Shown: positions 1-64,000 of the stretch, one piece after another
Layout: each line of letters starts with the position of its first letter
How positions within the stretch are numbered: the first letter of the stretch is position 1
Sequence record: NC_052655.1
Strand: one strand, 5' to 3'
DNA from: Escherichia phage alia
Length of the DNA: 64,000 nt
Notes under the pieces: model-generated
Databases searched by the model: none
Told to the model about the DNA's origin: nothing
The model's input: only the letters and a program-made list of their open reading frames with translations
Translations under genes and position numbers: made by a program

Positions 1-49
1 TTGTATATAGTGACAATATAATCTCAATAAAACATATATGAGGCAAGAA

Positions 50-451
50 ATGAAAAAATTATTGATCGCTGGTTTAATCTCTTTTGGCATGGTTGGAACA
101 TCTAGCGCGGCGATATCCTCCACAGTAGCAGAATTAAGCGCCGTTGATGCAATGGAAAACGTCATGCTTATTAATAATGCGATCCCCGATGAAATCATGG
201 AGGATTCACACATGATCGCTTATGGTGCTGTTACACAACTAACGGCAAAAATAGATAAATCTATTGCTAATGGCTTAAATGAAGATGTACCATGTGAAAT
301 TATTACCAGTGTGCTAACGACTCAAAATTTTACGCCGTGGTTAAAAAGTATTCAAAAGGTACACAGCACCGCCGCAGATCGTAGCAATGAAAAACTGGTG
401 TCAGCACTTGCAACGTATACCCTAGCAAAATGCACCGAAATAAAAGATTGA
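50..451 (+). CDS. hypothetical secreted/periplasmic protein (N-terminal signal peptide)
   Basis: ORF track 38..451; start moved to ATG 50 (GAGG about 8 nt upstream). N-terminus MKKLLIAGLISFGMVGTSSAA has the charge/hydrophobic/AxA pattern of a Sec signal peptide. Confidence 0.5.
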   Translation: MKKLLIAGLISFGMVGTSSAAISSTVAELSAVDAMENVMLINNAIPDEIMEDSHMIAYGAVTQLTAKIDKSIANGLNEDVPCEIITSVLTTQNFTPWLKSIQKVHSTAADRSNEKLVSALATYTLAKCTEIKD

Positions 452-476
452 CAACATAGAAAGCACGTTATAAGAT
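448..476 (+). promoter_or_regulatory. sigma70-like promoter (TTGACA, 17 nt spacer, TAAGAT)
   Basis: TTGACA at 448-453, 17-nt spacer, TAAGAT at 471-476, followed by AAGGAG RBS and ATG 499. Confidence 0.5.
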
Positions 477-498
477 ACACACAACAAAGGAGAACTAC

Positions 499-801
499 AT
501 GAACGGCATAGCTAAAACGTTTTTTCTTTTTTCTGGTGTAAATAATCCATCAATAAAAGTCGATAGTGTAAAAGAAAACAATACTATCACCGCTAAATTG
601 TTTCAAGATGAAACAAATAACGTGCTAATCATTAATCTTAAAGAAATAACGAAAGGTTATTATACTATTGCTTACCATGCGATCTATCATGCGGGTACTA
701 GTGAGGAAGTGCAAACAAGCAACAACGAAAGCGCGGCGCTACCTGGTGATCTGGTGCTGGGTGTTATCAGTTTAATTGTCAATGATTTTTTTAAGGAGTA
801 A
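499..801 (+). CDS. hypothetical protein (100 aa)
   Basis: ORF track; AAGGAG RBS 7 nt upstream of ATG. Confidence 0.55.
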   Translation: MNGIAKTFFLFSGVNNPSIKVDSVKENNTITAKLFQDETNNVLIINLKEITKGYYTIAYHAIYHAGTSEEVQTSNNESAALPGDLVLGVISLIVNDFFKE

Positions 802-805
802 AACC

Positions 806-901
806 ATGCCCTATTTACATTTATTTTTCGGGATCTTATTGTCAGGATCTTTTTTCTTCTGTATACTTGTTTCTATTGTAAACCACGTTTTAAGACATTA
901 A
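806..901 (+). CDS. small hydrophobic peptide (31 aa), candidate membrane peptide
   Basis: Not in ORF track (too short). AAGGAG 7 nt upstream of ATG 806; translation MPYLHLFFGILLSGSFFFCILVSIVNHVLRH is a single predicted TM helix. Confidence 0.3.
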   Translation: MPYLHLFFGILLSGSFFFCILVSIVNHVLRH

Positions 902-910
902 GGAAACAGC

Positions 911-1030
911 ATGAAAATTATTCCCGTACAATATAGCGTAATAAATCCAGCATACGAGGAAGGAAGGAAAACAAGCATGGCTTTATGTTGTATTGCTACT
1001 ATAGCCATGTTGTTATGCATTGTGTTTTAA
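911..1030 (+). CDS. small hydrophobic peptide (39 aa)
   Basis: Not in ORF track. AAGGAAACAGC precedes ATG 911; translation MKIIPVQYSVINPAYEEGRKTSMALCCIATIAMLLCIVF has a hydrophobic C-terminus. Confidence 0.3.
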   Translation: MKIIPVQYSVINPAYEEGRKTSMALCCIATIAMLLCIVF

Positions 1031-1059
1031 TAGGTTTTATAGTTGTACGCTTTAAAGGC

Positions 1060-1088
1060 TTGACAATTTTTTGTTATGCTTTAAACTA
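1060..1088 (+). promoter_or_regulatory. sigma70-like promoter candidate
   Basis: TTGACA at 1060-1065; weak -10 (AAACTA/TATATC) 17-18 nt downstream. Confidence 0.35.
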
Positions 1089-1130
1089 TATCTTGAAAAC
1101 GGCAAAGGCCGCAAACAAAAGGGTAAAATT

Positions 1131-1454
1131 ATGAAATCTGTGATCGGTGTTTATTTGGATAACTCTGATTTTTTCTATCATCGTGCTCGTTTCCTTGATG
1201 CGATTGAAATGATAGAATCAGGCTTTAAAGAGTATCGCCTTGCACATGATGACCTGGAAGCATTACAGGGCAATAGTGTTTTTACATTGCAAGCTAAAGC
1301 ACTATGCAAAAGCCGGATCGACATTGCGAGCAAAAAGATAGAACGCGGCATGTCCTGGTTACGCACCGCAGAAATCAACATGGGGCAATGGTACGGCGAA
1401 AACTTAGAAAATAAACATGCTTTTGTCAATGTAGAAAATATTGAAGATTATTGA
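1131..1454 (+). CDS. hypothetical protein (107 aa)
   Basis: ORF track 1071..1454; start moved to ATG 1131 because the track start lies inside the promoter. Confidence 0.5.
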   Translation: MKSVIGVYLDNSDFFYHRARFLDAIEMIESGFKEYRLAHDDLEALQGNSVFTLQAKALCKSRIDIASKKIERGMSWLRTAEINMGQWYGENLENKHAFVNVENIEDY

Positions 1455-1516
1455 TTGACAGCACACCTGATAAGGAGTATATTGTATCTCATAGAGCGGG
1501 GAAATGGTTTCCCCGC
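1455..1516 (+). promoter_or_regulatory. promoter plus 5' stem-loop cassette
   Basis: TTGACA 1455-1460, 17-nt spacer, TATATT 1478-1483, then GC-rich hairpin GCGGGG-AAATGGTTT-CCCCGC (1497-1516) with no U-tract, then RBS and ATG 1537. Confidence 0.55.
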
Positions 1517-1536
1517 CTTAACAGAAGAGATAAGAT

Positions 1537-1821
1537 ATGAAGATCACAAAAGCACTTTCCAACTATGCAGCACGTCGCGGATTATGCTTATCCGTTGAAA
1601 ACTTAGGGAAAGAAGATTTTTTGTGCTTTTGGGAGCTTGAGAATGATAATGAGTGGATCTTCTCTTATTCTATCTGCGAAGATCAAAACGGTTGTTTATT
1701 AACCTGGCGCGGTAATATCTATCTACCGGAAGAAATCAAAGAAGAATTGCCAGGCACGATCATGACTGAGAAACAGCTTAAGGAAGTGATTAATTTTGTA
1801 GGGCAAAACATTAAAAAATAA
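1537..1821 (+). CDS. hypothetical protein (94 aa)
   Basis: ORF track; preceded by promoter/stem-loop cassette and purine-rich RBS. Confidence 0.55.
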   Translation: MKITKALSNYAARRGLCLSVENLGKEDFLCFWELENDNEWIFSYSICEDQNGCLLTWRGNIYLPEEIKEELPGTIMTEKQLKEVINFVGQNIKK

Positions 1822-1822
1822 T

Positions 1823-1882
1823 TTGACACTAGGCAAACAACGTAGTAAAGTTTATCACATAGGGCGGGAAATGGTTTCCCGC
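1823..1882 (+). promoter_or_regulatory. promoter plus 5' stem-loop cassette
   Basis: TTGACA 1823-1828, 17-nt spacer, TAAAGT; hairpin GCGGG-AAATGGTTT-CCCGC at 1864-1882, near-identical to the hairpins at 1497 and 3509. Confidence 0.55.
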
Positions 1883-1905
1883 TCACAACAGAAGAGAAAC
1901 ACATC

Positions 1906-2076
1906 ATGATCCCGACTATGTTTTACGTATCGCGCAAAGGTCACAATATTTTTTGGTCTGAAGATTTAAATGAAGCCATGACGTTTGCCCGTGATCGTGT
2001 TGCTATCGGTGGCGTTAACATTACCGTAACCGATGAAAACGGCATTGAATACTATAACGGCGACGATGAAGAGTAA
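1906..2076 (+). CDS. hypothetical protein (56 aa)
   Basis: Not in ORF track (<60 aa). ATG 1906 follows cassette and AGAAGAG RBS; translation MIPTMFYVSRKGHNIFWSEDLNEAMTFARDRVAIGGVNITVTDENGIEYYNGDDEE. Confidence 0.45.
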   Translation: MIPTMFYVSRKGHNIFWSEDLNEAMTFARDRVAIGGVNITVTDENGIEYYNGDDEE

Positions 2077-2084
2077 TTAATAAG

Positions 2085-2105
2085 GCGGGGGAGTATTCCC
2101 CGCCG
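2085..2105 (+). promoter_or_regulatory. intergenic GC-rich stem-loop without promoter (RNA processing/stability element or weak terminator)
   Basis: GGCGGGG-GAGTATT-CCCCGCC hairpin between stop 2076 and ATG 2124; no TTGACA upstream and no U-run downstream. Confidence 0.4.
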
Positions 2106-2123
2106 TCAATAAAGAGGTAAATC

Positions 2124-2393
2124 ATGAAAATATCTTTGGACGTTGCAATCAAGGCCATCGAATCCGGTTACACCCTGGTAAAAGATGATAAGGCTAAAAC
2201 CGTGCACCACGTTAACAAGGAAACAGGCGAAAGCATGATCACATATAAAGCCGCCTACTTTCTCCAATCAGTAGCAGATCCGCGCGTACAACGCCAGGTT
2301 ACAGCGGCTATTGCTAAAAAATTATGTGCTTTACAGGGCACAAGTTTTAACGAGATCGCCCCGTGTTTTGACTGGTCGAGCTTGAAAAAATAG
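2124..2393 (+). CDS. hypothetical protein (89 aa)
   Basis: ORF track; AAGAGG RBS upstream. Confidence 0.55.
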   Translation: MKISLDVAIKAIESGYTLVKDDKAKTVHHVNKETGESMITYKAAYFLQSVADPRVQRQVTAAIAKKLCALQGTSFNEIAPCFDWSSLKK

Positions 2394-2394
2394 T

Positions 2395-2452
2395 TTGACA
2401 ACAATTATAAATCGGGTAGAATGTATTTCGTAGGGCGGCAATAGTGCCGCTC
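2395..2452 (+). promoter_or_regulatory. promoter plus 5' stem-loop cassette
   Basis: TTGACA 2395-2400, TAGAAT -10 near 2417-2422, hairpin GGGCGGCA-ATAG-TGCCGCTC at 2433-2452. Confidence 0.5.
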
Positions 2453-2473
2453 ACAACTAAAAGAGAAATCAGC

Positions 2474-2668
2474 ATGGCGCTTAAAAAACTAACAAGCAAT
2501 ACTCGTTGGGATGAAATCGACGGAGAAGTTTACATTTTCGCCCGTAAACCAGGTGATCAAAAATGGTCAAAGGCTTTTACTTGCCACCCTGCAACAATAG
2601 ATCTAATAAAAAGTAAAGGTTTACGTGAAGCAGTAGCGAGAAGTTTACTGATCCCTTATAAAAAATAG
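2474..2668 (+). CDS. hypothetical protein (64 aa)
   Basis: ORF track 2444..2668 starts at GTG inside the hairpin; ATG 2474 (AAAGAG RBS upstream) chosen instead. Confidence 0.5.
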   Translation: MALKKLTSNTRWDEIDGEVYIFARKPGDQKWSKAFTCHPATIDLIKSKGLREAVARSLLIPYKK

Positions 2669-2669
2669 T

Positions 2670-2731
2670 TTGACAATATGCTGTTATCTGGTAAAGTGTA
2701 CGACATAGGGCGGGGCAATAAGGCAACGCCC
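2670..2731 (+). promoter_or_regulatory. promoter plus 5' stem-loop cassette
   Basis: TTGACA 2670-2675, -10 TAAAGT, imperfect hairpin GGGCGGGGCAATAAGGCAACGCCC at 2708-2731. Confidence 0.5.
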
Positions 2732-2749
2732 ATTAATGAGGGTAGAATC

Positions 2750-2854
2750 ATGTTAGAGAAAATTTTCACGGTTGTAATAGTGGGCCTGGCGTTATCGGTT
2801 GGATTGGTTGCAACTATGGCTAACATGATCCTATCTTCCCACGGTATTGGATAA
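2750..2854 (+). CDS. small membrane peptide (34 aa)
   Basis: Not in ORF track. GAGGGTAGAATC precedes ATG 2750; translation MLEKIFTVVIVGLALSVGLVATMANMILSSHGIG is one hydrophobic helix. Confidence 0.35.
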   Translation: MLEKIFTVVIVGLALSVGLVATMANMILSSHGIG

Positions 2855-2864
2855 GGTGAATCAA

Positions 2865-3080
2865 ATGATCACGAATAAGACAGGTAAAACAGAATTTTTA
2901 CGCGGCTTGCAAATAGGTAAACCTGAGATCTGGCATTGCACTAAATCCGCGCATAATGAAATGAAAGATTTTACCGCTACTTTACAACGTGTTAAAATAT
3001 CTATCACACAGAAAAAAGCCTTGTTAGTAGTAGAAAACGAGATCCCGCAAACCATTATTATTGTCGAGCGTACAGCATGA
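2865..3080 (+). CDS. hypothetical protein (71 aa)
   Basis: ORF track 2847..3080; start moved to ATG 2865 (AAGGTG 6 nt upstream) to avoid overlap with the small upstream ORF. Confidence 0.45.
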   Translation: MITNKTGKTEFLRGLQIGKPEIWHCTKSAHNEMKDFTATLQRVKISITQKKALLVVENEIPQTIIIVERTA

Positions 3081-3463
3081 AAACTGAAATCATTAACGAA
3101 ATGATCAACGGCTATAAAGAAGCCTTTATTTTTGCCGAACCAGCGACGGATCACAATGGGGAATATATTGAGAATCTAGACGATTATGATTTTTCTCCTA
3201 GCGCCCTGAAACGTATTACCAGCGATGTGACCGCCTTTTGTAGTGCCAATGTTGCCGCTATCTCTGAGGCAATGAGCGACGGCGCAACAGCAAACCAGAT
3301 CGGGAATGACTTACATTTCACCCGTAACGGTCACGGCGTAGGCTTTTGGGATCGCCCTGAAATATACACTACTAACACCGCCAACCGCCTAACAAATGCA
3401 GCTAAATTAATGCCATCGGTGCATGCTTACATTGGTGAAGATAATTTGATTTATATTGAATAA
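3077..3463 (+). CDS. hypothetical protein (128 aa)
   Basis: ORF track; start overlaps upstream stop (ATGA coupling). Confidence 0.55.
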   Translation: MKTEIINEMINGYKEAFIFAEPATDHNGEYIENLDDYDFSPSALKRITSDVTAFCSANVAAISEAMSDGATANQIGNDLHFTRNGHGVGFWDRPEIYTTNTANRLTNAAKLMPSVHAYIGEDNLIYIE

Positions 3464-3469
3464 AAAGTA

Positions 3470-3529
3470 TTGACACCGATCCCCAATATGGTATTATTTA
3501 CCACGTAGGCGGGAAATGGTTTCCCGCCA
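3470..3529 (+). promoter_or_regulatory. promoter plus 5' stem-loop cassette
   Basis: TTGACA 3470-3475, 17-nt spacer, ATTATT/TATTAT -10, hairpin GGCGGG-AAATGGTTT-CCCGCC at 3509-3529. Confidence 0.55.
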
Positions 3530-3551
3530 GGTAATCAAAAAGGTAAATACT

Positions 3552-3941
3552 ATGCGCAACCTGGTTTCTGTTTCTAACGTTGAAAAATTCCAATCTTTAC
3601 AGGGTATCGTTAACAACGTAGCGCCTTTTTTAGTAAACGGCTTGATTGCAAAGATGAAAAATAAACATCATGCGGCATGGTCTGCTTATTGCTTTGATAA
3701 TGATGAAAAAGCGGCTGAAATGATGTTAGATATGCTGTTAGATAGTGTAGAAACATCTTTACCGGAAAACATCGCAGAAGAGATCACCTATCGTTATAAT
3801 ATGGCGATCACTTACCAGGAGGTTGCGCAATTCAACATGATGGATGATGACGAACAACAGGATCAAGAAATGTTTTGGGAGTATGCAGATCGTCAATCGG
3901 CTTTTGATGAAAAGTTAGCGATGTATTATAACGAATATTAA
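3552..3941 (+). CDS. hypothetical protein (129 aa)
   Basis: ORF track 3516..3941 begins inside the hairpin; ATG 3552 with AAAAAGG RBS chosen. Confidence 0.55.
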   Translation: MRNLVSVSNVEKFQSLQGIVNNVAPFLVNGLIAKMKNKHHAAWSAYCFDNDEKAAEMMLDMLLDSVETSLPENIAEEITYRYNMAITYQEVAQFNMMDDDEQQDQEMFWEYADRQSAFDEKLAMYYNEY

Positions 3942-3955
3942 TACACGGTAAAAGA

Positions 3956-3982
3956 AAGGGGCGCACTAAGCGCCCTTTTTTG
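3956..3982 (+). terminator. rho-independent terminator
   Basis: GGGGCGC-ACTAA-GCGCCCC hairpin followed by TTTTTT. Confidence 0.6.
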
Positions 3983-4326
3983 TATTCTTTTTTCACGATG
4001 GAAACAACACGTAAAGAATAGGCGTAAAGGTGGCGTAAAACAGTCTAAAACCGATTATAACCGCTTAAACAAGGTAACAATGACTAATCACCTTGCCAGG
4101 ATGAAAAAGCTGTTAGAAAGCTGTTTAGAGCGTTTAAAGCACATAGGAAATAACTTGCTTTTTATCTTGCCTTTTATCCTGCTTTTGATTATTATTATGG
4201 AACGGGCGGCACCTGGGGACAGGGGAAGATAATCACCGGAAGATCTTATCATATATTGATAGCTTCCCCCTATCAAACAACAAAACATTAAAGAGATAAA
4301 CTATCAAATCTTTACAATCCTACCTA

Positions 4327-4361
4327 TTGACCGATAAATCACAACAGTTTAATATTGTTTT
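4327..4361 (+). promoter_or_regulatory. sigma70-like promoter (TTGACC, 17 nt spacer, TAATAT)
   Basis: TTGACC at 4327-4332, 17-nt spacer, TAATAT; about 40 nt upstream of ATG 4404. Confidence 0.45.
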
Positions 4362-4403
4362 TAGAGGTTAGAATATTCCCCAAACGAAAACAGGAAAAAG
4401 AAA

Positions 4404-4640
4404 ATGAAAGAAGTCATGATCCTCAAAAAATCACCTATTTTACGTGGCGGTTTTATCGCTTACTCTGATGATCTGTTAATTGCAACAGTTGCAAAAATAC
4501 TAAAATCAGAAGAGGATAGTAAAAACGGCGTTTATCGTATCTGTTTCACCCGTGGAAAATTACAAGGCAAGATCGCCTATGCCTTTGATTTACAAGATGT
4601 AAATGATAAAATCTGCGCTGTTATTGATTATGCAAAATAA
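4404..4640 (+). CDS. hypothetical protein (78 aa)
   Basis: ORF track; purine-rich leader (ACAGGAAAAAGAAA). Confidence 0.5.
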   Translation: MKEVMILKKSPILRGGFIAYSDDLLIATVAKILKSEEDSKNGVYRICFTRGKLQGKIAYAFDLQDVNDKICAVIDYAK

Positions 4641-4652
4641 TTAACTTTCTTA

Positions 4653-4681
4653 TTGACACCGGATCACGCTTACATTATTAT
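4653..4681 (+). promoter_or_regulatory. sigma70-like promoter (TTGACA, 17 nt spacer, TATTAT)
   Basis: TTGACA 4653-4658, 17-nt spacer, TATTAT 4676-4681. Confidence 0.5.
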
Positions 4682-4727
4682 TTATCACGTAGGGCAAATC
4701 ATTTTAAACGGTAAACGAGGAAACACC

Positions 4728-5111
4728 ATGAGCAATATCATCAACCTGGCGGCTACTGTAAACGGTAAAGATTTTAACGGCGCTGTAGATCGTGATCCTA
4801 TGTGGTGCTTATCAGTGTTTAAAGGCGATCTGGTTGAAGTTAGAACAACCGAAGGGTATAGCGATGATTATAAATGCGAGATCCATTTACATAACTGGTA
4901 CACGGGTAAAACTTATGCGCTGAATCATGCGTTTATCGGGAAAATTGAATATCGCGAGATGATCGACGAAGAAACGGGGCAAGATTTTAGCGAGCATGTT
5001 TATATTCGTTCAGAAACATTAGCCGAACGTTTGATCGAGAAAATGAAAGCAAAAAATAAAATTAATTTATCTCATTGGATTGATATAACAAACGATCCGG
5101 CTTATCAGTAA
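4728..5111 (+). CDS. hypothetical protein (127 aa)
   Basis: ORF track 4653..5111 begins inside the promoter; ATG 4728 with GAGGAAACACC RBS chosen. Confidence 0.55.
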   Translation: MSNIINLAATVNGKDFNGAVDRDPMWCLSVFKGDLVEVRTTEGYSDDYKCEIHLHNWYTGKTYALNHAFIGKIEYREMIDEETGQDFSEHVYIRSETLAERLIEKMKAKNKINLSHWIDITNDPAYQ

Positions 5112-5127
5112 ATAACATTTCATACAA

Positions 5128-5153
5128 GGGCGCTTATTGCGCCCTTTCTTTTT
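5128..5153 (+). terminator. rho-independent terminator
   Basis: GGGCGC-TTATT-GCGCCC hairpin followed by TTTCTTTTT. Confidence 0.6.
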
Positions 5154-5357
5154 ACCTAAATAAAGATGATAGCTTTTACCTATCAAAAACGTTCACCGAA
5201 AAAAGTGAATAGATCGCGGTATCGAGCTAATCAAGGAGCAGATGAACAACCATACCATGAAGATCATAAGGCGCTTACAGCGTGTTTTAGACCGCTTATT
5301 TTTAATTTCTTCATGTAACTATCTGGCAAAAACAGCCTTTTTCTTGTCTTTCCTCTT

Positions 5358-6488
5358 AAATGATAATCATTCTTATTTATAGCTGATTATTTATGCAATA
5401 AACTGCATAATGCAATAATGATAATCATTCTTAACTTAAGACCATCTAACTTATAAAATAATAAGTTATCTAACTAAATTAAAGCTAATTATCTTACTTT
5501 TATTTATAACATACTGTTACTATCTTATTGATAACCTTATATTAAACAACAATAATCAATGTAAATCATTACTAAGCTAACTATAATCTATCTAACCCTT
5601 AAAACTACAATTATAATCTATCAAATTGTTGCACAAAGTAACTATTAAATTGTTAGTAACATTGCTAAATAATTAATATCCTATCTATTTATGATCTAAT
5701 CTTTACCTCCCTATCTATTACCTAAATAACCATTTCATGTGGTAATCATTTCATACAATAACTATAACAAGAAATATAATTCGCAAGCGTATCATTAGCA
5801 GCCTATGCCGGACACATAGGCGGCTAATAATAACGCAACTACACACCCCACATAATAACCATCACCGATAGTTATTATTTGTGCTTATGTAGCTTGCAAC
5901 AATTGCAAGCGCAACAATATACATGGTATATTGTATCCCTTACATTGTTGCGGTGCGTTATTATTAGCTAATGTTTAGAACATTGGCTATAATATAAGCT
6001 AAGTAATAAGCTAGTCAATAATAAACATAATGAATAATGACATTAATGATCATAATGCGCCACCCTCCAGGGGGCGCTATGTGAACACAAAGAAATCATT
6101 CTTGTCAAGAAAAATATCACCCTATTGCGCAAAATTATTTATATCTGAATAGATGATTTTTCATACTATTGCCCCCTATAACATACCTCATTTGTTGAGC
6201 CTACTTTCTTAAAAGCGCAATAAAGTAGAATTATCTTGATTTTTAGTCGGTTTTATAGTACAGAAAGTATGCAAATGATAATCATTATCAGCTATCCTCC
6301 AGGGTGGCACTATTTCACGCCAGATCATTTCATTTGGCAAGGTGTATATAGATGTTTAGAAATGCCAAGCCATTGATTTACTTAGAATTTATCTGTTTTG
6401 TTGTGAGTAGTACCTTTCTTGCTTAGAAAATAATCAAAAGTCTTATAAGTCATTGAATGATAATGCAAATGATAATTATTCTCATTGA
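5358..6488. repeat. AT-rich non-coding region with iteron-like repeats (core AATGATAATCATT) and repeated CCTCCAGGG(G/T)G(C/G)CAC motif
   Basis: Copies of (A)AATGATAATCATT(C/A)T near 5358, 5415, 6269 and 6455 (degenerate copy near 5741); CCTCCAGGGGGCGCTAT at 6064 and CCTCCAGGGTGGCACTAT at 6297. No credible ORF. Confidence 0.55.
5803..5965. repeat. palindrome-rich segment (hairpin GCCTATG...CATAGGC; inverted TAATAATAACGCAAC / GCGTTATTATTAGC)
   Basis: Read directly from sequence: 7-bp inverted repeat at 5803-5826 and longer inverted repeat arms flanking 5830-5960 with the central TTGCAACAATTGCAA palindrome. Confidence 0.45.
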
Positions 6489-6604
6489 TATTTGAGGGGG
6501 ACGGTCGGCAGAAATCGGGGGGCGCTGAAAATCGCGTTAAGCACCTCTCGCAAGCGAGCAGTATTTTGCGGCAAGTTATTGATATTATTGACTTTACGCT
6601 TATG

Positions 6605-6711
6605 AAAAGGGGTGTGTCGAAATAAATCGGGTATACCGGAAAATTTTTTGTGGCATAGATATTTATTTGTCTATATTATGTACAAAGGGGTGTGTTAAAA
6701 ATAATAGGTAT
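6605..6711. repeat. direct repeat AAAGGGGTGTGT-(N)-AAATAA-(N)-GGTAT, two copies
   Basis: AAAAGGGGTGTGTCGAAATAAATCGGGTAT (6605-6634) and CAAAGGGGTGTGTTAAAAATAATAGGTAT (6683-6711). Confidence 0.5.
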
Positions 6712-6779
6712 ATATAGAATAATTGATAGGGAAATCCTATACTAAATCCTTCATTAATGATGTTCCTATGTTGCTGTTC

Positions 6780-6808
6780 TTGTAACAGATGAAAAGACGC
6801 TGTATGAT
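6780..6808 (+). promoter_or_regulatory. candidate promoter for the downstream plus-strand gene array
   Basis: TTGTAA 6780-6785, 17-nt spacer, TATGAT 6803-6808; lies upstream of the first gene of the array (ATG 6932). Confidence 0.35.
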
Positions 6809-6931
6809 GTGTAGCATGAGACGTAAATTTATAAGATGCAAATAATGCTTGCATTGAATAGAAATGTCTGTACACTGTGTTCCATAAGATATGCAATATC
6901 GCGCATAACAAACTACTAATGAGAGGTGTAA

Positions 6932-7249
6932 ATGAGAACCTTAGCTTTGTATATTGATCCTCACTCCATTCGAGAAATGCGAGATGTACAACAGGATTAT
7001 GAATTCTACCCAGAAATTTGTGAACGCTATGAAACTATTCTTAGTTCTGTAGAAGATCCAGATACTAGTGAAACAGGTGCTTCCCACTTACTGTGGATGT
7101 TGAATGAAATTCAGGATGGGTGTAATGATATGTCTGAAACCAAACGCCATCGTTGGCTAGGCTATATTCAGGGTGTTATGGTTATGAAAAACCTTATTAC
7201 AGTGAACGATGAACGTAACGCTACACGCCCCGTCTTTAATGGAGCATAA
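6932..7249 (+). CDS. hypothetical protein (105 aa)
   Basis: ORF track; GAGAGG RBS; first gene of a co-directional packed array. Confidence 0.55.
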   Translation: MRTLALYIDPHSIREMRDVQQDYEFYPEICERYETILSSVEDPDTSETGASHLLWMLNEIQDGCNDMSETKRHRWLGYIQGVMVMKNLITVNDERNATRPVFNGA

Positions 7250-7250
7250 C

Positions 7251-7466
7251 ATGAAAAGCATTCAGGTGTGTATTGAAAATAATTGTGGTTATCTGGGATT
7301 GACACACGTTGCTTTCCCTCTTATGTTAAATGCCGATATCGCTTACAGCGGAGTTGCTTATGTGTCATTCAAGACAATGAGCCAAGTACCTGGCTGGAAG
7401 TGGGAAGTAGTTGATGTTGTTGAAGGAGAAGACTATGTTTTCCTTCCACACGAATATACTGTTTAA
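7251..7466 (+). CDS. hypothetical protein (71 aa)
   Basis: ORF track 7209..7466; start moved to ATG 7251 immediately after the upstream stop (GGAG upstream). Confidence 0.5.
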   Translation: MKSIQVCIENNCGYLGLTHVAFPLMLNADIAYSGVAYVSFKTMSQVPGWKWEVVDVVEGEDYVFLPHEYTV

Positions 7467-7481
7467 AGAGAGGAAAAGCAG

Positions 7482-7664
7482 ATGGATAAACAAACTACTG
7501 TGTACTTAGTAACAAAGAATACCCTAGACTGGAACCAATGCAGCACTGTCCCTTACAAGATCTGTGCAACATTAGAACTAGCACAACGCGCAGAAGCAGA
7601 AGTGGATGCCATGCAAATGCAACACAGCTATGGTGAGATCATTCCTCTTACTCTTGAACAATAA
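7482..7664 (+). CDS. hypothetical protein (60 aa)
   Basis: ORF track; GAGAGGAAAAG leader. Confidence 0.45.
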   Translation: MDKQTTVYLVTKNTLDWNQCSTVPYKICATLELAQRAEAEVDAMQMQHSYGEIIPLTLEQ

Positions 7665-7675
7665 GGATTTGTGTA

Positions 7676-8128
7676 ATGTTTGAAATTGGTAAAGTGTATC
7701 GTTTTAAGAACCCATCTTATATCCGTAAGTTTGCTAACATGTCTGAGTGCAATAGCAGGATTGCTTCTTTTTTAGGTGATTCCTATTTTCGTGTATTAGA
7801 TGTGGATGATTGGTATGGTGTCACTGCTTTGCAATCCTTAGCAGGAGAACAAGAAATTATCGCTCAAAATGAAGGAGACTTTCTTCAGTGTTACACGTTG
7901 CTTGCAAAAAGTGAGTTTGAGTATTTTGTAGAAGTCTTAGAGGAAGCACCAAAAAGTAAACACGAAGAGAAATACCTGCTTGTAGTGGATGGAGTTCCGA
8001 TCATGGAAACCATCTCCCGTGAGGAAGTTGAAAAAGAGGCGAAACGTTACAAGCTGGATCGTACACAGAGTGTAGTTGAAATCTATTCTCTTATTGGTGT
8101 TGCAGATATTAGTGTGAACATCGTATAA
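7676..8128 (+). CDS. hypothetical protein (150 aa)
   Basis: ORF track; AAGGA leader; packed array. Confidence 0.55.
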   Translation: MFEIGKVYRFKNPSYIRKFANMSECNSRIASFLGDSYFRVLDVDDWYGVTALQSLAGEQEIIAQNEGDFLQCYTLLAKSEFEYFVEVLEEAPKSKHEEKYLLVVDGVPIMETISREEVEKEAKRYKLDRTQSVVEIYSLIGVADISVNIV

Positions 8129-8131
8129 TAT

Positions 8132-8344
8132 ATGTGTAATGACAGATACATTCTTCGTGTATCTGATAAGTCTCCTATGTTTGACTGGCGGGGCTGGTGG
8201 CTACTAGCTCCGATGCAAGGTCTGACAGACGTGGAAAAGGAGGCTTATGTGTATACAAAAGAAGAGATAGAAGATAGTCTTTATTTGACAGATAACATTA
8301 AGAATGGTATCTTTGAGTGTAAATTGAAAGGAGAGGAAGAATGA
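8132..8344 (+). CDS. hypothetical protein (70 aa)
   Basis: ORF track; abuts neighbours. Confidence 0.45.
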   Translation: MCNDRYILRVSDKSPMFDWRGWWLLAPMQGLTDVEKEAYVYTKEEIEDSLYLTDNIKNGIFECKLKGEEE

Positions 8345-8640
8345 CTGTTACAGAAAAACTGCGTTGTATTGCAAAGCAAAGTGGAGAAGGCTTATGGTTT
8401 CCTATTGATGAAGTTATTCAGGACTGTTATGATCAGGCTAAGACTGGCAAATATTCCAAAGCATTTAAACCATCTGTTTTCGGTTTGGATGACTATCCGA
8501 CAAATGAACAAGCAAAGAAACGCCAAGTTGATTTGATTGATCTTGCTATGGAAGCACTACGAGAGCGTGGACTTAGTAAGGTGTATGCTTTAAACACCAA
8601 AGAGGGTTTTGTAGATTCAGTGATCGTAGACTGGTATTAA
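8341..8640 (+). CDS. hypothetical protein (99 aa)
   Basis: ORF track; ATGA overlap with upstream stop; GGAGAGGAAG upstream. Confidence 0.55.
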   Translation: MTVTEKLRCIAKQSGEGLWFPIDEVIQDCYDQAKTGKYSKAFKPSVFGLDDYPTNEQAKKRQVDLIDLAMEALRERGLSKVYALNTKEGFVDSVIVDWY

Positions 8641-8649
8641 GGAGAAGTC

Positions 8650-9018
8650 ATGCAAGAAAATAATAAAGTGTGTAACATGAAAAGCAGCCCCTATTTGCTA
8701 CAATTTTATGAGTGGTGGTTAGAACAAGAAGATACAAACTTTAGCAAAAAGCATTATGGTCTTTGCACGTGTCTTGTAGACTTCTTATACAATATTGCTT
8801 GGATAAAAGATGTTGAGAGTGTATCAAAGCTCCAATCCTCTGTACGAGAGGAAATGAAGGAACAATTTAAGAAAGCGGGTTTGAACCATTTACATCCGTT
8901 TAATACGGATTTCTCGCACTACTTTACGGAAACAGAGCTAGGCATTGCACACCTTAATAAAGAACGTGTACAATGGGTGATTGATCGTATTCGTGATATG
9001 GAGGAATACAATGGTTAA
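8650..9018 (+). CDS. hypothetical protein, paralogue family A (122 aa)
   Basis: ORF track; shares LLQFYxxxL...LHPFN...HLNxxRxxWVxxRI pattern with the 9928..10512 product. Confidence 0.55.
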   Translation: MQENNKVCNMKSSPYLLQFYEWWLEQEDTNFSKKHYGLCTCLVDFLYNIAWIKDVESVSKLQSSVREEMKEQFKKAGLNHLHPFNTDFSHYFTETELGIAHLNKERVQWVIDRIRDMEEYNG

Positions 9019-9220
9019 GTTTAAAACTTTCTGTGCAATCACTGTTTGTCTTATTCTTGCATACGTGTTATTCTCTGGTATCGTTCGTTTAGGTGAGTAT
9101 ATGGCAAGAGAAGCTCGTGAAAGTGCAGCTAAAAAAGAACAGTGTATTGTGTTCAAGCATCAAAGAGATGCTGAAAAATTTCTTGAACAGGATTGTGGGC
9201 GCTATGTGAATTATAATTAG
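9011..9220 (+). CDS. hypothetical membrane-anchored protein, paralogue family B (69 aa)
   Basis: ORF track 8981..9220; start moved to ATG 9011 (GGAGG upstream). N-terminal TM helix plus C-terminal C-I-V-F-K-H...AE-F-L...C motif shared with 13379..13603. Confidence 0.5.
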   Translation: MVKFKTFCAITVCLILAYVLFSGIVRLGEYMAREARESAAKKEQCIVFKHQRDAEKFLEQDCGRYVNYN

Positions 9221-9229
9221 GAGGGAGAT

Positions 9230-9478
9230 ATGTTAGATATTTTTACCTTTGATCGTGTTGGTACACCGATTACCGAAGAAGAACGTACCAAAATTGAACA
9301 AGAATTGGATGCTTTACGTGCGTCTCTTACAGACACAGCCTCACTACAACGTGAAGCTGCACATCTCACAGAGATCACTGGTATTCAGTGGAGCACGGAG
9401 TGGGTTGTAATTACAATTGAAGCGGATATTTGGGGACATGAAGAGACGCTACGTACCGGAGTAGTAACGATTTGGTGA
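9230..9478 (+). CDS. hypothetical protein (82 aa)
   Basis: ORF track; GGAGGGAG RBS. Confidence 0.55.
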   Translation: MLDIFTFDRVGTPITEEERTKIEQELDALRASLTDTASLQREAAHLTEITGIQWSTEWVVITIEADIWGHEETLRTGVVTIW

Positions 9479-9524
9479 TAGATGTTATTCTTTTGTGTTT
9501 CTTGATATATAAATAGGAGGACTT

Positions 9525-9749
9525 ATGGTAAAACGTTTGGAATGGGATGCGTGTACTGCTCACGCTTGTCACTGCGATATTGTTGAAGATCCTAATGGAG
9601 AGATGGTGTATTATGAGGATTACGAAGCATTGCACAATGCTGTGATTGCTTTACTGGATGACATTAGCTCACGCTATCCAGGACAACAGTTTACGTGTCC
9701 ACATATCCAACTATTAGCCAAACTTACGGAGTATCCAAGTGTTCCATAA
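9525..9749 (+). CDS. hypothetical protein, paralogue family C (74 aa)
   Basis: ORF track; AGGAGG RBS; shares CDIVxDPxG...YV...DY motif with 14264..14527. Confidence 0.55.
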   Translation: MVKRLEWDACTAHACHCDIVEDPNGEMVYYEDYEALHNAVIALLDDISSRYPGQQFTCPHIQLLAKLTEYPSVP

Positions 9750-9750
9750 T

Positions 9751-9918
9751 ATGGGTGTCCCTGAACAACTGCTCTTTATTGTAGGATTAGTAGGCTTATT
9801 GGCGGCTGGCGCTAAAGCCGCTTCTCACACGCATCACATAATGTTAAGATTTCTATTCCTGCTCCCTTCTATCCTCGTACTACTAGTCATACTGATCGAT
9901 AACATTTTTCACAATTAA
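9751..9918 (+). CDS. small hydrophobic protein (55 aa), candidate membrane protein
   Basis: Not in ORF track. ATG 9751 directly after upstream stop; translation contains LLFIVGLVGLLAAGA and LFLLPSILVLLVILI hydrophobic stretches; no clear SD. Confidence 0.3.
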   Translation: MGVPEQLLFIVGLVGLLAAGAKAASHTHHIMLRFLFLLPSILVLLVILIDNIFHN

Positions 9919-9927
9919 GGAGAGGCT

Positions 9928-10512
9928 ATGAGTAAAATTATACCAAGCAGTTATGAATTATTGCAGTTTTATGTATATTACTTAGACTGGGTTAATAGAT
10001 CGAATGTTAAAGACAATGCGATGTTTAGTAAAAACATCTGTTTAACAGAAAGTATCTTCCGTTATTGGCACACAGGCAGAAAGTGTACACACAGTGAAGC
10101 TATGCGTATTGTAGGTGAATACCTGGAGCAATTGCAAAAAGCAGAACTTCCTGTCCTTCACCCATTCAATGAATCTAAAGAAGAATTAGAACAAGAGTGT
10201 AGAGAAGGTAAGTGCCATTTGAATGAAAAACGTATCGAATGGGTGAGGCAACGTTTAGCCGATGCAGGAAAGACTCCTAGTGACTCTGACTATACGTGGT
10301 ATGATGTAGAGGGTTTAGTTCAAGGTTTTGAGGCTTGTGCTATAGATAATACAAACTTTGCCAAAGTTTTATGCGAGGCGTATGACCTGGCAGATAAAAT
10401 CCGAAATCACGGATGGAAACAAGAGCATAAAGAATCATATGAACGCCTTGACAAGATTTTCAAACAGATCTATTCTAACCACAAGAAGATGTTCCAAATG
10501 GAGGATGTGTAA
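9928..10512 (+). CDS. hypothetical protein, paralogue family A (194 aa)
   Basis: ORF track; AAGGAGAGG RBS; paralogue of 8650..9018. Confidence 0.6.
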   Translation: MSKIIPSSYELLQFYVYYLDWVNRSNVKDNAMFSKNICLTESIFRYWHTGRKCTHSEAMRIVGEYLEQLQKAELPVLHPFNESKEELEQECREGKCHLNEKRIEWVRQRLADAGKTPSDSDYTWYDVEGLVQGFEACAIDNTNFAKVLCEAYDLADKIRNHGWKQEHKESYERLDKIFKQIYSNHKKMFQMEDV

Positions 10513-10578
10513 TGAAAGAGATTATGTTTGAAGGGCATCGCATTGAATTGCTAAAACACGTTAAATAAGGAGAGTAAT

Positions 10579-10983
10579 ATGTGGTCTGTTAAAATCAAAT
10601 ATAATGCGCAGTATTATGGTGGAAAGCCTTACGAAGTTGTTATTTGTGACTGTATCTCTAAAGAAGTTGCACAGCTTTGTGGTGCTGGTGTTAGTGAAGC
10701 TATGAACAAAATGCATAACTCGACTGTGCGTTACCTGGATCAAGATATTCCAGAAGATGTAAATGACTATGCTTACGAAGTTATTTACAGTGAAGGTAAG
10801 AAGCTCTCTATTGAAGATGCACTTAAAGCACTACCTGTTATGTGCAGCCCAACACCAGAAGCAGTTAAAGAGATTTTACCAGAATCCAACCCCGATGAAT
10901 ATGCTTCTATGGTTGCTTCAGATATGTGGAATCTCTGTCGAGAAACTATGATTAAAAATCTTGTGGAAATGGCGCATGAGTAA
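10579..10983 (+). CDS. hypothetical protein (134 aa)
   Basis: ORF track; AAGGAGAG RBS. Confidence 0.55.
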   Translation: MWSVKIKYNAQYYGGKPYEVVICDCISKEVAQLCGAGVSEAMNKMHNSTVRYLDQDIPEDVNDYAYEVIYSEGKKLSIEDALKALPVMCSPTPEAVKEILPESNPDEYASMVASDMWNLCRETMIKNLVEMAHE

Positions 10984-11194
10984 AACACACTTTATACATC
11001 CGTTTGATCCAAAGAACAAGGCGGTTATACACCGCCGTTGGACTGAAACGCGCATTACAAAATGTCCTGTGCCAGCAGCACAGGAATATAACAAAACATA
11101 TAAAGCAGAATTTGTGGAGTACACCTTTGTAAATAACAAAGGGAAGGAGGTTTATGTTCCAGAATACTGCCTTTGGATAAAATGGGAGGAATAA
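10976..11194 (+). CDS. hypothetical protein (72 aa)
   Basis: ORF track 10961..11194; start moved to ATG 10976 overlapping the upstream stop. Confidence 0.45.
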   Translation: MSKTHFIHPFDPKNKAVIHRRWTETRITKCPVPAAQEYNKTYKAEFVEYTFVNNKGKEVYVPEYCLWIKWEE

Positions 11195-11361
11195 TGCAAA
11201 CATTTTTTATCGACAAGTTCAATAAAAGTATGAACACGTGGATGGCAACATTCACTATGCAATTTGCGTCATTTAAAGAAGCTCAAGAATGGTGCGATCA
11301 ACACAAGGATTTTGATTTTTACTATCAAGTTAATGCAAACCTTTCTCCAGAGGAGAAATAA
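11194..11361 (+). CDS. hypothetical protein (55 aa)
   Basis: ORF track 11173..11361; start moved to ATG 11194 (GGGAGG 4-5 nt upstream). Confidence 0.45.
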   Translation: MQTFFIDKFNKSMNTWMATFTMQFASFKEAQEWCDQHKDFDFYYQVNANLSPEEK

Positions 11362-11362
11362 T

Positions 11363-11707
11363 ATGTTAGCTGATATTGAAATCCTTATGTACCGACAAGG
11401 TATGATCAAAATGTGGCTAGATTCTTTTAGCAACATATACTGCACAGTACGATCAGCAGACGAGCGTAAAACGCTTATTTTATCTGCTATTGTTGATAAA
11501 CAACGTTTCTTCAAAGAAATTTTGCAAACAGGCTTCTCCGATGCAGGAGTAGAGATTGCAACGCTTAGTCTTGGAGTGCTGTCTTACTTGGAATCCGTTG
11601 TTTTATATGTCTTCTCTTTAGAAGAACACTTGCAATTTGAAGCATTAAAACTTATCTTAGATGCTGCAATTGACATAGAACAAAATCGAATTGATTCTTT
11701 TGAATAA
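11363..11707 (+). CDS. hypothetical protein (114 aa)
   Basis: ORF track 11264..11707; start moved to ATG 11363 (AGAGGAGAAATAAT upstream), giving a non-overlapping chain. Confidence 0.5.
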   Translation: MLADIEILMYRQGMIKMWLDSFSNIYCTVRSADERKTLILSAIVDKQRFFKEILQTGFSDAGVEIATLSLGVLSYLESVVLYVFSLEEHLQFEALKLILDAAIDIEQNRIDSFE

Positions 11708-11723
11708 AAATAAGGAGGAAACT

Positions 11724-12182
11724 ATGCAAGAGGTTAAACATTATCCACATGGTCGTAGTTTTGTAGCTGTATGGCATGTTCCTGCTCGTAATGAACTATT
11801 TTGTGCATCTTTTCATTACAAAGATGGACAATATTTCACCTATGACGAAACGATGGATGATTTTATCCCAGAGTGCGATCATGGGTATACACCAATGTTC
11901 TTTAAACGTATGAAAGCTCGTTTCTTCGTTACAGATGTTGATGGTGAACCTACTTGGCACATCGAAGAAGATTGGCAAGATTCTGTGGATATTAAAGAAG
12001 CCCCAGAATGGGCTACATTACTGGTACACGTCAAAACCCCTACTCTTGACGTTATGGCGTGGGTTAATCATGATGATACCCATTACCAATACATAAATGG
12101 TAGCACAGAGATTTCTGGTGAGATTATTGGTCGTTGGAAGCCTACGAATCAGGTTGCTATTGTCGGGTATAAGACAGTATAA
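11724..12182 (+). CDS. hypothetical protein (152 aa)
   Basis: ORF track 11691..12182; start moved to ATG 11724 (AAGGAGGAAACT upstream). Confidence 0.55.
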   Translation: MQEVKHYPHGRSFVAVWHVPARNELFCASFHYKDGQYFTYDETMDDFIPECDHGYTPMFFKRMKARFFVTDVDGEPTWHIEEDWQDSVDIKEAPEWATLLVHVKTPTLDVMAWVNHDDTHYQYINGSTEISGEIIGRWKPTNQVAIVGYKTV

Positions 12183-12183
12183 T

Positions 12184-12378
12184 ATGAAAAATAATGTAGA
12201 TTGGGATGATTTATCCGATTTTGAAAAATGGTTCTTAGGTAGTGGTTGTTATGCAGACGGGGATCTCGAAAGAGATCCTTCTGGAAACTACACTATGCCA
12301 TTAACCCAAGGTTTTTATGAGTGCTGGTGCGCAGCACAAAACAACGTACTGAATAAGGAGACAACACAATGCAATTAA
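12184..12378 (+). CDS. hypothetical protein (64 aa)
   Basis: ORF track 12097..12378; start moved to ATG 12184 after the upstream stop; SD weak. Confidence 0.4.
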   Translation: MKNNVDWDDLSDFEKWFLGSGCYADGDLERDPSGNYTMPLTQGFYECWCAAQNNVLNKETTQCN

Positions 12379-12608
12379 ACATCGGACAACCAATTTTTGA
12401 TGCAGATACTGGTCAATATGCAGTGATTGTTGCTCGTATGAGCGGTGATGACCTTATTGTTTCAGAACTACTCGGATCAGATCCGCAACTGCGCGTAGTA
12501 TGTGACCTATATCTTCGAGACGAAAGTGATCGCATTGCACTGAAAGAAGATGGTATGCTCTACTACACCTGGACTAGAGATCCTGGAGTAACGGAGGTAG
12601 AGGTATAA
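12369..12608 (+). CDS. hypothetical protein (79 aa)
   Basis: ORF track; AAGGAGACAAC upstream. Confidence 0.5.
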   Translation: MQLNIGQPIFDADTGQYAVIVARMSGDDLIVSELLGSDPQLRVVCDLYLRDESDRIALKEDGMLYYTWTRDPGVTEVEV

Positions 12609-12907
12609 TGGTAAGGAATAGGGGTTTACATAAAAGAAGACACCTTACTTACTGGCATCGTAAAGTACATGAACCTGTATCAAAGAAAGAATGGCAATAT
12701 CTGCCTTATGGGAAGGAGCGAAGAAAGTATTTGTTAGCTCATTTAAGGGTACATGGTTCTCTTCCTGTTAACAGTAAGTGGCAATTGCAAACAGCTTATG
12801 ACGAAGATATGAAATATCTGTTAAAGAGAGGCATTATTTGCCTTGTTAAGATCGGACGATGGAAATCTCGTCAATCTTATATCGTACTTAAACAGGAGAA
12901 ACGATGA
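12608..12907 (+). CDS. hypothetical basic protein (99 aa)
   Basis: ORF track; GGAGGTAGAGG upstream; K/R-rich. Confidence 0.5.
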   Translation: MVRNRGLHKRRHLTYWHRKVHEPVSKKEWQYLPYGKERRKYLLAHLRVHGSLPVNSKWQLQTAYDEDMKYLLKRGIICLVKIGRWKSRQSYIVLKQEKR

Positions 12908-13155
12908 ATATCAAAGATGTTGTAGCATACGTAGAAGATGAAGTTAAAAACCATACAAGTTTACTGAAAGTAATGGTTGTGGTTAAAGATGGTATTGGAC
13001 AAGTAAACGTACAACATGTCTTATCTGACACTGTATATAATGTGTTTGAATGTAAAGAAACACCTCATGGAGTACGTGTGGTTTATATTGATAACAATTT
13101 CAAAGAATGTGTGAGACATACCTTAGAAAATGAACTAAGGATCACAATCTTATGA
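12904..13155 (+). CDS. hypothetical protein (83 aa)
   Basis: ORF track; ATGA overlap; CAGGAG upstream. Confidence 0.5.
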   Translation: MNIKDVVAYVEDEVKNHTSLLKVMVVVKDGIGQVNVQHVLSDTVYNVFECKETPHGVRVVYIDNNFKECVRHTLENELRITIL

Positions 13156-13325
13156 GTTATTATGTTGTACCTTATGCCAATAAGTGGAGAGTAAGAGAAA
13201 CTTGTTTTCTATTCTCCTGGTGGGCTACGTTCGGAGATGGTTGTGGAAATGATACAGGGAAGCCTGTAGAGTACGACACAAAAGAAGAATGTGAACAGTG
13301 GATAAAATTAACACAAAGATGTTGA
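13152..13325 (+). CDS. hypothetical Cys-containing small protein (57 aa)
   Basis: Not in ORF track. ATGA-coupled to upstream stop; translation MSYYVVPYANKWRVRETCFLFSWWATFGDGCGNDTGKPVEYDTKEECEQWIKLTQRC. Confidence 0.35.
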   Translation: MSYYVVPYANKWRVRETCFLFSWWATFGDGCGNDTGKPVEYDTKEECEQWIKLTQRC

Positions 13326-13378
13326 CACGATCTTAACTTCTTGTTAGTATCAATGTGTACTAACGATAAGGAGGGTTT

Positions 13379-13603
13379 ATGAAGTCTGTAAACAAGTTGC
13401 AACAATTTTTGTTATCAACAGCAATCTTTTTGCTTTTGTTAATTGGTATTCTGTATGGTGCATCTAATTTGTACAATCTACATAATGATGTAGAACAGAA
13501 CAAAGAGAAGTGCATCATTCTAAAACACAATAAACAAGCAGAAGATTTCTTAAAGAATAAGTGTTACAACTACATTGATTATGAGGAGACAAACAATGAT
13601 TAA
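13379..13603 (+). CDS. hypothetical membrane-anchored protein, paralogue family B (74 aa)
   Basis: ORF track; AAGGAGGG RBS; TM helix plus C-I-I-L-K-H...AE-F-L...C motif as in 9011..9220. Confidence 0.55.
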   Translation: MKSVNKLQQFLLSTAIFLLLLIGILYGASNLYNLHNDVEQNKEKCIILKHNKQAEDFLKNKCYNYIDYEETNND

Positions 13604-13838
13604 AGAATTAGGTATGCGAGTATACAGTGAGTGGACTCCAAGCAATGGCCCAGGAGTTGTTGCAGCTAAATGTATCAATGGTCGTATTGAGTACCTGGAA
13701 GGGTATGAAGATAATGAAGAGTTAGTAGATTATGCTAAATCTTTTATTGAAGATGATACAGACTTTATTGTATTATATGATACAGGAGAGTTAGAGTATG
13801 GATATGATGGAGATGGGGATATCTTTGAACTTCAATAA
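13596..13838 (+). CDS. hypothetical protein (80 aa)
   Basis: ORF track 13575..13838; start moved to ATG 13596 (GAGGAG upstream). Confidence 0.5.
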   Translation: MIKELGMRVYSEWTPSNGPGVVAAKCINGRIEYLEGYEDNEELVDYAKSFIEDDTDFIVLYDTGELEYGYDGDGDIFELQ

Positions 13839-14045
13839 GAGTAGTAAGTAAGGTATAAAGAGTATATAGTTAGTTATAGAGTTAGTAACATTACATATAC
13901 TCTTTCCATGTATAACATGGAATATTCTCTACCTCGCTATCGCTCGGTATATAAGATTAGGGTAGCATGTTTTTTACGAAAAGTAAAACTGTTTATACCG
14001 ATTGATAGCAGGTTTTTAATAGATTTTATCTATGAGGAGTAGAAA

Positions 14046-14264
14046 GTGTACAAATTATATAAAGCAAAAGATAAGTTTACGGGTAATACATCTGGTTTCT
14101 ATGTAACACCACGTGGTGTTGCTGTGTTTGATTGGATCTCTGGTACGCCAGATCGTGAAATGATCTCTCTTGTAAAACTGTCAGAACAAGATTATACTTA
14201 CGGTGACATTACAACGTTCTATTCTCGTGCAGAAAATCCAAAACTAATTGCGGAGTGGGAATAA
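14046..14264 (+). CDS. hypothetical protein (72 aa), GTG start
   Basis: ORF track; GAGGAG 7 nt upstream of GTG 14046; follows a 200-nt AT-rich spacer. Confidence 0.45.
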   Translation: MYKLYKAKDKFTGNTSGFYVTPRGVAVFDWISGTPDREMISLVKLSEQDYTYGDITTFYSRAENPKLIAEWE

Positions 14265-14527
14265 TGGTTACACGATATGGCTTAGAGGTGTACAGTCAAG
14301 GTGCTGCTGGTCAATGTGATATTGTACCAGATCCAGAAGGAGATTATGTTCTCCTTGCCGATTACAATAAGCTAGAAGAAAGACTTCTGGCTGTGTATGC
14401 TAAAGAGAACAAAACAATCTGTCCTTATTGCAGTGGCATGGGTTGGGTGGTTGCAGATGTTGGACAAATGTACGAATGTGTACCTTGTAAAACCACAGGC
14501 TTTATTGAAAAGGATACTAACAAATGA
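14264..14527 (+). CDS. hypothetical protein, paralogue family C (87 aa)
   Basis: ORF track 14255..14527 (GTG); ATG 14264 chosen. C-terminal CxxC...CxxC cysteine pairs; shares CDIVPDPEGDYV motif with 9525..9749. Confidence 0.5.
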   Translation: MVTRYGLEVYSQGAAGQCDIVPDPEGDYVLLADYNKLEERLLAVYAKENKTICPYCSGMGWVVADVGQMYECVPCKTTGFIEKDTNK

Positions 14528-14772
14528 CTGTAGCAGATAGAATGAGAGAACTAGCAGAAAACGCAGAACTTAACAAAGCAAAGGATAGTCTACAAAATAT
14601 CTACTCGTATATTGAGAGAGCAGCTAAAGATGGAGACAGAGAAGTTGCTATATACACGCTTTATCCAACTTTTGTAAAAGTTAACTTGGATGCTGAAGGT
14701 TTTTCAACTTTTATTGATACAGAAACATCTCATTACGACGAAAACTTTACTCGAATAGTTATTCGATGGTAA
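14524..14772 (+). CDS. hypothetical protein (82 aa)
   Basis: ORF track; ATGA overlap. Confidence 0.5.
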   Translation: MTVADRMRELAENAELNKAKDSLQNIYSYIERAAKDGDREVAIYTLYPTFVKVNLDAEGFSTFIDTETSHYDENFTRIVIRW

Positions 14773-14877
14773 ATTTCTGACATTTATGCGCCCTGGCTAC
14801 CTGGGCGTAATAAATTCAGCTTATATTTGATCCGCGCCTTCGGCGCTTAGGCAAAGCCACGCCACACAGGAGGGTTT

Positions 14878-15288
14878 ATGTTCAAATGGTTAAAAGGGTT
14901 TCTAACATCTTTGGCAGAACCTAAGCAAGATGTTATTAAAAGCTCTATCACAGGGAAACCGCTTGTTATAGTTACAGGCGGCTTTGGTCATGGGTTTTCT
15001 CTTAAACAAACAGATATAGGCTTACAGGGGTGTCTGATTAGTTTTAGAATCACTCAATTAGGAGATAATAGACAAACAATCTTAGATCTTTTCAATGGGG
15101 AGTTTGATGATTATTTATCTAAGAGTGATAAAGAACGTCTGATCGAGCATATAAAACACCGCTATGAGCGTGGTGGTTACTATTTAGAGACAAAACGTAA
15201 TTCACAAGGTGATCTTGACATAGTTAGCATAGCGTGGGATAATGAATTTAAAACTAAACTTGGTAAACTTCTGGAGGAGTTATGGTAA
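14878..15288 (+). CDS. hypothetical protein (136 aa)
   Basis: ORF track; AGGAGGG RBS; follows GC-rich hairpins at 14790-14850. Confidence 0.55.
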   Translation: MFKWLKGFLTSLAEPKQDVIKSSITGKPLVIVTGGFGHGFSLKQTDIGLQGCLISFRITQLGDNRQTILDLFNGEFDDYLSKSDKERLIEHIKHRYERGGYYLETKRNSQGDLDIVSIAWDNEFKTKLGKLLEELW

Positions 15289-15464
15289 ATATTAAAACAG
15301 GTGATATTGTACGTCTTGCCAGCGAAGAAATGTTAATGACTGTAATGGTATCTACTTACGATACTTGCGAAGTGGTGTGGTTTGATGTTAATGAGCAACT
15401 ACAGAAAGCTACATTTGATAAACGTATGCTTCGTAAAGTTGAAGAAGTGAAGGAGGAAGAATAA
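15282..15464 (+). CDS. hypothetical protein (60 aa)
   Basis: ORF track; GGAGGAG upstream. Confidence 0.45.
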   Translation: MVNIKTGDIVRLASEEMLMTVMVSTYDTCEVVWFDVNEQLQKATFDKRMLRKVEEVKEEE

Positions 15465-15465
15465 T

Positions 15466-15678
15466 ATGGGAATGTTGCTTCGTGTTTTTGTGTTTCTTAT
15501 GTTCTGGATTATCGTTGGTAACGGTATTGTATTTTTGATTTTTCCTGAAGTGATGACAGGTAATGAAAATAAGGCAGTGCCTTACATTATGCTTATCGGT
15601 TACGGTATTGGTACACTTGGACTACTGTTTGCTGATTGGTTAATCAATACTTTGTTCTCTAAGTACAGGAACAACTAA
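15466..15678 (+). CDS. hypothetical membrane protein (70 aa, two predicted TM helices)
   Basis: ORF track; translation has two hydrophobic stretches (VFVFLMFWIIVGNGIVFLIF and YIMLIGYGIGTLGLLFADWLI). Confidence 0.5.
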   Translation: MGMLLRVFVFLMFWIIVGNGIVFLIFPEVMTGNENKAVPYIMLIGYGIGTLGLLFADWLINTLFSKYRNN

Positions 15679-15679
15679 T

Positions 15680-15952
15680 ATGTCGGAAAACTTACCTAAT
15701 GTTTTCTTTTGTTTTGTAGATTGTGTTACACAAGAAATTATAGTTGACGAAGAAGGTATGTTTACTTATTTTGCATCTGAAGAAGAGGCAAAACTATCAG
15801 CTATGAAATGTATAAGCCAAATGTCAGTATCTGCTGTCAACAGGTTCGGTATTGCCCAGGTGTATAAAACAGTAACAGAGTTTACACCAGATCGAAAACT
15901 AACTTTTCTTAACGTTCACTTTGTTTGTAAGTTTAGTGAACTACGACATTAA
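15680..15952 (+). CDS. hypothetical protein (90 aa)
   Basis: ORF track. Confidence 0.5.
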   Translation: MSENLPNVFFCFVDCVTQEIIVDEEGMFTYFASEEEAKLSAMKCISQMSVSAVNRFGIAQVYKTVTEFTPDRKLTFLNVHFVCKFSELRH

Positions 15953-15966
15953 AAGCAGGAGTAAAA

Positions 15967-16566
15967 ATGAAAGAATATTGGAGTGGTGAGAAGGGCTTGC
16001 TAAAGCCAGGGATGCTTTTGCGAGTAAAGAACATGTTGATCACACAAGATTACATAATGCCTAATCCTGGAGCATTAGTAGAATTCCTTACTGCGCGAGA
16101 TCAACCTGGGGTTGGTGAAATGTGGATTGTAACGTGGATATCTCTCGATAGTAAATTGCGCGTTGCTCCTATTGACCCAAAACACTTGGAATCTCCTTAC
16201 GCCAGCATTGATTCTCGGATCATAGATTTGGCTAGAGTTTATAAGGCTAGGACTGGTGTAGAATTAGATGTAGAAATTTTAAATCAATGTATTGACTTCT
16301 TACCTGAAAAAGTGCATAATGCACAACAAGAAGATAGCAGTTTAGAAGTTATTCTTCTGAATGATGGGATGTTCTCTGGTTTGGCATCTGTAGATTTTCC
16401 AATAACATTAAGATTGTTACCTGGAGAATACGTACTAGATGAAGATACTATTGCTATATCCTCTAAAATTTTAGAACTCATTCCAGGTGCAAGGTGTGTT
16501 GGTGATACATCTTCCTTGCTGTTTACTCTGAATGAAGAAGCCGTTATAGTTAAAAAGGAGAAGTAA
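15967..16566 (+). CDS. hypothetical protein (199 aa)
   Basis: ORF track; AGCAGGAG RBS. Confidence 0.6.
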   Translation: MKEYWSGEKGLLKPGMLLRVKNMLITQDYIMPNPGALVEFLTARDQPGVGEMWIVTWISLDSKLRVAPIDPKHLESPYASIDSRIIDLARVYKARTGVELDVEILNQCIDFLPEKVHNAQQEDSSLEVILLNDGMFSGLASVDFPITLRLLPGEYVLDEDTIAISSKILELIPGARCVGDTSSLLFTLNEEAVIVKKEK

Positions 16567-16671
16567 ATGATGACGTTTATTGTTGGTGTTGTTGTTGGTT
16601 ATTTTGGTCACAAGTATCAGGATGTTATCATCGCTAAAGTTGACGAAGTAATCGAAAAATTTAAACACTAA
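16567..16671 (+). CDS. small membrane peptide (34 aa)
   Basis: Not in ORF track. ATG directly after upstream stop with AAGGAGAAG upstream; translation MMTFIVGVVVGYFGHKYQDVIIAKVDEVIEKFKH. Confidence 0.35.
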   Translation: MMTFIVGVVVGYFGHKYQDVIIAKVDEVIEKFKH

Positions 16672-16722
16672 TTTTCTAAAAGGCTGTACTATTGTGCAGC
16701 CTATCTTTCAAAGGAGAGTAAA

Positions 16723-16896
16723 ATGTTCAAAGATACCAATTATAAATGTGTACATTGTGGTAAATCTTTTGGTGATCACCAAGCTAAGACGTTCAATTGT
16801 CCACGAAAAGGGCGAGGTAGCTTTAAAGGTTTTAATCCATCCCACGTTTATTCTCCCAACTACGAGAAACCAGAAGAAGAAAAATTTGTAATCTGA
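16723..16896 (+). CDS. small Cys-pair protein (57 aa), possible zinc-ribbon
   Basis: AAGGAGAG 6 nt upstream of ATG 16723; translation MFKDTNYKCVHCGKSFGDHQAKTFNCPRKG... has CxxC plus a third Cys. Preferred over the overlapping track ORF 16694..16891 (different frame, no RBS). Confidence 0.45.
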   Translation: MFKDTNYKCVHCGKSFGDHQAKTFNCPRKGRGSFKGFNPSHVYSPNYEKPEEEKFVI

Positions 16897-16905
16897 GGAG
16901 GCAAT

Positions 16906-17193
16906 ATGGAACTAGTACAAGAAGTTTATGAAAAACTAAAAGAAGAGAATCTTGATTGGCCTGAACATGCTCTTATTGTCGTCAAAGATACTAATGGTGA
17001 AATAAAATTCTCAAGTGTAAGTGAAGACGATGTTGTTTTAAGTCCTACAGGATATTATATGAGAGGTGTTACGTGTCTATTCAACACCAAAGTGTATCCT
17101 GAAGTTAAACTTAGTTACGGTGAACCTGATCATCCAGAAATCGTTACACGTAATGAATATGAAAATTATTATTTTGCTCGTGAAAGCAAATAA
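16906..17193 (+). CDS. hypothetical protein (95 aa)
   Basis: ORF track; GAGGAGG RBS. Confidence 0.55.
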   Translation: MELVQEVYEKLKEENLDWPEHALIVVKDTNGEIKFSSVSEDDVVLSPTGYYMRGVTCLFNTKVYPEVKLSYGEPDHPEIVTRNEYENYYFARESK

Positions 17194-17201
17194 GGAAAAC
17201 T

Positions 17202-17525
17202 ATGCAAAAAATAAACACTGGTTCTCGTCCTAAACAGAAGCAAACAAAAGCAAGGGTATCTTATGTTGATAACTCTTGTTATAATTTTAAAAATGTTAAA
17301 GAAGTCATCATTGACGAAAAAGAAGGTTTGATTCACATTTCATCTGAACGTTTGAAAGGTAGTGTTACTCTTCGTGAGAATGTATCTATACCTATGAAAG
17401 TTGTGGTTACACTCTGTGTTGATAAGCCAGATGTTGTTAACTATTATGTGTTCCGTGATAGTTGTATTTCATCACATAATAAGATTTTTAAATCTTCGCA
17501 CGTTAAAACAAAACACATTGTATAA
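17202..17525 (+). CDS. hypothetical protein (107 aa)
   Basis: ORF track; AAGGAAAACT upstream; followed by terminator. Confidence 0.55.
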   Translation: MQKINTGSRPKQKQTKARVSYVDNSCYNFKNVKEVIIDEKEGLIHISSERLKGSVTLRENVSIPMKVVVTLCVDKPDVVNYYVFRDSCISSHNKIFKSSHVKTKHIV

Positions 17526-17531
17526 CACATA

Positions 17532-17553
17532 AACCCGCTTCGGCGGGTTTTCT
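17532..17553 (+). terminator. rho-independent terminator
   Basis: AACCCGC-TTCG-GCGGGTT hairpin followed by TTCTTG. Confidence 0.5.
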
Positions 17554-17610
17554 TGTATGTATGCTCTTTATCTGTTATAAACACTTTTAGCATAAACAAT
17601 AGGAGGTATT

Positions 17611-17832
17611 ATGTCTGTAGTTGTAGAAGGTAGTATTGGTTTCTTAGTAGATAATCCTCACCCTTTCGTGGTTAAGGTTCATATTCAAGAAAAGGTAAGC
17701 AACAATACGTGGCTGTGCTTGTTAGATAGTAAGATACACTCTTATACAGAGGTTTATCTTCACACTTGGCAAATTGGTACAATAACAGCAGAGGATGAAT
17801 TGATAATTGAACTATATGAACGAGATCTATAG
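17611..17832 (+). CDS. hypothetical protein (73 aa)
   Basis: ORF track; AGGAGG RBS. Confidence 0.5.
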   Translation: MSVVVEGSIGFLVDNPHPFVVKVHIQEKVSNNTWLCLLDSKIHSYTEVYLHTWQIGTITAEDELIIELYERDL

Positions 17833-17910
17833 ATGACTTTACTAGAGAGTATTGTAGTGTTAATCATCTTTATCATTATTGTCATAGGATATTTTACAGA
17901 AGACTAAAAT

Positions 17911-17946
17911 AAAGCCCCTAGAAGCGATTCTAGGGGCTTTTGTTTG
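17911..17946. terminator. bidirectional rho-independent terminator at the plus/minus strand switch
   Basis: GCCCCTAG-AAGCGATT-CTAGGGGC hairpin flanked by an A-run upstream and a T-run downstream; sits between convergent gene ends 17832(+) and 18008(-). Confidence 0.6.
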
Positions 17947-18007
17947 CATTAGGTAGGGAAACGTATTACTAGAATAAAAAGTGCGTTAGAATGCGTTACA
18001 GGAGGTT

Positions 18008-18265
18008 TTAAGAATGCATAAAATCTTCTTCAGGGCAGGTTGAGAGATAAGAGATGCACGTTGGGACAACAACAACATTATCTTTAAGGTTTTCAACCAA
18101 GCCTTTTGTAATCCCAGCCACTGCCCCGTTAATATCTGCTTGACGGATACCAAAGCCTTGTTGTGCGGATAGATAACAAAATCCCTCACCTTTCTGTTGA
18201 TTGTTATTGAAGTAATAAACGTAGTGCATCATAAAATGGTCTTTAACGATTTGCTCTGTGGTCAT
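18008..18265 (-). CDS. hypothetical protein (85 aa)
   Basis: ORF track; minus-strand AGGAG RBS upstream of ATG; last gene of the minus-strand block. Confidence 0.5.
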   Translation of the reverse strand: MTTEQIVKDHFMMHYVYYFNNNQQKGEGFCYLSAQQGFGIRQADINGAVAGITKGLVENLKDNVVVVPTCISYLSTCPEEDFMHS

Positions 18266-18282
18266 AATATTCTCCTATAAGA

Positions 18283-18300
18283 AAAGGGGCTTTCGCCCCC
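18283..18300 (-). terminator. rho-independent terminator (GGGGCTTTCGCCCC family)
   Basis: Minus-strand RNA would form GGGGGCGAAAGCCCC followed by UUUU; downstream of the Sir2-like gene. The same core recurs at 29567 and 42655. Confidence 0.5.
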
Positions 18301-18309
18301 TTGGTTAAG

Positions 18310-19122
18310 TTATTTAGTCAAATGATCTTCTATCATTTTTATGAAAGCAGGATTGCTAAAAGCATCTGCGGCTTTTTCTCGATAAACAAAGACTCCTCTA
18401 TCTTCGTAAAGAAGAGTTTCTTCGTAATTAATTCCTGGGTTAACAACAATCATTTTTGTACCCATATTAAGTGCAGGGAATAATTCCCAATTAAAATTAA
18501 TAACTTGGTTTGAACATCCTACTACAACAACCAAATCTTGCATGGTCAAAGTATCAAACAAGTGAGCCATATCTGCATACAAAGGTGCAGCCTCACCAAA
18601 AAATACAACATTAGGCTTCACCCAGTTATAATCATCTATGTTTATATTGTTGTAACCGATATCTACCAGTGTCTTGTAATCTCCAGGATGCATACGATAA
18701 ACTACTTCAGGAAGATATCCGTGCACGTGAATAACAGAATTTCTGTCTACACCTGCTCGCTCTAGTAGATCATCAACGTTTGTTGTCAAGTTTACTATTT
18801 GGTTAGGATATTCCTTAAACCACTTTGCTATTTGAATATGTGCAGCATTAGGTTGTACATCTTTAAGCTCAACACGTCTTTTGTTATAAAATTCGTGTGT
18901 TTTGGCATACAAATCCATACCGTTTTCGTCTACACCACCAACCACTGGAAGATCTGGAGATGTTCTCACACGATAACCTGCTTGGAAAGCTCCAATATCG
19001 CAGATCTCTTCTAAATCATATTCTTCCCATAAAGCACGACCACTATCTGTGTCTGTTCGGAATGTTCGAATCCCACTGTCTGCACTTAAACCTGCGCCAC
19101 TGACAAAAATTACTCTTCGCAT
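18310..19122 (-). CDS. Sir2-family NAD-dependent deacylase/ADP-ribosyltransferase-like protein
   Basis: N-terminus VIFVSGAGLSADSGIRTFR matches the Sir2 Rossmann signature GAGIS-x3-GIP-x-FR; 270 aa. Confidence 0.7.
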   Translation of the reverse strand: MRRVIFVSGAGLSADSGIRTFRTDTDSGRALWEEYDLEEICDIGAFQAGYRVRTSPDLPVVGGVDENGMDLYAKTHEFYNKRRVELKDVQPNAAHIQIAKWFKEYPNQIVNLTTNVDDLLERAGVDRNSVIHVHGYLPEVVYRMHPGDYKTLVDIGYNNINIDDYNWVKPNVVFFGEAAPLYADMAHLFDTLTMQDLVVVVGCSNQVINFNWELFPALNMGTKMIVVNPGINYEETLLYEDRGVFVYREKAADAFSNPAFIKMIEDHLTK

Positions 19123-19664
19123 TCAATATCCTCTTCGTAATCATCATACCAAGAAGATGCGTCGTAACGCTCTTCCTCTTCGAAATCCCAATTAATTTCT
19201 ACTCCAAAATCTAAAAACAATTTAACAATGTTTTCTGTAGAGTAGTATTTATCATAAGCATTAGCTAGTTCCCAATACTTATCACTCAATTTTTTATAAT
19301 TAGGATCATTGTAATCATGAGCTACTTTATCACCATAATCATACATCTCTTCTTCAGCTTTAAGCATAGCTTCTGGTGTAAGAAGATTAGGGAACGGACG
19401 ATTTCTTTCTTTTAACTTAGAAGCAATCCAGTTTGCAACATTCGCCACTTCACCATCTCGATTATCACCTAAACAACTTGCATAATCTCCATCTTCGTAA
19501 GTGCCTAAATCCCCACTGACTTCATGTACAATAGATGAATACGATCCACACGTTTCACAATCTGAAAAAGTGTCTACTGTTGTAATATCAATAGATAAAA
19601 CTGGTAAAGCCATAGCTTCTTTCACACAAGCCTCCTCATATAATAACATATCATCAAAACCCAT
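19110..19664 (-). CDS. hypothetical acidic protein (184 aa)
   Basis: ORF track 19110..19679 (TTG start); ATG 19664 with GGAGGA RBS chosen. Very acidic, Tyr/Asp/Glu-rich. Confidence 0.5.
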   Translation of the reverse strand: MGFDDMLLYEEACVKEAMALPVLSIDITTVDTFSDCETCGSYSSIVHEVSGDLGTYEDGDYASCLGDNRDGEVANVANWIASKLKERNRPFPNLLTPEAMLKAEEEMYDYGDKVAHDYNDPNYKKLSDKYWELANAYDKYYSTENIVKLFLDFGVEINWDFEEEERYDASSWYDDYEEDIECEE

Positions 19665-19682
19665 ATATCCTCCAGACAAATA

Positions 19683-19702
19683 AAGCCCCTGGTTGGGGCT
19701 TT
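19683..19702 (-). terminator. rho-independent terminator candidate
   Basis: AAGCCCC-TGGTT-GGGGCTT hairpin; minus-strand transcript has a U-rich tail; the RBS of the next gene follows. Confidence 0.4.
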
Positions 19703-19718
19703 GGTTAAGTTTTATGGA

Positions 19719-20330
19719 TTATACCAGACTTTTAAGGTACTTGTCAAGGGCTTCTTGATCACCTTGACAAACATAGCAACGGAAGTCTTGAGCAGAAGGT
19801 TCTTTATCCTCTTCCCAATCCCAATAGACAGTACCTTTATAGCGTGAGCCTGGGAACTCGAAGTATGCTACATGGGTAATATGGTGTGGGCCACCCCAAA
19901 ACTCTGTAAAAGTAAATTGAGGATACGCTGCTTTAACTGTATTTTCAAACCAAGTTTTACGATCTAATGCTTCGTTTATAAAATAAGCATGGCGTTCCAT
20001 TTCATCCCAATCTTTCCAAACGCATTTTTCATCCAGAGAAAAAACAAAATTCTCACTGTTAAAATCGTCTGTATCTGATTCCAAAATATCATAATCATGT
20101 GCGCTAGGTATCCACCATCCAGCTTCTAATAGGGCTTTCGCAGGTACAAAACCTTTTTCAGCGTATTGATCAAATTCTTTTACTCTACGTACAGTGCAGT
20201 ATTCATCTTCACCACCAATATCCAGTATACAAGCGCCTTTGCGTCTTGCTGCAAGACCATGTGTATCAAAAACTACAACACTACCTTCACCATCTTCACG
20301 ATCTACTTGATATGCAACTTTTTGAGTCAT
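19719..20330 (-). CDS. hypothetical protein (203 aa)
   Basis: ORF track. Confidence 0.55.
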   Translation of the reverse strand: MTQKVAYQVDREDGEGSVVVFDTHGLAARRKGACILDIGGEDEYCTVRRVKEFDQYAEKGFVPAKALLEAGWWIPSAHDYDILESDTDDFNSENFVFSLDEKCVWKDWDEMERHAYFINEALDRKTWFENTVKAAYPQFTFTEFWGGPHHITHVAYFEFPGSRYKGTVYWDWEEDKEPSAQDFRCYVCQGDQEALDKYLKSLV

Positions 20331-20453
20331 ATTACCCCCAATGTATATGGGAAATTAACCAAAAGATAAATTCCCAAAAACACCAACCAAGAAAAGTTAA
20401 TGGAATTATAAAAGCTATCAGAGCAGTCTTCCAGCCTTTCCACAATGTTTCCA

Positions 20454-21443
20454 TCATTCCTCCATACACTTAAGAATATGTGCAATGACAGGTATAGTCC
20501 AACCATTACCTAACATCTTATATGCTTGTGTGTTACTACTCACTTTAAAGTAATCATCAGGAACACCTTGCAAGCGGCAACACTCTTTAACCGTTAACTT
20601 TCTATAATGTACACCTTCACTCAATTTTTCAAAGGCATCCAGATATCTTCCAGGTGGAATGTAAGCTAATAGTACGTCTTTCGGCACAGTCGTGAGGCAA
20701 CGAGTTTTTTCACTGTCCTGAACTTCCAAGCAATGTACCAAACGATCAGTTTTAGATGTACTACGTTTGCCATTTTCATTAATTCTACGCCCATATATTG
20801 CTGCTGGATAAAAAACCAGTTGTCTGCGACTCTTTTCAAAATATTGTTCTATATTACCACCTTTGGCATAATTTGCATCTATGCAATAAGCCTTATCCCT
20901 GTCTACAATACTATCATCTTCAATGATATCTTGCAACACTTCATTGGTAATATCCCAAGGTTTTATTTCCCAATTGCACCAGTATAAACGTTGTCTATTC
21001 TGTGCAGTGAAATCTGCGGAGTTAATGAATACGGGATCAACACCTAAGTAACTTGTGATCACGTTTTCCCACTCCACCTTCATCTTAACGTTTTCAAGCA
21101 TGAACTTAACATTAGGGTTAAACTTTTTAATATGTTCAAGAATTTCAACATATTCAAAGAACAGTTTAGATCGCGGATCTTGAAAGTTCAAACCCTTACC
21201 AGAAGAAGAGAAGCCTTGGCACGGGCTACCACCTAACAAAAGATCAATTTCTCCCCACGGGATATCCCATTCTCTCCATTTTGTAACATCACCTAATTGA
21301 ATAATATCTGGAAAATTGGCTTGGCTTTCAGCTATGGCAAATTTATCCAATTCTGAGGCATAATACTTATCTACTTCAATACCTGCACTTTTTAGTGCAA
21401 GCATTCCTCCTGACATACCATCAAAAAGACTTAAAACTTTCAT
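20454..21443 (-). CDS. DNA cytosine-5 methyltransferase
   Basis: Motif I LSLFDGMSGG (FxGxG), motif IV GGSPCQGFSSSG (PCQ), motif VI ENV, motif VIII QNRQRLYW and motif X GNGWTIPV seen in order in the translation. Confidence 0.85.
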   Translation of the reverse strand: MKVLSLFDGMSGGMLALKSAGIEVDKYYASELDKFAIAESQANFPDIIQLGDVTKWREWDIPWGEIDLLLGGSPCQGFSSSGKGLNFQDPRSKLFFEYVEILEHIKKFNPNVKFMLENVKMKVEWENVITSYLGVDPVFINSADFTAQNRQRLYWCNWEIKPWDITNEVLQDIIEDDSIVDRDKAYCIDANYAKGGNIEQYFEKSRRQLVFYPAAIYGRRINENGKRSTSKTDRLVHCLEVQDSEKTRCLTTVPKDVLLAYIPPGRYLDAFEKLSEGVHYRKLTVKECCRLQGVPDDYFKVSSNTQAYKMLGNGWTIPVIAHILKCMEE

Positions 21444-21856
21444 TATTGCTTCTTCTCCTTAACACTAGCTGGTAATTCTGCCTTAAGGCAGAAGTTTAAA
21501 CGGTAAGCCTCATTTTCATTTAAAAGTACAGATTCACACGACAACCAGAACAAGAGATCCTCAATACTAGGACTGTGAAGCCAACAGTGCAGAAGAGAAT
21601 GTTGTTCTATATCAATGTAATTTAGCAACAAGCCTTGTAAGGCGTAACTAGTTCCTGTCGTTTTTGCTTTTTCAAGGATGATATTGTGTTTACTAACAAC
21701 CTTCTTTCTAAGACCAAACCATTTACTAACAACAACAGTTTCTTCTTGTAGTTGTTTTCTTATTTTCTCACATTCTTTAACTACAATCTGCATCTTATCC
21801 ACTGCTGATTGAAGTTGTTCTTTTGTTGGGTTTACAAAATAGTCACTATAATACAT
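21443..21856 (-). CDS. hypothetical protein (137 aa)
   Basis: ORF track; ATGA-type overlap with the MTase gene. Confidence 0.5.
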   Translation of the reverse strand: MYYSDYFVNPTKEQLQSAVDKMQIVVKECEKIRKQLQEETVVVSKWFGLRKKVVSKHNIILEKAKTTGTSYALQGLLLNYIDIEQHSLLHCWLHSPSIEDLLFWLSCESVLLNENEAYRLNFCLKAELPASVKEKKQ

Positions 21857-21879
21857 GCTAATCTCCTCTTCTGTTTTTG

Positions 21880-21935
21880 TGTAGTTTATTCGAAAAGACT
21901 GGTGTTGTCAACAAAAAACCCGCCGAAGCGGGTTT
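21880..21935 (-). promoter_or_regulatory. intrablock terminator hairpin followed by candidate minus-strand promoter
   Basis: Minus-strand AACCCGC-TTCG-GCGGGTT plus U-run (plus 21911-21935), then minus-strand TTGACA, 17-nt spacer, TAAACT within plus 21880-21910. Confidence 0.4.
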
Positions 21936-21938
21936 ATA

Positions 21939-22196
21939 TTATTCTACAGGAATTTCTTCACCAAGAGAAACTTCCAAACGGAATGCTTTACTTTCAATAC
22001 ATTCACTACCTTTTAAGAAATCGAATTGCACTATAGACTGACTTAATAGAATAGATAGAATCACATCGCAATCTTCACTAGGAGCCAGATGTTTGTATTC
22101 TTCCTTCAAGGTAACATCATAAAAACATAAATCCCCTACTCCTAGTTCATCCCATCCTTCCCACGCATCTACAAAGTTAAACTCTAAACCTTTCAT
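21939..22196 (-). CDS. hypothetical protein (85 aa)
   Basis: ORF track. Confidence 0.5.
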   Translation of the reverse strand: MKGLEFNFVDAWEGWDELGVGDLCFYDVTLKEEYKHLAPSEDCDVILSILLSQSIVQFDFLKGSECIESKAFRLEVSLGEEIPVE

Positions 22197-22717
22197 ACAA
22201 CCTCCTCGTAATTGTTATTGTGTTTTACTGTCTCAACATACAATAAAGATTCCATCTGTAAGACATTACCAGAAATAATAAACCCATAAGCCATTTCAGA
22301 TGTGTCTATATCATACGCCCCGTCTTCCGGTTTGGCAAAGTGTAAAACTATTTCATCTGGGTTTTCTTCATCCCATATTTTAGAAATTTTCCGAACCAGA
22401 ATATTAGCTAAAATAGTTGACATTCGGGATAAAGCTGTATCCTCGTATCTTTTAAAACCTAACCAATAGAGATTAAGAATTTCTACTTCTTCTTGTGTTA
22501 AGTTTTTGTCTAAAGTAATCAGATCTGTAGGATACATCGTTTTTGTTGAATCTACTATTACAAAACCTGGAGTGTTATGAAAAACAATCTTAACTTTATC
22601 ACGTATGAAGTTTAAACCTTGTGCCTCAACTATGTATTGTATTGTAGGTACAATATCGTTTGTTACATCAATAAAGCTATCTTTAATGACGCTTATATTA
22701 TTTCTGGACAAGACCAT
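22193..22717 (-). CDS. hypothetical protein (174 aa)
   Basis: ORF track. Confidence 0.55.
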   Translation of the reverse strand: MVLSRNNISVIKDSFIDVTNDIVPTIQYIVEAQGLNFIRDKVKIVFHNTPGFVIVDSTKTMYPTDLITLDKNLTQEEVEILNLYWLGFKRYEDTALSRMSTILANILVRKISKIWDEENPDEIVLHFAKPEDGAYDIDTSEMAYGFIISGNVLQMESLLYVETVKHNNNYEEVV

Positions 22718-23276
22718 TCTCCTCTAAAATAGGTTTAATAAATTCGAAGATTTGTTTTTTACTTTTACCTCGAATATTAAAACAAGGAACATTAAACTTT
22801 TTAGCCAACATCCAAGCTGTTCTTGTACCACCTAAAGGATCTCCATTTTTATCTGTATTTGCACAAGCTAAAAGAAAACAAGATGGTTTTGGATTCTCAA
22901 GATCTCTGCCAAGAACTTGGTGGATATTCCTTTGATGTAATTTTTTAGCACCTTGGGATAATCTGTCCCAAGCTGGATGCAATTCTTTTGCATATTGCAA
23001 AGTTAGAGCATAGTTCACACTGTCTGGTCTGTCAAGAACAATAACCTCTCCCTCTATCTCATTACCTTTAAACGAAGGCCAAGGAATGTATATTTCTTTC
23101 TTTGTATTGTTTCCACTATCATATACCCCGCATTCAAATGCGGAATCTGCACCTTCTGCTTTACCAGATCGCAAAATGAACCATGTAGATAACCATTTTG
23201 CAACAGCTACCATAGTGTCCCATTCTTCGTCTGTAATATCTCTGCTACCAACACCTGTGTAGAATAAATCGCTCAT
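22698..23276 (-). CDS. SLOG/DprA-like Rossmann-fold protein
   Basis: ORF track 22698..23393; start moved to the internal ATG (MSDLFYTGVGSRD...). GxGSR...SGxAxGADxA pattern resembles the DprA/Smf/LOG (SLOG) nucleotide-binding fold. Confidence 0.45.
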   Translation of the reverse strand: MSDLFYTGVGSRDITDEEWDTMVAVAKWLSTWFILRSGKAEGADSAFECGVYDSGNNTKKEIYIPWPSFKGNEIEGEVIVLDRPDSVNYALTLQYAKELHPAWDRLSQGAKKLHQRNIHQVLGRDLENPKPSCFLLACANTDKNGDPLGGTRTAWMLAKKFNVPCFNIRGKSKKQIFEFIKPILEENGLVQK

Positions 23277-23286
23277 GGTTTTCTCC

Positions 23287-23607
23287 TTAACAAGTAATAT
23301 TAGGAATAATACTGGGAGTAACAATTGGAGTAATAGGGTACGTAAACCAAGGGCTTCCAATTTCCCAAGGACTATAAGGTGTACGAGGATCAAATGGAGG
23401 CGTTACTTGAGGCTTTTTCCAAATCTCCGCTAGTTGTTTCTTCCATTTATCCCTTGCTGTATCGTTATCTTCATCCAACTGTTCGTCATTATCTTTTATT
23501 TCTGATTTTGGAAATAAAAGCTCTTTGACTAACTCAACGTCTTCCGTTTCAATAGTAGTTTCTTTCGTAATATTCCCTACCGTCTCTTTAATTGTGACTT
23601 TATACAT
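23287..23607 (-). CDS. hypothetical protein (106 aa)
   Basis: ORF track. Confidence 0.45.
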   Translation of the reverse strand: MYKVTIKETVGNITKETTIETEDVELVKELLFPKSEIKDNDEQLDEDNDTARDKWKKQLAEIWKKPQVTPPFDPRTPYSPWEIGSPWFTYPITPIVTPSIIPNITC

Positions 23608-24353
23608 TAGTCCTCCTCTAAAGTAGAATAAAATTGTAACGTATTTGAATCATCAAAATATGCAAAGGTTAAATTACCATTGAAGCAAGATCCTGTATCC
23701 ATATATACCCTATTACTGCTAATTACAGGTTTAGGAACATAAGAATGCCCGTGAAATACATAATCTACTCCTGAAACTCTAGGAAGAAGAATCCCTTCAA
23801 GGGCGCAATCTATCATATCACGATCCCACATTAAAGATTCTGTGAATCGAGATACTTGTTCTTTATTCATATTCGAACAAAATGGCAAAACTTCCGTCAC
23901 TGGTAGATGTTCCAAAACTGAAGGATATCCTCCGTGAATAAAGCCTAGTTTCATATTACGATAATTGACAACAAGTACAACAGGTAAGTCTTCTAGCATC
24001 AAAGCAAGAGCAGTTGCACCTTCTTCTCCACACTCGTTTAGAACTGTATGGCCTCCGTTCTGAAACCAACATTCGTAATATCGCCTATCACCTTCTAGCA
24101 ACCCTTTAATCATCATATCTTCGTGATTTCCACGAATAGCATAGCGATTTAGCTTTCTGGTGAATTCAACGGTACAACGAAAATTCTGCTTGCCGCGATC
24201 TGTAAGATCTCCTAAAGATACAACAACATCTTGATCTCGAATACCTAAAGTATTAACACCTTTCTGGTATAAATCAAAGCAACCATGTAAATCACCAATA
24301 ATAAACAGGTCTTGATCATCTTTTACACTAATTTCTTGATATACTAGCATCAA
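23607..24353 (-). CDS. Ser/Thr protein phosphatase (calcineurin-like metallophosphatase, PPP family)
   Basis: GDLHG, GDLTDRG and GNHE metal-binding motifs in canonical order and spacing. Confidence 0.8.
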   Translation of the reverse strand: MMLVYQEISVKDDQDLFIIGDLHGCFDLYQKGVNTLGIRDQDVVVSLGDLTDRGKQNFRCTVEFTRKLNRYAIRGNHEDMMIKGLLEGDRRYYECWFQNGGHTVLNECGEEGATALALMLEDLPVVLVVNYRNMKLGFIHGGYPSVLEHLPVTEVLPFCSNMNKEQVSRFTESLMWDRDMIDCALEGILLPRVSGVDYVFHGHSYVPKPVISSNRVYMDTGSCFNGNLTFAYFDDSNTLQFYSTLEED

Positions 24354-24676
24354 CTCTCCTCAAAATCCATAAGTATAAAGATATTAACTTTACCTTCTAT
24401 ATTATGTTCTACAACAAGATCTGCAAATTCTTTGTAGGCTTTTTCTTCTATTTGTTCAATGTGAGACGCTACATCTTTGTATATAGCGTCACCATCTACT
24501 TTAACAAGGAGGAATAGAGATCTTACCTCAATCTCTTTATTTTTGCGGGGTAGAAAATCGACGGCTTCTTGTATACGCCAGCCGAGATACCCTGGAGTCC
24601 TTTGAATATCCTCCAAATGACTTTCTAAGATTTCCCTTCCTTTGTCTATTAAAGCCTGTTCTGTCGTTATTTTCAT
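24350..24676 (-). CDS. hypothetical protein (108 aa)
   Basis: ORF track; ATGA overlap. Confidence 0.5.
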   Translation of the reverse strand: MKITTEQALIDKGREILESHLEDIQRTPGYLGWRIQEAVDFLPRKNKEIEVRSLFLLVKVDGDAIYKDVASHIEQIEEKAYKEFADLVVEHNIEGKVNIFILMDFEES

Positions 24677-24686
24677 CCCCTTCTCC

Positions 24687-25259
24687 TTAATGTGTTAATG
24701 AAACTGCGTAACTAAACACAGGTTCAGATATTACATCGGCTACAGTAATAAAAACGTCCTCATCTTGCGTTGTTTCTACACGACATACAGTTACACCATT
24801 TACTACAAATTCAACGCAATGTGGAATATCTTCACAAACGAATGTAGTGTAAGTAACACCCAAAGCATCATACAAAGATTTAACAGTATTTGCAAGTGCC
24901 GCAGTTTCTTCTTTTTCTGAGACAATGAATGCTGTAACAACAAGATTGTTTGCATAGTTTAGACTGTCCTCTATAGCCAATGATTTACAAGGTAGTAATG
25001 CAAAATATTTACCTGGTTTAATCAGACCTGCTTCCCATTGATTCAAAATTGCCTGGGATGGTTTAGTAATATAAAACAGATTTTCACTTGGGTTATCAAT
25101 ATTACTTCTGGCGATACAACGTGAAGGATTATTAATATCAAACACATGATCAAAATCTACACAAACTGGTAAACTGAAAGGTGTAAATTTTTTACCTAAT
25201 AATCCTACTGCTGACAATATGTTTGCTGTGCTTATCTTCCCGTTAAAAGCTAAACGCAT
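24687..25259 (-). CDS. hypothetical protein (190 aa)
   Basis: ORF track. Confidence 0.55.
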   Translation of the reverse strand: MRLAFNGKISTANILSAVGLLGKKFTPFSLPVCVDFDHVFDINNPSRCIARSNIDNPSENLFYITKPSQAILNQWEAGLIKPGKYFALLPCKSLAIEDSLNYANNLVVTAFIVSEKEETAALANTVKSLYDALGVTYTTFVCEDIPHCVEFVVNGVTVCRVETTQDEDVFITVADVISEPVFSYAVSLTH

Positions 25260-25270
25260 ATTTAACTCCT

Positions 25271-25474
25271 TTAACTAGCAACCGTAACTTCCGAACTTTC
25301 TTCTTTCGTACTGTCTACGATATGCCTGGTGGCAATATACGAGACTTGCCAGTTACCATCTGGTGTAGTCTCAATAAGTACCCTATCTACTTCGAGAAAA
25401 TGCAAAAATTCAACCATCGCTCGCTTCGATAGGAATTGTTTTTTAACAGTCTCCTCAAAAGATTGAACTGCCAT
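25271..25474 (-). CDS. hypothetical protein (67 aa)
   Basis: ORF track. Confidence 0.45.
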   Translation of the reverse strand: MAVQSFEETVKKQFLSKRAMVEFLHFLEVDRVLIETTPDGNWQVSYIATRHIVDSTKEESSEVTVAS

Positions 25475-25483
25475 GTTTCCTCC

Positions 25484-26146
25484 TTATTTAATATTCAATT
25501 TTGCACAAAGACGTTGTACCGCTTTGGCATCGAACAAACTCCCACGAATAGTTCTCTTTCCTGATTCATTCAGATGCTTTGCAATCGTCATATATGGCGT
25601 TTTACAAGCTCTGTATGCAACTAAAGAATCTTTTAAAGAAAGTGCAAACTCTTTTGAGCGTTTTGCTTCTTCCGTTTTCGTATAATCTGTTCTTTTGTAT
25701 TTAGGGTTTGCTGCACCAAGAAGCGTTCCCTTCGCTTTTGCTACCTTAAGGCTCTTCTTAACACGATCAGATATTGCACGAGCCTCTTCTTCTGCCAGAA
25801 CTGCTAAAATATTTATTATCATATTTTCAGCGGAGGGCATAGTGGCTATCCGTACATTAATCATCTCTAACAAGGTTGCAACAGAAGCTGTGTTACGTCC
25901 AAGACGGTCAACCTTAGCAACAACAAGTGTAGCACCTGTTTCTTTGCAAAGATTAACAGCTTTTACAAGCTCTCTACGTTGCTTCCAATCGCCTTTACCA
26001 GAATAAAACTCTGCAAAGCTACCTACAATAGTATAATTTTCTTGTGAATCCAGGAAGCGTTGGATATCTGCTTCCTGTGATTCTATACCATACTGGTTGC
26101 CTTGTTGTTTCTTCTTAGAAAGTCGATGATACAGTACAAACTTCAT
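25484..26146 (-). CDS. serine recombinase (resolvase/invertase family) with C-terminal HTH
   Basis: ORF track 25484..26200; start moved to ATG 26146 (AGGAGG upstream). Catalytic YHRLSKKKQ (Y-x-R-x-S) and ATLVVAKVDRLGRN motifs. Confidence 0.7.
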   Translation of the reverse strand: MKFVLYHRLSKKKQQGNQYGIESQEADIQRFLDSQENYTIVGSFAEFYSGKGDWKQRRELVKAVNLCKETGATLVVAKVDRLGRNTASVATLLEMINVRIATMPSAENMIINILAVLAEEEARAISDRVKKSLKVAKAKGTLLGAANPKYKRTDYTKTEEAKRSKEFALSLKDSLVAYRACKTPYMTIAKHLNESGKRTIRGSLFDAKAVQRLCAKLNIK

Positions 26147-26203
26147 AATACCCTCCTGTTCTGTTGCAGGAAGTATGCACGACCTTAACGCTAAAGTCAA
26201 CAG

Positions 26204-26407
26204 TTAAGTAGTGGTAATATCATCTTCTTGAATATCAGGGTCAACTTCTGCAAAGATAGCCTCTACAGGAATTTCTTCACCTGCTATTCTAGAAAGAAGC
26301 ACTGAACCAATAGCTTTTGCGTGTTCTTCGGATTCCGCATAAACATTAGTTCCTGTGTCTTTTTTCTTAGTTTCGTTAAAATATACCAGATAGTAATTGT
26401 ATGCCAT
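26204..26407 (-). CDS. hypothetical protein (67 aa)
   Basis: ORF track. Confidence 0.45.
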   Translation of the reverse strand: MAYNYYLVYFNETKKKDTGTNVYAESEEHAKAIGSVLLSRIAGEEIPVEAIFAEVDPDIQEDDITTT

Positions 26408-26658
26408 TATTCATCCCAATCGTTGTTGCGAGCACTTTCAAGAACCTTGACAACTTCTGCGTACTCTACAGCTAAACCAGCACACACTTCAGCTTGTTTT
26501 GCAATTGCTTGCTTAAAGAACATAGCGATTGCAACACTCTGTGTTGTGTGAATGTTATCTGCTTTAGTTGATACATGAAGATCAAAATCTTCTTCATCAA
26601 AGGTGAGTTCCATAGTAACAATAAATTTCTCGGTCATAAAAATGCTCCTCTTAAACAA
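26407..26658 (-). CDS. hypothetical protein (83 aa)
   Basis: ORF track. Confidence 0.45.
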   Translation of the reverse strand: MFKRSIFMTEKFIVTMELTFDEEDFDLHVSTKADNIHTTQSVAIAMFFKQAIAKQAEVCAGLAVEYAEVVKVLESARNNDWDE

Positions 26659-27160
26659 AATAGAAAGGTTGAGTTAAACCCAGCCTGTTTTTTGGGTCGT
26701 AGACGTACCAAGCATATGCTGTCTTATCAGTACCACCTGCAACAAAAGATGGTCGTTCAGAAAGAACAATCAAATTTGTTGGTGGGTTCTGTTTATGGAA
26801 TTCCCTTCGTTTAATAGACTCTAGGAATCCAAGACGCAACAAGTATATGCAAACGTCTGCTTCTTTTAAGCTCTTTTGCAAGAACTCAAGTGCAAGTCTG
26901 AATGGTGGATTTGTGATTATAATATCCGGCTTAGTATGCCATTCGTGGTTAAAATAATCCTTCCCCTCTTCTAACTCACAATATTCTGATCCTTCTGGAA
27001 AATGTTGATAAATTGCAGCAGCAGCGCCTTTACACGGTTCTGCAAAAATAAAACCTTCTTCTTTAAGGTTATTAAAATCTATTACACTAAATAATGCATT
27101 TATACATTTTTGTGGAGTAGGATAGTAATCAGTTGGTGGACGATCATACTTATTTGCCAC
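26651..27160 (-). CDS. DNA N6-adenine (or N4-cytosine) methyltransferase, small
   Basis: DYYPTP near N-terminus and TNPPF (D/NPPY/F catalytic motif IV) in a 169-aa protein. Confidence 0.65.
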   Translation of the reverse strand: MANKYDRPPTDYYPTPQKCINALFSVIDFNNLKEEGFIFAEPCKGAAAAIYQHFPEGSEYCELEEGKDYFNHEWHTKPDIIITNPPFRLALEFLQKSLKEADVCIYLLRLGFLESIKRREFHKQNPPTNLIVLSERPSFVAGGTDKTAYAWYVYDPKNRLGLTQPFYFV

Positions 27161-27578
27161 TACTTAAAATCTCCTCTTTTGTGATTTCAGGGTTTTCTTC
27201 AAAAACCATAATATCTCTTAAGAATGTTAATTCTTCCATAGATACTGGTATTGTATCTTCTTCTGTTTTTCGTTTACATAAGTCGTCAAGAAAGTTTTTA
27301 ACGCTTTCTGACACATCGTAAAATTTCAACAGTTGATAATCACAGGAGGAGATCCTATCTAGTTCTAACATTCTTTCTAAGATATTTTCTGTGTTGCCGT
27401 ACAACACACGAACTTCTCCGAAAGGGTTGACTAAATATTGTGAAGTTCTGAACCATCCCTTTTTAGATACAGTGTAACGCTGTTCTGCTAAACTTTCAAT
27501 AAAATTTTTAGCCCTTTTACAGTTTTGTTCTAAAGAGTAGTAGGCTTTTTCTACAAAGATTACAGGTACTGGTAACAT
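27150..27578 (-). CDS. hypothetical protein (142 aa)
   Basis: ORF track. Confidence 0.5.
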   Translation of the reverse strand: MLPVPVIFVEKAYYSLEQNCKRAKNFIESLAEQRYTVSKKGWFRTSQYLVNPFGEVRVLYGNTENILERMLELDRISSCDYQLLKFYDVSESVKNFLDDLCKRKTEEDTIPVSMEELTFLRDIMVFEENPEITKEEILSSGK

Positions 27579-27617
27579 ATCTCCTCCTAATAACCCCGTG
27601 AGGGGGTTTATGTTAGA

Positions 27618-28271
27618 TTAATTATCAGAGGATACTTTATCAAGTTTTTCAGAGACTGTCAATACTTTTTCTTGTGATTCTTTCATTTCTGCTAAAATAC
27701 TTTCAGCTTCATCACTATCAGGATCACCAGTCAACAGCATACTAATTAGTTGCTCCTTGCTGAAGTTCAGAATATCTTCCGCTGTTAGCTCCAGTTGTTC
27801 TTCGATCTCTTCGACAAAAGTTTCACCGCCTGAAAAAGCATCTCGTAGTTTTGCAACTTCCATCGCTTCTTCTGGGGTTGCCCCAGCGTCTAAAGCTGCT
27901 AAAGCAAAATCTGCCCCACTACCAACAGCATAGTAATCTTCAGTTAAAGGATATGCTCGCGTTGGATTATTACCCTCGTGCATATAAATTTTACCGTCTG
28001 GGTGAACAACCAATGCCACAAACTCTTCATCTTCTTTATCAGGATCTGACTGGATCACCAAACCTGGGATTGTCTCTTGTGCTGCCTGGCACTGTAAGTT
28101 TTGTTCGAACCAAGAAAAGAAAGTCAGGATAGAAGACAGACGTCCTGCACCACCAACAAGGTAATCCCCAATTTTACGCACTTTCTTGAAATTTAAAGTG
28201 TCTACTCGATTACCTACTGTTACTTTACCATCAGATAGAATTTTGTTATGTGTTGCAATAATTGTTGTCAT
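27618..28271 (-). CDS. HslV-like N-terminal-threonine peptidase with acidic C-terminal extension
   Basis: Begins MTTIIA (Thr2 as candidate nucleophile, as in HslV MTTIVSV); KKVRKIG and AVGSGADFALAA align by eye with HslV KKVRRL and AIGSGGPYAQAA; acidic tail of about 50 aa. Confidence 0.6.
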   Translation of the reverse strand: MTTIIATHNKILSDGKVTVGNRVDTLNFKKVRKIGDYLVGGAGRLSSILTFFSWFEQNLQCQAAQETIPGLVIQSDPDKEDEEFVALVVHPDGKIYMHEGNNPTRAYPLTEDYYAVGSGADFALAALDAGATPEEAMEVAKLRDAFSGGETFVEEIEEQLELTAEDILNFSKEQLISMLLTGDPDSDEAESILAEMKESQEKVLTVSEKLDKVSSDN

Positions 28272-28762
28272 TGTACTTCCTCCTGTAGTGTTTTAAGGAC
28301 TGCTTTACCACCGCTTACATACTTACGTAGGTAATCAATAGCTCTTAGTGTTTCTTTATCCACAAGAATCTTATTAGTTCTTGTCAATGGGTGATTCAGT
28401 AAGTCACTGCAATTTCTTACTAACATAGATTTCTTGTGAAAGATACTGCTAAGAAAAAGAAGTTTAGAATCTTCTTCATCAATCAGGAGTAGTTCTGAAT
28501 TAGACCCAGCTACATTTATTATACACTCAAACAAGCCTTCTTGACTATCAGATAATTCCTGGTAATATTTAGTTAGCCAATCCTCTCCTTTTAACCAACT
28601 AAAAAACATCTGAACTTTTTGCAAAGTTGTCATGTTCTCTAAACGAAGAGATATTTCTTTTTCAATCTTGTCAATATAAATCTGTCTAAACTCATTCGGC
28701 TTAACTAAGCCAGCTTGATAGCATTCATCAATACCATTGCGATCAATCTCAATTAGCGTCAT
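28268..28762 (-). CDS. hypothetical protein (164 aa)
   Basis: ORF track; ATGA overlap. Confidence 0.5.
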   Translation of the reverse strand: MTLIEIDRNGIDECYQAGLVKPNEFRQIYIDKIEKEISLRLENMTTLQKVQMFFSWLKGEDWLTKYYQELSDSQEGLFECIINVAGSNSELLLIDEEDSKLLFLSSIFHKKSMLVRNCSDLLNHPLTRTNKILVDKETLRAIDYLRKYVSGGKAVLKTLQEEVQ

Positions 28763-28798
28763 TTAACCTCCATAACAGGCATCCTTGCCTTGTAATTA

Positions 28799-29551
28799 TT
28801 AATATACTTCCGTGATGAACTGAGACAAACGGGAACGTTGGTTATCAGCAGTTGTCATTTCAACATAACCAATAAAATCTACAATAGCTTCCCTTTCTCC
28901 TTCTTCGTTAATAGGAACAACACGATCTAACAAATCACCTAACCCGTTAGCTCTTCGTTTAATTGCATATGTTTGATTAACATCACCCATAATGACAATA
29001 CGTGTATTAAGACCTGCTCGCTCAAGGAGAAGTTTTACTGTGTTTGGTGACATAAGTTGAACTTCATCAATAAGAATAATGCTGTTATCCCACGTAGCAC
29101 CTAGTGCATAGTTCGGAATATTAAGTTCAATTTTTCCACTTGCAATATCGTTTTCCAATTTATTTGCAGTCATAAACTGTTGGAAAATTCTTTTAGTTGA
29201 CTCGTAGTGTGCTGCTAGTTTATCAGTCTTATCTCCAGATAAGAAACCGATTTGGTCATCACCTACTTCTGTCGGGTTTTTAAGGAAAATCAACTTTCTG
29301 AAGTCACCAGCTTTAAGCATTTGCAATGCTTTCCATAGTGCTGTTGTCGTTTTTCCTGTTCCTGCTGGGGCATTAACAATGGTTAAATCATTCCAAACCA
29401 TGCTTCTTACAATAGCTTCTTGATTCCCAACAGGGGTAAATTCATCAAGACGGTAATCATCATTTCCTACTGCTTTAGCCGCATAACGACTGGCACGTTT
29501 GTCATCATTGGCTGCTGATTGACGACGAGCCTTTGCGGTTTTATTTCCCAT
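28799..29551 (-). CDS. phoH: PhoH-like ATPase
   Basis: Walker A NAPAGTGKTT, Walker B IILIDEVQ, and MGDVNQT motif typical of the PhoH family. Confidence 0.85.
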   Translation of the reverse strand: MGNKTAKARRQSAANDDKRASRYAAKAVGNDDYRLDEFTPVGNQEAIVRSMVWNDLTIVNAPAGTGKTTTALWKALQMLKAGDFRKLIFLKNPTEVGDDQIGFLSGDKTDKLAAHYESTKRIFQQFMTANKLENDIASGKIELNIPNYALGATWDNSIILIDEVQLMSPNTVKLLLERAGLNTRIVIMGDVNQTYAIKRRANGLGDLLDRVVPINEEGEREAIVDFIGYVEMTTADNQRSRLSQFITEVY

Positions 29552-29566
29552 GTTTGCACTCCTTAT

Positions 29567-29588
29567 AAAAGGGGCTTTCGCCCCTTTG
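29567..29588 (-). terminator. terminator hairpin (GGGGCTTTCGCCCC family) directly followed by RBS
   Basis: AAAGGGGC-TTTC-GCCCCTTT between lysozyme stop and phoH start; minus-strand U-run then AAGGAG RBS. Confidence 0.45.
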
Positions 29589-29589
29589 T

Positions 29590-30090
29590 TTAGTTATAAG
29601 CGTCTAATGTTCCAGTTTTAAGCACCTGAATTACACGCTCTGCGCGATTAGGCGTTTGGCGATACCATTTACTTTTACGTAAATTTATAGAGGCTTGAGT
29701 ATAATATGAATTACTCACTAAAGTCAAGCTATTTTTGAAAGATTCTGCACCTTTCAATCCCATTTGAAATACCATATTAATAATAGCCATTTTACGATTA
29801 GGACTTACTTTATCGTAAATAGGAGATAGTATGGTACTTGAATGGATTTGTTGTATCGCTTTCTTTACGTCACCCTCAAAGATTTTTCTAGCTTCCGCTT
29901 CAGTAATAACCCCATTAGTTTTTCTACCTACTAAGTTATCAAGAATGCGTATAGCTTCTGATTTATCTTTAAGTTTTGTCAGAAGGTGTCCAATACCAAC
30001 CGTCCAATACCCTTCGGTATCAGTATATACAGTTAGCTTTAGTCCTTCATCAAAACGTAACATATCAAACACATCAACTACTTTAGCCAT
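29590..30090 (-). CDS. T4-type lysozyme (GH24 endolysin)
   Basis: MLRFDEGLKLTVYTDTEGYWTVGIGHLLT and C-terminal KSKWYRQTPNRAERVI are near-identical in pattern to phage T4 lysozyme (catalytic Glu/Asp/Thr triad positions conserved). Confidence 0.9.
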   Translation of the reverse strand: MAKVVDVFDMLRFDEGLKLTVYTDTEGYWTVGIGHLLTKLKDKSEAIRILDNLVGRKTNGVITEAEARKIFEGDVKKAIQQIHSSTILSPIYDKVSPNRKMAIINMVFQMGLKGAESFKNSLTLVSNSYYTQASINLRKSKWYRQTPNRAERVIQVLKTGTLDAYN

Positions 30091-30102
30091 GTTTTCCTTA
30101 TA

Positions 30103-30246
30103 TTAGTCGCCCTCCCCATGATCTAGCTCTTGAAACAGTAGGTGTTCAGGAGACATTTCACGTTTAGGCTTCGTCTTTTTAGTTTGGGACTTAAGCTCTG
30201 TTGCCAAAGCACGAGAAAAGATCTTACGTTTCTGTTTACCTTTCAT
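30103..30246 (-). CDS. small basic protein (47 aa)
   Basis: Not in ORF track. Minus-strand GGAG RBS then ATG; translation MKGKQKRKIFSRALATELKSQTKKTKPKREMSPEHLLFQELDHGEGD. Confidence 0.35.
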   Translation of the reverse strand: MKGKQKRKIFSRALATELKSQTKKTKPKREMSPEHLLFQELDHGEGD

Positions 30247-30250
30247 ATTG

Positions 30251-30517
30251 TTACTCCGCAATCTGAGCCATGAATTCACGTAGTTCAGAAAAACCTCCTA
30301 CGTGGGTTAGCTGTTCACCATCTTCCACAAAAATCTGAGGGAATGTGCGTGGTAGAACACCTGTTTTCTCTAAAACCAGATTCTGAAGCTGATCTAAAGA
30401 ATAGTCTTCATCTAAGGTAAGATATTTAAAATCCTGTTCACGCTGTTCCAGTAGAATCTTAGCGTTAGTGCAGAAAGGACAATTTGGTTTACCGTAGATA
30501 ATAAAATTCATTTTCAC
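30251..30517 (-). CDS. glutaredoxin/NrdH-like redoxin
   Basis: Active-site CPFC at residues 13-16 in an 88-aa thioredoxin-fold-sized protein; located beside the nucleotide-metabolism genes. Confidence 0.8.
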   Translation of the reverse strand: MKMNFIIYGKPNCPFCTNAKILLEQREQDFKYLTLDEDYSLDQLQNLVLEKTGVLPRTFPQIFVEDGEQLTHVGGFSELREFMAQIAE

Positions 30518-31344
30518 TCCTTGTTTAAAAGTATAGTTAAAGTTCTTACAATACCGCTATCAACACTTCGCGGATTTAAAGTAGGATCTGTTTTTAAATA
30601 AGATGTTGCTGGTCTGACTGCTTTAGAATTATAGGTTGAAGCAGATACAGGATTAACTGTAACAGATAAATCTATAACAAGAAATATCTTACGTGCAAAA
30701 TCATACCAAGAAATATAATCTGCACCTGCATAGTGTACAATTTTACTATTTACACCATCTTTTACAAGTTTAAAAATTGTTTCTGCCAGATCAGGTGCAT
30801 AAGTAGGACATGATAAATGATCACATACTACATTAAATTCTTTTTGACCACCGTTGTAGCGTTCCAACATAGTTTTCAAAAAGTTATGTCCAAATTCACT
30901 ATAAACAGAAGCTGTTCTGATAATAAGTGCTGTAGGACAAACTGTTTGTACTAAAGTTTCACCTAATTGTTTACTGTAACCGTAGGTGTTCAAGGGGTTT
31001 GTTTCACTATCTTCTGTGCCAGCAACATGCCCATCAAAAACATAGTCTGTTGAAATATGTACAAACTGTATCAGTAAATCATTACATGCTTTGGCAATGT
31101 TTGTTGCACCGTATGCATTAACATTTATACAGGTGTTAACATCTTCTTCAGCTTTATCTACTGCTGTGTAAGCCGCACAATTCACAACAACATCAGGCAC
31201 ATGCTGTACAAGACTATTCATAACATCTTTAAAGTTGGTAATGTCTACATCACTTGCTTCAATCAAAATAACATCTTCGGGCGCAACTTTTGCCAAAGAC
31301 TGTCCTAATTGACCTTTTGAACCAAAGATTAAAAATTTTGTCAA
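30514..31344 (-). CDS. rmlD: dTDP-4-dehydrorhamnose reductase
   Basis: N-terminal FLIFGSKGQLGQ Rossmann motif, length 276 aa, last gene of the rmlB-A-C-D order. Confidence 0.8.
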   Translation of the reverse strand: MTKFLIFGSKGQLGQSLAKVAPEDVILIEASDVDITNFKDVMNSLVQHVPDVVVNCAAYTAVDKAEEDVNTCINVNAYGATNIAKACNDLLIQFVHISTDYVFDGHVAGTEDSETNPLNTYGYSKQLGETLVQTVCPTALIIRTASVYSEFGHNFLKTMLERYNGGQKEFNVVCDHLSCPTYAPDLAETIFKLVKDGVNSKIVHYAGADYISWYDFARKIFLVIDLSVTVNPVSASTYNSKAVRPATSYLKTDPTLNPRSVDSGIVRTLTILLNKE

Positions 31345-31895
31345 AATATGATCTCCTTTAGTGTTTTGGCTTGCTGATCTTTTTGTGACAAGATAGGTTT
31401 AAAATTAATATCATTAAAGATTAAATCAAAACCCCAATCTATATTGATATCTGGATCATTCCACGCAAGACTACACTCTGAAGTCGGATCGTAATATTCT
31501 GTACATTTATATTCAAAATCAGCAATGTCGCTAATCACAACAAAGCCATGAGCGAAACCAGGAGGAATCCAAAATTGTGTTTTATTCTTTTCAGATAAGA
31601 GAACACCTACCCATTCTCCAAATGTTGGACTACCAACCCTAATATCTACAGCAACATCATAAACTTCACCACGAACACAACGTACTAACTTCCCTTGTGG
31701 GTTTTTCTTTTGAAAATGAAGCCCACGTAGAACTCCTCGAATAGAACGTGAATGGTTATCTTGGACAAAGTTTTGTTTACCTATGTATTGATCATATAAA
31801 GCCTGATTAAAACTTTCTAAGAAAAAACCACGTTCATCTCCGTAAACGTCAGGTTGAATGATCAACAAATCTTCGATTTTTGTTGCTTGAATCAT
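31341..31895 (-). CDS. rmlC: dTDP-4-dehydrorhamnose 3,5-epimerase
   Basis: 184-aa cupin; ERGFFLESF and LRGLHFQ motifs characteristic of RmlC. Confidence 0.85.
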   Translation of the reverse strand: MIQATKIEDLLIIQPDVYGDERGFFLESFNQALYDQYIGKQNFVQDNHSRSIRGVLRGLHFQKKNPQGKLVRCVRGEVYDVAVDIRVGSPTFGEWVGVLLSEKNKTQFWIPPGFAHGFVVISDIADFEYKCTEYYDPTSECSLAWNDPDINIDWGFDLIFNDINFKPILSQKDQQAKTLKEIIF

Positions 31896-31906
31896 TTAAT
31901 TCCCCC

Positions 31907-32776
31907 TTATTTTAATTTAAGTAAATACTTACCGTAGTCTGTTTTACTTAAAACCTCTCCAGAACTTTTTACAGAGTCTAAAGTAATCCATTCATTTTTA
32001 AAAGCAATCTCTTCTAGGCATGCAACCTTCATACCTTGTTGCTTTTCTATTGCATGAACAAATTGAGATGCTTCCATAAGACTTTCATGTGTTCCTGTAT
32101 CCAGCCAAGTGAAACCTCTTCCTAGTTTACAGACACGTAAAGCCTTTTCTTTCCAGTACATCTCATTTATATCTGTAATCTCTAACTCCCCTCTAGCAGA
32201 AGGTTTAACGCTCTTAGCTTTCTGTATAACAGAATTATCGTAAAAGTACAAGCCTGTAATTGCATAGTTGCTTTTTGGTGCTTTTGGTTTTTCCTCAATA
32301 CTCACCACTGTACCTTCAGAATCAAACTCAACAACACCAAATCTTTCAGGATCATTTACGTGATACCCAAAAATATTAGCTCCACCATTCTTTTCAATAT
32401 GTTCTTTAGCAGAATCTAAAATGCTACCAAAACTCTGACCAAAGAATAAATTATCACCTAGCACAAGTGCTACAGAATCTTCACCAATAAAGTTCTCACC
32501 AATAATAAAGGCTTCTGCTAAACCTTTTGGACTGTTCTGTACTGCATACTGTAGGGAAACACCAAAAGAAGAACCATCACCTAAAAGATTTACAAAATTA
32601 ATTTGATCTTCTGGTGTTGTAATTATTAGTATTTCCCTAATTCCAGAAAGCATTAGGACAGAGAGTGGATAATAAATCATAGGCTTATCGTAAATTGGTA
32701 ATAGTTGTTTACTAACCCCTTTAGTAACTGGGTAAAGTCTTGTTCCGCTACCACCTGCTAAGATAATACCTTTCAT
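31907..32776 (-). CDS. rmlA: glucose-1-phosphate thymidylyltransferase
   Basis: N-terminal [18 protein letters not shown] (G-x-G-T-R-L nucleotidyltransferase signature), 289 aa. Confidence 0.9.
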
Positions 32777-32784
32777 ACTCCTCC

Positions 32785-33774
32785 TTAAACTTTATTTTCC
32801 CACCACTCTTTGTTATCTACATACCAATCAATGGTTGAATAAAGTTTTTCTTCAAATGTGCCTTTAGCTTTCCACCCTAATTCCTTTTCGATCTTATAAG
32901 GATTCACTTCATATCTCAGATCATGCCCAGGTCTATCTGTAACCATCTCAATTAGGCTACAAGCATCTGTTTCAGATGGATACACCGCATCCATATAATC
33001 ACAAATCATATAGATTACATCAATATTAGTTCTAGGGTTTCTGCTCCCAATATTATATGTTTCTCCAGATTTGCCTTTAGTTACTACTAGGTGTAATGCT
33101 TCTGCGTGATCGTCAACGTATAACCAGTCTCTTACTTGAAGACCATTGCCATAAACAGGGATTGGTTTATTCATCAAGATATTTGTTATCGTTTTAGGTA
33201 TTAGTTTTTCTGGATGATGATATGCTCCAAAATTATTTGAACAATTTGTTAGAACTGTCGGAATACCATAAGTACGATGCCACGCTCTTACCAAATGATC
33301 GCTTGCTGCCTTAGATGCAGCATATGGACTACTTGGCTTATAAGGATTCTGTTCTGTAAACGGATAATCCCCCTCTTCCATATCACCATATACTTCATCT
33401 GTTGAAATATGATGGAACATTTTAAGATTTGATTTATCTCCCATTAAACGAACAGCTTCTAGGAGATTAAATGTCCCAACAATATTTGAATTTATAAAAA
33501 CACTCGGTGATGCTATTGAATTATCTACGTGACTTTCTGCTGCAAGATGCATTATATAATCTGGATTAACATCTGCCACAATCTTAGCAGTTAACTGCGC
33601 ATTTGTCAAGTCAACACGACAAAACTTTACATTGGGTGTTTCTGATAAATTTCTAGGGTCTGAAGCGTAACCCCATTTATCTATAACGTAAATATCATTT
33701 TTAGTATTTTTAGCCAGGAAACGAACTACCGCACTTCCAATAAAGCCTAAACCACCTGTTACTAAGTATTTCAT
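32785..33774 (-). CDS. rmlB: dTDP-glucose 4,6-dehydratase
   Basis: N-terminal [12 protein letters not shown] Rossmann motif; SDR Tyr/Lys catalytic pair (YAASKAA); 329 aa. Confidence 0.85.
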
Positions 33775-33968
33775 TTAGTCTCCTTCCAATTATTCCCTTC
33801 AGTAAAAATAATACCTTCATAAAACAACCATCTGGAACCTTTTTCAACAGGAACAGGAATCTCTTCTTCAGTAAAGTTATAAACCTCTCTAGCATCTTCT
33901 AAAAGTGATGCAAATGTTTTTGGACTTACTGTTACGCGAGGAGCATTGATCAGTTGATCTAGCATCAT
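33771..33968 (-). CDS. hypothetical protein (65 aa)
   Basis: ORF track 33771..34061; start moved to the internal ATG-ATG preceded by minus-strand AAGGAGG. Confidence 0.4.
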   Translation of the reverse strand: MMLDQLINAPRVTVSPKTFASLLEDAREVYNFTEEEIPVPVEKGSRWLFYEGIIFTEGNNWKETK

Positions 33969-33981
33969 TCTACTATCCTCC

Positions 33982-34308
33982 TTACCAAACGTGTTGAGAA
34001 ATAATAGTTTCCGTTTCAATGTTATATTTTTCAAGAAGTTGTGCGTAGGCTTCTTTTGCATTCTTATTTAGTTGCTCAAGATCTACAGCTATACTTCCTT
34101 CGCCACCTTCTAAATAAATGCCATATATGCAATAAGATTCATCAGCATCATAGAAAGGAGAGATACGGCTTAAATCAAGACCTTCTTGTAAGAACCAATT
34201 AAGATCTCCATCAAATTCTTCTTCAATTCTAGGATCTTCTCCTACAGCCTCTTCCCATTTATTAAAAGGTGCACCCTGTAACATACGCCATGCAATATCA
34301 ACCCCCAC
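33982..34308 (-). CDS. hypothetical acidic protein (about 100-108 aa)
   Basis: ORF track (GTG start at 34308); the alternative in-frame ATG at 34284 would remove the overlap with the small upstream ORF. Confidence 0.45.
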   Translation of the reverse strand: MGVDIAWRMLQGAPFNKWEEAVGEDPRIEEEFDGDLNWFLQEGLDLSRISPFYDADESYCIYGIYLEGGEGSIAVDLEQLNKNAKEAYAQLLEKYNIETETIISQHVW

Positions 34309-34443
34309 TATCTTCCTCCTCTTCTTTTTCTTCTATATGAACGAAACCTAAACCGTTACAATTCCAACAAGGAATAAATTGTTCCATACTAACAATAAAA
34401 TTCCCAGTGCCGCCGCAGATAGGACAAATACTTACATCGTCCA
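34297..34443 (-). CDS. small zinc-ribbon protein (48 aa)
   Basis: Not in ORF track. Minus-strand GAGGAG RBS then ATG; translation MDDVSICPICGGTGNFIVSMEQFIPCWNCNGLGFVHIEEKEEEEDSGG has CxxC...CxxC. Confidence 0.4.
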
Positions 34444-34446
34444 TTA

Positions 34447-34629
34447 TTAAAGCTCCTCAATCTTTTCTAACATCTGTTTTAACTCATTCTCTGTTAACAG
34501 AATTTCTGTGATACCATCATAAGTTTCTACCATCAGAGTAAAACATTTCTCTCCATCTGAACACACAAAAGCACCACCTTCATCTTCTGTTAAGTCAGAA
34601 TTAATATCTACATCAACAAAATCAATCAT
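34447..34629 (-). CDS. hypothetical protein (60 aa)
   Basis: ORF track 34447..34653; start moved to the internal ATG preceded by AAGGAG. Confidence 0.45.
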   Translation of the reverse strand: MIDFVDVDINSDLTEDEGGAFVCSDGEKCFTLMVETYDGITEILLTENELKQMLEKIEEL

Positions 34630-34840
34630 CTTTTTCTCCTTTGATAATTTCAAACTTGGCTACACCATTAACTATAATATGACCGCAAGACATAACTCCT
34701 AGCCAATGATCACCATTCTTTTTTAAACGTTTGCCGTAAACATCACAGAAACCATTCTGTAATTCGGAAGCCTCATAAGAGGCTCCCTTTTCGAAAACGT
34801 CTTTGAAGTCAGAAATTAATCCAACACAAAGTAGTTTCAT
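34622..34840 (-). CDS. hypothetical protein (72 aa)
   Basis: ORF track; start abuts the nrdB stop. Confidence 0.45.
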   Translation of the reverse strand: MKLLCVGLISDFKDVFEKGASYEASELQNGFCDVYGKRLKKNGDHWLGVMSCGHIIVNGVAKFEIIKGEKDD

Positions 34841-35925
34841 TAGAAGTCTAACTCCTCGTCATCACTTACATCTTTATTTGCTGAATTCAGTTTGTAAGCT
34901 GTAATTTGGATCTCTTGTGCTGCTGCTTGAATTTGGTCTGGATTTAACCAAACATCCATCCAAGGCAGTGGACTTTTCTTCGGTGCACGGAATTTGTGTT
35001 TCATTTTCAGTCTGCGATAGATAGGCGCAGCATTGAAGTAAACCCAAAGTTTGAACAACTCTGCGTTACCACCAACGATAATCCTTCCTTCACTAAACAG
35101 ATAGTCACACCAATCTTCCTCTTGTCCAACTACCGTGTCAAGAATTTCTGTCAGAACGTCGATATTATCTTCGTATACTTTTCTCCAGACAGGATCTTTC
35201 AGCAGTGCATCAATAATAGCATAATCCATTTTAACGTGCAATAGTTCATCCAACATAATTTTTTGAATGAGTTTAGCTGCACCTACAAACAGTTGCTGCT
35301 CTGCTAAGGCAAATGTTGCAGCAAAAGATGATATGAATTGAATGCCTTCCAGACCGATAAGTGCAATCATTCCTTTCAGAATCAGTAGACGAAGGTTATC
35401 ATCCTTCTCAATCAGACCTAGAGCATATTTATGTCCTGCCTCTGCCAGATCACTCATTATCTCTTCAACTATACCCATCCTCTGGAAGATTCTTTCGTTC
35501 TCCATAATCTGATCGATAACTTCATTTGGATTAGGGATACACTGACGAATAATTTCAGAATATGTCAAAGCGTGTAAAACTTCCATTTCTGATTGCTTCA
35601 TCATCATTGCACATGCTTCGTTGTTGCTTAAAAATGGTGCAAACAAAGTGATGATTGATTTAGCAAGTGAATCATTTTCCCATTGGAAGGATAGGTTTTT
35701 GATCATAACATCATAGTTGCTTTTAGAACAAGCTACGAAATCTTTTCGTGTCTGATCTAAGTTTACTTCGTTTTCATCCCAATCTTGCTGTTTTTGTAGT
35801 TTGTACAGACGATGCATTTCTGGGTATGTTACATTAATAGAATCAAAAATACCTAACTGTTCTCCCAAAAATACAGGATAGAAACCTTCTTTGTAAGTGT
35901 CGTTGTATAAATTAATCGCTGCCAT
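34840..35925 (-). CDS. nrdB: ribonucleotide reductase class Ia small (beta) subunit
   Basis: 361 aa; di-iron ligand pattern (EVLHALTYSE...; ExxH motifs) and acidic C-terminal tail (DDEELDF) typical of NrdB; directly downstream of nrdA. Confidence 0.85.
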   Translation of the reverse strand: MAAINLYNDTYKEGFYPVFLGEQLGIFDSINVTYPEMHRLYKLQKQQDWDENEVNLDQTRKDFVACSKSNYDVMIKNLSFQWENDSLAKSIITLFAPFLSNNEACAMMMKQSEMEVLHALTYSEIIRQCIPNPNEVIDQIMENERIFQRMGIVEEIMSDLAEAGHKYALGLIEKDDNLRLLILKGMIALIGLEGIQFISSFAATFALAEQQLFVGAAKLIQKIMLDELLHVKMDYAIIDALLKDPVWRKVYEDNIDVLTEILDTVVGQEEDWCDYLFSEGRIIVGGNAELFKLWVYFNAAPIYRRLKMKHKFRAPKKSPLPWMDVWLNPDQIQAAAQEIQITAYKLNSANKDVSDDEELDF

Positions 35926-36247
35926 TTAAATCCTCCACAATATCACACATTGCTTTTATTGTATCAATGTGTTTTCTCTCCATACCATTCTCTATGTAAG
36001 CCTTCTCTAATGCGTTCCATACACTCTTTGTGAGTAGTACAGTAACCTCTCCATCATATCTTGCCCTGGTTAAAGCATACCAGGTAGCTTCTGGATCATT
36101 GGAAGCCCATATTTCAACACTGGAAAATTGAAAACCTGCAATATGATGACAACACCAATCGAATGTAAAATCTTTACTATCTACCAGTGTATAATTGCCC
36201 CAACGCCTTTGTGGTGTTGCCCCAGGTAATACAACTAATGTAGGCAT
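35912..36247 (-). CDS. hypothetical protein (111 aa)
   Basis: ORF track 35912..36289; start moved to the internal ATG preceded by AAGGAGG and located after the terminator-like hairpin GGGGGCTTTGTCCCCC. Confidence 0.5.
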   Translation of the reverse strand: MPTLVVLPGATPQRRWGNYTLVDSKDFTFDWCCHHIAGFQFSSVEIWASNDPEATWYALTRARYDGEVTVLLTKSVWNALEKAYIENGMERKHIDTIKAMCDIVEDLNGSD

Positions 36248-36288
36248 ATTCCTCCTTAAGAAATGGGGGACAAAGCCCCCTAGCTTCA

Positions 36289-38550
36289 TTACATCTTACA
36301 AGCCTCACAACCGGATTCTTCATCCTCTTGAGCGAGTGAGGTTGCTGATTTTGTTCGACTATTTAGATAGTACAAAGATTTACCACCAAGTTTTGCAAAC
36401 TGAAGGATATATTGCATTTCTGATTTAATGGATAAACGACCACCTTCCATCTTAGAATAGTCAATCCACTTGTCACATGATGCACCTTGATCTAAGAATT
36501 TAGTCAACAGTCCATATGCTTCAGCCATATCTTTATCTGGCGTATCCCAAGCCGATTGGTAAATATCTTTTAGTTTATCGTAATCTGGCACAATAAACAA
36601 GACATTACCTTTTTGGCTTTGTTTATAAACTATAGTATCACGTACAGGATACACAGAGTTAGTCGTATTACTTACAAGACTACTGGACTCATTCGGAGCA
36701 ATAGCTGCTAATACACTATTTCGGATACCACCTTGTGCAATTATATCTTGTCGTAAACCTTCCCAATCCATTTTAAGTTTAAAATTGCCAATATCGTCTA
36801 CAGCTTTAGCGTAGGTATCAATAGGCAACCATCCTTCAGGCCATTTGGTTTTATGCATCCATTCTGCATTACCTTTCTCTTTTGCCAAACGAAGAGAAGC
36901 TCTTGCTAACCAGTAATAATGTCTTTCTGCTAATTCGTGAATTAGTTTTTTGCCGTAAGGATCTGAATAAGTAACAAAATTACTTGCCAGATAATGTGCC
37001 AGGTTTGTAATACCTACACCGATAGACCTACGTGCTTTAGCAGTGATTTCGTTATGTTTGAACGGATACTGCATTGTTTCAATAACATTATCAATAGTTA
37101 GAACGGTATAATATGCAACATCTTCATATTCTTCTGGTGTAACACGACCAGCTACAATAGAAGACAGGAAGCATAATGCCAATTCTTGATCTTCTGTATT
37201 CTCACCTGTGAAAAGATCAGTCATACTGTGAAATGCTTTCGTAGGTAAGAAAATTTCTTGGCACAAGTTTGACTGATAAATAACATCCTTAAACGGAGTA
37301 TGCTTATTAGCATTATCCGCAAAGAACATATAAATACGTCCTGTCTCTGCTCTTTGTGTAATAATTTCTGCCAGAAGATCTCGTGCTTTTACAAACTTCT
37401 TCTTAATTCGTTTGCGACTAACTTTTTCATATACTTCTTCAAACTCTTCCTCGCTTTTATAAAGCGCCTCATAGAGTTCTGGTGCTTCGTCATAACTGAC
37501 TAGCATCCAATCTTTGCCTTTTGCTGCACGGCGCAGGAAAGCATTGTTTACTACAATAGAGTAATCAAGTTTATCTACTCGTTTTTCACTAACAGTAGTT
37601 GGGTTTTTCAAACGTACCAGATCTTCAAAATCAGGTTCTAATATTGTAAACGTTACTGTTGCACTTCCACCACGACTTGCTTGTTTTGATGCTCCAACAC
37701 TTGTTTCCATCCATTTCAGATATGGTAAAAGACCACCGTGAACGATACGGTTGTTCTTAACACCTTGTCCTGTAGCACGGGTTTGTAGGTTAACACCAAT
37801 ACCTGCATTATTCAAGGTATATTCATGAGCAAGATAGTTAGCAATTGCTAAAGATTCTGCTGTATCATCTGCTCTAAACAGACAACAAGAAGCACTACCT
37901 TTAATCTTAGTACGCAAAGTTGTTAAATAAGGTGATGGTAAATTAATCTTAAGATCACTTACGTAGGTATATAGACGTTTAATGTCTTCTACTCTGCGAT
38001 CTTTTGGTTGGATTTCCATTACCTTCATTGCTACACCAATGAATAAAAACTGTGGTGATTCAAAAACCACATCATTGATCGCATCTTTCACAAGATACTT
38101 ATCAACCATCTGACGCAGTACGGAATAACCATAAGTTAGGTTTTTATCATGATTGATAATTTTACCAATCTCAATAATTTCTTCTTCTGTATAATCCATT
38201 TTCCCCCAATAGCCTTTACTTACAGACATATTGTAGAAATCCAGGAGGGAGGGGATATTGTGATATCCCCCATGAGCCTGTTTATAGATCATACCAAGAA
38301 GTAACCGACCTGCCATATCACTATATGCCTGATCTTTCTTATCAATACATGCTGCTATCATAGCTTTATGTAAATCACGAGTAGGCACACCGTCGTAACA
38401 ACGTTTAACAGCTTCGAGTTCTATTTCAGACCAATTTAATTTACCAGCAGCAAACTCTGACCATTTACGAAGTTTTTCTGGATTAAATTCTTCTTTCTTG
38501 CCGTTTGTTTTTGTTACATAACGGATAGATTTGCTTAGATACTGAGTCAC
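36289..38550 (-). CDS. nrdA: ribonucleotide reductase class Ia large (alpha) subunit
   Basis: 753 aa; N-terminal ATP-cone-like region (VTKTNGKKEEFNPEKL), active-site Cys/Asn/Glu context (NLCQEIFLP) and C-terminal redox cysteine pair (SGCEACKM). Confidence 0.9.
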   Translation of the reverse strand: MTQYLSKSIRYVTKTNGKKEEFNPEKLRKWSEFAAGKLNWSEIELEAVKRCYDGVPTRDLHKAMIAACIDKKDQAYSDMAGRLLLGMIYKQAHGGYHNIPSLLDFYNMSVSKGYWGKMDYTEEEIIEIGKIINHDKNLTYGYSVLRQMVDKYLVKDAINDVVFESPQFLFIGVAMKVMEIQPKDRRVEDIKRLYTYVSDLKINLPSPYLTTLRTKIKGSASCCLFRADDTAESLAIANYLAHEYTLNNAGIGVNLQTRATGQGVKNNRIVHGGLLPYLKWMETSVGASKQASRGGSATVTFTILEPDFEDLVRLKNPTTVSEKRVDKLDYSIVVNNAFLRRAAKGKDWMLVSYDEAPELYEALYKSEEEFEEVYEKVSRKRIKKKFVKARDLLAEIITQRAETGRIYMFFADNANKHTPFKDVIYQSNLCQEIFLPTKAFHSMTDLFTGENTEDQELALCFLSSIVAGRVTPEEYEDVAYYTVLTIDNVIETMQYPFKHNEITAKARRSIGVGITNLAHYLASNFVTYSDPYGKKLIHELAERHYYWLARASLRLAKEKGNAEWMHKTKWPEGWLPIDTYAKAVDDIGNFKLKMDWEGLRQDIIAQGGIRNSVLAAIAPNESSSLVSNTTNSVYPVRDTIVYKQSQKGNVLFIVPDYDKLKDIYQSAWDTPDKDMAEAYGLLTKFLDQGASCDKWIDYSKMEGGRLSIKSEMQYILQFAKLGGKSLYYLNSRTKSATSLAQEDEESGCEACKM

Positions 38551-38561
38551 TTCCTCTCCTA

Positions 38562-38822
38562 TTAATTGTGCATGTTTAGAACATCTACATCATAACCGCC
38601 ACGCATCTCATTATATAAGCCATTTGCGTATAGAAAACCTTCAAAATGATCTATACCTTCAAAACCTTTTGCCTTTGCTTTGCGGTCTGCTTCTTGTCTT
38701 TTTGGGGATAATCTTTTAGATGTATCAAGGATAACTGTTACATTGCAACCTAATGTTTCATCAAAATAGACTTCAATTTCACAGCCTTCATATTTATTAC
38801 TTTCTGTCATTTGGCCTCTCAA
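38562..38822 (-). CDS. hypothetical protein (86 aa)
   Basis: ORF track. Confidence 0.5.
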   Translation of the reverse strand: MRGQMTESNKYEGCEIEVYFDETLGCNVTVILDTSKRLSPKRQEADRKAKAKGFEGIDHFEGFLYANGLYNEMRGGYDVDVLNMHN

Positions 38823-39233
38823 TTAGAATTCAGAATCATCATCTCGTGATGGATCATGTTCATTTCCGAAGTCTTCCATTTTGATATGAGAGCTACCCCA
38901 ACCTGTAAAATCTTCTTCTCCAAAGTGCAAAATATCTACACCTTGATAGATTCGCTTATATTTATAGTCTTGTCGAACTGGGAAAGTATACAATGTAGTA
39001 TTTGCAAACACCACACGTCGATTATTGTTACTACGAATATTAACACCACGTTCTACTGTATAATGTCCATCGGTAGACATACCAAGCATTACTAATGCTG
39101 CTCGCAATGTAGTGTTATGATACTCGTGAGGAATTTTTCCTCCGTGCTTTTTAGCCATTTCTTTCCAGATCGGTGTAGCCTTAATGGTAGACATACTTAC
39201 GGTCGCCCAAATGGTTGTATTAATTAGTGACAT
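38823..39233 (-). CDS. hypothetical protein (136 aa)
   Basis: ORF track. Confidence 0.5.
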   Translation of the reverse strand: MSLINTTIWATVSMSTIKATPIWKEMAKKHGGKIPHEYHNTTLRAALVMLGMSTDGHYTVERGVNIRSNNNRRVVFANTTLYTFPVRQDYKYKRIYQGVDILHFGEEDFTGWGSSHIKMEDFGNEHDPSRDDDSEF

Positions 39234-39330
39234 AAATTCTCCTTCTCTCTTTTAAGGAGAGCATAGCTCTCCTAACGTTAGCCTATACTACACGAATCTC
39301 AATTAAAAGTCAACTATAATTTTAAGTTGA

Positions 39331-40302
39331 TTACCATTTTGTATGGTTAGTCAAAAGTTGACGATGTTGAATCCAACCACAGAAGTTTCCACTCCACAAA
39401 CGATGTTTACGATCCATATGTGTAATACCTTCTTCCCAAGAAGTAGGGAACGGAGGAATATTAATACCACCTTTCTGTTGTTTTAATCCTGACAAATCCA
39501 TTTCTTTCATTGGCGTTGCCTGGTGTTCAAACGGAGATGCATGTACCTTTTGTCCAGACAGCAAACGAGAATAGATATCCAATGCTTTATCTTTAGTATC
39601 ATTCAATTTACGATAACTTACCTGAGCGCAACAAGAAGCTGAAATAGCTTTTGCTTCCTCTTCTGTCAACATTTTCTCGTTGGAGAAGGTTTCACCTAAG
39701 AAATAACGGATCATACCAGTTTCTGGATCTCGATCACGATTAACGTAAGGTGTATGCCATTCCCCTGGGAAAAGAAGATATGGTTCAGAAGATTCATACA
39801 GTTTTTTAATTTCTTTAGCAAGAGCCTCAATAGTAGGATCTGCATCAGCATCTACGCGCAACCACAAGAAGTTTTCTAGCTCTGTAGCGGTGACTACAGT
39901 CTTCATACGCTGGAATGGTTCTAGTAGGCGGTTTGCAACCTGTTTATGATAACCAGCAAGGGCAAACTCTTCTGCAAAACGTGCAGCACTTAGTGCAGCC
40001 AAGTCCCACCATTCTTTTGCAGTGTAACCTGCATCAATCAGGGCATCGTGATCTGTGCCTTTATCTTGCATACCTGGTTGGTTAGCACCAAAACGATAAG
40101 GACGTGCTGGAGATTGCCGTACCATTTCAATTAGAGTTTTAACAGGGATAGCTCGACTTGATGCAGCATTACGAGAAAACAAACGATGCGTCATCAATTC
40201 AGAGTGAATGATTCGGGGATATTCAAGTTCAAAGGTAACAATATCCTTACCTTCAGATGTTTGAGAGTGTGCAATAATTTTTGCTGAAATAGAGTTTGTC
40301 AT
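39331..40302 (-). CDS. ThyX-like flavin-dependent thymidylate synthase family protein
   Basis: THRLFSRNAASSR segment fits the ThyX signature (R/T)HR-x7-S-x-R; 323 aa, longer than typical ThyX; lies next to tdk and nrdAB. Confidence 0.6.
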   Translation of the reverse strand: MTNSISAKIIAHSQTSEGKDIVTFELEYPRIIHSELMTHRLFSRNAASSRAIPVKTLIEMVRQSPARPYRFGANQPGMQDKGTDHDALIDAGYTAKEWWDLAALSAARFAEEFALAGYHKQVANRLLEPFQRMKTVVTATELENFLWLRVDADADPTIEALAKEIKKLYESSEPYLLFPGEWHTPYVNRDRDPETGMIRYFLGETFSNEKMLTEEEAKAISASCCAQVSYRKLNDTKDKALDIYSRLLSGQKVHASPFEHQATPMKEMDLSGLKQQKGGINIPPFPTSWEEGITHMDRKHRLWSGNFCGWIQHRQLLTNHTKW

Positions 40303-40311
40303 TATTTCTCC

Positions 40312-40902
40312 TTAAGGTAGTAAAATACTTTCAATTTCTTCCCACTGATTATCTAAACCAGTGATAATTACATTAGGAAGTTTCTTTAACTCTTCCAAGT
40401 ATGGATCTTCGTAAATAGTGTTGAAATATATTTTCAACGTTTCATCTGGAAATAGGACAAGATTTTCAGCCCTATCGTCAATAGTTACGTCGCAAGGTAA
40501 TAAGTATTTTTCTTTTGTTGCGAAAAAGCCATTACCAGATGTTCTACTAAAGTCCACTTTATCTAAAGATCGTGTTACGTGTCTATATTTAGAACTAAGG
40601 TGTCCACCCTTAGTGTGGCTTGCTATAGATATATTAGCTCCATTTGCAATTATACGATGAACAACATCTGTACTATTAGGTACTACTCCCATAGTATCAT
40701 ATAGATGTTGGTTATCCCAAAAAGAGTAAGGATCTACACCAAATTGCTTTTTAAAATCAGGAAAATATTTCGTAATATCATAATGCACAGTCTTTTGTGC
40801 CTTATCAAACTTGATATTAGATCTACTTACCGCATTTAACCAACTCAACCATTCTATATCGGCAGGAGCTATTACTAAATCCCAATCACATACTAGACGC
40901 AT
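40312..40902 (-). CDS. putative 5'(3')-deoxyribonucleotidase-like HAD-family protein
   Basis: ORF track 40312..41016; start moved to ATG 40902 to limit overlap with tdk. N-terminal LVCDWDLVIAPAD resembles the DxD nucleophile motif of HAD-type deoxynucleotidases. Weak call. Confidence 0.4.
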   Translation of the reverse strand: MRLVCDWDLVIAPADIEWLSWLNAVSRSNIKFDKAQKTVHYDITKYFPDFKKQFGVDPYSFWDNQHLYDTMGVVPNSTDVVHRIIANGANISIASHTKGGHLSSKYRHVTRSLDKVDFSRTSGNGFFATKEKYLLPCDVTIDDRAENLVLFPDETLKIYFNTIYEDPYLEELKKLPNVIITGLDNQWEEIESILLP

Positions 40903-41449
40903 TATTTCTCCTGTTATAACATTTTCTACACATTGTTTCGTAAATGTCTTCTCCTCCAATAACAATCTGTTCTTTAGAGTCGATAAGTCTAGCATTGAAA
41001 ATAGCTTTTCTTCCACATTTACAAATGCTTTTCAATTCTGTAATTGAATCTGCTATGGCTAATAACCGTTCAGAACCTTCAAACAATTCTGTAGCAAAAT
41101 CTGTTTTAAGCCCATAACAGAATACAGGAATATCGTAATTATCTACCACATCTCCAAGAATGTCAACCATATCTTTAGTTAGGAATTGTGATTCGTCCAC
41201 AAATACTGCATCTACTGGATTTTCTTTAAGCTGTGTATAAATTTCCAGCATATCTTCTTTTGTTTTAACTGGTTTTGCTTCCTCTTTAATACCTATCCTA
41301 GAAGCAATAGCACAACCAGATCTGGTATCTAAAGCTGAAGTTAAAAGAAGAACTTTCATATTTCTTTCTTTATAGTTCCAAGCTGTTTGTAGCAGATGTG
41401 TGCTTTTACCACTGTTCATCGGACTATATCGGAAATAAAGTTTAGCCAT
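40886..41449 (-). CDS. tdk: thymidine kinase
   Basis: MAKLYFRYSPMNSGKSTHLLQ (P-loop), VFVDESQFL, and C-terminal zinc-ribbon cysteines (CxCG...C..C) align position by position with bacterial/T4 Tdk. Confidence 0.9.
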   Translation of the reverse strand: MAKLYFRYSPMNSGKSTHLLQTAWNYKERNMKVLLLTSALDTRSGCAIASRIGIKEEAKPVKTKEDMLEIYTQLKENPVDAVFVDESQFLTKDMVDILGDVVDNYDIPVFCYGLKTDFATELFEGSERLLAIADSITELKSICKCGRKAIFNARLIDSKEQIVIGGEDIYETMCRKCYNRRNNASSM

Positions 41450-41494
41450 ATTTTCTCCTCTAACGCTCCCATTTGTGGGAGCGATAATACTTTA

Positions 41495-42070
41495 TTATTT
41501 CTCTTCGTCAAGAAGAATTTTTACTATTTGTTTTCTTCGCTTACTTACTGTACTTTCTGGTGAAATTCCGCGCTTCGTTAGCCAATTTTTATCCTTTTTA
41601 GACTGGCATAAAGCTATCGCTTCCTTCTCCGCTTTTGCTTCCCTGAATGTCATATCGTGCTTGTCAGCATAAGCCAGGATAGCGTTACACTGCTTACAAA
41701 CTACACGCAGGTCGTCTTCTGTTACATACAATAGGCGTAAAACAAAACTTGGGATATCTTCATAACAGGTTAATGTACCTGCTGCATTGATATGGTCTAC
41801 TTGAAAGTCTTTCATACCTCCTGTGTGTCCACACAATTCACACTTACAATTCCAAACCTGTTTCGGTTTGCCTGTTTTCTTATCTAAAACTACATTGCCA
41901 TCTTTGTCCAACCTATCGGCTTTAAATCGTACAGATTGGATCTTTTTTATCTTATTCGGGTGTCTCACCCATGCTTTCCTTAAGCAACCCCTTAAATATG
42001 TATAAAAGGCTGCTTGAGTTTTCCAAGGTGTTCCATCTCCCCAAATAACTTTAGGTTCTTTATTTTCCAA
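41495..42070 (-). CDS. HNH endonuclease family protein
   Basis: CKCELCGHTG...QVDHINAAG...CKQCN: the Cys pairs and His-Asn-His spacing of an HNH nuclease. Confidence 0.65.
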   Translation of the reverse strand: MENKEPKVIWGDGTPWKTQAAFYTYLRGCLRKAWVRHPNKIKKIQSVRFKADRLDKDGNVVLDKKTGKPKQVWNCKCELCGHTGGMKDFQVDHINAAGTLTCYEDIPSFVLRLLYVTEDDLRVVCKQCNAILAYADKHDMTFREAKAEKEAIALCQSKKDKNWLTKRGISPESTVSKRRKQIVKILLDEEK

Positions 42071-42254
42071 TAGTGCTCACCTTTTTAGCTACATAATCTC
42101 CAGGTGGGATGTTATATTTAAAGAAAAGCATACGGTCTAAACCAGCCTTACACATGTTTTCTGGGATTGTGATTGTATATAGGAGTTTATCTCCACGTTT
42201 ATTGTATATTTTATATACTTCACCCTCTCCGTATTGTTTACCGTGAGAAGCCAT
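42060..42254 (-). CDS. hypothetical protein (64 aa)
   Basis: ORF track. Confidence 0.4.
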   Translation of the reverse strand: MASHGKQYGEGEVYKIYNKRGDKLLYTITIPENMCKAGLDRMLFFKYNIPPGDYVAKKVSTIGK

Positions 42255-42639
42255 CTACACTCTCCTTCAATTGTTCAATAGCATCTGCTGCTTCAATGTA
42301 CTTACCTTTATACATTGCTTTTAAAGCCTTACGAACAAGATCATCGTCTGTGTATAAATCAATTAGCTGATTAGCTAACTCAATTTTTACAGGGTTTTTT
42401 AGATTAGGGTAGGCTTCATACAACATATTGTAATACTTATCACTTAATTCTTTTTCAATATGAATAACGTGAATCGCTTTGTTTAGGTTGATCACACGAT
42501 CACCTTTGTTTCGACAAGCATACTTAGCTAACTTAGTGAAACAAGGAGTTGCACCAATTAGATATGCAAGTTCCAGAGGTTGCATACGCATACGTTTGTA
42601 GTGATCACCATCAATTTGAATATCCAGTGCTGTAGTCAT
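42238..42639 (-). CDS. hypothetical protein (133 aa)
   Basis: ORF track. Confidence 0.5.
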   Translation of the reverse strand: MTTALDIQIDGDHYKRMRMQPLELAYLIGATPCFTKLAKYACRNKGDRVINLNKAIHVIHIEKELSDKYYNMLYEAYPNLKNPVKIELANQLIDLYTDDDLVRKALKAMYKGKYIEAADAIEQLKESVDGFSR

Positions 42640-42654
42640 AAATCCTCCAAAAAT

Positions 42655-42675
42655 AAAGGGGCTTTCGCCCCTTTT
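42655..42675 (-). terminator. terminator hairpin (GGGGCTTTCGCCCC family)
   Basis: AAAGGGGC-TTTC-GCCCCTTTT; on the minus strand it follows the stop of the exonuclease gene and precedes the RBS of the next gene. Confidence 0.45.
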
Positions 42676-42677
42676 TA

Positions 42678-43640
42678 TTAAATTCCAATAACAGTATTTA
42701 CACGCTTCTCTTTGCTACGCAAATTAACACGTCCACGAGACAGGCTATTACATGATGTGCATCTTAGCACTTGGAATGTACTAACCGCTGTTGTGTAAAC
42801 CTTACCAGGAACAACTTCAAGGTGCTCTTTACCGCAACGAGGACAACGAAGTTTTTCATCGTCATAGAATGCAGATACGTTAGGATGTTGTGGAATCCAT
42901 GCACGAAGTTTGATGTAAAGATCTCTAAGAGAAACAACATCACCATCATTGTATGTTTGCATACGGAAGAAGGCATGTCTATCTCCTTCACAACATGCTT
43001 TCCACAAAGGAAAACCTTCATTATCAAGTTTAAAGTTTTCTGTATCAAAATACAAACACATTTCTTTAAGCGCATTAGAAGGTAGTGCAAACTGCTTCTT
43101 AGCTGCCTTGAGTGTATCAATTACAACATAATGTGATGGTGGCTCCATACCGTGAAAAGCAAAACGTTGGTTAATATAAGCCTTATCAAACTTAATACCG
43201 TTGTGCGCGATCACAATATCTGCATCGTCAAGCAAGTGCCAGAGATCTTGACATAATTCCCAATCATCTGTATGATCTATGTCAAACAAAGGGTAATTAC
43301 TAAGGTTCTTACCTTCTACTTCCCCTGTTTCTAAATCAGCAGATGAATAGGAAAGCAAGTAACCTCGACGAATAACTTGTTCAGGCGCAATAAAGGCTTT
43401 GAAACGTGAGAAGCTATACACAATCTCCGGTGCTGTCTCTACGTCAATAATTTTAATTACTGGCCCACCTTTATCTTGCGGAGCACCTCGATGTGGTGAA
43501 TTTACACGAGCTAAGTAATCATTTACTGTGCTCTTCTTAGTAGAACTTCCCAACACCTCTTGTGCAATCTTACGCGAAGAATAACCTTGTGCTTTCATAG
43601 ATACAATCAAGGCTTTCTGTTCGTCTGTTAATTTACTCAA
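42678..43640 (-). CDS. DnaQ-like (DEDD) 3'-5' exonuclease with N-terminal HTH
   Basis: N-terminal HTH-like segment (GYSSRKIAQEV); Exo I IIDVETAP (DxE), Exo II IVIAHNGIKFD; C-terminal Cys cluster (CPRCG...CTSC). Confidence 0.6.
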   Translation of the reverse strand: MSKLTDEQKALIVSMKAQGYSSRKIAQEVLGSSTKKSTVNDYLARVNSPHRGAPQDKGGPVIKIIDVETAPEIVYSFSRFKAFIAPEQVIRRGYLLSYSSADLETGEVEGKNLSNYPLFDIDHTDDWELCQDLWHLLDDADIVIAHNGIKFDKAYINQRFAFHGMEPPSHYVVIDTLKAAKKQFALPSNALKEMCLYFDTENFKLDNEGFPLWKACCEGDRHAFFRMQTYNDGDVVSLRDLYIKLRAWIPQHPNVSAFYDDEKLRCPRCGKEHLEVVPGKVYTTAVSTFQVLRCTSCNSLSRGRVNLRSKEKRVNTVIGI

Positions 43641-44671
43641 TGTTCCTCCTGCTCTGAAATATATGCTTGTAGCATACTTTCAAAAGTTGTTTCATCATTC
43701 GCCCAACGTTTCATATATACCAACTGAAAAATTGTCTCTATCCATTCATCAGTTGTCATTTCTACTTCTTCACCATCCCAAGAAGTAAATTTAACGCCAT
43801 CTGGGAACCATTCATAATACTGATCTTTAACTGTCTGAAAAAGTTCAGCCTGTGTTTTACATTTGGAAATAAGATTAAAGCAAGTAATATCTCCAAACTT
43901 AACATCGAAATCTTGGTAAGGTCGAATACTATCTGTCTTATCGCCCATTAGCATTTGATAAGCTAACCAGTAACTACCCCAACCCTTAACTTCTTTTTTC
44001 TTACCTTTTTCTACGATCCAGATATCACCGATAGATTCATCAATCAGAATAACACAAGGATTTTTATAAACACCATCCTCTTTATAAAAGTTAAAGAGTA
44101 AACTTGGTGTGTGTAAGCTATCTTTGTCGATAGATGCTACAATATGAGAAAACTTACCAGTTTCCTTGTAGGCTTTATACCCTGCATATCCATAGATTTC
44201 TAAAGCATCATCTGCCTCAATACCAGTAACAACGTCACCGTTATGTTTTTCAACTAGATAATCTTTAGTATCTGATAATTGGATTGGTCTTAAATCTGAT
44301 CGTTCTGATTTATATTCTTTTGGCATTTTGAAAGAATGCCGGAAGGTTTTTCCTACCCCGATGACACCGCAATACTTTTGAAGTTTTAGGTGATCCACCA
44401 TCTGGGTTATTTTTGTCTTTGCAGCTTGAAACGTAAAAGAAATATTCTCTGGGACTATTTGAACATCTTTTATTTCAAAATCTTCCTTGGAGAACAACTT
44501 CTTACCAGCAGCTTCGCGTTGCGCGTTAAGTGCTCCTAACCATCCCCCAATATTTTTTGAAGATTTACCCCAAAAATCTGTTCTTGTTTCAAACTCTTTT
44601 ACATTACCGGAAGCCTTGTGTACAGCGTGGATTTTTCTTTGTTCTAAAGCTGAAGATGCTTGGAACGCCAC
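43637..44671 (-). CDS. 5'-3' exonuclease / flap endonuclease (FEN/RNase H-like)
   Basis: VTGIEADDALEIYGYAG matches the G-x-EADD motif of Pol I-type 5' nucleases and phage RNase H/FEN; 344 aa. Confidence 0.65.
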   Translation of the reverse strand: MAFQASSALEQRKIHAVHKASGNVKEFETRTDFWGKSSKNIGGWLGALNAQREAAGKKLFSKEDFEIKDVQIVPENISFTFQAAKTKITQMVDHLKLQKYCGVIGVGKTFRHSFKMPKEYKSERSDLRPIQLSDTKDYLVEKHNGDVVTGIEADDALEIYGYAGYKAYKETGKFSHIVASIDKDSLHTPSLLFNFYKEDGVYKNPCVILIDESIGDIWIVEKGKKKEVKGWGSYWLAYQMLMGDKTDSIRPYQDFDVKFGDITCFNLISKCKTQAELFQTVKDQYYEWFPDGVKFTSWDGEEVEMTTDEWIETIFQLVYMKRWANDETTFESMLQAYISEQEEH

Positions 44672-44763
44672 TTGATCGTAGTCTATTGCAAGAATTGTGT
44701 TCTCGTCAACATATTTGTGCAGGTCTTCCGGTTGGATTAAAATGTAACCGCTAATATTACCTC

Positions 44764-44976
44764 CTATTCATCATCTGAACTCTCTGTTGAGAATGTTCGT
44801 GTGTAGGGACACTGACGACTTGCAGAAACCTCTATAACCTTGTCGTACATACCGTTAGAGTAAAAACAGTATTTTGTACTTCCAGAAACTTGTTCTCTAG
44901 AATTAATTAAAGTTATTTGACCAGCATAAGAATAAGAACTGATTACTAAAAGTAAACCGACAAGAAGTTTTTTCAT
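44764..44976 (-). CDS. small secreted protein (signal peptide)
   Basis: MKKLLVGLLLVISSYSYAGQ N-terminus; no Cys at the cleavage region, so probably not a lipoprotein. Confidence 0.5.
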   Translation of the reverse strand: MKKLLVGLLLVISSYSYAGQITLINSREQVSGSTKYCFYSNGMYDKVIEVSASRQCPYTRTFSTESSDDE

Positions 44977-45051
44977 TGGTGTGTCTCCTTAAAAGCCCAC
45001 CTAACTAAGTAGGTAGGCATATTAACACATATTAAATTAGTAAGTCAAGTA

Positions 45052-45936
45052 TTATTTTTGAATAGTTGACTTAATAAGGTCTTGCATAATACCACGGATT
45101 TCATTAAAGCACAGAAGGACAGATGCTTCAAAAGATCCTTCTTCATCGTTAAAGTATTTAGGGAATTTAATACCACTCAACTTAAATTCTTTATCAACAA
45201 TAAAGTTAACGAAACCGTCATATTCCAGGCCAATGGCAACAACGTGCTTACCATCTTCCATAAGTTCTACTGCACGAGATTCATAAAGGGATTCTTTACT
45301 CCATACAACCACACCTTCAGAATCTTCAAGTTTAATATAGTTACCAAGGGTCAGTCGTTCAGCCTCATGTTCTTCTAAGATGGTATCAAAACCTTTAATA
45401 ATGGCTTCTTCGTGTACACTAAACGGCAGGACTGGGAAAGTACCCAACACCTCACGAAGAAACACAGCAATATCTTCACTAATTTTCTTAGTACCATTAA
45501 GAACGTAGGTAATACTGTTTTCAGTGTCTACAACAACATAGTTATAGAAATCATCTGCCTCTGTTTCTGGGAGCAGAGAAAACACGATATCAGCCTCAAT
45601 TGCTTTTTTACTTTCTTTGTCCAAGAAGAACTCTTTAGTAGGATTTGCAGCAATAAACTCTTGTTCCATCTCTTGGAGTTTTTCATTAAGAATGCGTTTA
45701 ACTTTTTTCTTGTTAACTTTCTTAACAGATTGCCCTACTTTAATAACCTCTAAACCAGAGAACACTTTTACATAGGAACCATCATCTTCAAAACGAACAA
45801 GACCAATGGTATGTGCTTGTTGACCCTGTGCCACAACAAAATCCAGCGGTTTGTCTGTTACTGTGTTCAGTGCGGAAATAGACAGACCATCACCAGAAAT
45901 CAGGGTTACGCAAGATTTGAAATTTTTAGCAAACAT
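45052..45936 (-). CDS. rdgC: RdgC-like recombination-associated protein
   Basis: 294 aa; MFAKNF N-terminus and central LPETEADDFY...VVDTENS...GTFPVLPFSVHEE region parallel E. coli RdgC (MLWFKNL...IDTVNG...GSLPVVPLSMENP). Confidence 0.65.
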   Translation of the reverse strand: MFAKNFKSCVTLISGDGLSISALNTVTDKPLDFVVAQGQQAHTIGLVRFEDDGSYVKVFSGLEVIKVGQSVKKVNKKKVKRILNEKLQEMEQEFIAANPTKEFFLDKESKKAIEADIVFSLLPETEADDFYNYVVVDTENSITYVLNGTKKISEDIAVFLREVLGTFPVLPFSVHEEAIIKGFDTILEEHEAERLTLGNYIKLEDSEGVVVWSKESLYESRAVELMEDGKHVVAIGLEYDGFVNFIVDKEFKLSGIKFPKYFNDEEGSFEASVLLCFNEIRGIMQDLIKSTIQK

Positions 45937-45946
45937 AGTTTTCTCC

Positions 45947-46225
45947 TCAAATAATAACTACAAAATATTTTACACCATCATATTCGACAATATGATCAGG
46001 ATATTTAAATCCTTTATAAGATTTACCAAACAGACTAACAGCCTCATTAGCTTTGTTTTGCGGATTACTCAGCCACTGTTCTTCTGTGTAAAACTTAAAC
46101 TCTGTTCTCTTACCTTCTTTTTCTAAACCAACAATTTCCTGTGTGATATCTTCAATACCTGCATTCTTCAAGGATTTGATTACCTGACGCAAACCGTGTT
46201 TAAAGATATCTTCTGCTGTTAACAT
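45947..46225 (-). CDS. hypothetical protein (92 aa)
   Basis: ORF track; preceded on the minus strand by hairpin and GGAGG RBS. Confidence 0.5.
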   Translation of the reverse strand: MLTAEDIFKHGLRQVIKSLKNAGIEDITQEIVGLEKEGKRTEFKFYTEEQWLSNPQNKANEAVSLFGKSYKGFKYPDHIVEYDGVKYFVVII

Positions 46226-46261
46226 AATACCTCCAATAAGCCCCCGAAGGGGCTTTATTTC

Positions 46262-46984
46262 TTAAGCAATGATTGCTGCGATATTAGGTTTAACAAAGGT
46301 AGATGGTTTCATAATTTTACCTTTGTCATCAAAGAATACGTACACCTTTTGAACTTCGTTATATACAGCATGTACCCCAGTATAAGAACCTTCTGCACGA
46401 TCTTTGCTTCGCATCTCGATAGCATCGCACTCTTTTTCAAGAGCTTCAATAATATCCTTAGTTTCCCAAATAGCCAGGAGTTGCTTCTTGGTAGGATACT
46501 TGGACTCATTGCTATTCAACACTTCACGCATAACCTTCTTCTCGTTATAAACAGAACGCACCAAAGTATCTCGTGCCATACGGGTAAGTGTAAGAGACAT
46601 TAAGGCAAATTGCAAGTCATTTTCTACCATTTTATCAAATTCAATGATAACATCGTAAATGTTCTCTGCCAGAACATCTCCTGTCGGCATTTCCAGAGCT
46701 TTATCAACACCTTCTTTACCAAAGAACATAAACGCCAGGTAGGATGCTACCACAAAAATATCTGCTGCTGCATCAAGTAATTCAACGTGATCATTTTCCT
46801 GTGCTGCTGCTTGAAACTCTTTAAGTTCTTCTCGTACAAAAGAAAGTTGAGCTTCAAACATCTCTTGAGTAAATTCTGGAGTTACTCCACCACGCGCCTT
46901 AGCATTCCAAGCAACAATTTGATCGGCAGCTTTGATAAAGAAGCTATTGTCCACTTTTACTTGTTTGAAAAAATTCTCGATCAT
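46262..46984 (-). CDS. MazG-like nucleoside triphosphate pyrophosphohydrolase
   Basis: REELKEF...ELLDAAADIFVVA fits the EExxE-x(n)-ExxD metal-binding pattern of all-alpha MazG/dUTPase-like NTP pyrophosphatases. Confidence 0.5.
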   Translation of the reverse strand: MIENFFKQVKVDNSFFIKAADQIVAWNAKARGGVTPEFTQEMFEAQLSFVREELKEFQAAAQENDHVELLDAAADIFVVASYLAFMFFGKEGVDKALEMPTGDVLAENIYDVIIEFDKMVENDLQFALMSLTLTRMARDTLVRSVYNEKKVMREVLNSNESKYPTKKQLLAIWETKDIIEALEKECDAIEMRSKDRAEGSYTGVHAVYNEVQKVYVFFDDKGKIMKPSTFVKPNIAAIIA

Positions 46985-46993
46985 TGTTTCTCC

Positions 46994-47200
46994 TTATTTA
47001 AAATATTGTTCTAACAAAACACTAATGCGAACTACCGATTCGCCCATATACGCCCCAGCACAAAGGAAAACAACAAATCTACAAAAATTGCAGTACCATT
47101 TGTCCACTGGAAACGAGGCTAACATTATAATTGCAATAGCAATTAACATCATAAGAACTGTTACTAATACCATATTACCTCTTACTCTGCTGGTTCCCAA
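46994..47200 (-). CDS. hypothetical membrane protein (68 aa)
   Basis: ORF track; hydrophobic stretch VLVTVLMMLIAIAIIMLASF. Confidence 0.4.
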   Translation of the reverse strand: MGTSRVRGNMVLVTVLMMLIAIAIIMLASFPVDKWYCNFCRFVVFLCAGAYMGESVVRISVLLEQYFK

Positions 47201-48297
47201 GTACCTGGAATCATCTTACGTACACGTACCCCAACAGGTTTGGTAGGAATACCTTCGTCTGAAAATTCTTCGTACTCAATTTCAACAAATTGACCAATAA
47301 GTGTCAAAGCATTTTCTTCTTTACGATAGTTAATGGTTTCATCTGAATCCTTACGCATCAGGAATTCGACTACTTTACCATTTTCCATCTCTCCTGTCAA
47401 TACCCCGTCACCATTTTTATCACGCTTTGCACTTACCACTTTAACTTCAAGCGTCTGACGTGGTTTACGTTTAATAACATCATAAGAACGTTTATCGAAT
47501 TCGTAAACACCTTTTGCGTTACGATACACCACACCTTCCGCTTTCTCATGTAGGGCTTTTGCATAGAAAGCATCAAACTGTTCTTGGTTTTCAATGTACT
47601 CTGTATGTACTACACAAATAAGTTCATCTAAACCTTTATCTTCAACAACTTCTTTTAGAGCAGCCAAAACTTGAACCCTCTTCTCAAATGGTACAGATGC
47701 CACAGGAACATCATATACATAGTATTTAAGAAGCGGTGTGTTAGCATTATGCTTTTTCCACGCACTATTAATTTGTTGAAGGCTAAGGACACCCAAGCCA
47801 GCAAAAACTTCACCGTCAAGAGGATGACCAACTACTTCTTTAATGAAGGTTGGAATTTCTTCCCAGTGAGGTGGAAGTTTATATACCTCCCCAGCTTTAG
47901 ATAAACATTCACCTTGCATGTTAATCATTGAACGTAGACCATTCAATTTATATTGTGCATAACCTGGGAACAAAACACGATCAGCATAATCTTTATAATC
48001 CTGACATTTCATGGGTGTGGAAGGAACATGGTTTTCAGCTTCCTCTTTTGTTTTATAATACCCATTCTTAAGTTGCTTTGTCCATTTGGCAAGAGCTTCT
48101 ATTTCAGCTTGTTCTTCTGCTGTTGTTTCATTTGAGCGACCAATATTTTTAGGTTCTGCTGTATAAGATTTGCTAGTAATTTTTCCACCTAATTGACCAT
48201 GAGCAACAGTTACAACACTACCTTCGGTATAGACTGACCACTGTTTAATTTTACCTGTAGAAGTTTTACCATATAATGTAGGATTAGTTTGTTTCAT
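47182..48297 (-). CDS. ATP-dependent nucleic acid ligase (likely DNA ligase)
   Basis: ORF track 47182..48345; start moved to ATG 48297 (GGAGG upstream). Nucleotidyltransferase motif I KLNGLR (KxNGxR), motif IV EGVVYRN, motif V-like VIKRK. Confidence 0.6.
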   Translation of the reverse strand: MKQTNPTLYGKTSTGKIKQWSVYTEGSVVTVAHGQLGGKITSKSYTAEPKNIGRSNETTAEEQAEIEALAKWTKQLKNGYYKTKEEAENHVPSTPMKCQDYKDYADRVLFPGYAQYKLNGLRSMINMQGECLSKAGEVYKLPPHWEEIPTFIKEVVGHPLDGEVFAGLGVLSLQQINSAWKKHNANTPLLKYYVYDVPVASVPFEKRVQVLAALKEVVEDKGLDELICVVHTEYIENQEQFDAFYAKALHEKAEGVVYRNAKGVYEFDKRSYDVIKRKPRQTLEVKVVSAKRDKNGDGVLTGEMENGKVVEFLMRKDSDETINYRKEENALTLIGQFVEIEYEEFSDEGIPTKPVGVRVRKMIPGTWEPAE

Positions 48298-48487
48298 CTT
48301 TAACCTCCAGTTGCGAAAGAACCCATTTAGCCATTTCAATTTCACCGTGCAGTCTGCCTAGTTCATAGGCATCATCAATATTACCACCAGTGTAATCATC
48401 CACCATAAAGTAAGGATCTTCGCTACTGTTAGGTGCGTTTGCAATTCTCGTTAGTTCTTCAATAAATGTCATAGTTACCCTTACCAA
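48284..48487 (-). CDS. hypothetical protein (67 aa)
   Basis: ORF track. Confidence 0.4.
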   Translation of the reverse strand: MVRVTMTFIEELTRIANAPNSSEDPYFMVDDYTGGNIDDAYELGRLHGEIEMAKWVLSQLEVKDETN

Positions 48488-48705
48488 TTATACACAAGAG
48501 TTTGAATCTCTTCCATCAAGTCTTCAAGATCTGTATCAACGTATTCAGAAGATGTTGCCATAAAGTATGTAATCATTGTGAACCCTTCCGAAGAAAGGGC
48601 ATCAAGGATATCATTAAACATATCTTCCATTTCAGTATTCTCACCAAATGAGAATAACATTTGTTGATCTTCGCTTACACCTTTAACATAGATAGCTGTA
48701 CTCAT
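48481..48705 (-). CDS. hypothetical acidic protein (74 aa)
   Basis: ORF track. Confidence 0.45.
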   Translation of the reverse strand: MSTAIYVKGVSEDQQMLFSFGENTEMEDMFNDILDALSSEGFTMITYFMATSSEYVDTDLEDLMEEIQTLVYNW

Positions 48706-48708
48706 ATA

Positions 48709-49029
48709 TTAATCCTTAAGACGTTCATTTAAATCTGCAATAACATCACCTAAATCTTCACATTCCAGTGTTAACTCTGAAACTTGTTCATTCAAACAAG
48801 AAACTTCTTCGTTTAGATCTGAAATAATATTTTCTAATGAATCTACTTGGTCATCATATGCACGTTTTGTTTCTTCAAGTTCTTCCGTAAGATCATTAAT
48901 CAAACGGAGCAAAGATAAGATATAGCCGTCTCCTGTCTCGTTCCTCCACTCACTTCCGTAGCGATAAATAATAATTTCACCATCATCGACTACTGTAAAA
49001 TACTTACCTTCACCAGAATAAATTTCCAT
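48709..49029 (-). CDS. hypothetical coiled-coil protein (106 aa)
   Basis: ORF track; C-terminal heptad-like acidic repeats (LEETKRAYDDQVDSLENIISDLNEEVSCLNEQVSELTLE). Confidence 0.5.
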   Translation of the reverse strand: MEIYSGEGKYFTVVDDGEIIIYRYGSEWRNETGDGYILSLLRLINDLTEELEETKRAYDDQVDSLENIISDLNEEVSCLNEQVSELTLECEDLGDVIADLNERLKD

Positions 49030-49038
49030 ACACTCTCC

Positions 49039-49443
49039 TTATTGTAGCTTAAGTGAACTGCGAAGACGTTTCTCTTGCTGATCACGAATATGTTGTGGAA
49101 CATCATGAATTGAGTCGTTACCGTGCCTATTTTCAACAACTAAAGAGATAACTTGATAACCAAACTCTTCAGCAAGAGTTAAATAAGGTTTAAGTTCTTT
49201 CTCTGTGGTTGAAGTGTTAGAGACAATAATCTTTTCAACACCATACTGCATATATTTTTGTACTTTGACACGACACCATTGGTGTGCTTTATGGATATTC
49301 TCTTCCTTCCACTCATACACACCATCTTCAGTGTAGTGGTATTGATCTGCCTCACAAATAGGCCAATGATTTTCAGAAATAATTTCTGCTACTGTAGATT
49401 TACCTGCACCTGAAACACCACGTAAAATGATAAGTTGTTTCAT
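49039..49443 (-). CDS. P-loop kinase, polynucleotide 5'-kinase-like
   Basis: ILRGVSGAGKSTVAE Walker A and IIVSNTSTT parallel the T4 Pnk kinase domain (ILTIGCPGSGKSTWA...VIISDTNL); 134 aa, kinase only. Confidence 0.65.
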   Translation of the reverse strand: MKQLIILRGVSGAGKSTVAEIISENHWPICEADQYHYTEDGVYEWKEENIHKAHQWCRVKVQKYMQYGVEKIIVSNTSTTEKELKPYLTLAEEFGYQVISLVVENRHGNDSIHDVPQHIRDQQEKRLRSSLKLQ

Positions 49444-50376
49444 TTAGCCTCCAAAGAAGTTTTCTATTTCTTTACGTCGCTCTTGTGGATCTAGAGCAGC
49501 CCATTGAACCTTCGTAAAGTTATTTCGAAGCCATTCTAGCAAAGTATAATATTCTTCGTCAACAATTTGTTTAGCATTGTTTGGGTTGTCCCAAATCATA
49601 TCCCACTTCTTATTGCCACCACGCATAAGGAATTTCTTAGCAAGATAGTATGGTGACTTAATCTTTAAGAGTAAGTTAAACGGATAGTTTGTTTCACGAA
49701 CAACAAAGCCTTCGTGTCTACAATGTTTAGACATTTCAACAACATCTGAAAATTTAATCATCGGATAAACTTCAGGACGTTTAAACTTTGTAACAGATGC
49801 AATCCCATCAAGAACACCTTCAGGTAACATGAAACTTGTCCCATCAAGATTTTGAATTCTTGCTCCAATTAAGTATGCGCCTGGTTCTTCTTCGACAATA
49901 TGTGGATCAGAAGGATCACAGATTTCAAAAAGGAAAGTTGCTTTTGCACTTTCTGTCCACTTAATGAAATACTCTATGTCGTCACACTCGGAAACAATAC
50001 GGTTCTTTGCCATAATTGCAAAATCTGATTCTAGGCTCCCTGTTGTTGATACAACAAGTTTCCCTTTGTACACACCTACAGATGCCATAAAACCGTTTAC
50101 TTTACGGACAGCATCTACAAGTTCATCTGCTGGAAGATCTGTACCATTCTCAAAACGATTAAAGATTTTAGTAAAAGGCCAAACAACAACATTGTCTTCT
50201 GAGTCAACAACCAACCCACGACAATCTAGAAGTCGTTTGTCAACGTTCCACAAATTATCCCAGAATACATTGTTTTTGTATTTAAGTACAGCAAGACCAG
50301 CATACTCTCCAGATTTAACTTCTTTTTTATGCACTAAACCTTTTGCAATCAGGTCATCACAATTGAACTTAGCCAC
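49444..50376 (-). CDS. RNA ligase (Rnl-type nucleotidyltransferase)
   Basis: Motif I RKVNGF (KxNG), motif IV EGFVVRE, motif V LLLKIK; 310 aa; immediately between the kinase and phosphoesterase genes. Confidence 0.65.
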   Translation of the reverse strand: MAKFNCDDLIAKGLVHKKEVKSGEYAGLAVLKYKNNVFWDNLWNVDKRLLDCRGLVVDSEDNVVVWPFTKIFNRFENGTDLPADELVDAVRKVNGFMASVGVYKGKLVVSTTGSLESDFAIMAKNRIVSECDDIEYFIKWTESAKATFLFEICDPSDPHIVEEEPGAYLIGARIQNLDGTSFMLPEGVLDGIASVTKFKRPEVYPMIKFSDVVEMSKHCRHEGFVVRETNYPFNLLLKIKSPYYLAKKFLMRGGNKKWDMIWDNPNNAKQIVDEEYYTLLEWLRNNFTKVQWAALDPQERRKEIENFFGG

Positions 50377-50377
50377 C

Positions 50378-50929
50378 TTAATCTCCTTTGATTATCTTAT
50401 GATGGTCTACAACAACAATATCACGTTTATCCATAATAGAGATGATTTCGTCAAAATGCAAGATTTTTCCGTGTGCATCCCAACCAACATCCAACATTTT
50501 CCCATACAAATGATCAGGGAATGATCCGTGAGAGTGTCCGTGTAGCATGATTGATCCATGCCCTTGTTTATTCCAGGCAGCCATAGGGTAATGGCTTAAG
50601 ACGAAAAACAGCTTCTGATATTTCACTTCGTCATAATAAATCACTTCTCCATACTCTGCAAGCACTTTTCTGTGTTTACTGTAATCATGATTCCCAACAC
50701 AGTAAGTAATATCCCCTTGGAGACGGGAAGCAATCTTACGGGTATCTTCTTCAGTCCCGAAACAGAAGTCCCCAAGATGGTACATCTTTACTCCTGGTGT
50801 TGTGGCACATTTATTCCATGCTTCGATCAGTGCTTCTGTCATATGTTCCATATCTTCCCACGGGCGATATTCAGGAGCAAACTCTCGAATACGTTTGTGC
50901 ATAAAATGCAAATCACTTGTAATAAACAT
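50378..50929 (-). CDS. calcineurin-like metallophosphoesterase
   Basis: DLHFMH...GDFCFG...GNHD...GHSH metal-ligand motifs; 183 aa. Confidence 0.75.
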   Translation of the reverse strand: MFITSDLHFMHKRIREFAPEYRPWEDMEHMTEALIEAWNKCATTPGVKMYHLGDFCFGTEEDTRKIASRLQGDITYCVGNHDYSKHRKVLAEYGEVIYYDEVKYQKLFFVLSHYPMAAWNKQGHGSIMLHGHSHGSFPDHLYGKMLDVGWDAHGKILHFDEIISIMDKRDIVVVDHHKIIKGD

Positions 50930-51288
50930 TAGTATAATCCCTCGCTGAATAGTTCACTGTCGTGACCATTTCTTTCATAGTTAATTTGTTTGGCGTTATC
51001 TGCAATGATATAAGCATCTTTGCGACTCCACCAATTATAATACTGATCAATAAACCCTTGATTATCAGGTAAGCAAAACAGTTTATCGATCAATCCTGCA
51101 TCTTTTAAAACATTAAGTTGTGCAGATAGTACAGGATTTGCATGCCTAACACAAGGAATAATTAACTCTTCGCCATTGTTGAGAATATACTTATTCGCAG
51201 CGCAGACTATAACACGTTGAGCATAGTGATCCTCACCAATCCAAGTAAGAGGTTGGTAACAAATATCATGTTGATTAGTAGCGCACAT
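50929..51288 (-). CDS. hypothetical protein (119 aa)
   Basis: ORF track 50929..51291 (alternative start); ATG 51288 chosen. Confidence 0.5.
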   Translation of the reverse strand: MCATNQHDICYQPLTWIGEDHYAQRVIVCAANKYILNNGEELIIPCVRHANPVLSAQLNVLKDAGLIDKLFCLPDNQGFIDQYYNWWSRKDAYIIADNAKQINYERNGHDSELFSEGLY

Positions 51289-51446
51289 CAATTTTCTCCA
51301 TACTCTTTTAATTTATCAGCGAAAAAACTGTAATCAGGAAGTAAAAGATCATTACTCGTATCGCTCCAGTTTTCTTCCTCTCTATAGATAAAATGCCCTT
51401 CATCCTCTTCTTGCTCTGACCAAACTGAGTAATGCATAACACCTAC

Positions 51447-51821
51447 TTAGTAGTTAACACGTTTAATTTCAACACCATAGGATGAAATAAAATTTTCCTT
51501 GGCTAACATATATTTACCAGCAGCAGAAGGATTTGATGTATGAACATAGATAGTTTTAAGAGCATCCCATTCACCCGCGTACAACATACATTCTACGTCT
51601 AAGAACGCATGATATCCTTCTTGATCTTCTCCAAGATCATTATCGAAGTGTATCTCTGAGATATTATTGAAATTATCTTCATCTGAAACAAAAGATGACC
51701 AATCCCCAAAAGATTTTAACCAAATGGCATCCTCATAACCATAATCTTTAGGATCTCTTAAATCGTCTAACCAAAGAATTTTAGCCACTATCAACCCCCT
51801 TCCTGTTTCTCTTCTTTCCAA
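51447..51821 (-). CDS. hypothetical protein (124 aa)
   Basis: ORF track. Confidence 0.5.
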   Translation of the reverse strand: MERRETGRGLIVAKILWLDDLRDPKDYGYEDAIWLKSFGDWSSFVSDEDNFNNISEIHFDNDLGEDQEGYHAFLDVECMLYAGEWDALKTIYVHTSNPSAAGKYMLAKENFISSYGVEIKRVNY

Positions 51822-51982
51822 GTTTTACCTTTATCTACCAATTGCTTAGAAACAGCAAATCTTTCTCCATTGACATAAAACAGATAAAGAATAAAGGATT
51901 TTCCTATAGTTACAGTATCTACTACTTCTACACGCTTTACACCTTGCATGTATTTGGCTTTACCTGAATAAATAAGGAACAT
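51791..51982 (-). CDS. hypothetical protein (63 aa)
   Basis: ORF track; overlaps downstream start by 31 nt. Confidence 0.4.
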   Translation of the reverse strand: MFLIYSGKAKYMQGVKRVEVVDTVTIGKSFILYLFYVNGERFAVSKQLVDKGKTWKEEKQEGG

Positions 51983-52260
51983 TATTTATTCCTTTTGTTG
52001 TTGATTACATCTAAAGCTGTGTAAGGTTTGTTTGTACCGCTGTATTCAAGAATAATTGGTGCATGTTCATAGACAAACTCAAAAGTACCATACACAGAAT
52101 CTGCAACTGAAATAAGCATTTCAGTGTCTTCATCGTTCTTAATTAATGAAAACCTTGCCCCTGGTTTATTGAGCACTTCATATTTCTTACCTGCTGTCAG
52201 CAAACCTGAATACCATTCATTTTGCACAACAGACAAACACTTCAGATAGGTTTTTCTCAT
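51982..52260 (-). CDS. hypothetical protein (92 aa)
   Basis: ORF track. Confidence 0.5.
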   Translation of the reverse strand: MRKTYLKCLSVVQNEWYSGLLTAGKKYEVLNKPGARFSLIKNDEDTEMLISVADSVYGTFEFVYEHAPIILEYSGTNKPYTALDVINNKRNK

Positions 52261-52598
52261 TTCTTTTTGCTCCTTCTTTTAGGCTTCTCGTATAAACCTA
52301 ACACAGCAGACTCTTTTGCACAGATAGGAACTGACTTCATTCCTCGTTTTTTGGCTTCTGGTAGATTCAAAACCCACCAGCCAAACCAATACAATTCATC
52401 TTCTGTGAAAGGATCTGCCATAGGATCTGCATCACGTTCTTCAAATTTAGCAAGAGCTTCTTCTATCTTTTCTATTGGAGTGTCAAAGACAAAAGCCTCT
52501 GTGTCAAATTTTTGTTTCTTAGGAGCGGCCTTTGCCGCCCCATCTTTAGATGCGTGCTTTGTTACGGATCGCTTCTTCGGTGTTTTCGCCATCAACAA
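52257..52598 (-). CDS. hypothetical basic protein (113 aa)
   Basis: ORF track; Lys-rich N- and C-termini. Confidence 0.45.
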   Translation of the reverse strand: MLMAKTPKKRSVTKHASKDGAAKAAPKKQKFDTEAFVFDTPIEKIEEALAKFEERDADPMADPFTEDELYWFGWWVLNLPEAKKRGMKSVPICAKESAVLGLYEKPKRRSKKK

Positions 52599-52785
52599 CC
52601 TCCATACGGTGTAAGAAATCTTGCTGGAATCGCCAATACTGTTGACCAGTCCTTACATCTTCGTAGATCACAACAGGATCAAACACTTTAGATACACCCG
52701 CTGGTTTAGGAAAACCAACTACACGATATAAACCACCTTTACTAATACAAGAATATGTTACATCAGTTAAAATTTCTTTTTTCAT
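52546..52785 (-). CDS. hypothetical protein (79 aa)
   Basis: ORF track. Confidence 0.45.
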   Translation of the reverse strand: MKKEILTDVTYSCISKGGLYRVVGFPKPAGVSKVFDPVVIYEDVRTGQQYWRFQQDFLHRMEVVDGENTEEAIRNKARI

Positions 52786-52979
52786 TTTTTAATAAACTCC
52801 AAAACAGGTACGTGATCAGCAGTCAAAGTTACACAATTGTAACTTACCTTTTCAACTTCAGAGAATGCTTCAACCCAAAGCAAGAAATTCTCTTTAGCTT
52901 CTTCATAATTCAATGTTGACTTAACAACATGGAACTCACCAAGAATTACTCTATAGATTGTTTGCATAGTTTGATTCAT
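52782..52979 (-). CDS. hypothetical protein (65 aa)
   Basis: ORF track. Confidence 0.45.
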   Translation of the reverse strand: MNQTMQTIYRVILGEFHVVKSTLNYEEAKENFLLWVEAFSEVEKVSYNCVTLTADHVPVLEFIKK

Positions 52980-53045
52980 TTATTTTTCCTTTGTTTAAAA
53001 TGTGTTAAACAATCGCAAATGCTTGTGACGCACTTTGTGATCCCA

Positions 53046-53414
53046 CTAATTAACGTCAGCACTATGATTGTTGAGAGTATAGGATACTCCATCGCCCAAG
53101 TCAACATGAATCTCAACTCCTAACTGTCTGTCTAATGGTAAACGTTTTGAGAATTGATAATTACAAAGTTTGCAATCTAAGTCAAGCAACTCATGTTTGC
53201 TTAGGCCTGGAATGATAACTTTGCTTCCCACTGTCCACTCAATACCTTCAAAGTTATCTCTTCTTTTCAAAATGTCAAGTAAGAAGATGATTTGTTGCCA
53301 TTCCGTAGACAAGTCTTCTTCATAGAATGCTGAACAAAAAGTTTTATCATCGTAGAAAGCATACATTATGCCTCCATCTATTGTTTCACTTCTAACGTAA
53401 CGTGTGACCCTCAT
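53046..53414 (-). CDS. hypothetical protein (122 aa)
   Basis: ORF track; first gene of the minus-strand block. Confidence 0.5.
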   Translation of the reverse strand: MRVTRYVRSETIDGGIMYAFYDDKTFCSAFYEEDLSTEWQQIIFLLDILKRRDNFEGIEWTVGSKVIIPGLSKHELLDLDCKLCNYQFSKRLPLDRQLGVEIHVDLGDGVSYTLNNHSADVN

Positions 53415-53545
53415 TATTCCCTCCTGTATGGCTCTGTAACGAGCTAATAGCCTCTAAGATATGCAATCACCTTACCTCACAGTAAAACTCGTTACAATCG
53501 TTTTTAGGAGGTTTAGGTTGTACTTAAAAATAATCCAAAAAGGTG

Positions 53546-53606
53546 TTGACAAACGCAAAAAAGTATGCTACCCTAACCCCCGAAAAACGCCGAGCGCAGC
53601 GAGGGG
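53546..53606 (+). promoter_or_regulatory. promoter plus 5' stem-loop with no downstream ORF
   Basis: TTGACA 53546-53551, 17-nt spacer, TACCCT; hairpin CCCCC-GAAAAACGCCGAGCGCAGCGA-GGGGG at 53576-53606; the next 150 nt are AT-rich with no ORF before the promoter at 53756. Confidence 0.35.
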
Positions 53607-53755
53607 GTGTTATCTAATCTTGTGATACATGATCTAACAGACAACTGAGTAGTCTACATATAGCACTATGTTATGTCTATAATACTAACATACGTACTCT
53701 ATACTAACAATAGATTCTTTATTAATTTTATTATTAATTAAATAATAAATATCTA

Positions 53756-53784
53756 TTGACTTTAGATCTATCTGTATGTAGAGT
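53756..53784 (+). promoter_or_regulatory. sigma70-like promoter (TTGACT, 17 nt spacer, TAGAGT)
   Basis: TTGACT 53756-53761, 17-nt spacer, TAGAGT; AAGGAG RBS then ATG 53824. Confidence 0.5.
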
Positions 53785-53823
53785 AGAGAACATAAAGTCC
53801 TAACTCAACTAAGGAGATAAACA

Positions 53824-54717
53824 ATGAAAGTTAGTATTCTACATGGTGTTGACTGTTATGTTACTGATGTAGACGTTAAAGTCTTTACATTCTCTGGTGG
53901 AGAACAACATGTTCAACTAGACACGAATCTATCAGGTTTCAATCATGCTACAGACAGAATCTTACTCTCTTTAGAAGTAAGATCTGCTAAAGACTTGATG
54001 ACTTTGGTTATGACTAAGAATGCATTGGACAATATGCTATATCATAAACCATATTGTGTTGATTTGCTCATGTTGTATGTGCCATATGCACGACAAGACA
54101 GAGTGTGTGAACCTGGGGAAGCATTCGGAGTTAAAGCATTTGCTTCTATAATTAATTCATTAAATTTCTCACGTGTTATCGTTGCTGATCCACATAGTGA
54201 TGTTACTCCAGCGGTGTTTGACAGACTCTGTGTAATACCTCAAGAAGAGATTGCTTACGAAACTTTAAAGTGGAAGTTACGTATGGAGAATTTTGCTCTT
54301 GTTAGTCCTGATGGTGGTGCTCTTAAGAAAATATTTAAATTATCTAAGAAAATGTCTTTAGATGTGTTCTGTGCAGAGAAGGTTAGAGATACTGCAACAG
54401 GTGCTATTGTTCGTACAGACATTTCTGTACAGGATTTCAATAAGCGTAACCTGATGATCGTAGATGATATCTGTGACGGCGGTAGAACTTTTATTGAATT
54501 GGCTAAAGTGCTACGTGCTCGTAACGCAGGTAAGATTGAGTTATATGTTACACACGGTATCTTTTCTAAAGGTCTTAAAGAGTTAAGTGAGCACTTTGAC
54601 TGCATTCATTCTCTTAATGTGTGGGAAGATAACATCCAAGAAGATTCCGGTGTTCTTGTTAAGAATCAGTCAGATTTGCAACAACAAATTGTATCTCCAT
54701 ACGTGTGGAATTTTTAA
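53824..54717 (+). CDS. ribose-phosphate pyrophosphokinase (PRPP synthetase)-like protein
   Basis: 297 aa; phosphoribosyl-binding loop MIVDDICDGGRT (compare Prs VDD-x-x-DTGGT); N-terminal half parallels Prs. Confidence 0.7.
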   Translation: MKVSILHGVDCYVTDVDVKVFTFSGGEQHVQLDTNLSGFNHATDRILLSLEVRSAKDLMTLVMTKNALDNMLYHKPYCVDLLMLYVPYARQDRVCEPGEAFGVKAFASIINSLNFSRVIVADPHSDVTPAVFDRLCVIPQEEIAYETLKWKLRMENFALVSPDGGALKKIFKLSKKMSLDVFCAEKVRDTATGAIVRTDISVQDFNKRNLMIVDDICDGGRTFIELAKVLRARNAGKIELYVTHGIFSKGLKELSEHFDCIHSLNVWEDNIQEDSGVLVKNQSDLQQQIVSPYVWNF

Positions 54718-54727
54718 ATAATAAGTG

Positions 54728-54762
54728 TTGACAATAGGGAGTATGCTTAGTAAGATACTCCC
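54728..54762 (+). promoter_or_regulatory. promoter overlapping a stem-loop
   Basis: TTGACA 54728-54733, 17-nt spacer, TAAGAT 54751-54756; inverted repeat GGGAGTAT...ATACTCCC (54737-54762) encloses the -10. Confidence 0.45.
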
Positions 54763-54788
54763 ACACTAACAAACAAGGAGACATAACT

Positions 54789-56522
54789 ATGAATATTTTT
54801 GCACCTTTTGCTACTGATTGGTATAAACCTGGTCACAAGCAGATGTACAACCAAAATACAAAACTTATTTTCTCTAATTTAACTCCTCGTAATGATAAAA
54901 ACTTTGCACACTATGCAGATCGTGAAGCACGTGGTGTAATTGTTTTAGGTATTCGTCGAGCAGTTACTGATGCTCTTGTAACTATGTGGGATAGCTTCTT
55001 TAAAATGTCTCGTAGTGCAGCAGTAAATAAGTTTTATCGTATGTCTAAAAATGCATTAGGTGCTTCTGCTCCTTCTGCTGAATGTTGGGGAGAATTGCAC
55101 GATTTAGGTTATCTTCCGCTGGAAGTTCGATCTCTGCCAGAAGGTGTTTTGTGTCCTATTGGTGTTCCTGTGTTTACTGTGCATAATACTTTAGAAAAAT
55201 TCTTTTGGTTAACTAACTATGTGGAAACACTATTGTCAGATGAAACTTGGAAGACAATGACTAATGCTACAGCAGCTTTTCAGTATAAGCGTATTGCTAT
55301 GGCATATGCGATGGCAACGTGTGATAATATTGATCACGTTAACTTCCAGTGTCATGATTTTAGCCTACGTGGTTTAAGTAATATCGAAGATGGTTATAAG
55401 AGTGGTATCGCTCATTTGGCATCTTTCACAGGAACAGATAACATTCTGGCTATTGAGACTGTGCATGATTATTATGGTATTGATTATGATCAGTTTGTTG
55501 CAGGTTCTATTCCGGCAACAGAACATTCAGTAGCAACGACTAACATTGGAGCTATTGTTGAAGATCTGAAGAAACATTTCCCACATCTTAAAGATGATGT
55601 TGATGGGCTTCGTTATGTAGCAGAGAAAGAGTTTCTTCGCCGCTATATCGAAGAAATTGTTCCAGAAGGTTTTTGTTCATATGTAGCAGATTCTTATGAC
55701 TACTGGGCTGTCTTGACTCGCATTCTGGTAGAATTGAAAGAATCCATTATGTCACGAAATGGTCGTCTTGTTATTCGTCCAGATTCAGGAGATCCGGTTA
55801 AAGTTGTTGCAGGATACAATGTTGAATCTTTTGATAACTATGAAGACCTTTTAAATAATGGTATTGCTACAGCCACTGAAGTAGTTCATTTGGCTGATGT
55901 TAATAAGTATTACAATGTTCTTCAGGATTGCAGTGTTGCTGATTGTATTGATGAAACTTATGAGATTCCTTATTGTGAAGCAGTAGGTTCTATTCAAATC
56001 CTTTGGGAAGTGTTTGGTGGTACTATCAACCGAAAAGGCTACAAGGTTCTTGATCAGCACATCGGTATGATTTATGGTGATTCTATTACTGTTGAACGAG
56101 AACACGAGATCTTACGCCGACTGAAGAAGAAAGGTTTTGCAGCTTCCAATATTGTATTTGGTGTTGGTAGTTATACTTATCAGTTCAATACACGAGATAC
56201 TTTTGGTTTTGCTGTTAAAGCAACAGGTAGTATCATCGGTGAACACGAAATTTTGGTAAGTAAGGAGCCTAAAACTGATCCTGGTAAACGTTCTGCAAAA
56301 GGTTTTATTAAGGTTGTTAAGGATACAAACGGTAAACTTTCTCTCGTGGATAATCTTTCTTTTAAAGATATTCAAGATGAAGACAATGAGTTAAAAGTTA
56401 TCTTCAGGGATGGTACGGTTATTACACCACAAGTAGAAGGACGTGATGAAACATTTACGGATATCCGCAACCGTGTTGATGTAGAGGTTCTTCGTACTAT
56501 GGGAACCATCCAGGTTGACTAA
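54789..56522 (+). CDS. nicotinamide phosphoribosyltransferase (NAMPT/NadV)-like protein
   Basis: 577 aa; N-terminal FATDWYKPGHKQMY parallels the NAMPT TDSYK-x-x-H motif; size and glycine-rich central segments are consistent with the type II phosphoribosyltransferase fold. Confidence 0.7.
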   Translation: MNIFAPFATDWYKPGHKQMYNQNTKLIFSNLTPRNDKNFAHYADREARGVIVLGIRRAVTDALVTMWDSFFKMSRSAAVNKFYRMSKNALGASAPSAECWGELHDLGYLPLEVRSLPEGVLCPIGVPVFTVHNTLEKFFWLTNYVETLLSDETWKTMTNATAAFQYKRIAMAYAMATCDNIDHVNFQCHDFSLRGLSNIEDGYKSGIAHLASFTGTDNILAIETVHDYYGIDYDQFVAGSIPATEHSVATTNIGAIVEDLKKHFPHLKDDVDGLRYVAEKEFLRRYIEEIVPEGFCSYVADSYDYWAVLTRILVELKESIMSRNGRLVIRPDSGDPVKVVAGYNVESFDNYEDLLNNGIATATEVVHLADVNKYYNVLQDCSVADCIDETYEIPYCEAVGSIQILWEVFGGTINRKGYKVLDQHIGMIYGDSITVEREHEILRRLKKKGFAASNIVFGVGSYTYQFNTRDTFGFAVKATGSIIGEHEILVSKEPKTDPGKRSAKGFIKVVKDTNGKLSLVDNLSFKDIQDEDNELKVIFRDGTVITPQVEGRDETFTDIRNRVDVEVLRTMGTIQVD

Positions 56523-56593
56523 ATAAAAACTTCGTGATAAGATTAAGGTAAGGAGAGCCTGCAACTGCCCTGGATGGGCTTCACGAAGGATTT

Positions 56594-56815
56594 ATGAAAC
56601 AACATAATTTTTATTTTCGTTGCCGAGCCTGTAACAGACACTTGACTAATCATTCCCGTAGAGACAGGAATGGTAATATTCAAGAGTCGGATCTATGCTC
56701 GATTTGTACAAGTTTGGCATTCGACGACAGTCCCGAAAGGGTTTATCAACATCAAAGTGTAACTGATCTTCTTCTAAATTACACAGCACCAGAGGAGGAA
56801 TTAGATTTCACATAA
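56594..56815 (+). CDS. small zinc-finger-like protein (73 aa)
   Basis: ORF track; CRACNRH...CSICTS Cys pairs. Confidence 0.45.
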   Translation: MKQHNFYFRCRACNRHLTNHSRRDRNGNIQESDLCSICTSLAFDDSPERVYQHQSVTDLLLNYTAPEEELDFT

Positions 56816-56828
56816 TTAAGGAAACAGT

Positions 56829-56936
56829 ATGTCTACAGAAATTATTTTTGGCTTATCTGTTTTTATTGCTATTGTATCTTTTGTATGCGGTTATACACTA
56901 GGTTACAGATCAAGAAAAAATATTGTAAAAAACTAG
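56829..56936 (+). CDS. small membrane peptide (35 aa)
   Basis: Not in ORF track. AAGGAAACAGT precedes ATG; translation MSTEIIFGLSVFIAIVSFVCGYTLGYRSRKNIVKN. Confidence 0.3.
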   Translation: MSTEIIFGLSVFIAIVSFVCGYTLGYRSRKNIVKN

Positions 56937-56966
56937 TTGACAACATAGCTAGTTATTTGCTAAGAT
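56937..56966 (+). promoter_or_regulatory. sigma70-like promoter (TTGACA, 18 nt spacer, TAAGAT)
   Basis: TTGACA 56937-56942; TAAGAT -10; AAAGGAG RBS then ATG 56997. Confidence 0.45.
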
Positions 56967-56996
56967 AAGCACAAGTTAAACAAAAAGGAGAAAACT

Positions 56997-57263
56997 ATGA
57001 CAGAAAAGACTTATGGTAAAGAATTGATTGAGAAGCACGTATTGATTGATAATAAAGGTGGAGCAATCTTTATTTTTGAACCTGAATCAGTTCTTACTGA
57101 AAACGAAAATGGTAGCGTTAGCCTTAAAACAGAAAGTTTGGTAATTGACTTCCTTGCTCTTCTGGATGAAATGGGGCTTCCTCACGAAGAAGAAGCAGCT
57201 ATTGCTTTGATTGCAGTTCTTCTGGAGAAACGCGAAGCTGGTGAAATGACCCAGTATGCTTAA
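56997..57263 (+). CDS. hypothetical acidic protein (88 aa)
   Basis: ORF track; AAGGAG RBS. Confidence 0.55.
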   Translation: MTEKTYGKELIEKHVLIDNKGGAIFIFEPESVLTENENGSVSLKTESLVIDFLALLDEMGLPHEEEAAIALIAVLLEKREAGEMTQYA

Positions 57264-57271
57264 TATTCAAG

Positions 57272-57347
57272 GTTCCATAGCTCACTGACGAGAGCGCACA
57301 CCTCATAAGTGTCGAGGGCAGGGATTGTAACCCTGGGGAACCACCAT
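57272..57347 (+). tRNA. tRNA-Met/Ile2 (anticodon CAT)
   Basis: Hand-folded cloverleaf: acceptor GGTTCCA/GGGAACC (one mismatch), anticodon loop CTCATAA, 3' CCA encoded. Confidence 0.55.
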
Positions 57348-57377
57348 TTAAAAGGAGGTGCTATGCATCTCCTATAT

Positions 57378-57463
57378 GCAAGTGTGGTGGAATTGGTGAT
57401 ACACATTGTGCTTAAAACGCAACGCTTAAATGCTTGAGGGTTCGAATCCCTCCACTTGCACCA
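57378..57463 (+). tRNA. tRNA-Leu (anticodon TAA)
   Basis: Acceptor GCAAGTG/CACTTGC, anticodon stem TTGTG/CGCAA with loop CTTAAAA, long variable arm, T-loop GGTTCGAATCC, CCA encoded. Confidence 0.7.
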
Positions 57464-57478
57464 ACACCTAAAAATATC

Positions 57479-57507
57479 TTGACATTTACTTAGTTTTTTG
57501 TTATAGT
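57479..57507 (+). promoter_or_regulatory. sigma70-like promoter inside the tRNA cluster
   Basis: TTGACA 57479-57484, 17-nt spacer, TATAGT. Confidence 0.5.
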
Positions 57508-57518
57508 CGTTATGAAAA

Positions 57519-57600
57519 CGGGGTGTATCTCACCTGACTTCTAATCAGGCGTTAACCGAGTAATTGGAGTATGCAGGTTCGAATCCTGTCACCCCGGCCA
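57519..57600 (+). tRNA. atypical tRNA-like gene (possible anticodon TCT)
   Basis: Perfect acceptor CGGGGTG/CACCCCG and T-arm GCAGG-TTCGAAT-CCTGT with CCA, but only one internal hairpin (CCTGA-CTTCTAA-TCAGG) and no recognisable D-arm; isotype uncertain. Confidence 0.4.
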
Positions 57601-57618
57601 AAAAGTTTTAAAAACTAC

Positions 57619-57647
57619 TTGACAAGCAAGATAGTTTTATGTTAGAT
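57619..57647 (+). promoter_or_regulatory. sigma70-like promoter inside the tRNA cluster
   Basis: TTGACA 57619-57624, 17-nt spacer, TTAGAT. Confidence 0.45.
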
Positions 57648-57663
57648 TTAAAGTATGATAACG

Positions 57664-57753
57664 GGAAGGTAGGGCGCAGCGGTGCGCAACCAGGTTTGAA
57701 CCCTGGCCCATTGTAGCGATACGGTGATGGTTCGACTCCATTATCTTCCTCCA
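57664..57753 (+). tRNA. tRNA-Ser (anticodon TGA)
   Basis: Acceptor GGAAGGT/ATCTTCC (G-U at pair 6), anticodon stem CCAGG/CCTGG with loop TTTGAAC, long variable arm, T-loop GGTTCGACTCC, CCA encoded. Confidence 0.65.
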
Positions 57754-57798
57754 AATTCAATTAGTAACAGATTCAGGTTGTTTTGAATAATTAAAAAT

Positions 57799-57884
57799 GG
57801 TAGATTGGTGAAATGGTAGCCACAACAGTTTGCTAAACTGTCGTCGGAAACGGCGTGTAGGTTCAAGTCCTACATCTACCGCCA
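57799..57884 (+). tRNA. tRNA-Ser (anticodon GCT)
   Basis: Acceptor GGTAGAT/ATCTACC, anticodon stem ACAGT/ACTGT with loop TTGCTAA, long variable arm, T-loop GGTTCAAGTCC, CCA encoded. Confidence 0.7.
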
Positions 57885-58054
57885 AGTTATCTTTAATGTA
57901 GCTTGTTGCTCTTAGTTGCTTGGTGTAACTTTTTGGAAGAATGGCTGCAACCATCTTACTTTAATAGAGTAAACTTTCGGCAGATGGCCCCCACCATCTT
58001 ACCGATACCTCATAGTCAGTGGTGCGAACACTGGCTATTTTAAAGATAATTTAT

Positions 58055-58129
58055 ACATCGTTAGCCAAGCGGTAAGGCACTTGACTTTTAATCAAGGGAG
58101 CGAAGGTTCGAATCCTTCACGATGTACCA
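58055..58129 (+). tRNA. tRNA-Lys (anticodon TTT)
   Basis: Acceptor ACATCGT/ACGATGT, anticodon stem CTTGA/TCAAG with loop CTTTTAA, T-loop GGTTCGAATCC, CCA encoded. Confidence 0.65.
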
Positions 58130-58134
58130 AACAC

Positions 58135-58221
58135 GTAGGTATCGCATAGCGGCAATTGCTGGAGACTGTAAATCTCCTGCCCTTCGGGGCTTCGTTGGTT
58201 CGAGTCCAACTACCTGCACCA
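58135..58221 (+). tRNA. tRNA-Tyr (anticodon GTA)
   Basis: Acceptor GTAGGTA/TACCTGC (one G-U), anticodon stem GGAGA/TCTCC with loop CTGTAAA, long variable arm, T-loop GGTTCGAGTCC, CCA encoded. Confidence 0.65.
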
Positions 58222-58228
58222 AATTAAA

Positions 58229-58313
58229 GATGGATTGGCCTAGTGGTTGGGCGACGGACTGTTAATCCGTGAACGAAAGTTCTAGCAAGGTTCAAATCCT
58301 TGATCCATCGCCA
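58229..58313 (+). tRNA. tRNA-Asn (anticodon GTT) with unusually long variable region
   Basis: Acceptor GATGGAT/ATCCATC, anticodon stem ACGGA/TCCGT with loop CTGTTAA, extra hairpin GAAC-GAAA-GTTC in the variable region, T-loop GGTTCAAATCC, CCA encoded. Confidence 0.55.
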
Positions 58314-58392
58314 AATAGTGCTTGTAGAGTTAATAGAAACCTCTAGAATTTTCTAGAATTGTAGGTATCAAACCCTACCAAGCAAATATTTT

Positions 58393-58467
58393 GCTCCTAT
58401 CGTATAACGGCTATTACGGTTGCCTTGTAAGCAACTTATCAGGGTTCGAGTCCTTGTGGGAGCACCA
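58393..58467 (+). tRNA. tRNA-Thr (anticodon TGT)
   Basis: Acceptor GCTCCTA/TGGGAGC (one G-U), anticodon stem GTTGC/GCAAC with loop CTTGTAA, T-loop GGTTCGAGTCC, CCA encoded. Confidence 0.7.
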
Positions 58468-58489
58468 ATTTAACTCTAAAGGAGTGTAT

Positions 58490-58813
58490 GTGACAGAAAA
58501 AGAGTTAGAGAAATATTTTAATATCAATGTTTTCGATGGTTTTGATGCTATTGAAGATGTTGAAAGATATTATGAAGTAGAGTTAGATAAGGATAACATT
58601 GTAATTCTTTCTGCCACTTATGATTGTGCATATTATGAAGGCGAATCTCACGTTTATTTCTATGATATGAAAACATCTTTGTTTTATGAAGTACACGCAT
58701 ATCATTGTTCTTGTTATGGCTTAGAAGGTCAGTGGGAACCTGAAGAAATAGGTGATTTGAGCTTTACGGTTGCATATCTAAACAGACGTGGCGCATCTAC
58801 TATTTTAAAATAA
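58490..58813 (+). CDS. hypothetical Cys-rich protein embedded in the tRNA cluster (107 aa, GTG start)
   Basis: ORF track 58391..58813 overlaps tRNA-Thr; start moved to GTG 58490, 5 nt after AAGGAG. C-terminal YHCSCYG cysteines. Confidence 0.5.
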   Translation: MTEKELEKYFNINVFDGFDAIEDVERYYEVELDKDNIVILSATYDCAYYEGESHVYFYDMKTSLFYEVHAYHCSCYGLEGQWEPEEIGDLSFTVAYLNRRGASTILK

Positions 58814-58827
58814 ATATTAAAAGCCTC

Positions 58828-58856
58828 TTGACAAAGGGGCTAATAATATGTTAGAG
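58828..58856 (+). promoter_or_regulatory. sigma70-like promoter inside the tRNA cluster
   Basis: TTGACA 58828-58833, 17-nt spacer, TTAGAG (TAATAT alternative). Confidence 0.45.
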
Positions 58857-58868
58857 TAATATTGTTAA

Positions 58869-58943
58869 GCGGGTATAGTGTTAATGGTAGCATATGAGGT
58901 TTCCACCCTCCAGGTGCAGGTTCAAGTCCTGTTACTCGCTCCA
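58869..58943 (+). tRNA. tRNA-Gly (anticodon TCC)
   Basis: Acceptor GCGGGTA/TACTCGC (one G-U), anticodon loop TTTCCAC, T-loop GGTTCAAGTCC, CCA encoded. Confidence 0.6.
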
Positions 58944-59042
58944 AGATTATTTAAATGGAATCGCTAGAGAAAATTTCTCTTTTCGCTCATGGTTTTCTCC
59001 TTCAAACTCTAGCGGTTCTTTTTAAGTGATTTTTAGTTTTAT

Positions 59043-59117
59043 TGGAGATTAGCCTAGTGGGAAGGCAACGGCCTTTGAAGTCGTGATGACTAGGTTCGAT
59101 TCCTAGATCTCCAGCCA
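59043..59117 (+). tRNA. tRNA-Gln (anticodon TTG)
   Basis: Acceptor TGGAGAT/ATCTCCA, anticodon stem ACGGC/GTCGT with loop CTTTGAA, T-loop GGTTCGATTCC, CCA encoded. Confidence 0.65.
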
Positions 59118-59124
59118 ATATTTA

Positions 59125-59200
59125 CAGTGCGTAGCGCAGTTGGTAGCGTGGGAGCTTTGGATGCTTCGGGTCGCAGGTTCGAGTCCTGCCGCACTGACCA
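59125..59200 (+). tRNA. tRNA-Pro (anticodon TGG)
   Basis: Acceptor CAGTGCG/CGCACTG, anticodon stem GGAGC/GCTTC with loop TTTGGAT, T-loop GGTTCGAGTCC, CCA encoded. Confidence 0.7.
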
Positions 59201-59205
59201 AATTT

Positions 59206-59280
59206 GCAGAGATAGCTGAGACGGATTAGTGCTACCCTGAAAAGGTAGAAAGGATGGATCGTTACCATCTCTCTGCACCA
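59206..59280 (+). tRNA. tRNA-Phe (anticodon GAA) with non-canonical T-loop
   Basis: Acceptor GCAGAGA/TCTCTGC, anticodon stem CTACC/GGTAG with loop CTGAAAA, T-arm GATGG-ATCGTTA-CCATC (not the usual TTCGAAT), CCA encoded. Confidence 0.55.
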
Positions 59281-59357
59281 AATAACACCATCCAAGGAGT
59301 AGACTTGGTTAACTGTCAATAGCACATTGAGGCTTCTTACAGTGGTGTACTTATTAT

Positions 59358-59442
59358 GGCTAAGTGGTGGAATGGTATACACGATACGCTTAGAACGTAT
59401 TGCCCCAAGGGATTGTGAGTTCGAGTCTCACCTTAGCTACCA
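59358..59442 (+). tRNA. tRNA-Leu (anticodon TAG)
   Basis: Acceptor GGCTAAG/CTTAGCT (G1-U72), anticodon stem ATACG/CGTAT with loop CTTAGAA, long variable arm, T-loop GAGTTCGAGTCTC, CCA encoded. Confidence 0.65.
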
Positions 59443-59457
59443 AATTATTACAGGTTT

Positions 59458-59536
59458 CGCGGGATAGAGGAGTCTGGTCGTCCTCGCCAGTTTCATATGC
59501 TGGAGATCATCGGTTCGAATCCGATTTCCGCCTCCA
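59458..59536 (+). tRNA. tRNA-Met/Ile (anticodon CAT), C1/C72 mismatch
   Basis: Anticodon stem CCAGT/GCTGG with loop TTCATAT, T-arm ATCGG-TTCGAAT-CCGAT, CCA encoded; first acceptor pair is C-C, and D-loop is long. Confidence 0.5.
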
Positions 59537-59613
59537 ATAAATACCTCCATTCTGGTGTAATGATTAAATTACATTGACACTTCAAGGAACTCATAGCCGG
59601 GTAGATTTAAAAG

Positions 59614-59680
59614 AGTATGGTACTCAATATGGCTCCAAACCATAGATCAGGGGGTTCGATTCCTCACCTTGCTGCCAATT
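59614..59680 (+). tRNA. degenerate or D-arm-less tRNA-like element (possible anticodon CCA, Trp)
   Basis: Canonical T-loop GGTTCGATTCC and 3' GCCA, internal hairpin TATGG-CTCCAAA-CCATA, but acceptor pairing is imperfect and no D-arm fits; only about 64 nt before CCA. Confidence 0.3.
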
Positions 59681-59682
59681 AT

Positions 59683-59758
59683 TGTGGTATCGTACAGATG
59701 GTTAGTACACTCGACCGATAATCGAGAAACAACGGTTCGACTCCGTTTACCACGACCA
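59683..59758 (+). tRNA. tRNA-Ile (anticodon GAT)
   Basis: Acceptor TGTGGTA/TACCACG (T1-G72), anticodon stem CTCGA/TCGAG with loop CCGATAA, T-loop GGTTCGACTCC, CCA encoded. Confidence 0.6.
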
Positions 59759-59869
59759 AACTCCGTGCCAGCGGTGTCTTCGAAGAACAAGCCTAGTTCC
59801 TTCTGAGATGGAGGGGTGCGACTCCTTAACGCACAACATACTACTACTAAATACTTATCAGGAGATATC

Positions 59870-60139
59870 ATGTATACTTTAAAAGTAATTCGCAAGTTTC
59901 CTCAAGAAGAGGAAGTAAGAATTTATAACACTGTACCATTCGTAGTAAATGAAGAAGAATTCTTTTATTGCTTAGAAGATGAAGTAATTATTCAATATCA
60001 TTGGGAAGGTTACGACAGACAAGATGGTGTTGTAGCTTCTGTGCTTGCTGGTGACAGAGTGTTATTCATTCACAAAACTGAATCAGCATATTTAATGAAT
60101 GATAAAGGACAAACTGTTAAAGTAATTAACAGACCATAA
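59870..60139 (+). CDS. hypothetical protein (89 aa)
   Basis: ORF track 59816..60139; start moved to ATG 59870 (CAGGAG upstream) to clear the tRNA region. Confidence 0.5.
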   Translation: MYTLKVIRKFPQEEEVRIYNTVPFVVNEEEFFYCLEDEVIIQYHWEGYDRQDGVVASVLAGDRVLFIHKTESAYLMNDKGQTVKVINRP

Positions 60140-60149
60140 AGAATTTTAT

Positions 60150-60176
60150 AAAAGCCTCCTTTTTGGAGGTTTTTTA
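60150..60176 (+). terminator. rho-independent terminator
   Basis: AAAGCCTCC-TTTTT-GGAGGTTTTTT. Confidence 0.6.
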
Positions 60177-60245
60177 TTATCTATAAAATAAAGATCTTTA
60201 CAAAACGTATAAAATATGTTATCCTTAAGTAAGGAGGTGCATATT

Positions 60246-60536
60246 ATGCCTAAATTGAAAAGAGGTCGAGGTAGACCTACAGCCGAAATGCAACAGATTT
60301 ATGCTATGGATGCTGCACAGGCGCAAGTAAAAGAAATTTTTGCTGGTCGTTATTTAGATGCTATGCGTTACATTGCAGATCTTGTTGTAGATGAAAAGGC
60401 TTCTGCTAATATTAAGTTGACTGCTTCTAAGATCATCAAAGAACAAGTAGAAGAATGGCTGGAAGAACATTATGAATCTATGGAAGAAGAAGATATTCTT
60501 CCAGAAAATTCTCCCCCTCAAAAAATCGTTATCTAA
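60246..60536 (+). CDS. hypothetical protein with AT-hook-like basic N-terminus (96 aa)
   Basis: ORF track 60216..60536; start moved to ATG 60246 (AAGGAGG 8 nt upstream). N-terminal PKLKRGRGRPT resembles an AT-hook. Confidence 0.5.
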   Translation: MPKLKRGRGRPTAEMQQIYAMDAAQAQVKEIFAGRYLDAMRYIADLVVDEKASANIKLTASKIIKEQVEEWLEEHYESMEEEDILPENSPPQKIVI

Positions 60537-60584
60537 TTCTCCTCTCTTGGGAACTTTGTTCCCCCTCTCCTTGTTAATTAACAC

Positions 60585-60612
60585 CCCTTTCCGAAAGGTT
60601 AGGGGGTTTTTT
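60585..60612 (+). terminator. rho-independent terminator candidate
   Basis: CCTTT-CCG-AAAGG hairpin then TTAGGGGGTTTTTTATTTT. Confidence 0.45.
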
Positions 60613-60674
60613 ATTTTATACCTATTGCTTTTATATATGTTTTTATGATATGATTAATACAGGAGGACTATAAA

Positions 60675-60848
60675 ATGAGAAACTATGTAGCTAAACACGA
60701 TTTTAATAGGGCTTCTTATCACAGAGATAAGAAGAACAGTTATTCGCGTAAATGGGATCTGGAGGAAGAGTTAGATTATGATTACAGAAGAACAATGGAA
60801 GGAGATTTTGGAGAATGCACAACCGATGGTAGTGAAGAAGATAGTTAA
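60675..60848 (+). CDS. hypothetical protein (57 aa)
   Basis: Not in ORF track. AGGAGGA 8 nt upstream of ATG 60675; translation MRNYVAKHDFNRASYHRDKKNSYSRKWDLEEELDYDYRRTMEGDFGECTTDGSEEDS. Confidence 0.4.
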   Translation: MRNYVAKHDFNRASYHRDKKNSYSRKWDLEEELDYDYRRTMEGDFGECTTDGSEEDS

Positions 60849-60883
60849 TAATTCACCAAATCTGCCTAAAGTAAAATTTAAAG

Positions 60884-61315
60884 ATGATGATACTGACTAT
60901 GTTAATAAACCTACTGAAGAATAAATGGGTTAGGTATTTTGTTCTTATTATAGCACTGTTTGGTGGTTTGTATGTTGGTTTAAACAAATTACACGATGAC
61001 GTGTATGCACAAGGCTACAACGCAGGTATTGCTAAACAAGAACAAATATTACAACAAAACCAAATTAAAGCAAAACAGCAATTCGATATCTTACAAGCAA
61101 AAGCAGATTCAGAAAGATCTAAATTGAATGAAAAAATTCATTCACTAACGAAAGAAAGAAATGATCTTCTTACACAACTGGATAAGAAGAGTAATAACAT
61201 AACACAAGAGAGAATAGATTATGCGAAAACATCTTCTGGCGCTATGTCTTGTTTTAGCCCTAATGATGACGGGTTGCGCATCATCAACAACAGCTTCCCA
61301 GCCTCTACTGATTGA
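60884..61315 (+). CDS. i-spanin-like (Rz-like) inner-membrane-anchored coiled-coil protein
   Basis: N-terminal TM segment (WVRYFVLIIALFGGLYVGL), then Q/K-rich coiled-coil region; the downstream lipoprotein ORF is embedded in its 3' end in another frame. Confidence 0.55.
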   Translation: MMILTMLINLLKNKWVRYFVLIIALFGGLYVGLNKLHDDVYAQGYNAGIAKQEQILQQNQIKAKQQFDILQAKADSERSKLNEKIHSLTKERNDLLTQLDKKSNNITQERIDYAKTSSGAMSCFSPNDDGLRIINNSFPASTD

Positions 61316-61550
61316 GCAGTGTAAAGCTGTAGCAACACAACAAATAAAAGCCCCTGATTCTGTCAGTATGGAAAAACCATCTACCCCTGTTTTATATACC
61401 CCTAATCAAATAAAGAAAGGAGTTACAAGATCAGAGGTAGTTGATAATCAAACTTTAAACAACGCTTTGTGGGAAAAAGATAGGATAAAACTTATCAGTT
61501 TACAAAACTATATTAAAACATTACAAAGTGAAGGAATAATTTCTAATTAG
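61221..61550 (+). CDS. o-spanin-like (Rz1-like) outer-membrane lipoprotein
   Basis: Lipobox LALMMTGC in MRKHLLALCLVLALMMTGCASS; starts 95 nt inside the i-spanin gene in a different frame. Confidence 0.6.
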   Translation: MRKHLLALCLVLALMMTGCASSTTASQPLLIEQCKAVATQQIKAPDSVSMEKPSTPVLYTPNQIKKGVTRSEVVDNQTLNNALWEKDRIKLISLQNYIKTLQSEGIISN

Positions 61551-61558
61551 GAGGAGAT

Positions 61559-63643
61559 GTGGCAAGGAAACCTGTCAAACAATCTTTTGAAAATGTAGAT
61601 ATTGAAGTTAAAGCCCAACCTGGCAAACAAACACTAGCTATGGATCTTATGCCTGAAGTAATGATTTATGGTGGTGCGGCAGGTTGTGTTTCAGCAGAAA
61701 CAGAATACCTAACAAGAGACGGTTGGAAACAAATAAGTGAATATGATGGTGAGGATATTTATCAATACAATCCAAGAAATAAACGTCTTGAATTAGTTAC
61801 ACCATCTTTTGTAGAATACGATGCTAAAGATAATCTGTATTGTATCACAAACGGAGTAGGTGTCTTCCAAGAATTAAGTATGGAACATCGCTTTGTTTTC
61901 TACAAGAAGAAAAAATCCAAAAAACATTTTGAAATTCTTGTTGGGGATCTTATTGCACTACAGCAAGCAGGACACCCATTACGAGGATATATTGAAAATC
62001 CTTTTGGTAAACGTGTTCCGTTTAACATTCAAGGTAAACCTAACACATACCTAAAAATTCATGAGGTAATGACAAGTGATGATAAGAAATATTGCTTTGA
62101 AACTCCAAGCAGTTATGTCGTGTTTAGACGTGGCGATCACATCTTCGTTACTGGGAATAGCGGCAAAAGCCGTCTGCTACTTCTAAAGGCACTTAAATAC
62201 GCATATAAAGATCCCCTGTTTGGTGGTATTCTTTTCCGTAAAAATACAACAGCTTTGCGTAAATCTGGTGGTTTGTTTACTGAAGCTAAAAAACTTTATC
62301 TACCATTAAAGCCTCACGTAAGAGAACAAGCTATGGAGATGGAGTTCAGAGCCACAAAAGGTGGTACACTTAAATTTGACCATCTTGAAAATGATAACGT
62401 AACTGCTGAAACTAACCATCAAGGTACACAGTATTCGATGGTGGGGTTTGACGAACTTACACATTTTACACAATATGAAATGCTATATCTGTTAGGGCGT
62501 ATGCGTTCCGAATCAGAAACGTCTTTTATGCTGTGTACTTGTAACCCTGATGCGGATAGTTGGGTGTTAAAGTGGGTACTTCCTTATTTGGATGAAGCTG
62601 GTTATCCACGAGAAGATATGTGTGGCAAACAGTTATACTTCCTTATTGTGCAAGATGAACCAGTATTTGCTGAAACAGCAGAAGAGTTGAAAGAAAAGTA
62701 TCCTGAAAACTGTTTTATGCAAAACCCAAACACAGGTGAAACAGTGGTTATTGAACCACAAACATTTGTGTTCATTGGTGGTACTATCTTTGATAACCCT
62801 GAACTAATAAGACTTAACCCTAAATACTTAGCTTCTTTGAAGGCTCAAACCGCCGTTAAGAGAGCACAGCTTTTAGATGGTTGTTGGTTTGCTCGTGCAC
62901 AAGAAGAGAGTTTCTTTAATAGAGAATGGTTACACGTTATCAAGTTTAAAGATTTACCAAACAATCTTAAATATATGCGAGCGTGGGATAAAGCAGTATC
63001 TGTTCCAACAGAATCTTATCGTTATCCTGACTACACAACATCTGTTAAAATGGCTAAAGACTCTGATGGAAATTATTACATTTTTGGTGATTATGATTAT
63101 GATGCTCACGATGAAGGTAGTAAAATTTTTGGTAGATTCAGAAGACTACCAGGTGATCGAGATAATTTAATTCTAAACCAATGTAAGATTGATGGAGATG
63201 AAGTTACAGTTGTATTGCCAAAAGATCCTTCTGGTGCTGGTTTGATTGAATATACAGAATCAGCTAAAAAACTAATTGCTGAAGGGTTTGTTGTTAAACC
63301 AGATGCTATGCCTGGTAACAAGAAAAAATTACAACGCTTTATGCCATTTAGTAGTGCTTGTCAAAATGGTTTTGTTTATATTGTAGAAGAATCTTTCCCT
63401 AACAAAGAAACTCTTGATCATTTCTATAAAGAGATGGAGTCATTTAATGGAGAAAGATCTACGGCAACATTAAAAGATGATATTCCAGATGCTGCTGCAT
63501 CTTGCTTTAATACTTTGTCAAAAGAACAGATGTTTAAAGCAGTAGCAATACCTTCTGCAACAAATGCATTAACAGGGTACGGTAAGATGGGTGGAAGATC
63601 AAGAAACTCTTTATCTTCTCCATATAGTATCAGAGGAAGATAA
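61559..63643 (+). CDS. terL: terminase large subunit (ATPase + nuclease), interrupted by a putative mini-intein
   Basis: Walker A split as YGGAAG | (158-aa insert) | SGKSRLLL; Walker B MVGFDELTHF; C-terminal acidic nuclease-like motifs. GGAGGAG RBS upstream. Confidence 0.75.
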   Translation: MARKPVKQSFENVDIEVKAQPGKQTLAMDLMPEVMIYGGAAGCVSAETEYLTRDGWKQISEYDGEDIYQYNPRNKRLELVTPSFVEYDAKDNLYCITNGVGVFQELSMEHRFVFYKKKKSKKHFEILVGDLIALQQAGHPLRGYIENPFGKRVPFNIQGKPNTYLKIHEVMTSDDKKYCFETPSSYVVFRRGDHIFVTGNSGKSRLLLLKALKYAYKDPLFGGILFRKNTTALRKSGGLFTEAKKLYLPLKPHVREQAMEMEFRATKGGTLKFDHLENDNVTAETNHQGTQYSMVGFDELTHFTQYEMLYLLGRMRSESETSFMLCTCNPDADSWVLKWVLPYLDEAGYPREDMCGKQLYFLIVQDEPVFAETAEELKEKYPENCFMQNPNTGETVVIEPQTFVFIGGTIFDNPELIRLNPKYLASLKAQTAVKRAQLLDGCWFARAQEESFFNREWLHVIKFKDLPNNLKYMRAWDKAVSVPTESYRYPDYTTSVKMAKDSDGNYYIFGDYDYDAHDEGSKIFGRFRRLPGDRDNLILNQCKIDGDEVTVVLPKDPSGAGLIEYTESAKKLIAEGFVVKPDAMPGNKKKLQRFMPFSSACQNGFVYIVEESFPNKETLDHFYKEMESFNGERSTATLKDDIPDAAASCFNTLSKEQMFKAVAIPSATNALTGYGKMGGRSRNSLSSPYSIRGR
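61685..62158 (+). other. putative mini-intein within the terminase P-loop
   Basis: Insert begins with Cys (CVSAETEYLTRDG, block-A-like), contains SMEH (block-B-like T/S-x-x-H), ends ...DHIFVTGN with Ser as the +1 residue; removing it restores GGAAGSGKS. No homing-endonuclease domain (158 aa). Confidence 0.5.
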
Positions 63644-63646
63644 ATC

Positions 63647-63708
63647 TTGACAAAACTATTTAAAATATGTTAAAGTAGCATTATATGTCTACCCCTTCAA
63701 TGGGGTAG
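63647..63708 (+). promoter_or_regulatory. promoter plus 5' stem-loop cassette
   Basis: TTGACA 63647-63652, 17-nt spacer, TTAAAG/TAAAGT; hairpin TCTACCCC-TTCAA-TGGGGTAGA at 63687-63708; then GGAGG RBS. Confidence 0.5.
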
Positions 63709-63740
63709 AGTCATTTGTCCAGCATTAGCGGAGGTTCTGA

Positions 63741-64000
63741 GTGTCTACAGGTAAGCGTAAGTACACTAAAAGATCGGATTACTGGAACAAAGGCTCAACT
63801 GAAAAAGCTGCACTGTCTCCAACACAAAGTGCAACTAAAGAGAAGAACTTGGTACTTTCACCAGAAATAGGTACTATTGGTCTTAATTCGATTAAAGCCT
63901 TTACGAACTTCATGCAACCGTATGAAACTCGCTTCCCAGAAAACATCCGAACATACAAAGAAATGGGTGAAGACCCTGACGTAGCTACTGCTCTTGATGC
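63741..64000 (+). CDS. hypothetical protein, 3'-truncated by window end (position after terminase suggests portal)
   Basis: GTG 63741 seven nt after GGAGG; open to the end of the window (86 codons). Functional guess is positional only. Confidence 0.4.
   Translation, partial: MSTGKRKYTKRSDYWNKGSTEKAALSPTQSATKEKNLVLSPEIGTIGLNSIKAFTNFMQPYETRFPENIRTYKEMGEDPDVATALD

Follow-up and report, generated by a model that had tools for sequence, protein, structure and literature searches.

Fur-box-like sites and a conserved multi-hairpin element in the probable genome-end junction of the phi92-like Escherichia phage alia

At the T7 concatemer junction, a 160-bp terminal repeat is flanked by processing signals and accompanied by promoters near the ends and by a hairpin intermediate. 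In 1990, Chung and Hinkle reportedly ascribed to the hairpin beside this repeat a role in repeat duplication. In lambda cos, an IHF site lies between the terminase-binding repeats. The terminal repeat of T5 is approximately 10 kb long, carries the pre-early genes, and ends at a stop signal. Phage DNA can also carry sites for the host regulator Fur: the stx1 promoter is an example of Fur-regulated cargo of temperate phages. Another is the Fur-regulated sitABCD cargo of lambdoid coliphages (PMC6969025). A full-text literature search for Fur boxes or Fur-binding sites in phages returned cargo-gene cases only. Direct terminal repeats have been described at the ends of Stephanstirmvirinae genomes (PMC12695924), and the one of Schickermooser is given as 328 bp by its authors (PMC6563267). 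Contents inside or beside the terminal repeat are described neither in the phi92 and Schickermooser records nor in the literature consulted for them.

Here, we analyse a 1.8-kb stretch within 64,000 nucleotides of the Escherichia phage alia genome (NC_052655.1; this whole stretch is called the window). We think it likely that the right end of a linear phi92-like genome with terminal redundancy meets its left end here, with the 342-bp repeat collapsed into a single copy, and that the stretch carries Fur-like sites of operator quality. The phi92-like terminal repeat itself is already known and explains most of the finding as ordinary genome-end biology. Two other features appear to be new, in that we found no published description of them: the Fur-like array at the ends of phi92-type genomes and a well-supported structured element of several hairpins, in a fixed position beside the repeat.

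The gene-free region and its probable terminal repeat

The preliminary description of this DNA reported a large, AT-rich, gene-free region, which both the ORF scan and the GC content bear out. Positions 5112-6662 are the longest stretch of the window lacking an ORF of at least 60 aa in any frame. With a cutoff of 90 aa, the gap covers 5112-6931 and only the tRNA cluster is larger. The GC content is 0.30 at 5001-6000 and 0.34 at 6001-7000, compared with approximately 0.37 window-wide. Small ORFs were discarded as genes because the five tested matched no PHROG family and reading frames are not preserved between genera; the indels in the alignment of the region to other genera are not multiples of three.

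The region matched 42 phage records with at least 80% coverage, the best of them at 92-97% identity. The genes on either side are homologous to those with which the phi92 genome ends and begins, and the ORF at 4653..5111 is the homologue of Phi92_gp248, the last gene of the genome's right arm. Our first guess of a T5-like phage, derived from the idea of an injection stop, was abandoned since all matches were phi92/phAPEC8-like myoviruses. A blastn search for a host origin among 5,426 E. coli genomes found no place covering ≥80% of the query, and the listed matches were a marginal stretch of 74 nt (E = 4e-3). Judged by homology, this is the genome-end (concatemer-junction) region of a phi92-like myovirus of the genus Justusliebigvirus. 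Left of the repeat lies an untranslated right chromosome end made of a terminator, a Fur-like pair, a 350-nt spacer, and a multi-hairpin element, in this order. Right of it, the early operon begins with a leader in which two conserved tandem repeats overlap promoter-like matches. The main features, other than the Fur-like sites and hairpins listed below, are the following (a strand is given where one applies):

5126..5146, + strand: intrinsic terminator of the last right-arm gene (terminator scan), kept in all five aligned phages
5166..5240: conserved non-coding block, a GATAGC..CTATC inverted repeat followed by TGAATAGATCGCGGTATCGAGCTAATCAA (alignment)
5440..5790, + strand: AT-rich, G-poor spacer, with 6% G, 17% C, and 77% A+T on the top strand
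6198..6539, + strand: direct terminal repeat of 342 bp (phi92 homology, boundary motifs)
6236..6264, + strand: candidate promoter, TTGATT, 17-nt spacer, TACAGA (pattern conservation)
6494..6518, + strand: first and weakest direct-repeat copy, (R)GGGG..GAAAT..CGG, 68% identical to the reference copy
6606..6630, + strand: second direct-repeat copy, AAAGGGGTGTGTCGAAATAAATCGG, kept in Phapecoctavirus
6684..6723, + strand: third direct-repeat copy, overlapping the promoter-like match TTAAAA-17-AATAAT at 6695-6723 (repeat finding, promoter scan)

The terminator is annotated as such in the records of Paula and phAPEC8, and between Justusliebigvirus and Phapecoctavirus the block at 5166..5240 hardly varies, with indels of 1 nt. 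The spacer includes the longest G-free run of the window (5577-5627); its composition is kept in 19 out of 19 distinct relatives (4-12% G), and its sequence cannot be aligned between genera. Other blocks of the region are conserved between genera, and the architecture is conserved in metagenomic relatives.

The two annotated repeats of phi92 (PHI92_DTR-L and DTR-R, 343 bp, NC_023693) map to 6198-6539 with 96.8% identity over 343 nt, and this segment is gene-free. The left boundary reads TGTTG|AGC and the right one CGCGTTA|AGC. These motifs are conserved across genera and in metagenomic relatives, at a distance of 329-412 bp in 19 relatives. Schickermooser, from another genus (Phapecoctavirus), has an exact repeat of 329 bp with homologous boundaries, and the PHB05 record terminates one base before 6198. 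The gene order around the repeat is that of phi92, and the boundaries fall between the last and first genes. The 342-bp repeat annotated in the BME3 record is shifted 73 bp rightwards of the phi92 boundaries, contains N bases, and has on one side a flank that is not collinear with the window; we thus rejected it as an independent check of the boundaries and retained it for the length only. From these relatives, we infer that the genome ends of alia lie at 6198 and 6539. The single internal copy in the window is best read as the two end copies collapsed in an assembly that was opened elsewhere. The packaging site among the proposals of the preliminary description is supported by homology, in the form of a phi92-type direct terminal repeat with conserved boundaries.

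The repeats of the region are non-random, with one exception. The motif CCTCCAGGG, noted earlier as repeated twice, is indeed present at 6064 and 6296, but two copies of a 9-mer in 1.8 kb is approximately what chance would give, and the motif is not conserved: it is altered to CTTCCACGGG in phi92 and arall and absent in Phapecoctavirus. The direct repeat described at 6605/6683 held up, with copies at 6606-6630 and 6684-6708 and a weaker third one (6494-6518) that falls within the terminal repeat, close to its right boundary. At the third copy in the list above, the block GGTGT.AAAAATAAT.GGTATATAT.G.ATAATTGATAGG is nearly invariant between genera, and the promoter-like match lies upstream of the early operon, which starts at 6932. 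Promoter-like matches are not enriched in the region as a whole (14 found, 13.0 expected from shuffles). The candidate promoter at 6236..6264 sits 38 nt inside the left genome end, and most lineages show the pattern TTGAYT-17-TAnAnA in the same place; its -10 element (TACAGA) lacks the usual final T and was not called by the scan. GGGTGTGTYRAAAWAAT was dismissed as a genome-wide promoter motif, having just two local copies in 64 kb. Chi sites and the T7 class II pause signal were likewise set aside, being absent or at chance level. The only ATCTGTT match in the terminal repeat (6391) lacks conservation and is no more than chance would give.

Fur-box-like sites in and around the repeat

The near-palindromic AATGATAATCATT-like cores noted earlier were recovered at 5358, 5416, 6273, and 6467. 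We scored sites by their number of mismatches to the E. coli 19-mer Fur consensus, GATAATGATAATCATTATC, which placed them at 5356, 5414, 6033, 6271, and 6459/6465/6471. The cores differ from the consensus at 2-5 of the 19 positions (individual sites 2, 3, 4, 5, and 5), whereas the known ent-fep operators of E. coli K-12 have 3-6 mismatches by the same measure. The region holds 7 of the 22 window sites with ≤5 mismatches, including the best ones. Matches with ≤3 mismatches are confined to it across the 64-kb window, with 0.09 expected by chance, and in 2,000 dinucleotide shuffles of its sequence the observed counts were never reached, whichever cutoff was applied. Except for the inverted repeat, the features below come from this consensus scoring:

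5356..5374: Fur-box-like site 1, TTAAATGATAATCATTCTT, 5 mismatches to the 19-mer
5392..5410: conserved inverted repeat TATGCA-N7-TGCATA, between sites 1 and 2
5414..5432: Fur-box-like site 2, AATAATGATAATCATTCTT, 3 mismatches
6033..6051: weak Fur-like site, 5 mismatches, in a stretch poorly conserved between genera
6271..6289: Fur-box-like site 3, GCAAATGATAATCATTATC, 2 mismatches (17/19)
6453..6492: site 4, an extended Fur-like array of contiguous GATAAT-type hexamers, with three matches in 6-nt phase

In each of the lineages examined, Fur-like sites keep their relative positions, two of them within the terminal repeat. Their sequences drift within Fur-like space, the variants remaining within 2-4 mismatches of the consensus. 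Every lineage has a site with 3-4 mismatches near site 1, approximately 360-475 nt left of hairpin H3 (see below). Site 2, less conserved in Phapecoctavirus, adjoins a promoter-like match, TTAACT-17-TAAAAT (5431-5459, 9/12). Site 3 has the 7-1-7 inverted-repeat form TGATAATcATTATCA, and its core AAATGATAATCATTAT is identical to the fepB-entC intergenic site of E. coli K-12 (locus position 16838). It begins at about the predicted start point of the conserved, weak candidate promoter, and a Fur-like palindrome is found at its position in other lineages too. Site 4 reads TTGAAT GATAAT GCAAAT GATAAT TATTCT CATTGA and ends approximately 50 bp before the right genome end; its matches at 6459, 6465, and 6471 amount to at least three adjacent GATAAT-like hexamers. 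The array is present in all lineages with 2-4 mismatches and a lineage-specific sequence (e.g., GATAATGATAATCATTCGC and GATAATGAGAATGATTCGC). In some lineages both half-sites change together, from TGATAAT..ATTATCA to TGAGAAT..ATTCTCA, a pattern that would also fit the operator of a phage-encoded dimeric regulator.

The preliminary description had considered iterons or a dense protein-binding array. The latter idea survives as a set of Fur-box look-alikes in conserved positions. The former does not, given that the cores are irregularly spaced (58, 857, and 194 bp) and thus unlike the iterons of an origin. By their sequence, the cores would be operator-quality sites for the host Fur, which could be expected to bind them.

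The multi-hairpin element

The palindromic segment previously placed at 5803-5965 was confirmed and extends over 5801-5968. Its predicted helices, and a promoter-like match beside it, are the following:

5801..5968: single-copy multi-hairpin element (folding, covariation, covariance model)
5801-5821: hairpin H1
5823-5837 with 5954-5968: closing stem P1, 15-nt arms, 100% complementary
5839-5842 with 5889-5892: helix P2
5855-5875: hairpin H2
5893-5909: hairpin H3, GCTTGCAA-N3-TTGCAAGC
5910-5915 with 5947-5952: hairpin H4
5989..6018, - strand: best sigma-70-like match of the region, TTGACT-16-TATATT (10/12), pointing left into the element

In an alternative helix, both halves of H3 pair with the 3' arm of H4. 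We assessed covariation over 18 distinct sequences. On the top strand, 97.2% of the cells of 48 pairs are paired and 14 pairs show compensatory changes, a result matched by none of 500 shuffles; the bottom strand has 53 pairs (97.9% paired, 15 compensatory). Controls in which the pairing was slid are 22-53% paired. The fold z-scores range from -6.2 to -8.8, and the element folded as DNA has z = -8.2. P1 and H1 are perfect Watson-Crick helices without a single wobble pair in the 18 sequences. The sequence of H3 is invariant, which suggests recognition by a protein.

Scanned with the covariance model, the window contains a single copy (152.9 bits); positions 1-50000 of phi92 lack the element. 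Its sole location is the right genome end, where 230 bp separate it from the start of the repeat at 6198. A scan of 4900-7100 against Rfam 15 with permissive E-values gave best values of 0.5-5, far below the gathering thresholds, and no match convincingly covers the element. The H3 palindrome has 7 matches in 596 Gb of bacterial genomes, approximately the number expected by chance, none of which scored beyond E = 0.04 with the covariance model. Among the 18 metagenome matches to H3, 10 lack the P1 stem arm, and the best of the five of these that were scanned had E = 0.75.

The bottom strand folds more stably, and with a more extreme z-score, in 18/18 sequences. It also accommodates more G-U cells in the whole-element fold and helix extensions (approximately 92, versus 7 for the top strand), and only these two lines of evidence favour it. 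Wobble pairs of the core helices were rejected as a means of calling the strand, since they are ambiguous (7 G-U cells on the top strand and approximately 6 on the bottom one). Immediately right of P1, at 0-25 nt on the bottom strand, a -10-like hexamer is among the two best matches in 17 of the 23 lineages listed, a pattern that counts for little in AT-rich DNA. No terminator or processing site of its own was found for a leftward transcript of the element. The element may act as an RNA, with the bottom strand favoured, or as single-stranded DNA.

Competing explanations and known systems

If the region is a genome-end junction, as we favour, replicated DNA would form concatemers with one repeat per junction. 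Cuts by the packaging machinery at GTTG|AGC and GTTA|AGC, the two boundary motifs, would be accompanied by duplication of the repeat, as in T7-type phages. The operator quality of the cores leads us to expect iron-loaded Fur at both ends of the incoming DNA and at every junction. One Fur-like site lies at the predicted start point of the candidate promoter, 38 bp from the left end, and the likeliest effect would be that terminal transcription is repressed in response to iron; alternatively, Fur might have an architectural function when the ends are processed, or be titrated by replicating DNA. It is not obvious what a lytic phage would gain from repressing an early promoter under iron-rich conditions. 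Should Fur bind the ends, host iron status would be directly linked to the start of infection or to end processing in a group of broad-host-range phages under development for therapy. It would also provide a natural case in which non-coding DNA lets a lytic phage exploit or titrate a global regulator of its host. We regard as rather improbable a stronger proposal in which Fur is a cofactor of a subfamily of virulent coliphages with operator-grade sites in the terminal repeat and right-end non-coding DNA. There, it would gate the first promoter by host iron or be soaked up by hundreds of replicating ends, and a new structured RNA running leftward into the G-skewed, AT-rich tract would prime replication. 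With Fur soaked up in this way, iron uptake by the host would be de-repressed and would supply the iron-dependent ribonucleotide reductase of the phage.

Other readings concern the region as a whole or the identity of the regulator. A functionless spacer, in which AT-rich DNA has given rise to the repeats by chance, would agree with the lack of enrichment in promoter-like matches and with the CCTCCAGGG repeat, but the conservation of blocks between genera and of the architecture in metagenomic relatives, together with the shuffling results for Fur-like sites and covariation, refutes it. Scarcely more credible is a T5-type injection-stop signal separating a first-step-transfer segment from the remaining genome. 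The large non-coding stretch, rich in repeats and palindromes and beside small early gene blocks, superficially resembles the T5 region, but the terminal repeat spans 342 bp and is gene-free, and alia belongs to an unrelated subfamily of myoviruses. The injection-stop site suggested in the preliminary description is therefore not supported. It is also unlikely, though less so, that a phage-encoded regulator has its operators in the AATGATAATCATT cores and that these look like Fur boxes by a coincidence of AT-rich palindromes. The co-changing half-sites speak for it, and so do the predicted transcription regulators gp005, gp026, and gp027 in the adjacent early operon of phi92. Against it stand the 17/19 match of site 3 with its fepB-entC core, the hexamer-array form of site 4, typical of Fur operators, and the closeness of all lineage variants to the Fur consensus. 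The half-site TGAGAAT occurs in the known aerobactin Fur operator.

The hairpin element lends itself to two further readings. It is conceivable, if on balance doubtful, that it acts as single-stranded DNA in concatemer processing, as the counterpart of a T7-like hairpin intermediate (the hairpin form of T7 terminal-repeat DNA is cited in PMC4281155) or as a structure recognised by terminase. Its single copy at the right end, the wobble-free P1 and H1, the z-score of the DNA fold, and the invariance of H3 fit this role. The strand asymmetry of wobble-compatible positions favours one folded strand, which is more typical of RNA, even if G-T pairs form in DNA too. The choice between RNA and DNA would bear on how large myoviruses with short terminal repeats duplicate the repeat and on the place where their replication begins. 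A replication origin, compatible with a genome end as well, seems improbable to us: a leftward transcript would start right of the element, fold, and run into the AT-rich spacer. There the RNA, G-rich relative to C, might form a stable RNA-DNA hybrid that primes DNA synthesis, in the manner of ColE1 RNA II or the T4 origins. The direction of the best promoter-like match, the -10-like boxes near P1 in most lineages listed, the bottom-strand preference, and a strand-asymmetric spacer composition kept without sequence conservation all point this way. Conversely, -10-like hexamers are common by chance in AT-rich DNA, for the putative leftward transcript we found no terminator or processing site, and the region has an AT-rich spacer but no DnaA box. 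No initiator gene is annotated next to it, the neighbours being small proteins annotated as hypothetical. An iteron-type origin, with at least three regularly spaced repeats and an adjacent initiator gene, is thus not what we observe. The cumulative skew of the window does change here, but only as a local dip caused by the G-poor spacer; the large turns, at approximately 18 kb and 54 kb, follow gene orientation.

The genome-end reading can be compared with described systems. The resemblance is closest to phi92 and Schickermooser, which share homologous repeats (96.8% identity to phi92; 342 versus 343 and 329 bp), boundary motifs, and neighbouring genes; the window differs in having a single internal copy. 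Several traits are shared with the T7 junction. The direct repeat is short and gene-free, and similar short sequences at its two boundaries suggest that cutting is site-specific; on the side of the right genome end, an inverted-repeat element lies to the left of the repeat, and promoter-like elements are found near the ends. The region differs from T7 by the lack of sequence similarity, by belonging to a myovirus of approximately 146 kb assumed to use the host RNA polymerase, and by an inverted-repeat element that is a multi-branched structure of 170 nt with covariation rather than a simple palindrome. As in lambda cos (cosQ-cosN-cosB), the predicted cut site is flanked on one side by direct repeats (6494, 6606, 6684), which by analogy could bind the small terminase subunit, and is adjoined by putative sites for a host DNA-binding protein. 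Three IHF-consensus matches were found (0.28 expected). In contrast to cos, the ends are terminal repeats instead of cohesive ends, and the host-protein sites are Fur-like and not IHF-like. With T5, the region shares an extended non-coding segment, rich in repeats and palindromes and close to a terminal repeat, but the long gene-bearing repeat that defines T5 is absent.

The Fur-like sites match the consensus at 14-17 of 19 positions, comparably to the E. coli operators of fepB-entC and fepD-entS, with contiguous hexamer arrays and the identical fepB-entC core. Yet, they lie in the terminal repeat of a virulent phage instead of before an iron-uptake gene, do not clearly overlap a -35/-10 pair, and have no gene with an iron function downstream. 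Temperate phages with Fur-regulated cargo also have Fur boxes in phage DNA, look-alikes in the present case, that plug into the host iron regulon. Their boxes control accessory genes that benefit the lysogen, whereas those described here are part of the lytic replication and packaging backbone and are conserved across the subfamily.

Identity of the stretch and its boundaries

By megablast, at least 80% of the 1,851-nt query was covered by 42 phage records, the best at 92-97% identity, and all 42 belong to the phi92-like or phAPEC8-like myoviruses (subfamily Stephanstirmvirinae). In annotated relatives, one neighbour of the stretch is a homologue of Phi92_gp248, with which the gene order of phi92 ends; on the other side are that phage's first genes. 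The phi92 reference record has annotated left and right direct terminal repeats of 343 bp, identical to each other, which map to positions 6198-6539 of the window with 96.8% identity. The record of Schickermooser, from another laboratory and another genus (Phapecoctavirus), has an exact 329-bp repeat at both ends (given as 328 bp by its authors, PMC6563267), whose ends are homologous to the boundaries in the window. The last base of the PHB05 record lies exactly one base before position 6198. The boundary motifs TGTTG/AGC (left) and CGCGTTA/AGC (right), where the slash marks the boundary, are both found in 19 relatives, metagenomic contigs included, at a distance of 329-412 bp. Their likeness (GTTG/AGC and GTTA/AGC) would fit site-specific cuts at both edges of the repeat. 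These comparisons establish, at the sequence level, homology to annotated genome ends and conserved boundaries. In essence, the stretch is the terminal-repeat region of phi92-like phages, which was known before, viewed inside a circularly assembled sequence, and the preliminary description was right to list packaging among its options.

Features from left to right (top-strand coordinates). Fur-like sites are numbered look-alikes of the 19-bp box of Fur, the E. coli ferric uptake regulator
5126-5146: intrinsic terminator
5166-5240: conserved block
5356: Fur-like site 1
5392-5410: conserved inverted repeat TATGCA-N7-TGCATA
5414: Fur-like site 2
5440-5790: spacer of about 350 nt, 6% G, 77% A+T
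5801-5968: multi-hairpin element (closing stem P1, hairpins H1-H4)
Between this element and the terminal repeat: about 230 nt, poorly conserved between genera
6198-6539: terminal repeat, holding Fur-like site 3 and the extended array
6271: Fur-like site 3, inside the terminal repeat
6453-6492: extended Fur-like array (site 4), inside the terminal repeat
6606 and 6684: two conserved copies of AAAGGGGTGTGT..AAATAAT..GGTAT
6695-6723: promoter-like match overlapped by the second of these copies
6932: start of the early operon

A 342-bp repeat was also reported for phage BME3 from PhageTerm (PMC12210895). The repeat annotated in its record ('DTR-L', PP239276 146957-147298) is shifted 73 bp to the right of the phi92 and Schickermooser boundaries. 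We took this record as support for the length only, because the repeat has N bases and its flank on one side, the region of hairpin H1, does not run collinear with the window. The record seems to be permuted or misjoined at the annotated repeat. The closest of all matches to the region (96.7% identity) are four records labelled 'Campylobacter phage' with C. jejuni as host (MG065639, MG065645, MG065656, MG065689). This host label looks doubtful, perhaps reflecting contamination or a mix-up.

The features listed in the preliminary description were found where it had placed them, the CCTCCAGGG motif being the only one to fail on significance. Positions 5112-6662 are the window's longest run without any ORF of at least 60 aa, and at a 90-aa cutoff only the tRNA cluster region (56.5-58.4 kb) exceeds the ORF-free gap (5112-6931). 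None of the five small ORFs tested matched a PHROG family, and reading frames are broken by indels in alignments with other genera. GC content falls to 0.30 at 5001-6000, where GC skew is negative. The repeat finder recovered four AATGATAATCATT-type cores (5358, 5416, 6273, 6467), both copies of the direct repeat (6606, 6684) plus a weaker one at 6494, and the palindrome, whose 15-nt arms (5823-5837 and 5954-5968) are perfectly complementary. The CCTCCAGGG pair was recovered too, yet does not hold up, because a 9-mer is found twice in 1.8 kb at about chance frequency and the motif is changed in phi92 and arall and missing from Phapecoctavirus.

The spacer at 5440-5790 cannot be aligned between genera, yet is G-poor (4-12%, versus 18% in the window) in 19 of 19 distinct relatives. 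The window's second longest C-free run (52 nt, 6684-6735) spans the promoter-like match ahead of the early operon together with the third copy of the direct repeat. The IHF consensus WATCAANNNNTTR has three matches (5619, 6366, 6572), versus 0.28 expected from window density; the one at 6366, within the terminal repeat, is kept in phAPEC8, ukendt and ZCKP1. ATCTGTT is the core of the T7 class II pause/termination signal, present in the T7 concatemer junction. We attribute its occurrence at 6391-6397, inside the terminal repeat, to chance: the region has two copies versus 0.9 expected, and they are unconserved in Phapecoctavirus. The window's only other large ORF-free stretch is explained by 15 tRNA genes clustered on the top strand (57271-59758). 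In Paula, inny and the Phapecoctavirus genomes, two additional ORFs, homologues of phAPEC8_0018 and phAPEC8_0019, separate the first early gene from the direct repeats (compared loci: L002 4778-5513, L003 4761-5496). These are missing from the window (about 6760-6833) and from arall, so the gene-free stretch varies in size between strains.

Fur-like sites at conserved positions

We scored Fur-like sites as mismatches to the E. coli consensus GATAATGATAATCATTATC. Only 5414 and 6271 have three or fewer in the 64-kb window (0.09 expected by chance), and 7 of the 22 window sites with five or fewer fall inside the 1.8-kb stretch. At every cutoff, the observed counts were reached by none of 2,000 dinucleotide-preserving shuffles of the AT-rich region. 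For calibration, the ent-fep cluster of E. coli K-12 was scanned identically, giving 3 and 4 mismatches in fepD-entS, 4 and 4 in fepB-entC, and 6 in fepA-fes, its classical Fur-controlled intergenic regions. Phage site 3 and the K-12 site at locus position 16838 (fepB-entC) share the 16-nt core AAATGATAATCATTAT. Site 4 comprises three hits in 6-nt phase; contiguous hexamers are the form typical of strong Fur operators. The region is not captured host DNA, since E. coli genomes have no homologue of it.

The lineages examined were Justusliebigvirus, Phapecoctavirus, the phiWec186 group, Klebsiella phage KP2025 and four groups of metagenomic contigs. Each of them keeps two Fur-like positions: the first lies some 360-475 nt to the left of hairpin H3, and the second is 65-75 nt short of the terminal repeat's right end. 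The sequences at these positions vary by lineage, always with 2-4 mismatches to the consensus. Judged by sequence, these are operator-grade Fur-like sites at conserved positions. The earlier suggestion of a protein-binding array came close. Site 3 begins near the predicted transcription start of a conserved TTGAYT-17-TAnAnA pattern, 38 nt inside the left genome end. This is kept as a candidate promoter only, because its -10 hexamer does not end in the usual T and the promoter scan made no call.

A covarying multi-hairpin element

The palindrome is a conserved structure beside the terminal repeat: multi-branched, covarying and single-copy. GenBank phages, IMG/VR and metagenomes yielded 18 distinct versions of it. 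Their top-strand model has six helices and 48 pairs; 97.2% of its cells are paired, and 14 of the pairs are changed on both sides. These values were reached in none of 500 shuffles, and slid partners gave 22-47% paired. The 15-bp closing stem P1 and hairpin H1 are perfect in all 18 sequences and change by double substitutions, H2 is rebuilt with wholly different sequences between lineages, and H3 (GCTTGCAA-N3-TTGCAAGC) is invariant. With the covariance model, a single copy was found in the window (152.9 bits), whereas phi92 positions 1-50000 gave no hit. No Rfam family matches the element, and matches to H3 in bacterial genomes are at chance level only.

Wobble-type cells in the core helices are balanced between strands. 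In all 18 sequences, the bottom strand is the more stable when folded, by 14-24 kcal/mol, and its z-score is the more extreme. The consensus fold of this strand (53 pairs, 15 of them covarying, and 97.9% of cells paired) has about 92 G-U cells, versus 7 on the top strand, and contains an alternative helix, where H3 'loop' bases covary with the 3' arm of H4. The region's best promoter-like match, TTGACT-16-TATATT (6018 to 5991), is directed leftwards into the element, and a -10-like hexamer, a weak signal in AT-rich DNA, lies 0-25 nt from the closing stem in most lineages listed. A separate GC-rich short hairpin with lineage-specific stems lies 5-8 nt left of TGTTG/AGC in most other lineages (loci L006, L008, L018, L025, L034). 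TTTGGGGGCGAA precedes this hairpin, of which CCGCCACAGGCGG and GCCCACGAAGTGGGC are examples; the lineage of the window lacks it (6167-6197) and has GCCCCC in its place.

Possible roles and comparison with known systems

By analogy with T7-type phages, replication would yield concatemers in which every junction has one terminal repeat; unit genomes would be released by cuts at both boundary motifs, and the repeat would be copied along the way. A summary of T7-type concatemer models cites a hairpin form of repeat DNA (PMC4281155). A DNA-level role of the hairpins in duplicating the terminal repeat fits their position and perfect stems. The three direct repeats straddling the right boundary are candidate terminase binding sites or tandem promoters. 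A transcript-primed replication origin would agree with the conserved G-skewed spacer, the element's bias towards the bottom strand and the promoter-like matches that point left, but the stretch shows no DnaA boxes, initiator gene or skew turn. The earlier wording of iterons and an origin finds no support in the form given. The injection-stop site proposed alongside it fails, the defining long gene-bearing repeat of the T5 type being missing, and a functionless spacer is excluded by sequence conservation and covariation.

The sites themselves suggest that iron-loaded Fur may sit on both ends of the entering DNA and at every junction. They could also belong to a phage-encoded regulator, for which it speaks that both half-sites change in concert in some lineages. 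If Fur does bind, the most economical consequence would be that terminal transcription is repressed in iron-rich conditions; alternatively, Fur could have an architectural role, as IHF has at lambda cosB, or replicating DNA could titrate it. Titration has a possible rationale because phi92 (L046, 28845-32904) encodes NrdA and NrdB, the class Ia ribonucleotide reductase, which is an iron-dependent enzyme; these genes are perhaps relevant if the Fur-like sites tie infection to host iron. The array and the hairpin element are both directly testable. In full-text literature searches, phage Fur boxes were found only ahead of cargo genes, such as sitABCD, and the conserved Fur-like array, like the covarying hairpin element, appears to be an undescribed feature of a known kind of region.

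Follow-up and report, generated by a model that had tools for sequence, protein, structure and literature searches.

We identified the gene at 18310..19122 of the Escherichia phage alia sequence (NC_052655.1; the 64,000-nucleotide stretch analysed here is referred to below as the window) as encoding a sirtuin, the orthologue of phi92 gp038 and of T5.102. The protein belongs to a family of viral sirtuins, has an intact and conserved catalytic apparatus, is predicted to adopt a CobB-like fold and has lost the zinc-binding cysteines. We tentatively read it as a zinc-free lysine deacylase of the CobB/SIRT5 type, dependent on NAD+, which would act on host or phage proteins, an assignment that alignments and the predicted model favour but that we hold at slightly below an even chance. 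The substrate class, and a biological purpose in remodelling the acylation of host or phage proteins, are what we infer from these features. Annotation of the gene as a sirtuin is correct, and the family, its zinc-free state and its genomic contexts are already known from the literature.

The open reading frame lies on the minus strand and runs for 270 codons from an ATG start, with GAGLSADSGIRTFR corresponding to residues 9-22. Its match to Pfam SIR2 (PF02146) scored 80.7 bits (cut-off 24; E=1.6e-22), which places the product in the Sir2 superfamily, and it matched PHROG 2162, 'Sir2 (NAD-dependent deacetylase)', over residues 1-269 with E=2.5e-104. The strength of these two matches rules out a chance ORF and indicates that 18310..19122 is a real gene. 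Together with the alignment to CobB described below, they bear out the original prediction, which had proposed a phage-encoded Sir2-family protein from a 270-aa ORF carrying the Sir2 Rossmann signature and had given no strand.

The window belongs to a phi92-like E. coli myovirus (genus Justusliebigvirus): over the 4.5 kb surrounding the gene, identity to such phages, for example pEC-M2929-1AR.1, phi92 and EmilieFrey, was 97-98.7%. In phi92-like records the orthologue already bears a Sir2 or sirtuin annotation, and a Sir2 annotation of the gene exists in about 980 phage records overall. A tblastn search returned sirtuin homologues in 981 phage records. Identity was 95-98.5% for the phi92-like sirtuins, 65-75% for those of phAPEC8-like phages and their Klebsiella relatives, 58-61% for T5-like, about 55% for Mydo-like (56% for Mydo itself) and about 47% for rV5-like phages, and 30-39% for KVP40-like Vibrio phages and jumbo phages, the sirtuin of the BF-related Erwinia jumbo phage pEa_SNUABM_12 being ~37% identical. 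The match to T5.102 is stated in the Mydo record itself. In a large protein database, homologues made up more than 1000 clusters, nearly all of them from phage-sized contigs. By homology the protein is a member of PHROG 2162 and of the viral sirtuin clade, and it has in common with its kin a small domain free of zinc as well as the motifs FYNxRR, TTNVDDL, HG, KPNVVFFGE and GCS..VINFNWELFP. A variable insertion of ~25 residues (residues ~47-72) also occurs in the T5-like versions but is missing in those of rV5 and Mydo.

The literature that we found on this family consists of two in silico treatments (PMC5107563, PMC9503650), and our search of it found no biochemical or genetic characterisation of any family member. 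In the first of these, the Sir2/CobB proteins of the KVP40-like Vibrio phages phiSt2 and phiGrn1 were proposed to activate acetyl-CoA synthetase, a proposal whose only basis was modelling and the levels of transcripts (Skliros et al. 2016, PMC5107563). These proteins resemble the sirtuin described here in being zinc-free, in keeping the catalytic His and in residing together with NAD+ salvage genes, but they are 38-39% identical to it and form a more distant branch in another phage lineage.

The best sequence match in the PDB was E. coli CobB (1s5p; E=1e-18), with Sir2Af and SIRT5 also among the best. In the alignment H134 fell on the catalytic His of CobB, H147, and H134/G135, G9-S13, F21/R22, N115/D117 and N228 all aligned with catalytic or NAD-binding residues of the bacterial enzyme. 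Y79/R82 occupied the positions of CobB Y92/R95, the class III Tyr-x-x-Arg pair for acidic acyl groups through which SIRT5 and CobB bind the carboxylate of succinyl and malonyl groups. Counterparts of the acyl-lysine tunnel were found in V116, V172 and V207 (CobB I131, V187 and V219, respectively), and F175 matched the Phe of the CobB FGE loop, which is a substrate loop.

These residues were also strongly conserved. In a 42-member family alignment the invariant positions were G9, A10, G11, S13, S16, F21, R22, C41, F78, Y79, R82 and R83 in the first part of the protein, and N115, D117, H134, G135, K169-V172, F174, F175, E177, G202, S204 and N228 in the second. A wider sample of 135 family representatives, clustered at 50% identity, kept H134 and N115 throughout (135/135 each), R22 in 133, D117 in 130, Y79 in 129 and R82 in 104. 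The position of N228 was occupied by Asn in 107 of these representatives and by Asp in 21; with this position excepted, the HG and NAD-binding motifs were 96-100% conserved, and conserved catalytic and NAD-binding residues reached relatives of about 35-40% identity. Judged from these alignments, the catalytic and NAD-binding apparatus of the sirtuin is intact and under strong purifying selection. The original prediction would have fallen on the absence of a catalytic His and of NAD-binding residues; all of them are present, and they are invariant or nearly so.

The AlphaFold model of the sirtuin had a pLDDT of 89.4 and a pTM of 0.87, with low confidence only in the cofactor-binding loop (residues 23-29) and in part of the variable insertion. 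The predicted structure has the Rossmann and small domains of the sirtuin fold. When it was compared with the PDB using Foldseek, CobB was the first match (E=5e-17; TM 0.72 query-normalised and 0.85 CobB-normalised), followed by Sir2Af1/2, Sir2Tm, SIRT5 and SIRT2, and the top 50 matches were all canonical deacylases. Alignment and predicted model both point to the class III deacylases CobB, SIRT5 and Sir2Af1 as its closest characterised relatives. CobB is the NAD+-dependent lysine deacetylase and desuccinylase of E. coli. Like CobB (1s5p, 6rxj), SIRT5 and Sir2Af1, the phage protein has the catalytic His, the Asn/Asp residues, GAGxS, the FGE loop and the Tyr-x-x-Arg pair. Unlike CobB, to which it is ~25-27% identical, it is without zinc cysteines, has a Cys (C41) where CobB has Ala76, carries a four-residue insertion in the cofactor loop that is conserved in the phage clade (RTDTxSG), and replaces the usual 'VYP' substrate loop with the clade-specific motif VINFNWELFP, in which 'VIN' stands for 'VYP' and the Pro becomes Asn. 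The best score against the NCBIfam CobB-related models (NF040867, NF001753 etc.) was 107 bits against a cut-off of 243, and the CobB equivalog gave 86.7 bits against 320. On these profile scores a CobB orthologue is excluded, and the sirtuin would be classed as class-III-like.

Defence Sir2 NADases (ThsA, DSR1/DSR2, Sir2-HerA, SPARSA) also have a Sir2 Rossmann fold, use NAD+ as substrate and lack the zinc module. The original prediction had viewed the phage gene in the light of such NAD-depleting systems, a framing for which we found no support. The best match among the PADLOC defence profiles was not significant (E=0.015 over 37 residues), and neither a defence-type Sir2 nor a SirTM structure was among the top 50 Foldseek matches; on these results we rejected a defence-type Sir2 identity. 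Unlike the defence NADases, the phage sirtuin is a stand-alone protein encoded by a virulent phage: its 270 aa form a single domain with no sensor domain, it has no partner gene, and no macrodomain, HerA, TIR or Argonaute partner appeared in the annotation or scans of the window.

To our knowledge, all characterised deacylase sirtuins carry a Cys4 zinc module, and the zinc-free sirtuins with a characterised activity are ADP-ribosyltransferases or NADases. The phage protein does not have the Cys4 module of the canonical deacylase sirtuins (classes I-IV and U). Its only cysteines are C41 and C203, the stretch from H134 to K169, in which CobB has its zinc ligands, contains no Cys, and no conserved Cys was present in the zinc-ribbon region of the family alignment. 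Of the two features that the original prediction had singled out for alignment, the catalytic His was thus recovered and the zinc-binding cysteines were found to be absent. Relatives of 40-47% identity fall into two groups, one with a Cys4 ribbon (C..C..IGY..C..C..KPNVV) and one that is Cys-free. Since the segment has the same length in both groups and both retain the IGY and KPNVV landmarks, the zinc-free state is a degenerate ribbon within an unchanged architecture. A cluster look-up of the Cys4-bearing relatives returned metagenomic members only, and one of them, P0162, was at most 37% identical to known phage sirtuins. The missing zinc site has already been described for the sirtuins of KVP40-like phages (PMC5107563).

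The missing zinc cysteines might be taken as a sign of decay, as expected if the protein were a catalytically dead decoy or sponge that mimics a host or defence Sir2 or merely binds NAD+. The decoy was already part of the original prediction. Against this proposal, the catalytic and NAD-binding residues are invariant or nearly so down to about 35-40% identity, and the Cys-free segment has kept its length and landmarks. We consider it highly improbable.

A long minus-strand block, made up mostly of nucleotide-metabolism genes, has the sirtuin as its last gene but one (Table 1). The block includes ribonucleotide reductase, thymidylate synthase, thymidine kinase, dTDP-rhamnose genes, PhoH and an endolysin, and it also holds the methyltransferases, the DprA-like protein and the NinI-like phosphatase. 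The likely true start of the upstream ORF (ORF189) is an ATG at 19664 with GGAGGA before it. The stop of this ORF and the start of the sirtuin overlap by 13 nt, and translation of the two genes may therefore be coupled. The upstream sigma-70 promoter may drive ORF189 and the sirtuin as a unit transcribed by host RNA polymerase. The ORF189 protein is acidic and has conserved cysteines at C18, C41, C44 and C69; we found no recognisable fold or family for it. The gene is confined to phi92/phAPEC8-like phages and is absent beside the sirtuin in KP2025, T5-like and rV5-like phages, which argues against a general sirtuin partner. We rejected paralogy of ORF189 with the other 'putative aminoacyl-tRNA synthetase' (24687..25259), to which it showed no similarity.

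The original prediction had also placed the sirtuin in a host-takeover or counter-defence island with a SLOG-fold protein, a phosphatase and two DNA methyltransferases. The SLOG/DprA-like protein, the phosphatase and the C5 methyltransferase were all recovered, and the second methyltransferase stands on the EmilieFrey annotation only. The island itself is a loose description: the block is mostly devoted to nucleotide metabolism, and in the phage loci compared no neighbouring gene stays beside the sirtuin beyond the phi92/phAPEC8 group. The RNA-repair cluster and the NAD+ salvage genes elsewhere in the window are more informative associations than the neighbours.

Table 1. Positions of the sirtuin, its motifs and the associated features in the window.
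Feature	Position	Strand	Remarks
Small 85-aa ORF	18008..18265		Follows the terminator-like hairpin
Terminator-like hairpin GGGGGCGAAAGCCCC, then T run	18284..18302	minus	Immediately after the sirtuin stop codon
Sirtuin CDS, 270 aa	18310..19122	minus	Pfam, PHROG, CobB alignment, model
Sirtuin motifs, first part	residues 9-82		GAGLS 9-13; F21/R22; clade-specific loop insertion T23-G28; C41; Y79/R82
Sirtuin motifs, rest	residues 113-228		TTNVDDL 113-119; catalytic H134; Cys-free zinc-ribbon remnant ~136-168; KPNVVFFGE 169-177; GCS 202-204; N228
Upstream ORF (ORF189)	19110..19679	minus	184/189 aa; PHROG 9509, function unknown
GC-rich hairpin	19682..19702	minus	Conserved, weak T tract; between promoter and ORF189
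Perfect sigma-70 consensus promoter	19718..19747	minus	TTGACA, 18 nt, TG-extended TATAAT; identical in EmilieFrey
C5-cytosine DNA methyltransferase, Dcm-type	20454..21443		PF00145, E=3e-43
DprA-like (SLOG-superfamily) protein	22698..23393		PHROG 768
NinI-like metallophosphatase	23607..24353		Pfam Metallophos, PHROG 246
Second methyltransferase	26651..27160		EmilieFrey orthologue annotated 'putative N6 adenine methyltransferase'; no Pfam match
MazG-superfamily (PRA-PH) protein	46262..46984	minus	Homologue directly downstream of sirtuin in rV5-like MaxBurger
ATP-dependent DNA ligase	47182..48345		Homologue in rV5 cluster
RNA-repair cluster, overall	49039..51821	minus	Non-adjacent to sirtuin
P-loop polynucleotide kinase	49039..49443	minus	
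T4 Rnl1-type RNA ligase	49444..50376	minus	
Metallophosphoesterase	50378..50929	minus	
cREC domain protein	51447..51821	minus	
PRPP synthetase	53824..54717	plus	NAD+ salvage
Nicotinamide phosphoribosyltransferase (Nampt)	54789..56522	plus	NAD+ salvage
Array of 15 tRNA genes	57271..59758	plus	

The clade to which the sirtuin belongs has been linked to RNA repair through its gene neighbourhoods. In proteobacterial phages, Iyer, Burroughs and Aravind (2022) recognised 'a distinct clade' of viral sirtuins, with rV5, Mydo, T5-like SP15 and Serratia phage BF among the examples, reported RNA ligase, cREC, kinase, MazG, phosphoesterase, 2H, Nudix and HAD genes in the neighbourhoods, and predicted from these a Tpt1/KptA-like removal of the RNA 2'-phosphate (PMC9503650). 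We confirmed such neighbourhoods in MaxBurger, Mydo and BF. The order in rV5-like MaxBurger is RNA ligase, cREC-like gene, sirtuin and MazG-like gene; the kinase and phosphoesterase genes there are divergent, and tRNA genes adjoin. The neighbourhood in Mydo resembles that of MaxBurger, and the genes flanking the BF sirtuin include a Nudix gene and a small one annotated 'RNA ligase'. The window holds homologues of the entire rV5 cluster, but these RNA-repair genes (46.2-51.8 kb) lie 27-33 kb from the sirtuin. At the sirtuin itself there is no RNA-end-processing neighbourhood, the neighbours being unknown ORFs, the Dcm-type methylase, the DprA-like protein and the NinI-like phosphatase. The gene is therefore detached from the cluster in the phi92 and phAPEC8 lineages, whereas it is flanked by the cluster in rV5-like phages and Mydo.

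The distribution of the ligase differs from that of the sirtuin. The Rnl1-type ligase was found in 700 phage records, and many of the Pseudomonas and Streptomyces phages bearing it were not among the sirtuin matches. Salmonella phages contributed 15 records for the ligase vs 289 for the sirtuin, counts which indicate that T5-like phages keep the sirtuin without an Rnl1-type ligase. The sirtuin also has a pI of 4.9, and the family as a whole has a median pI of 5.06 (range 4.65-5.78) and a net charge of about -13. Such uniform acidity is unlike a polynucleotide-binding enzyme.

The NAD+ salvage genes provide the other association. Around the BF sirtuin lie a cytidylyltransferase-family gene, Nampt and the gene of a Nudix hydrolase. 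Phage Bas30 we take to be T5-like. This member of the BASEL collection carries the NAD+ rebuilding system NARP3 (PMC13464706), and in KVP40-like Vibrio phages the sirtuin occurs together with NAD+ salvage genes (PMC5107563). Nampt was present in 2042 records and is far commoner than the sirtuin, so the association with NAD+ supply amounts to compatibility, and a specific linkage is unsupported. NAD+ supply genes fit any NAD+-consuming activity of the sirtuin.

Acting as a deacylase, the sirtuin would hold NAD+ in its Rossmann domain through GAGxS, F21/R22, N115/D117 and N228, and would take up the acyl-lysine of a host or phage protein in a hydrophobic tunnel formed by C41, V116, V172, F175 and V207. 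With H134 as the general base, the reaction would yield nicotinamide, O-acyl-ADP-ribose and the lysine freed of its acyl group. Retention of the Y79/R82 pair suggests that the enzyme would accept acidic acyl groups of the succinyl or malonyl type besides acetyl. The nicotinamide released could be recycled by the phage Nampt and PRPP synthetase. Several observations count against a deacylase, namely the missing Cys4 zinc module, the change of the 'VYP' Pro to Asn, the clade-specific loops, the scores far under the NCBIfam CobB cut-offs, and the RNA-end-processing neighbourhood in rV5-like, Mydo-like and jumbo phages. Host CobB has been reported to restrict T4 and lambda (PMC4271551), which makes the benefit to a phage of a CobB-like activity non-obvious.

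If the published prediction held for the protein studied here, the sirtuin would be an RNA-repair enzyme that transfers ADP-ribose from NAD+ onto the 2'-phosphate of a healed RNA (tRNA) end, the phosphate leaving as ADP-ribose cyclic phosphate in analogy to Tpt1/KptA, and it would act with the ligase, kinase, phosphoesterase and cREC protein against host anticodon nucleases. The sirtuin is 47-59% identical to those of Mydo (the direct basis of the prediction) and of rV5-like and T5-like relatives, its homologues lie among RNA-end-processing genes in MaxBurger, Mydo and BF, the window contains both the whole set of rV5 cluster homologues and 15 tRNA genes, and the Y79/R82 pair, a carboxylate binder in SIRT5, could in principle bind phosphate. 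We nevertheless regard RNA repair as unlikely. The gap between sirtuin and cluster is found here and in the phAPEC8-like and KP2025 relatives, the spread of the ligase differs and T5-like phages do without it, the family is uniformly acidic, and the hydrophobic residues of the acyl-lysine tunnel are kept; the neighbourhood in jumbo phages can also be read as NAD+ salvage (cytidylyltransferase-family gene, Nampt, Nudix). The likeness to Tpt1/KptA is only a proposed functional analogy, an NAD+-dependent ADP-ribosyl transfer to an oxygen nucleophile (PMC9503650), and the Tpt1/KptA fold is unrelated to that of sirtuins. A modest chance also attaches to the broader proposal that the zinc-free acidic clade is not a deacylase, and that it turns its His/Asn/Asp residues and Tyr/Arg anion pair to a phosphate-bearing or otherwise non-protein substrate, with the 2'-phosphate of repaired tRNA and NAD-derived metabolites or immune signals as candidates.

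Smaller still is the chance we give to a protein or small-molecule ADP-ribosyltransferase or an NAD+ glycohydrolase, which would modify a host target in the manner of T4 Alt/Mod or of zinc-free SirTM, or would break down NAD+ or an immune signal derived from it. The activities of the characterised zinc-free sirtuins known to us are of this kind, the cofactor and substrate loops both show clade-specific changes, and NAD+ supply genes co-occur, as they would for any NAD+-consuming activity. Set against these points, no defence Sir2 profile matched, the top 50 structures included no defence or SirTM fold, and the window scans returned none of the partners (macrodomain, HerA, TIR, Argonaute). Retention of the acyl-lysine tunnel and of the class III Tyr/Arg pair moreover points to an acyl substrate, and depletion of NAD+ by an NADase would oppose the phage's own investment in Nampt. 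A CobB/SIRT5-type deacylase is the reading that we tentatively prefer.

This copy of the gene represents no new kind of gene, and its value is comparative. That the sirtuin has been kept in spite of its genomic separation from the RNA-repair cluster is relevant to the published RNA-repair prediction; the ligase-free T5-like phages, the 27-33 kb gap and the acidity of the protein together weaken that prediction. The family is found in ~1000 sequenced phages, among them T5, a model phage, and many candidates for therapy, and it stands at the meeting point of NAD+ warfare and possibly tRNA repair. Should the non-deacylase proposal be true, the clade would represent a new sirtuin chemistry that T5, rV5, phi92, KVP40 and jumbo phages, all large and virulent, bring to conflicts over tRNA or NAD+. 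The activity of the family, once known, would explain why large virulent phages with NAD+ regeneration genes retain a sirtuin.

Homologues of all genes of the rV5-like cluster, the RNA-end-processing genes that flank the sirtuin in rV5-like phages such as MaxBurger, were found together in the complete RNA-repair-type cluster of the window. The sirtuin, a 270-aa Sir2-family protein, lies inside the rV5-like cluster but is missing from that of the window.

Features of the window and of sirtuin surroundings in two other phages (L002 and L008 in their own coordinates)
Feature	Location	Strand	Content
Sigma-70 consensus promoter	window 19718..19747	-	12/12 match, extended -10 element
dTDP-L-rhamnose biosynthesis set	window ~30514..33774	-	four genes, RmlA/B/C/D-like (EmilieFrey annotation)
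RNA-repair-type cluster, complete	window 46262..51821	-	MazG-superfamily protein, ATP-dependent DNA ligase, P-loop polynucleotide kinase, T4 Rnl1-type RNA ligase, metallophosphoesterase, cREC domain protein
NAD+ salvage genes, NARP2-like	window 53824..56522	+	PRPP synthetase, nicotinamide phosphoribosyltransferase
DaisyDussoix (T5-like), downstream of sirtuin	L002 7165..8507		168-aa protein with HAD-type DIDGVLN motif; two paralogous proteins, 131 and 142 aa
Serratia phage BF sirtuin run	L008 1812..7671		in order: cytidylyltransferase-family protein, Nampt, 149-aa 'RNA ligase', sirtuin, Nudix hydrolase

Directly upstream of the sirtuin lies ORF189 (19110..19679, minus strand), whose ortholog in the phi92-like phage EmilieFrey is annotated as a putative aminoacyl-tRNA synthetase, as is that of a second ORF at 24687..25259 (minus strand). 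The latter was compared with ORF189 only, and this comparison revealed no relation between the two proteins. Since no family or fold match was detectable for ORF189, its synthetase label looks unfounded. The protein contains conserved cysteine residues (C18, C41-x2-C44 and C69) that could serve as metal ligands. The sigma-70 promoter upstream of ORF189 overlaps the final codons of a 203-aa ORF, and is kept in EmilieFrey and partly in one phAPEC8-like phage. The dTDP-L-rhamnose set, which corresponds to bas61_0211-0214 of EmilieFrey (L001 33517..36778, in the coordinates of that locus), is embedded in a nucleotide-metabolism block and may serve to modify either DNA or the surface.

Several database labels also call for comment. 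About 25 'Campylobacter phage' records (MG065635-MG065689, host C. jejuni) either show 98% DNA identity to phi92-like coliphages or hold rV5-like genes, and appear to be wrongly labelled or contaminated. Similarly, a T5-like sirtuin turns up in a 2.7-kb record labelled 'Listeria phage'. The sirtuin homologue of Pectobacterium phage DU_PP_V (P0066, 59% identical) bears the source name 'tail assembly protein', which is probably a misannotation.

The surroundings of the sirtuin were also inspected in more distant phages. The two DaisyDussoix paralogues share 31% identity with each other. In the jumbo Serratia phage BF, the small 'RNA ligase' is probably of the 2H type. In the window, the PRPP synthetase/nicotinamide phosphoribosyltransferase pair lies just upstream of a 15-tRNA array (57271..59758). 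The Serratia phage BF run, for its part, lends itself equally well to a reading as NAD+ salvage or as RNA repair.
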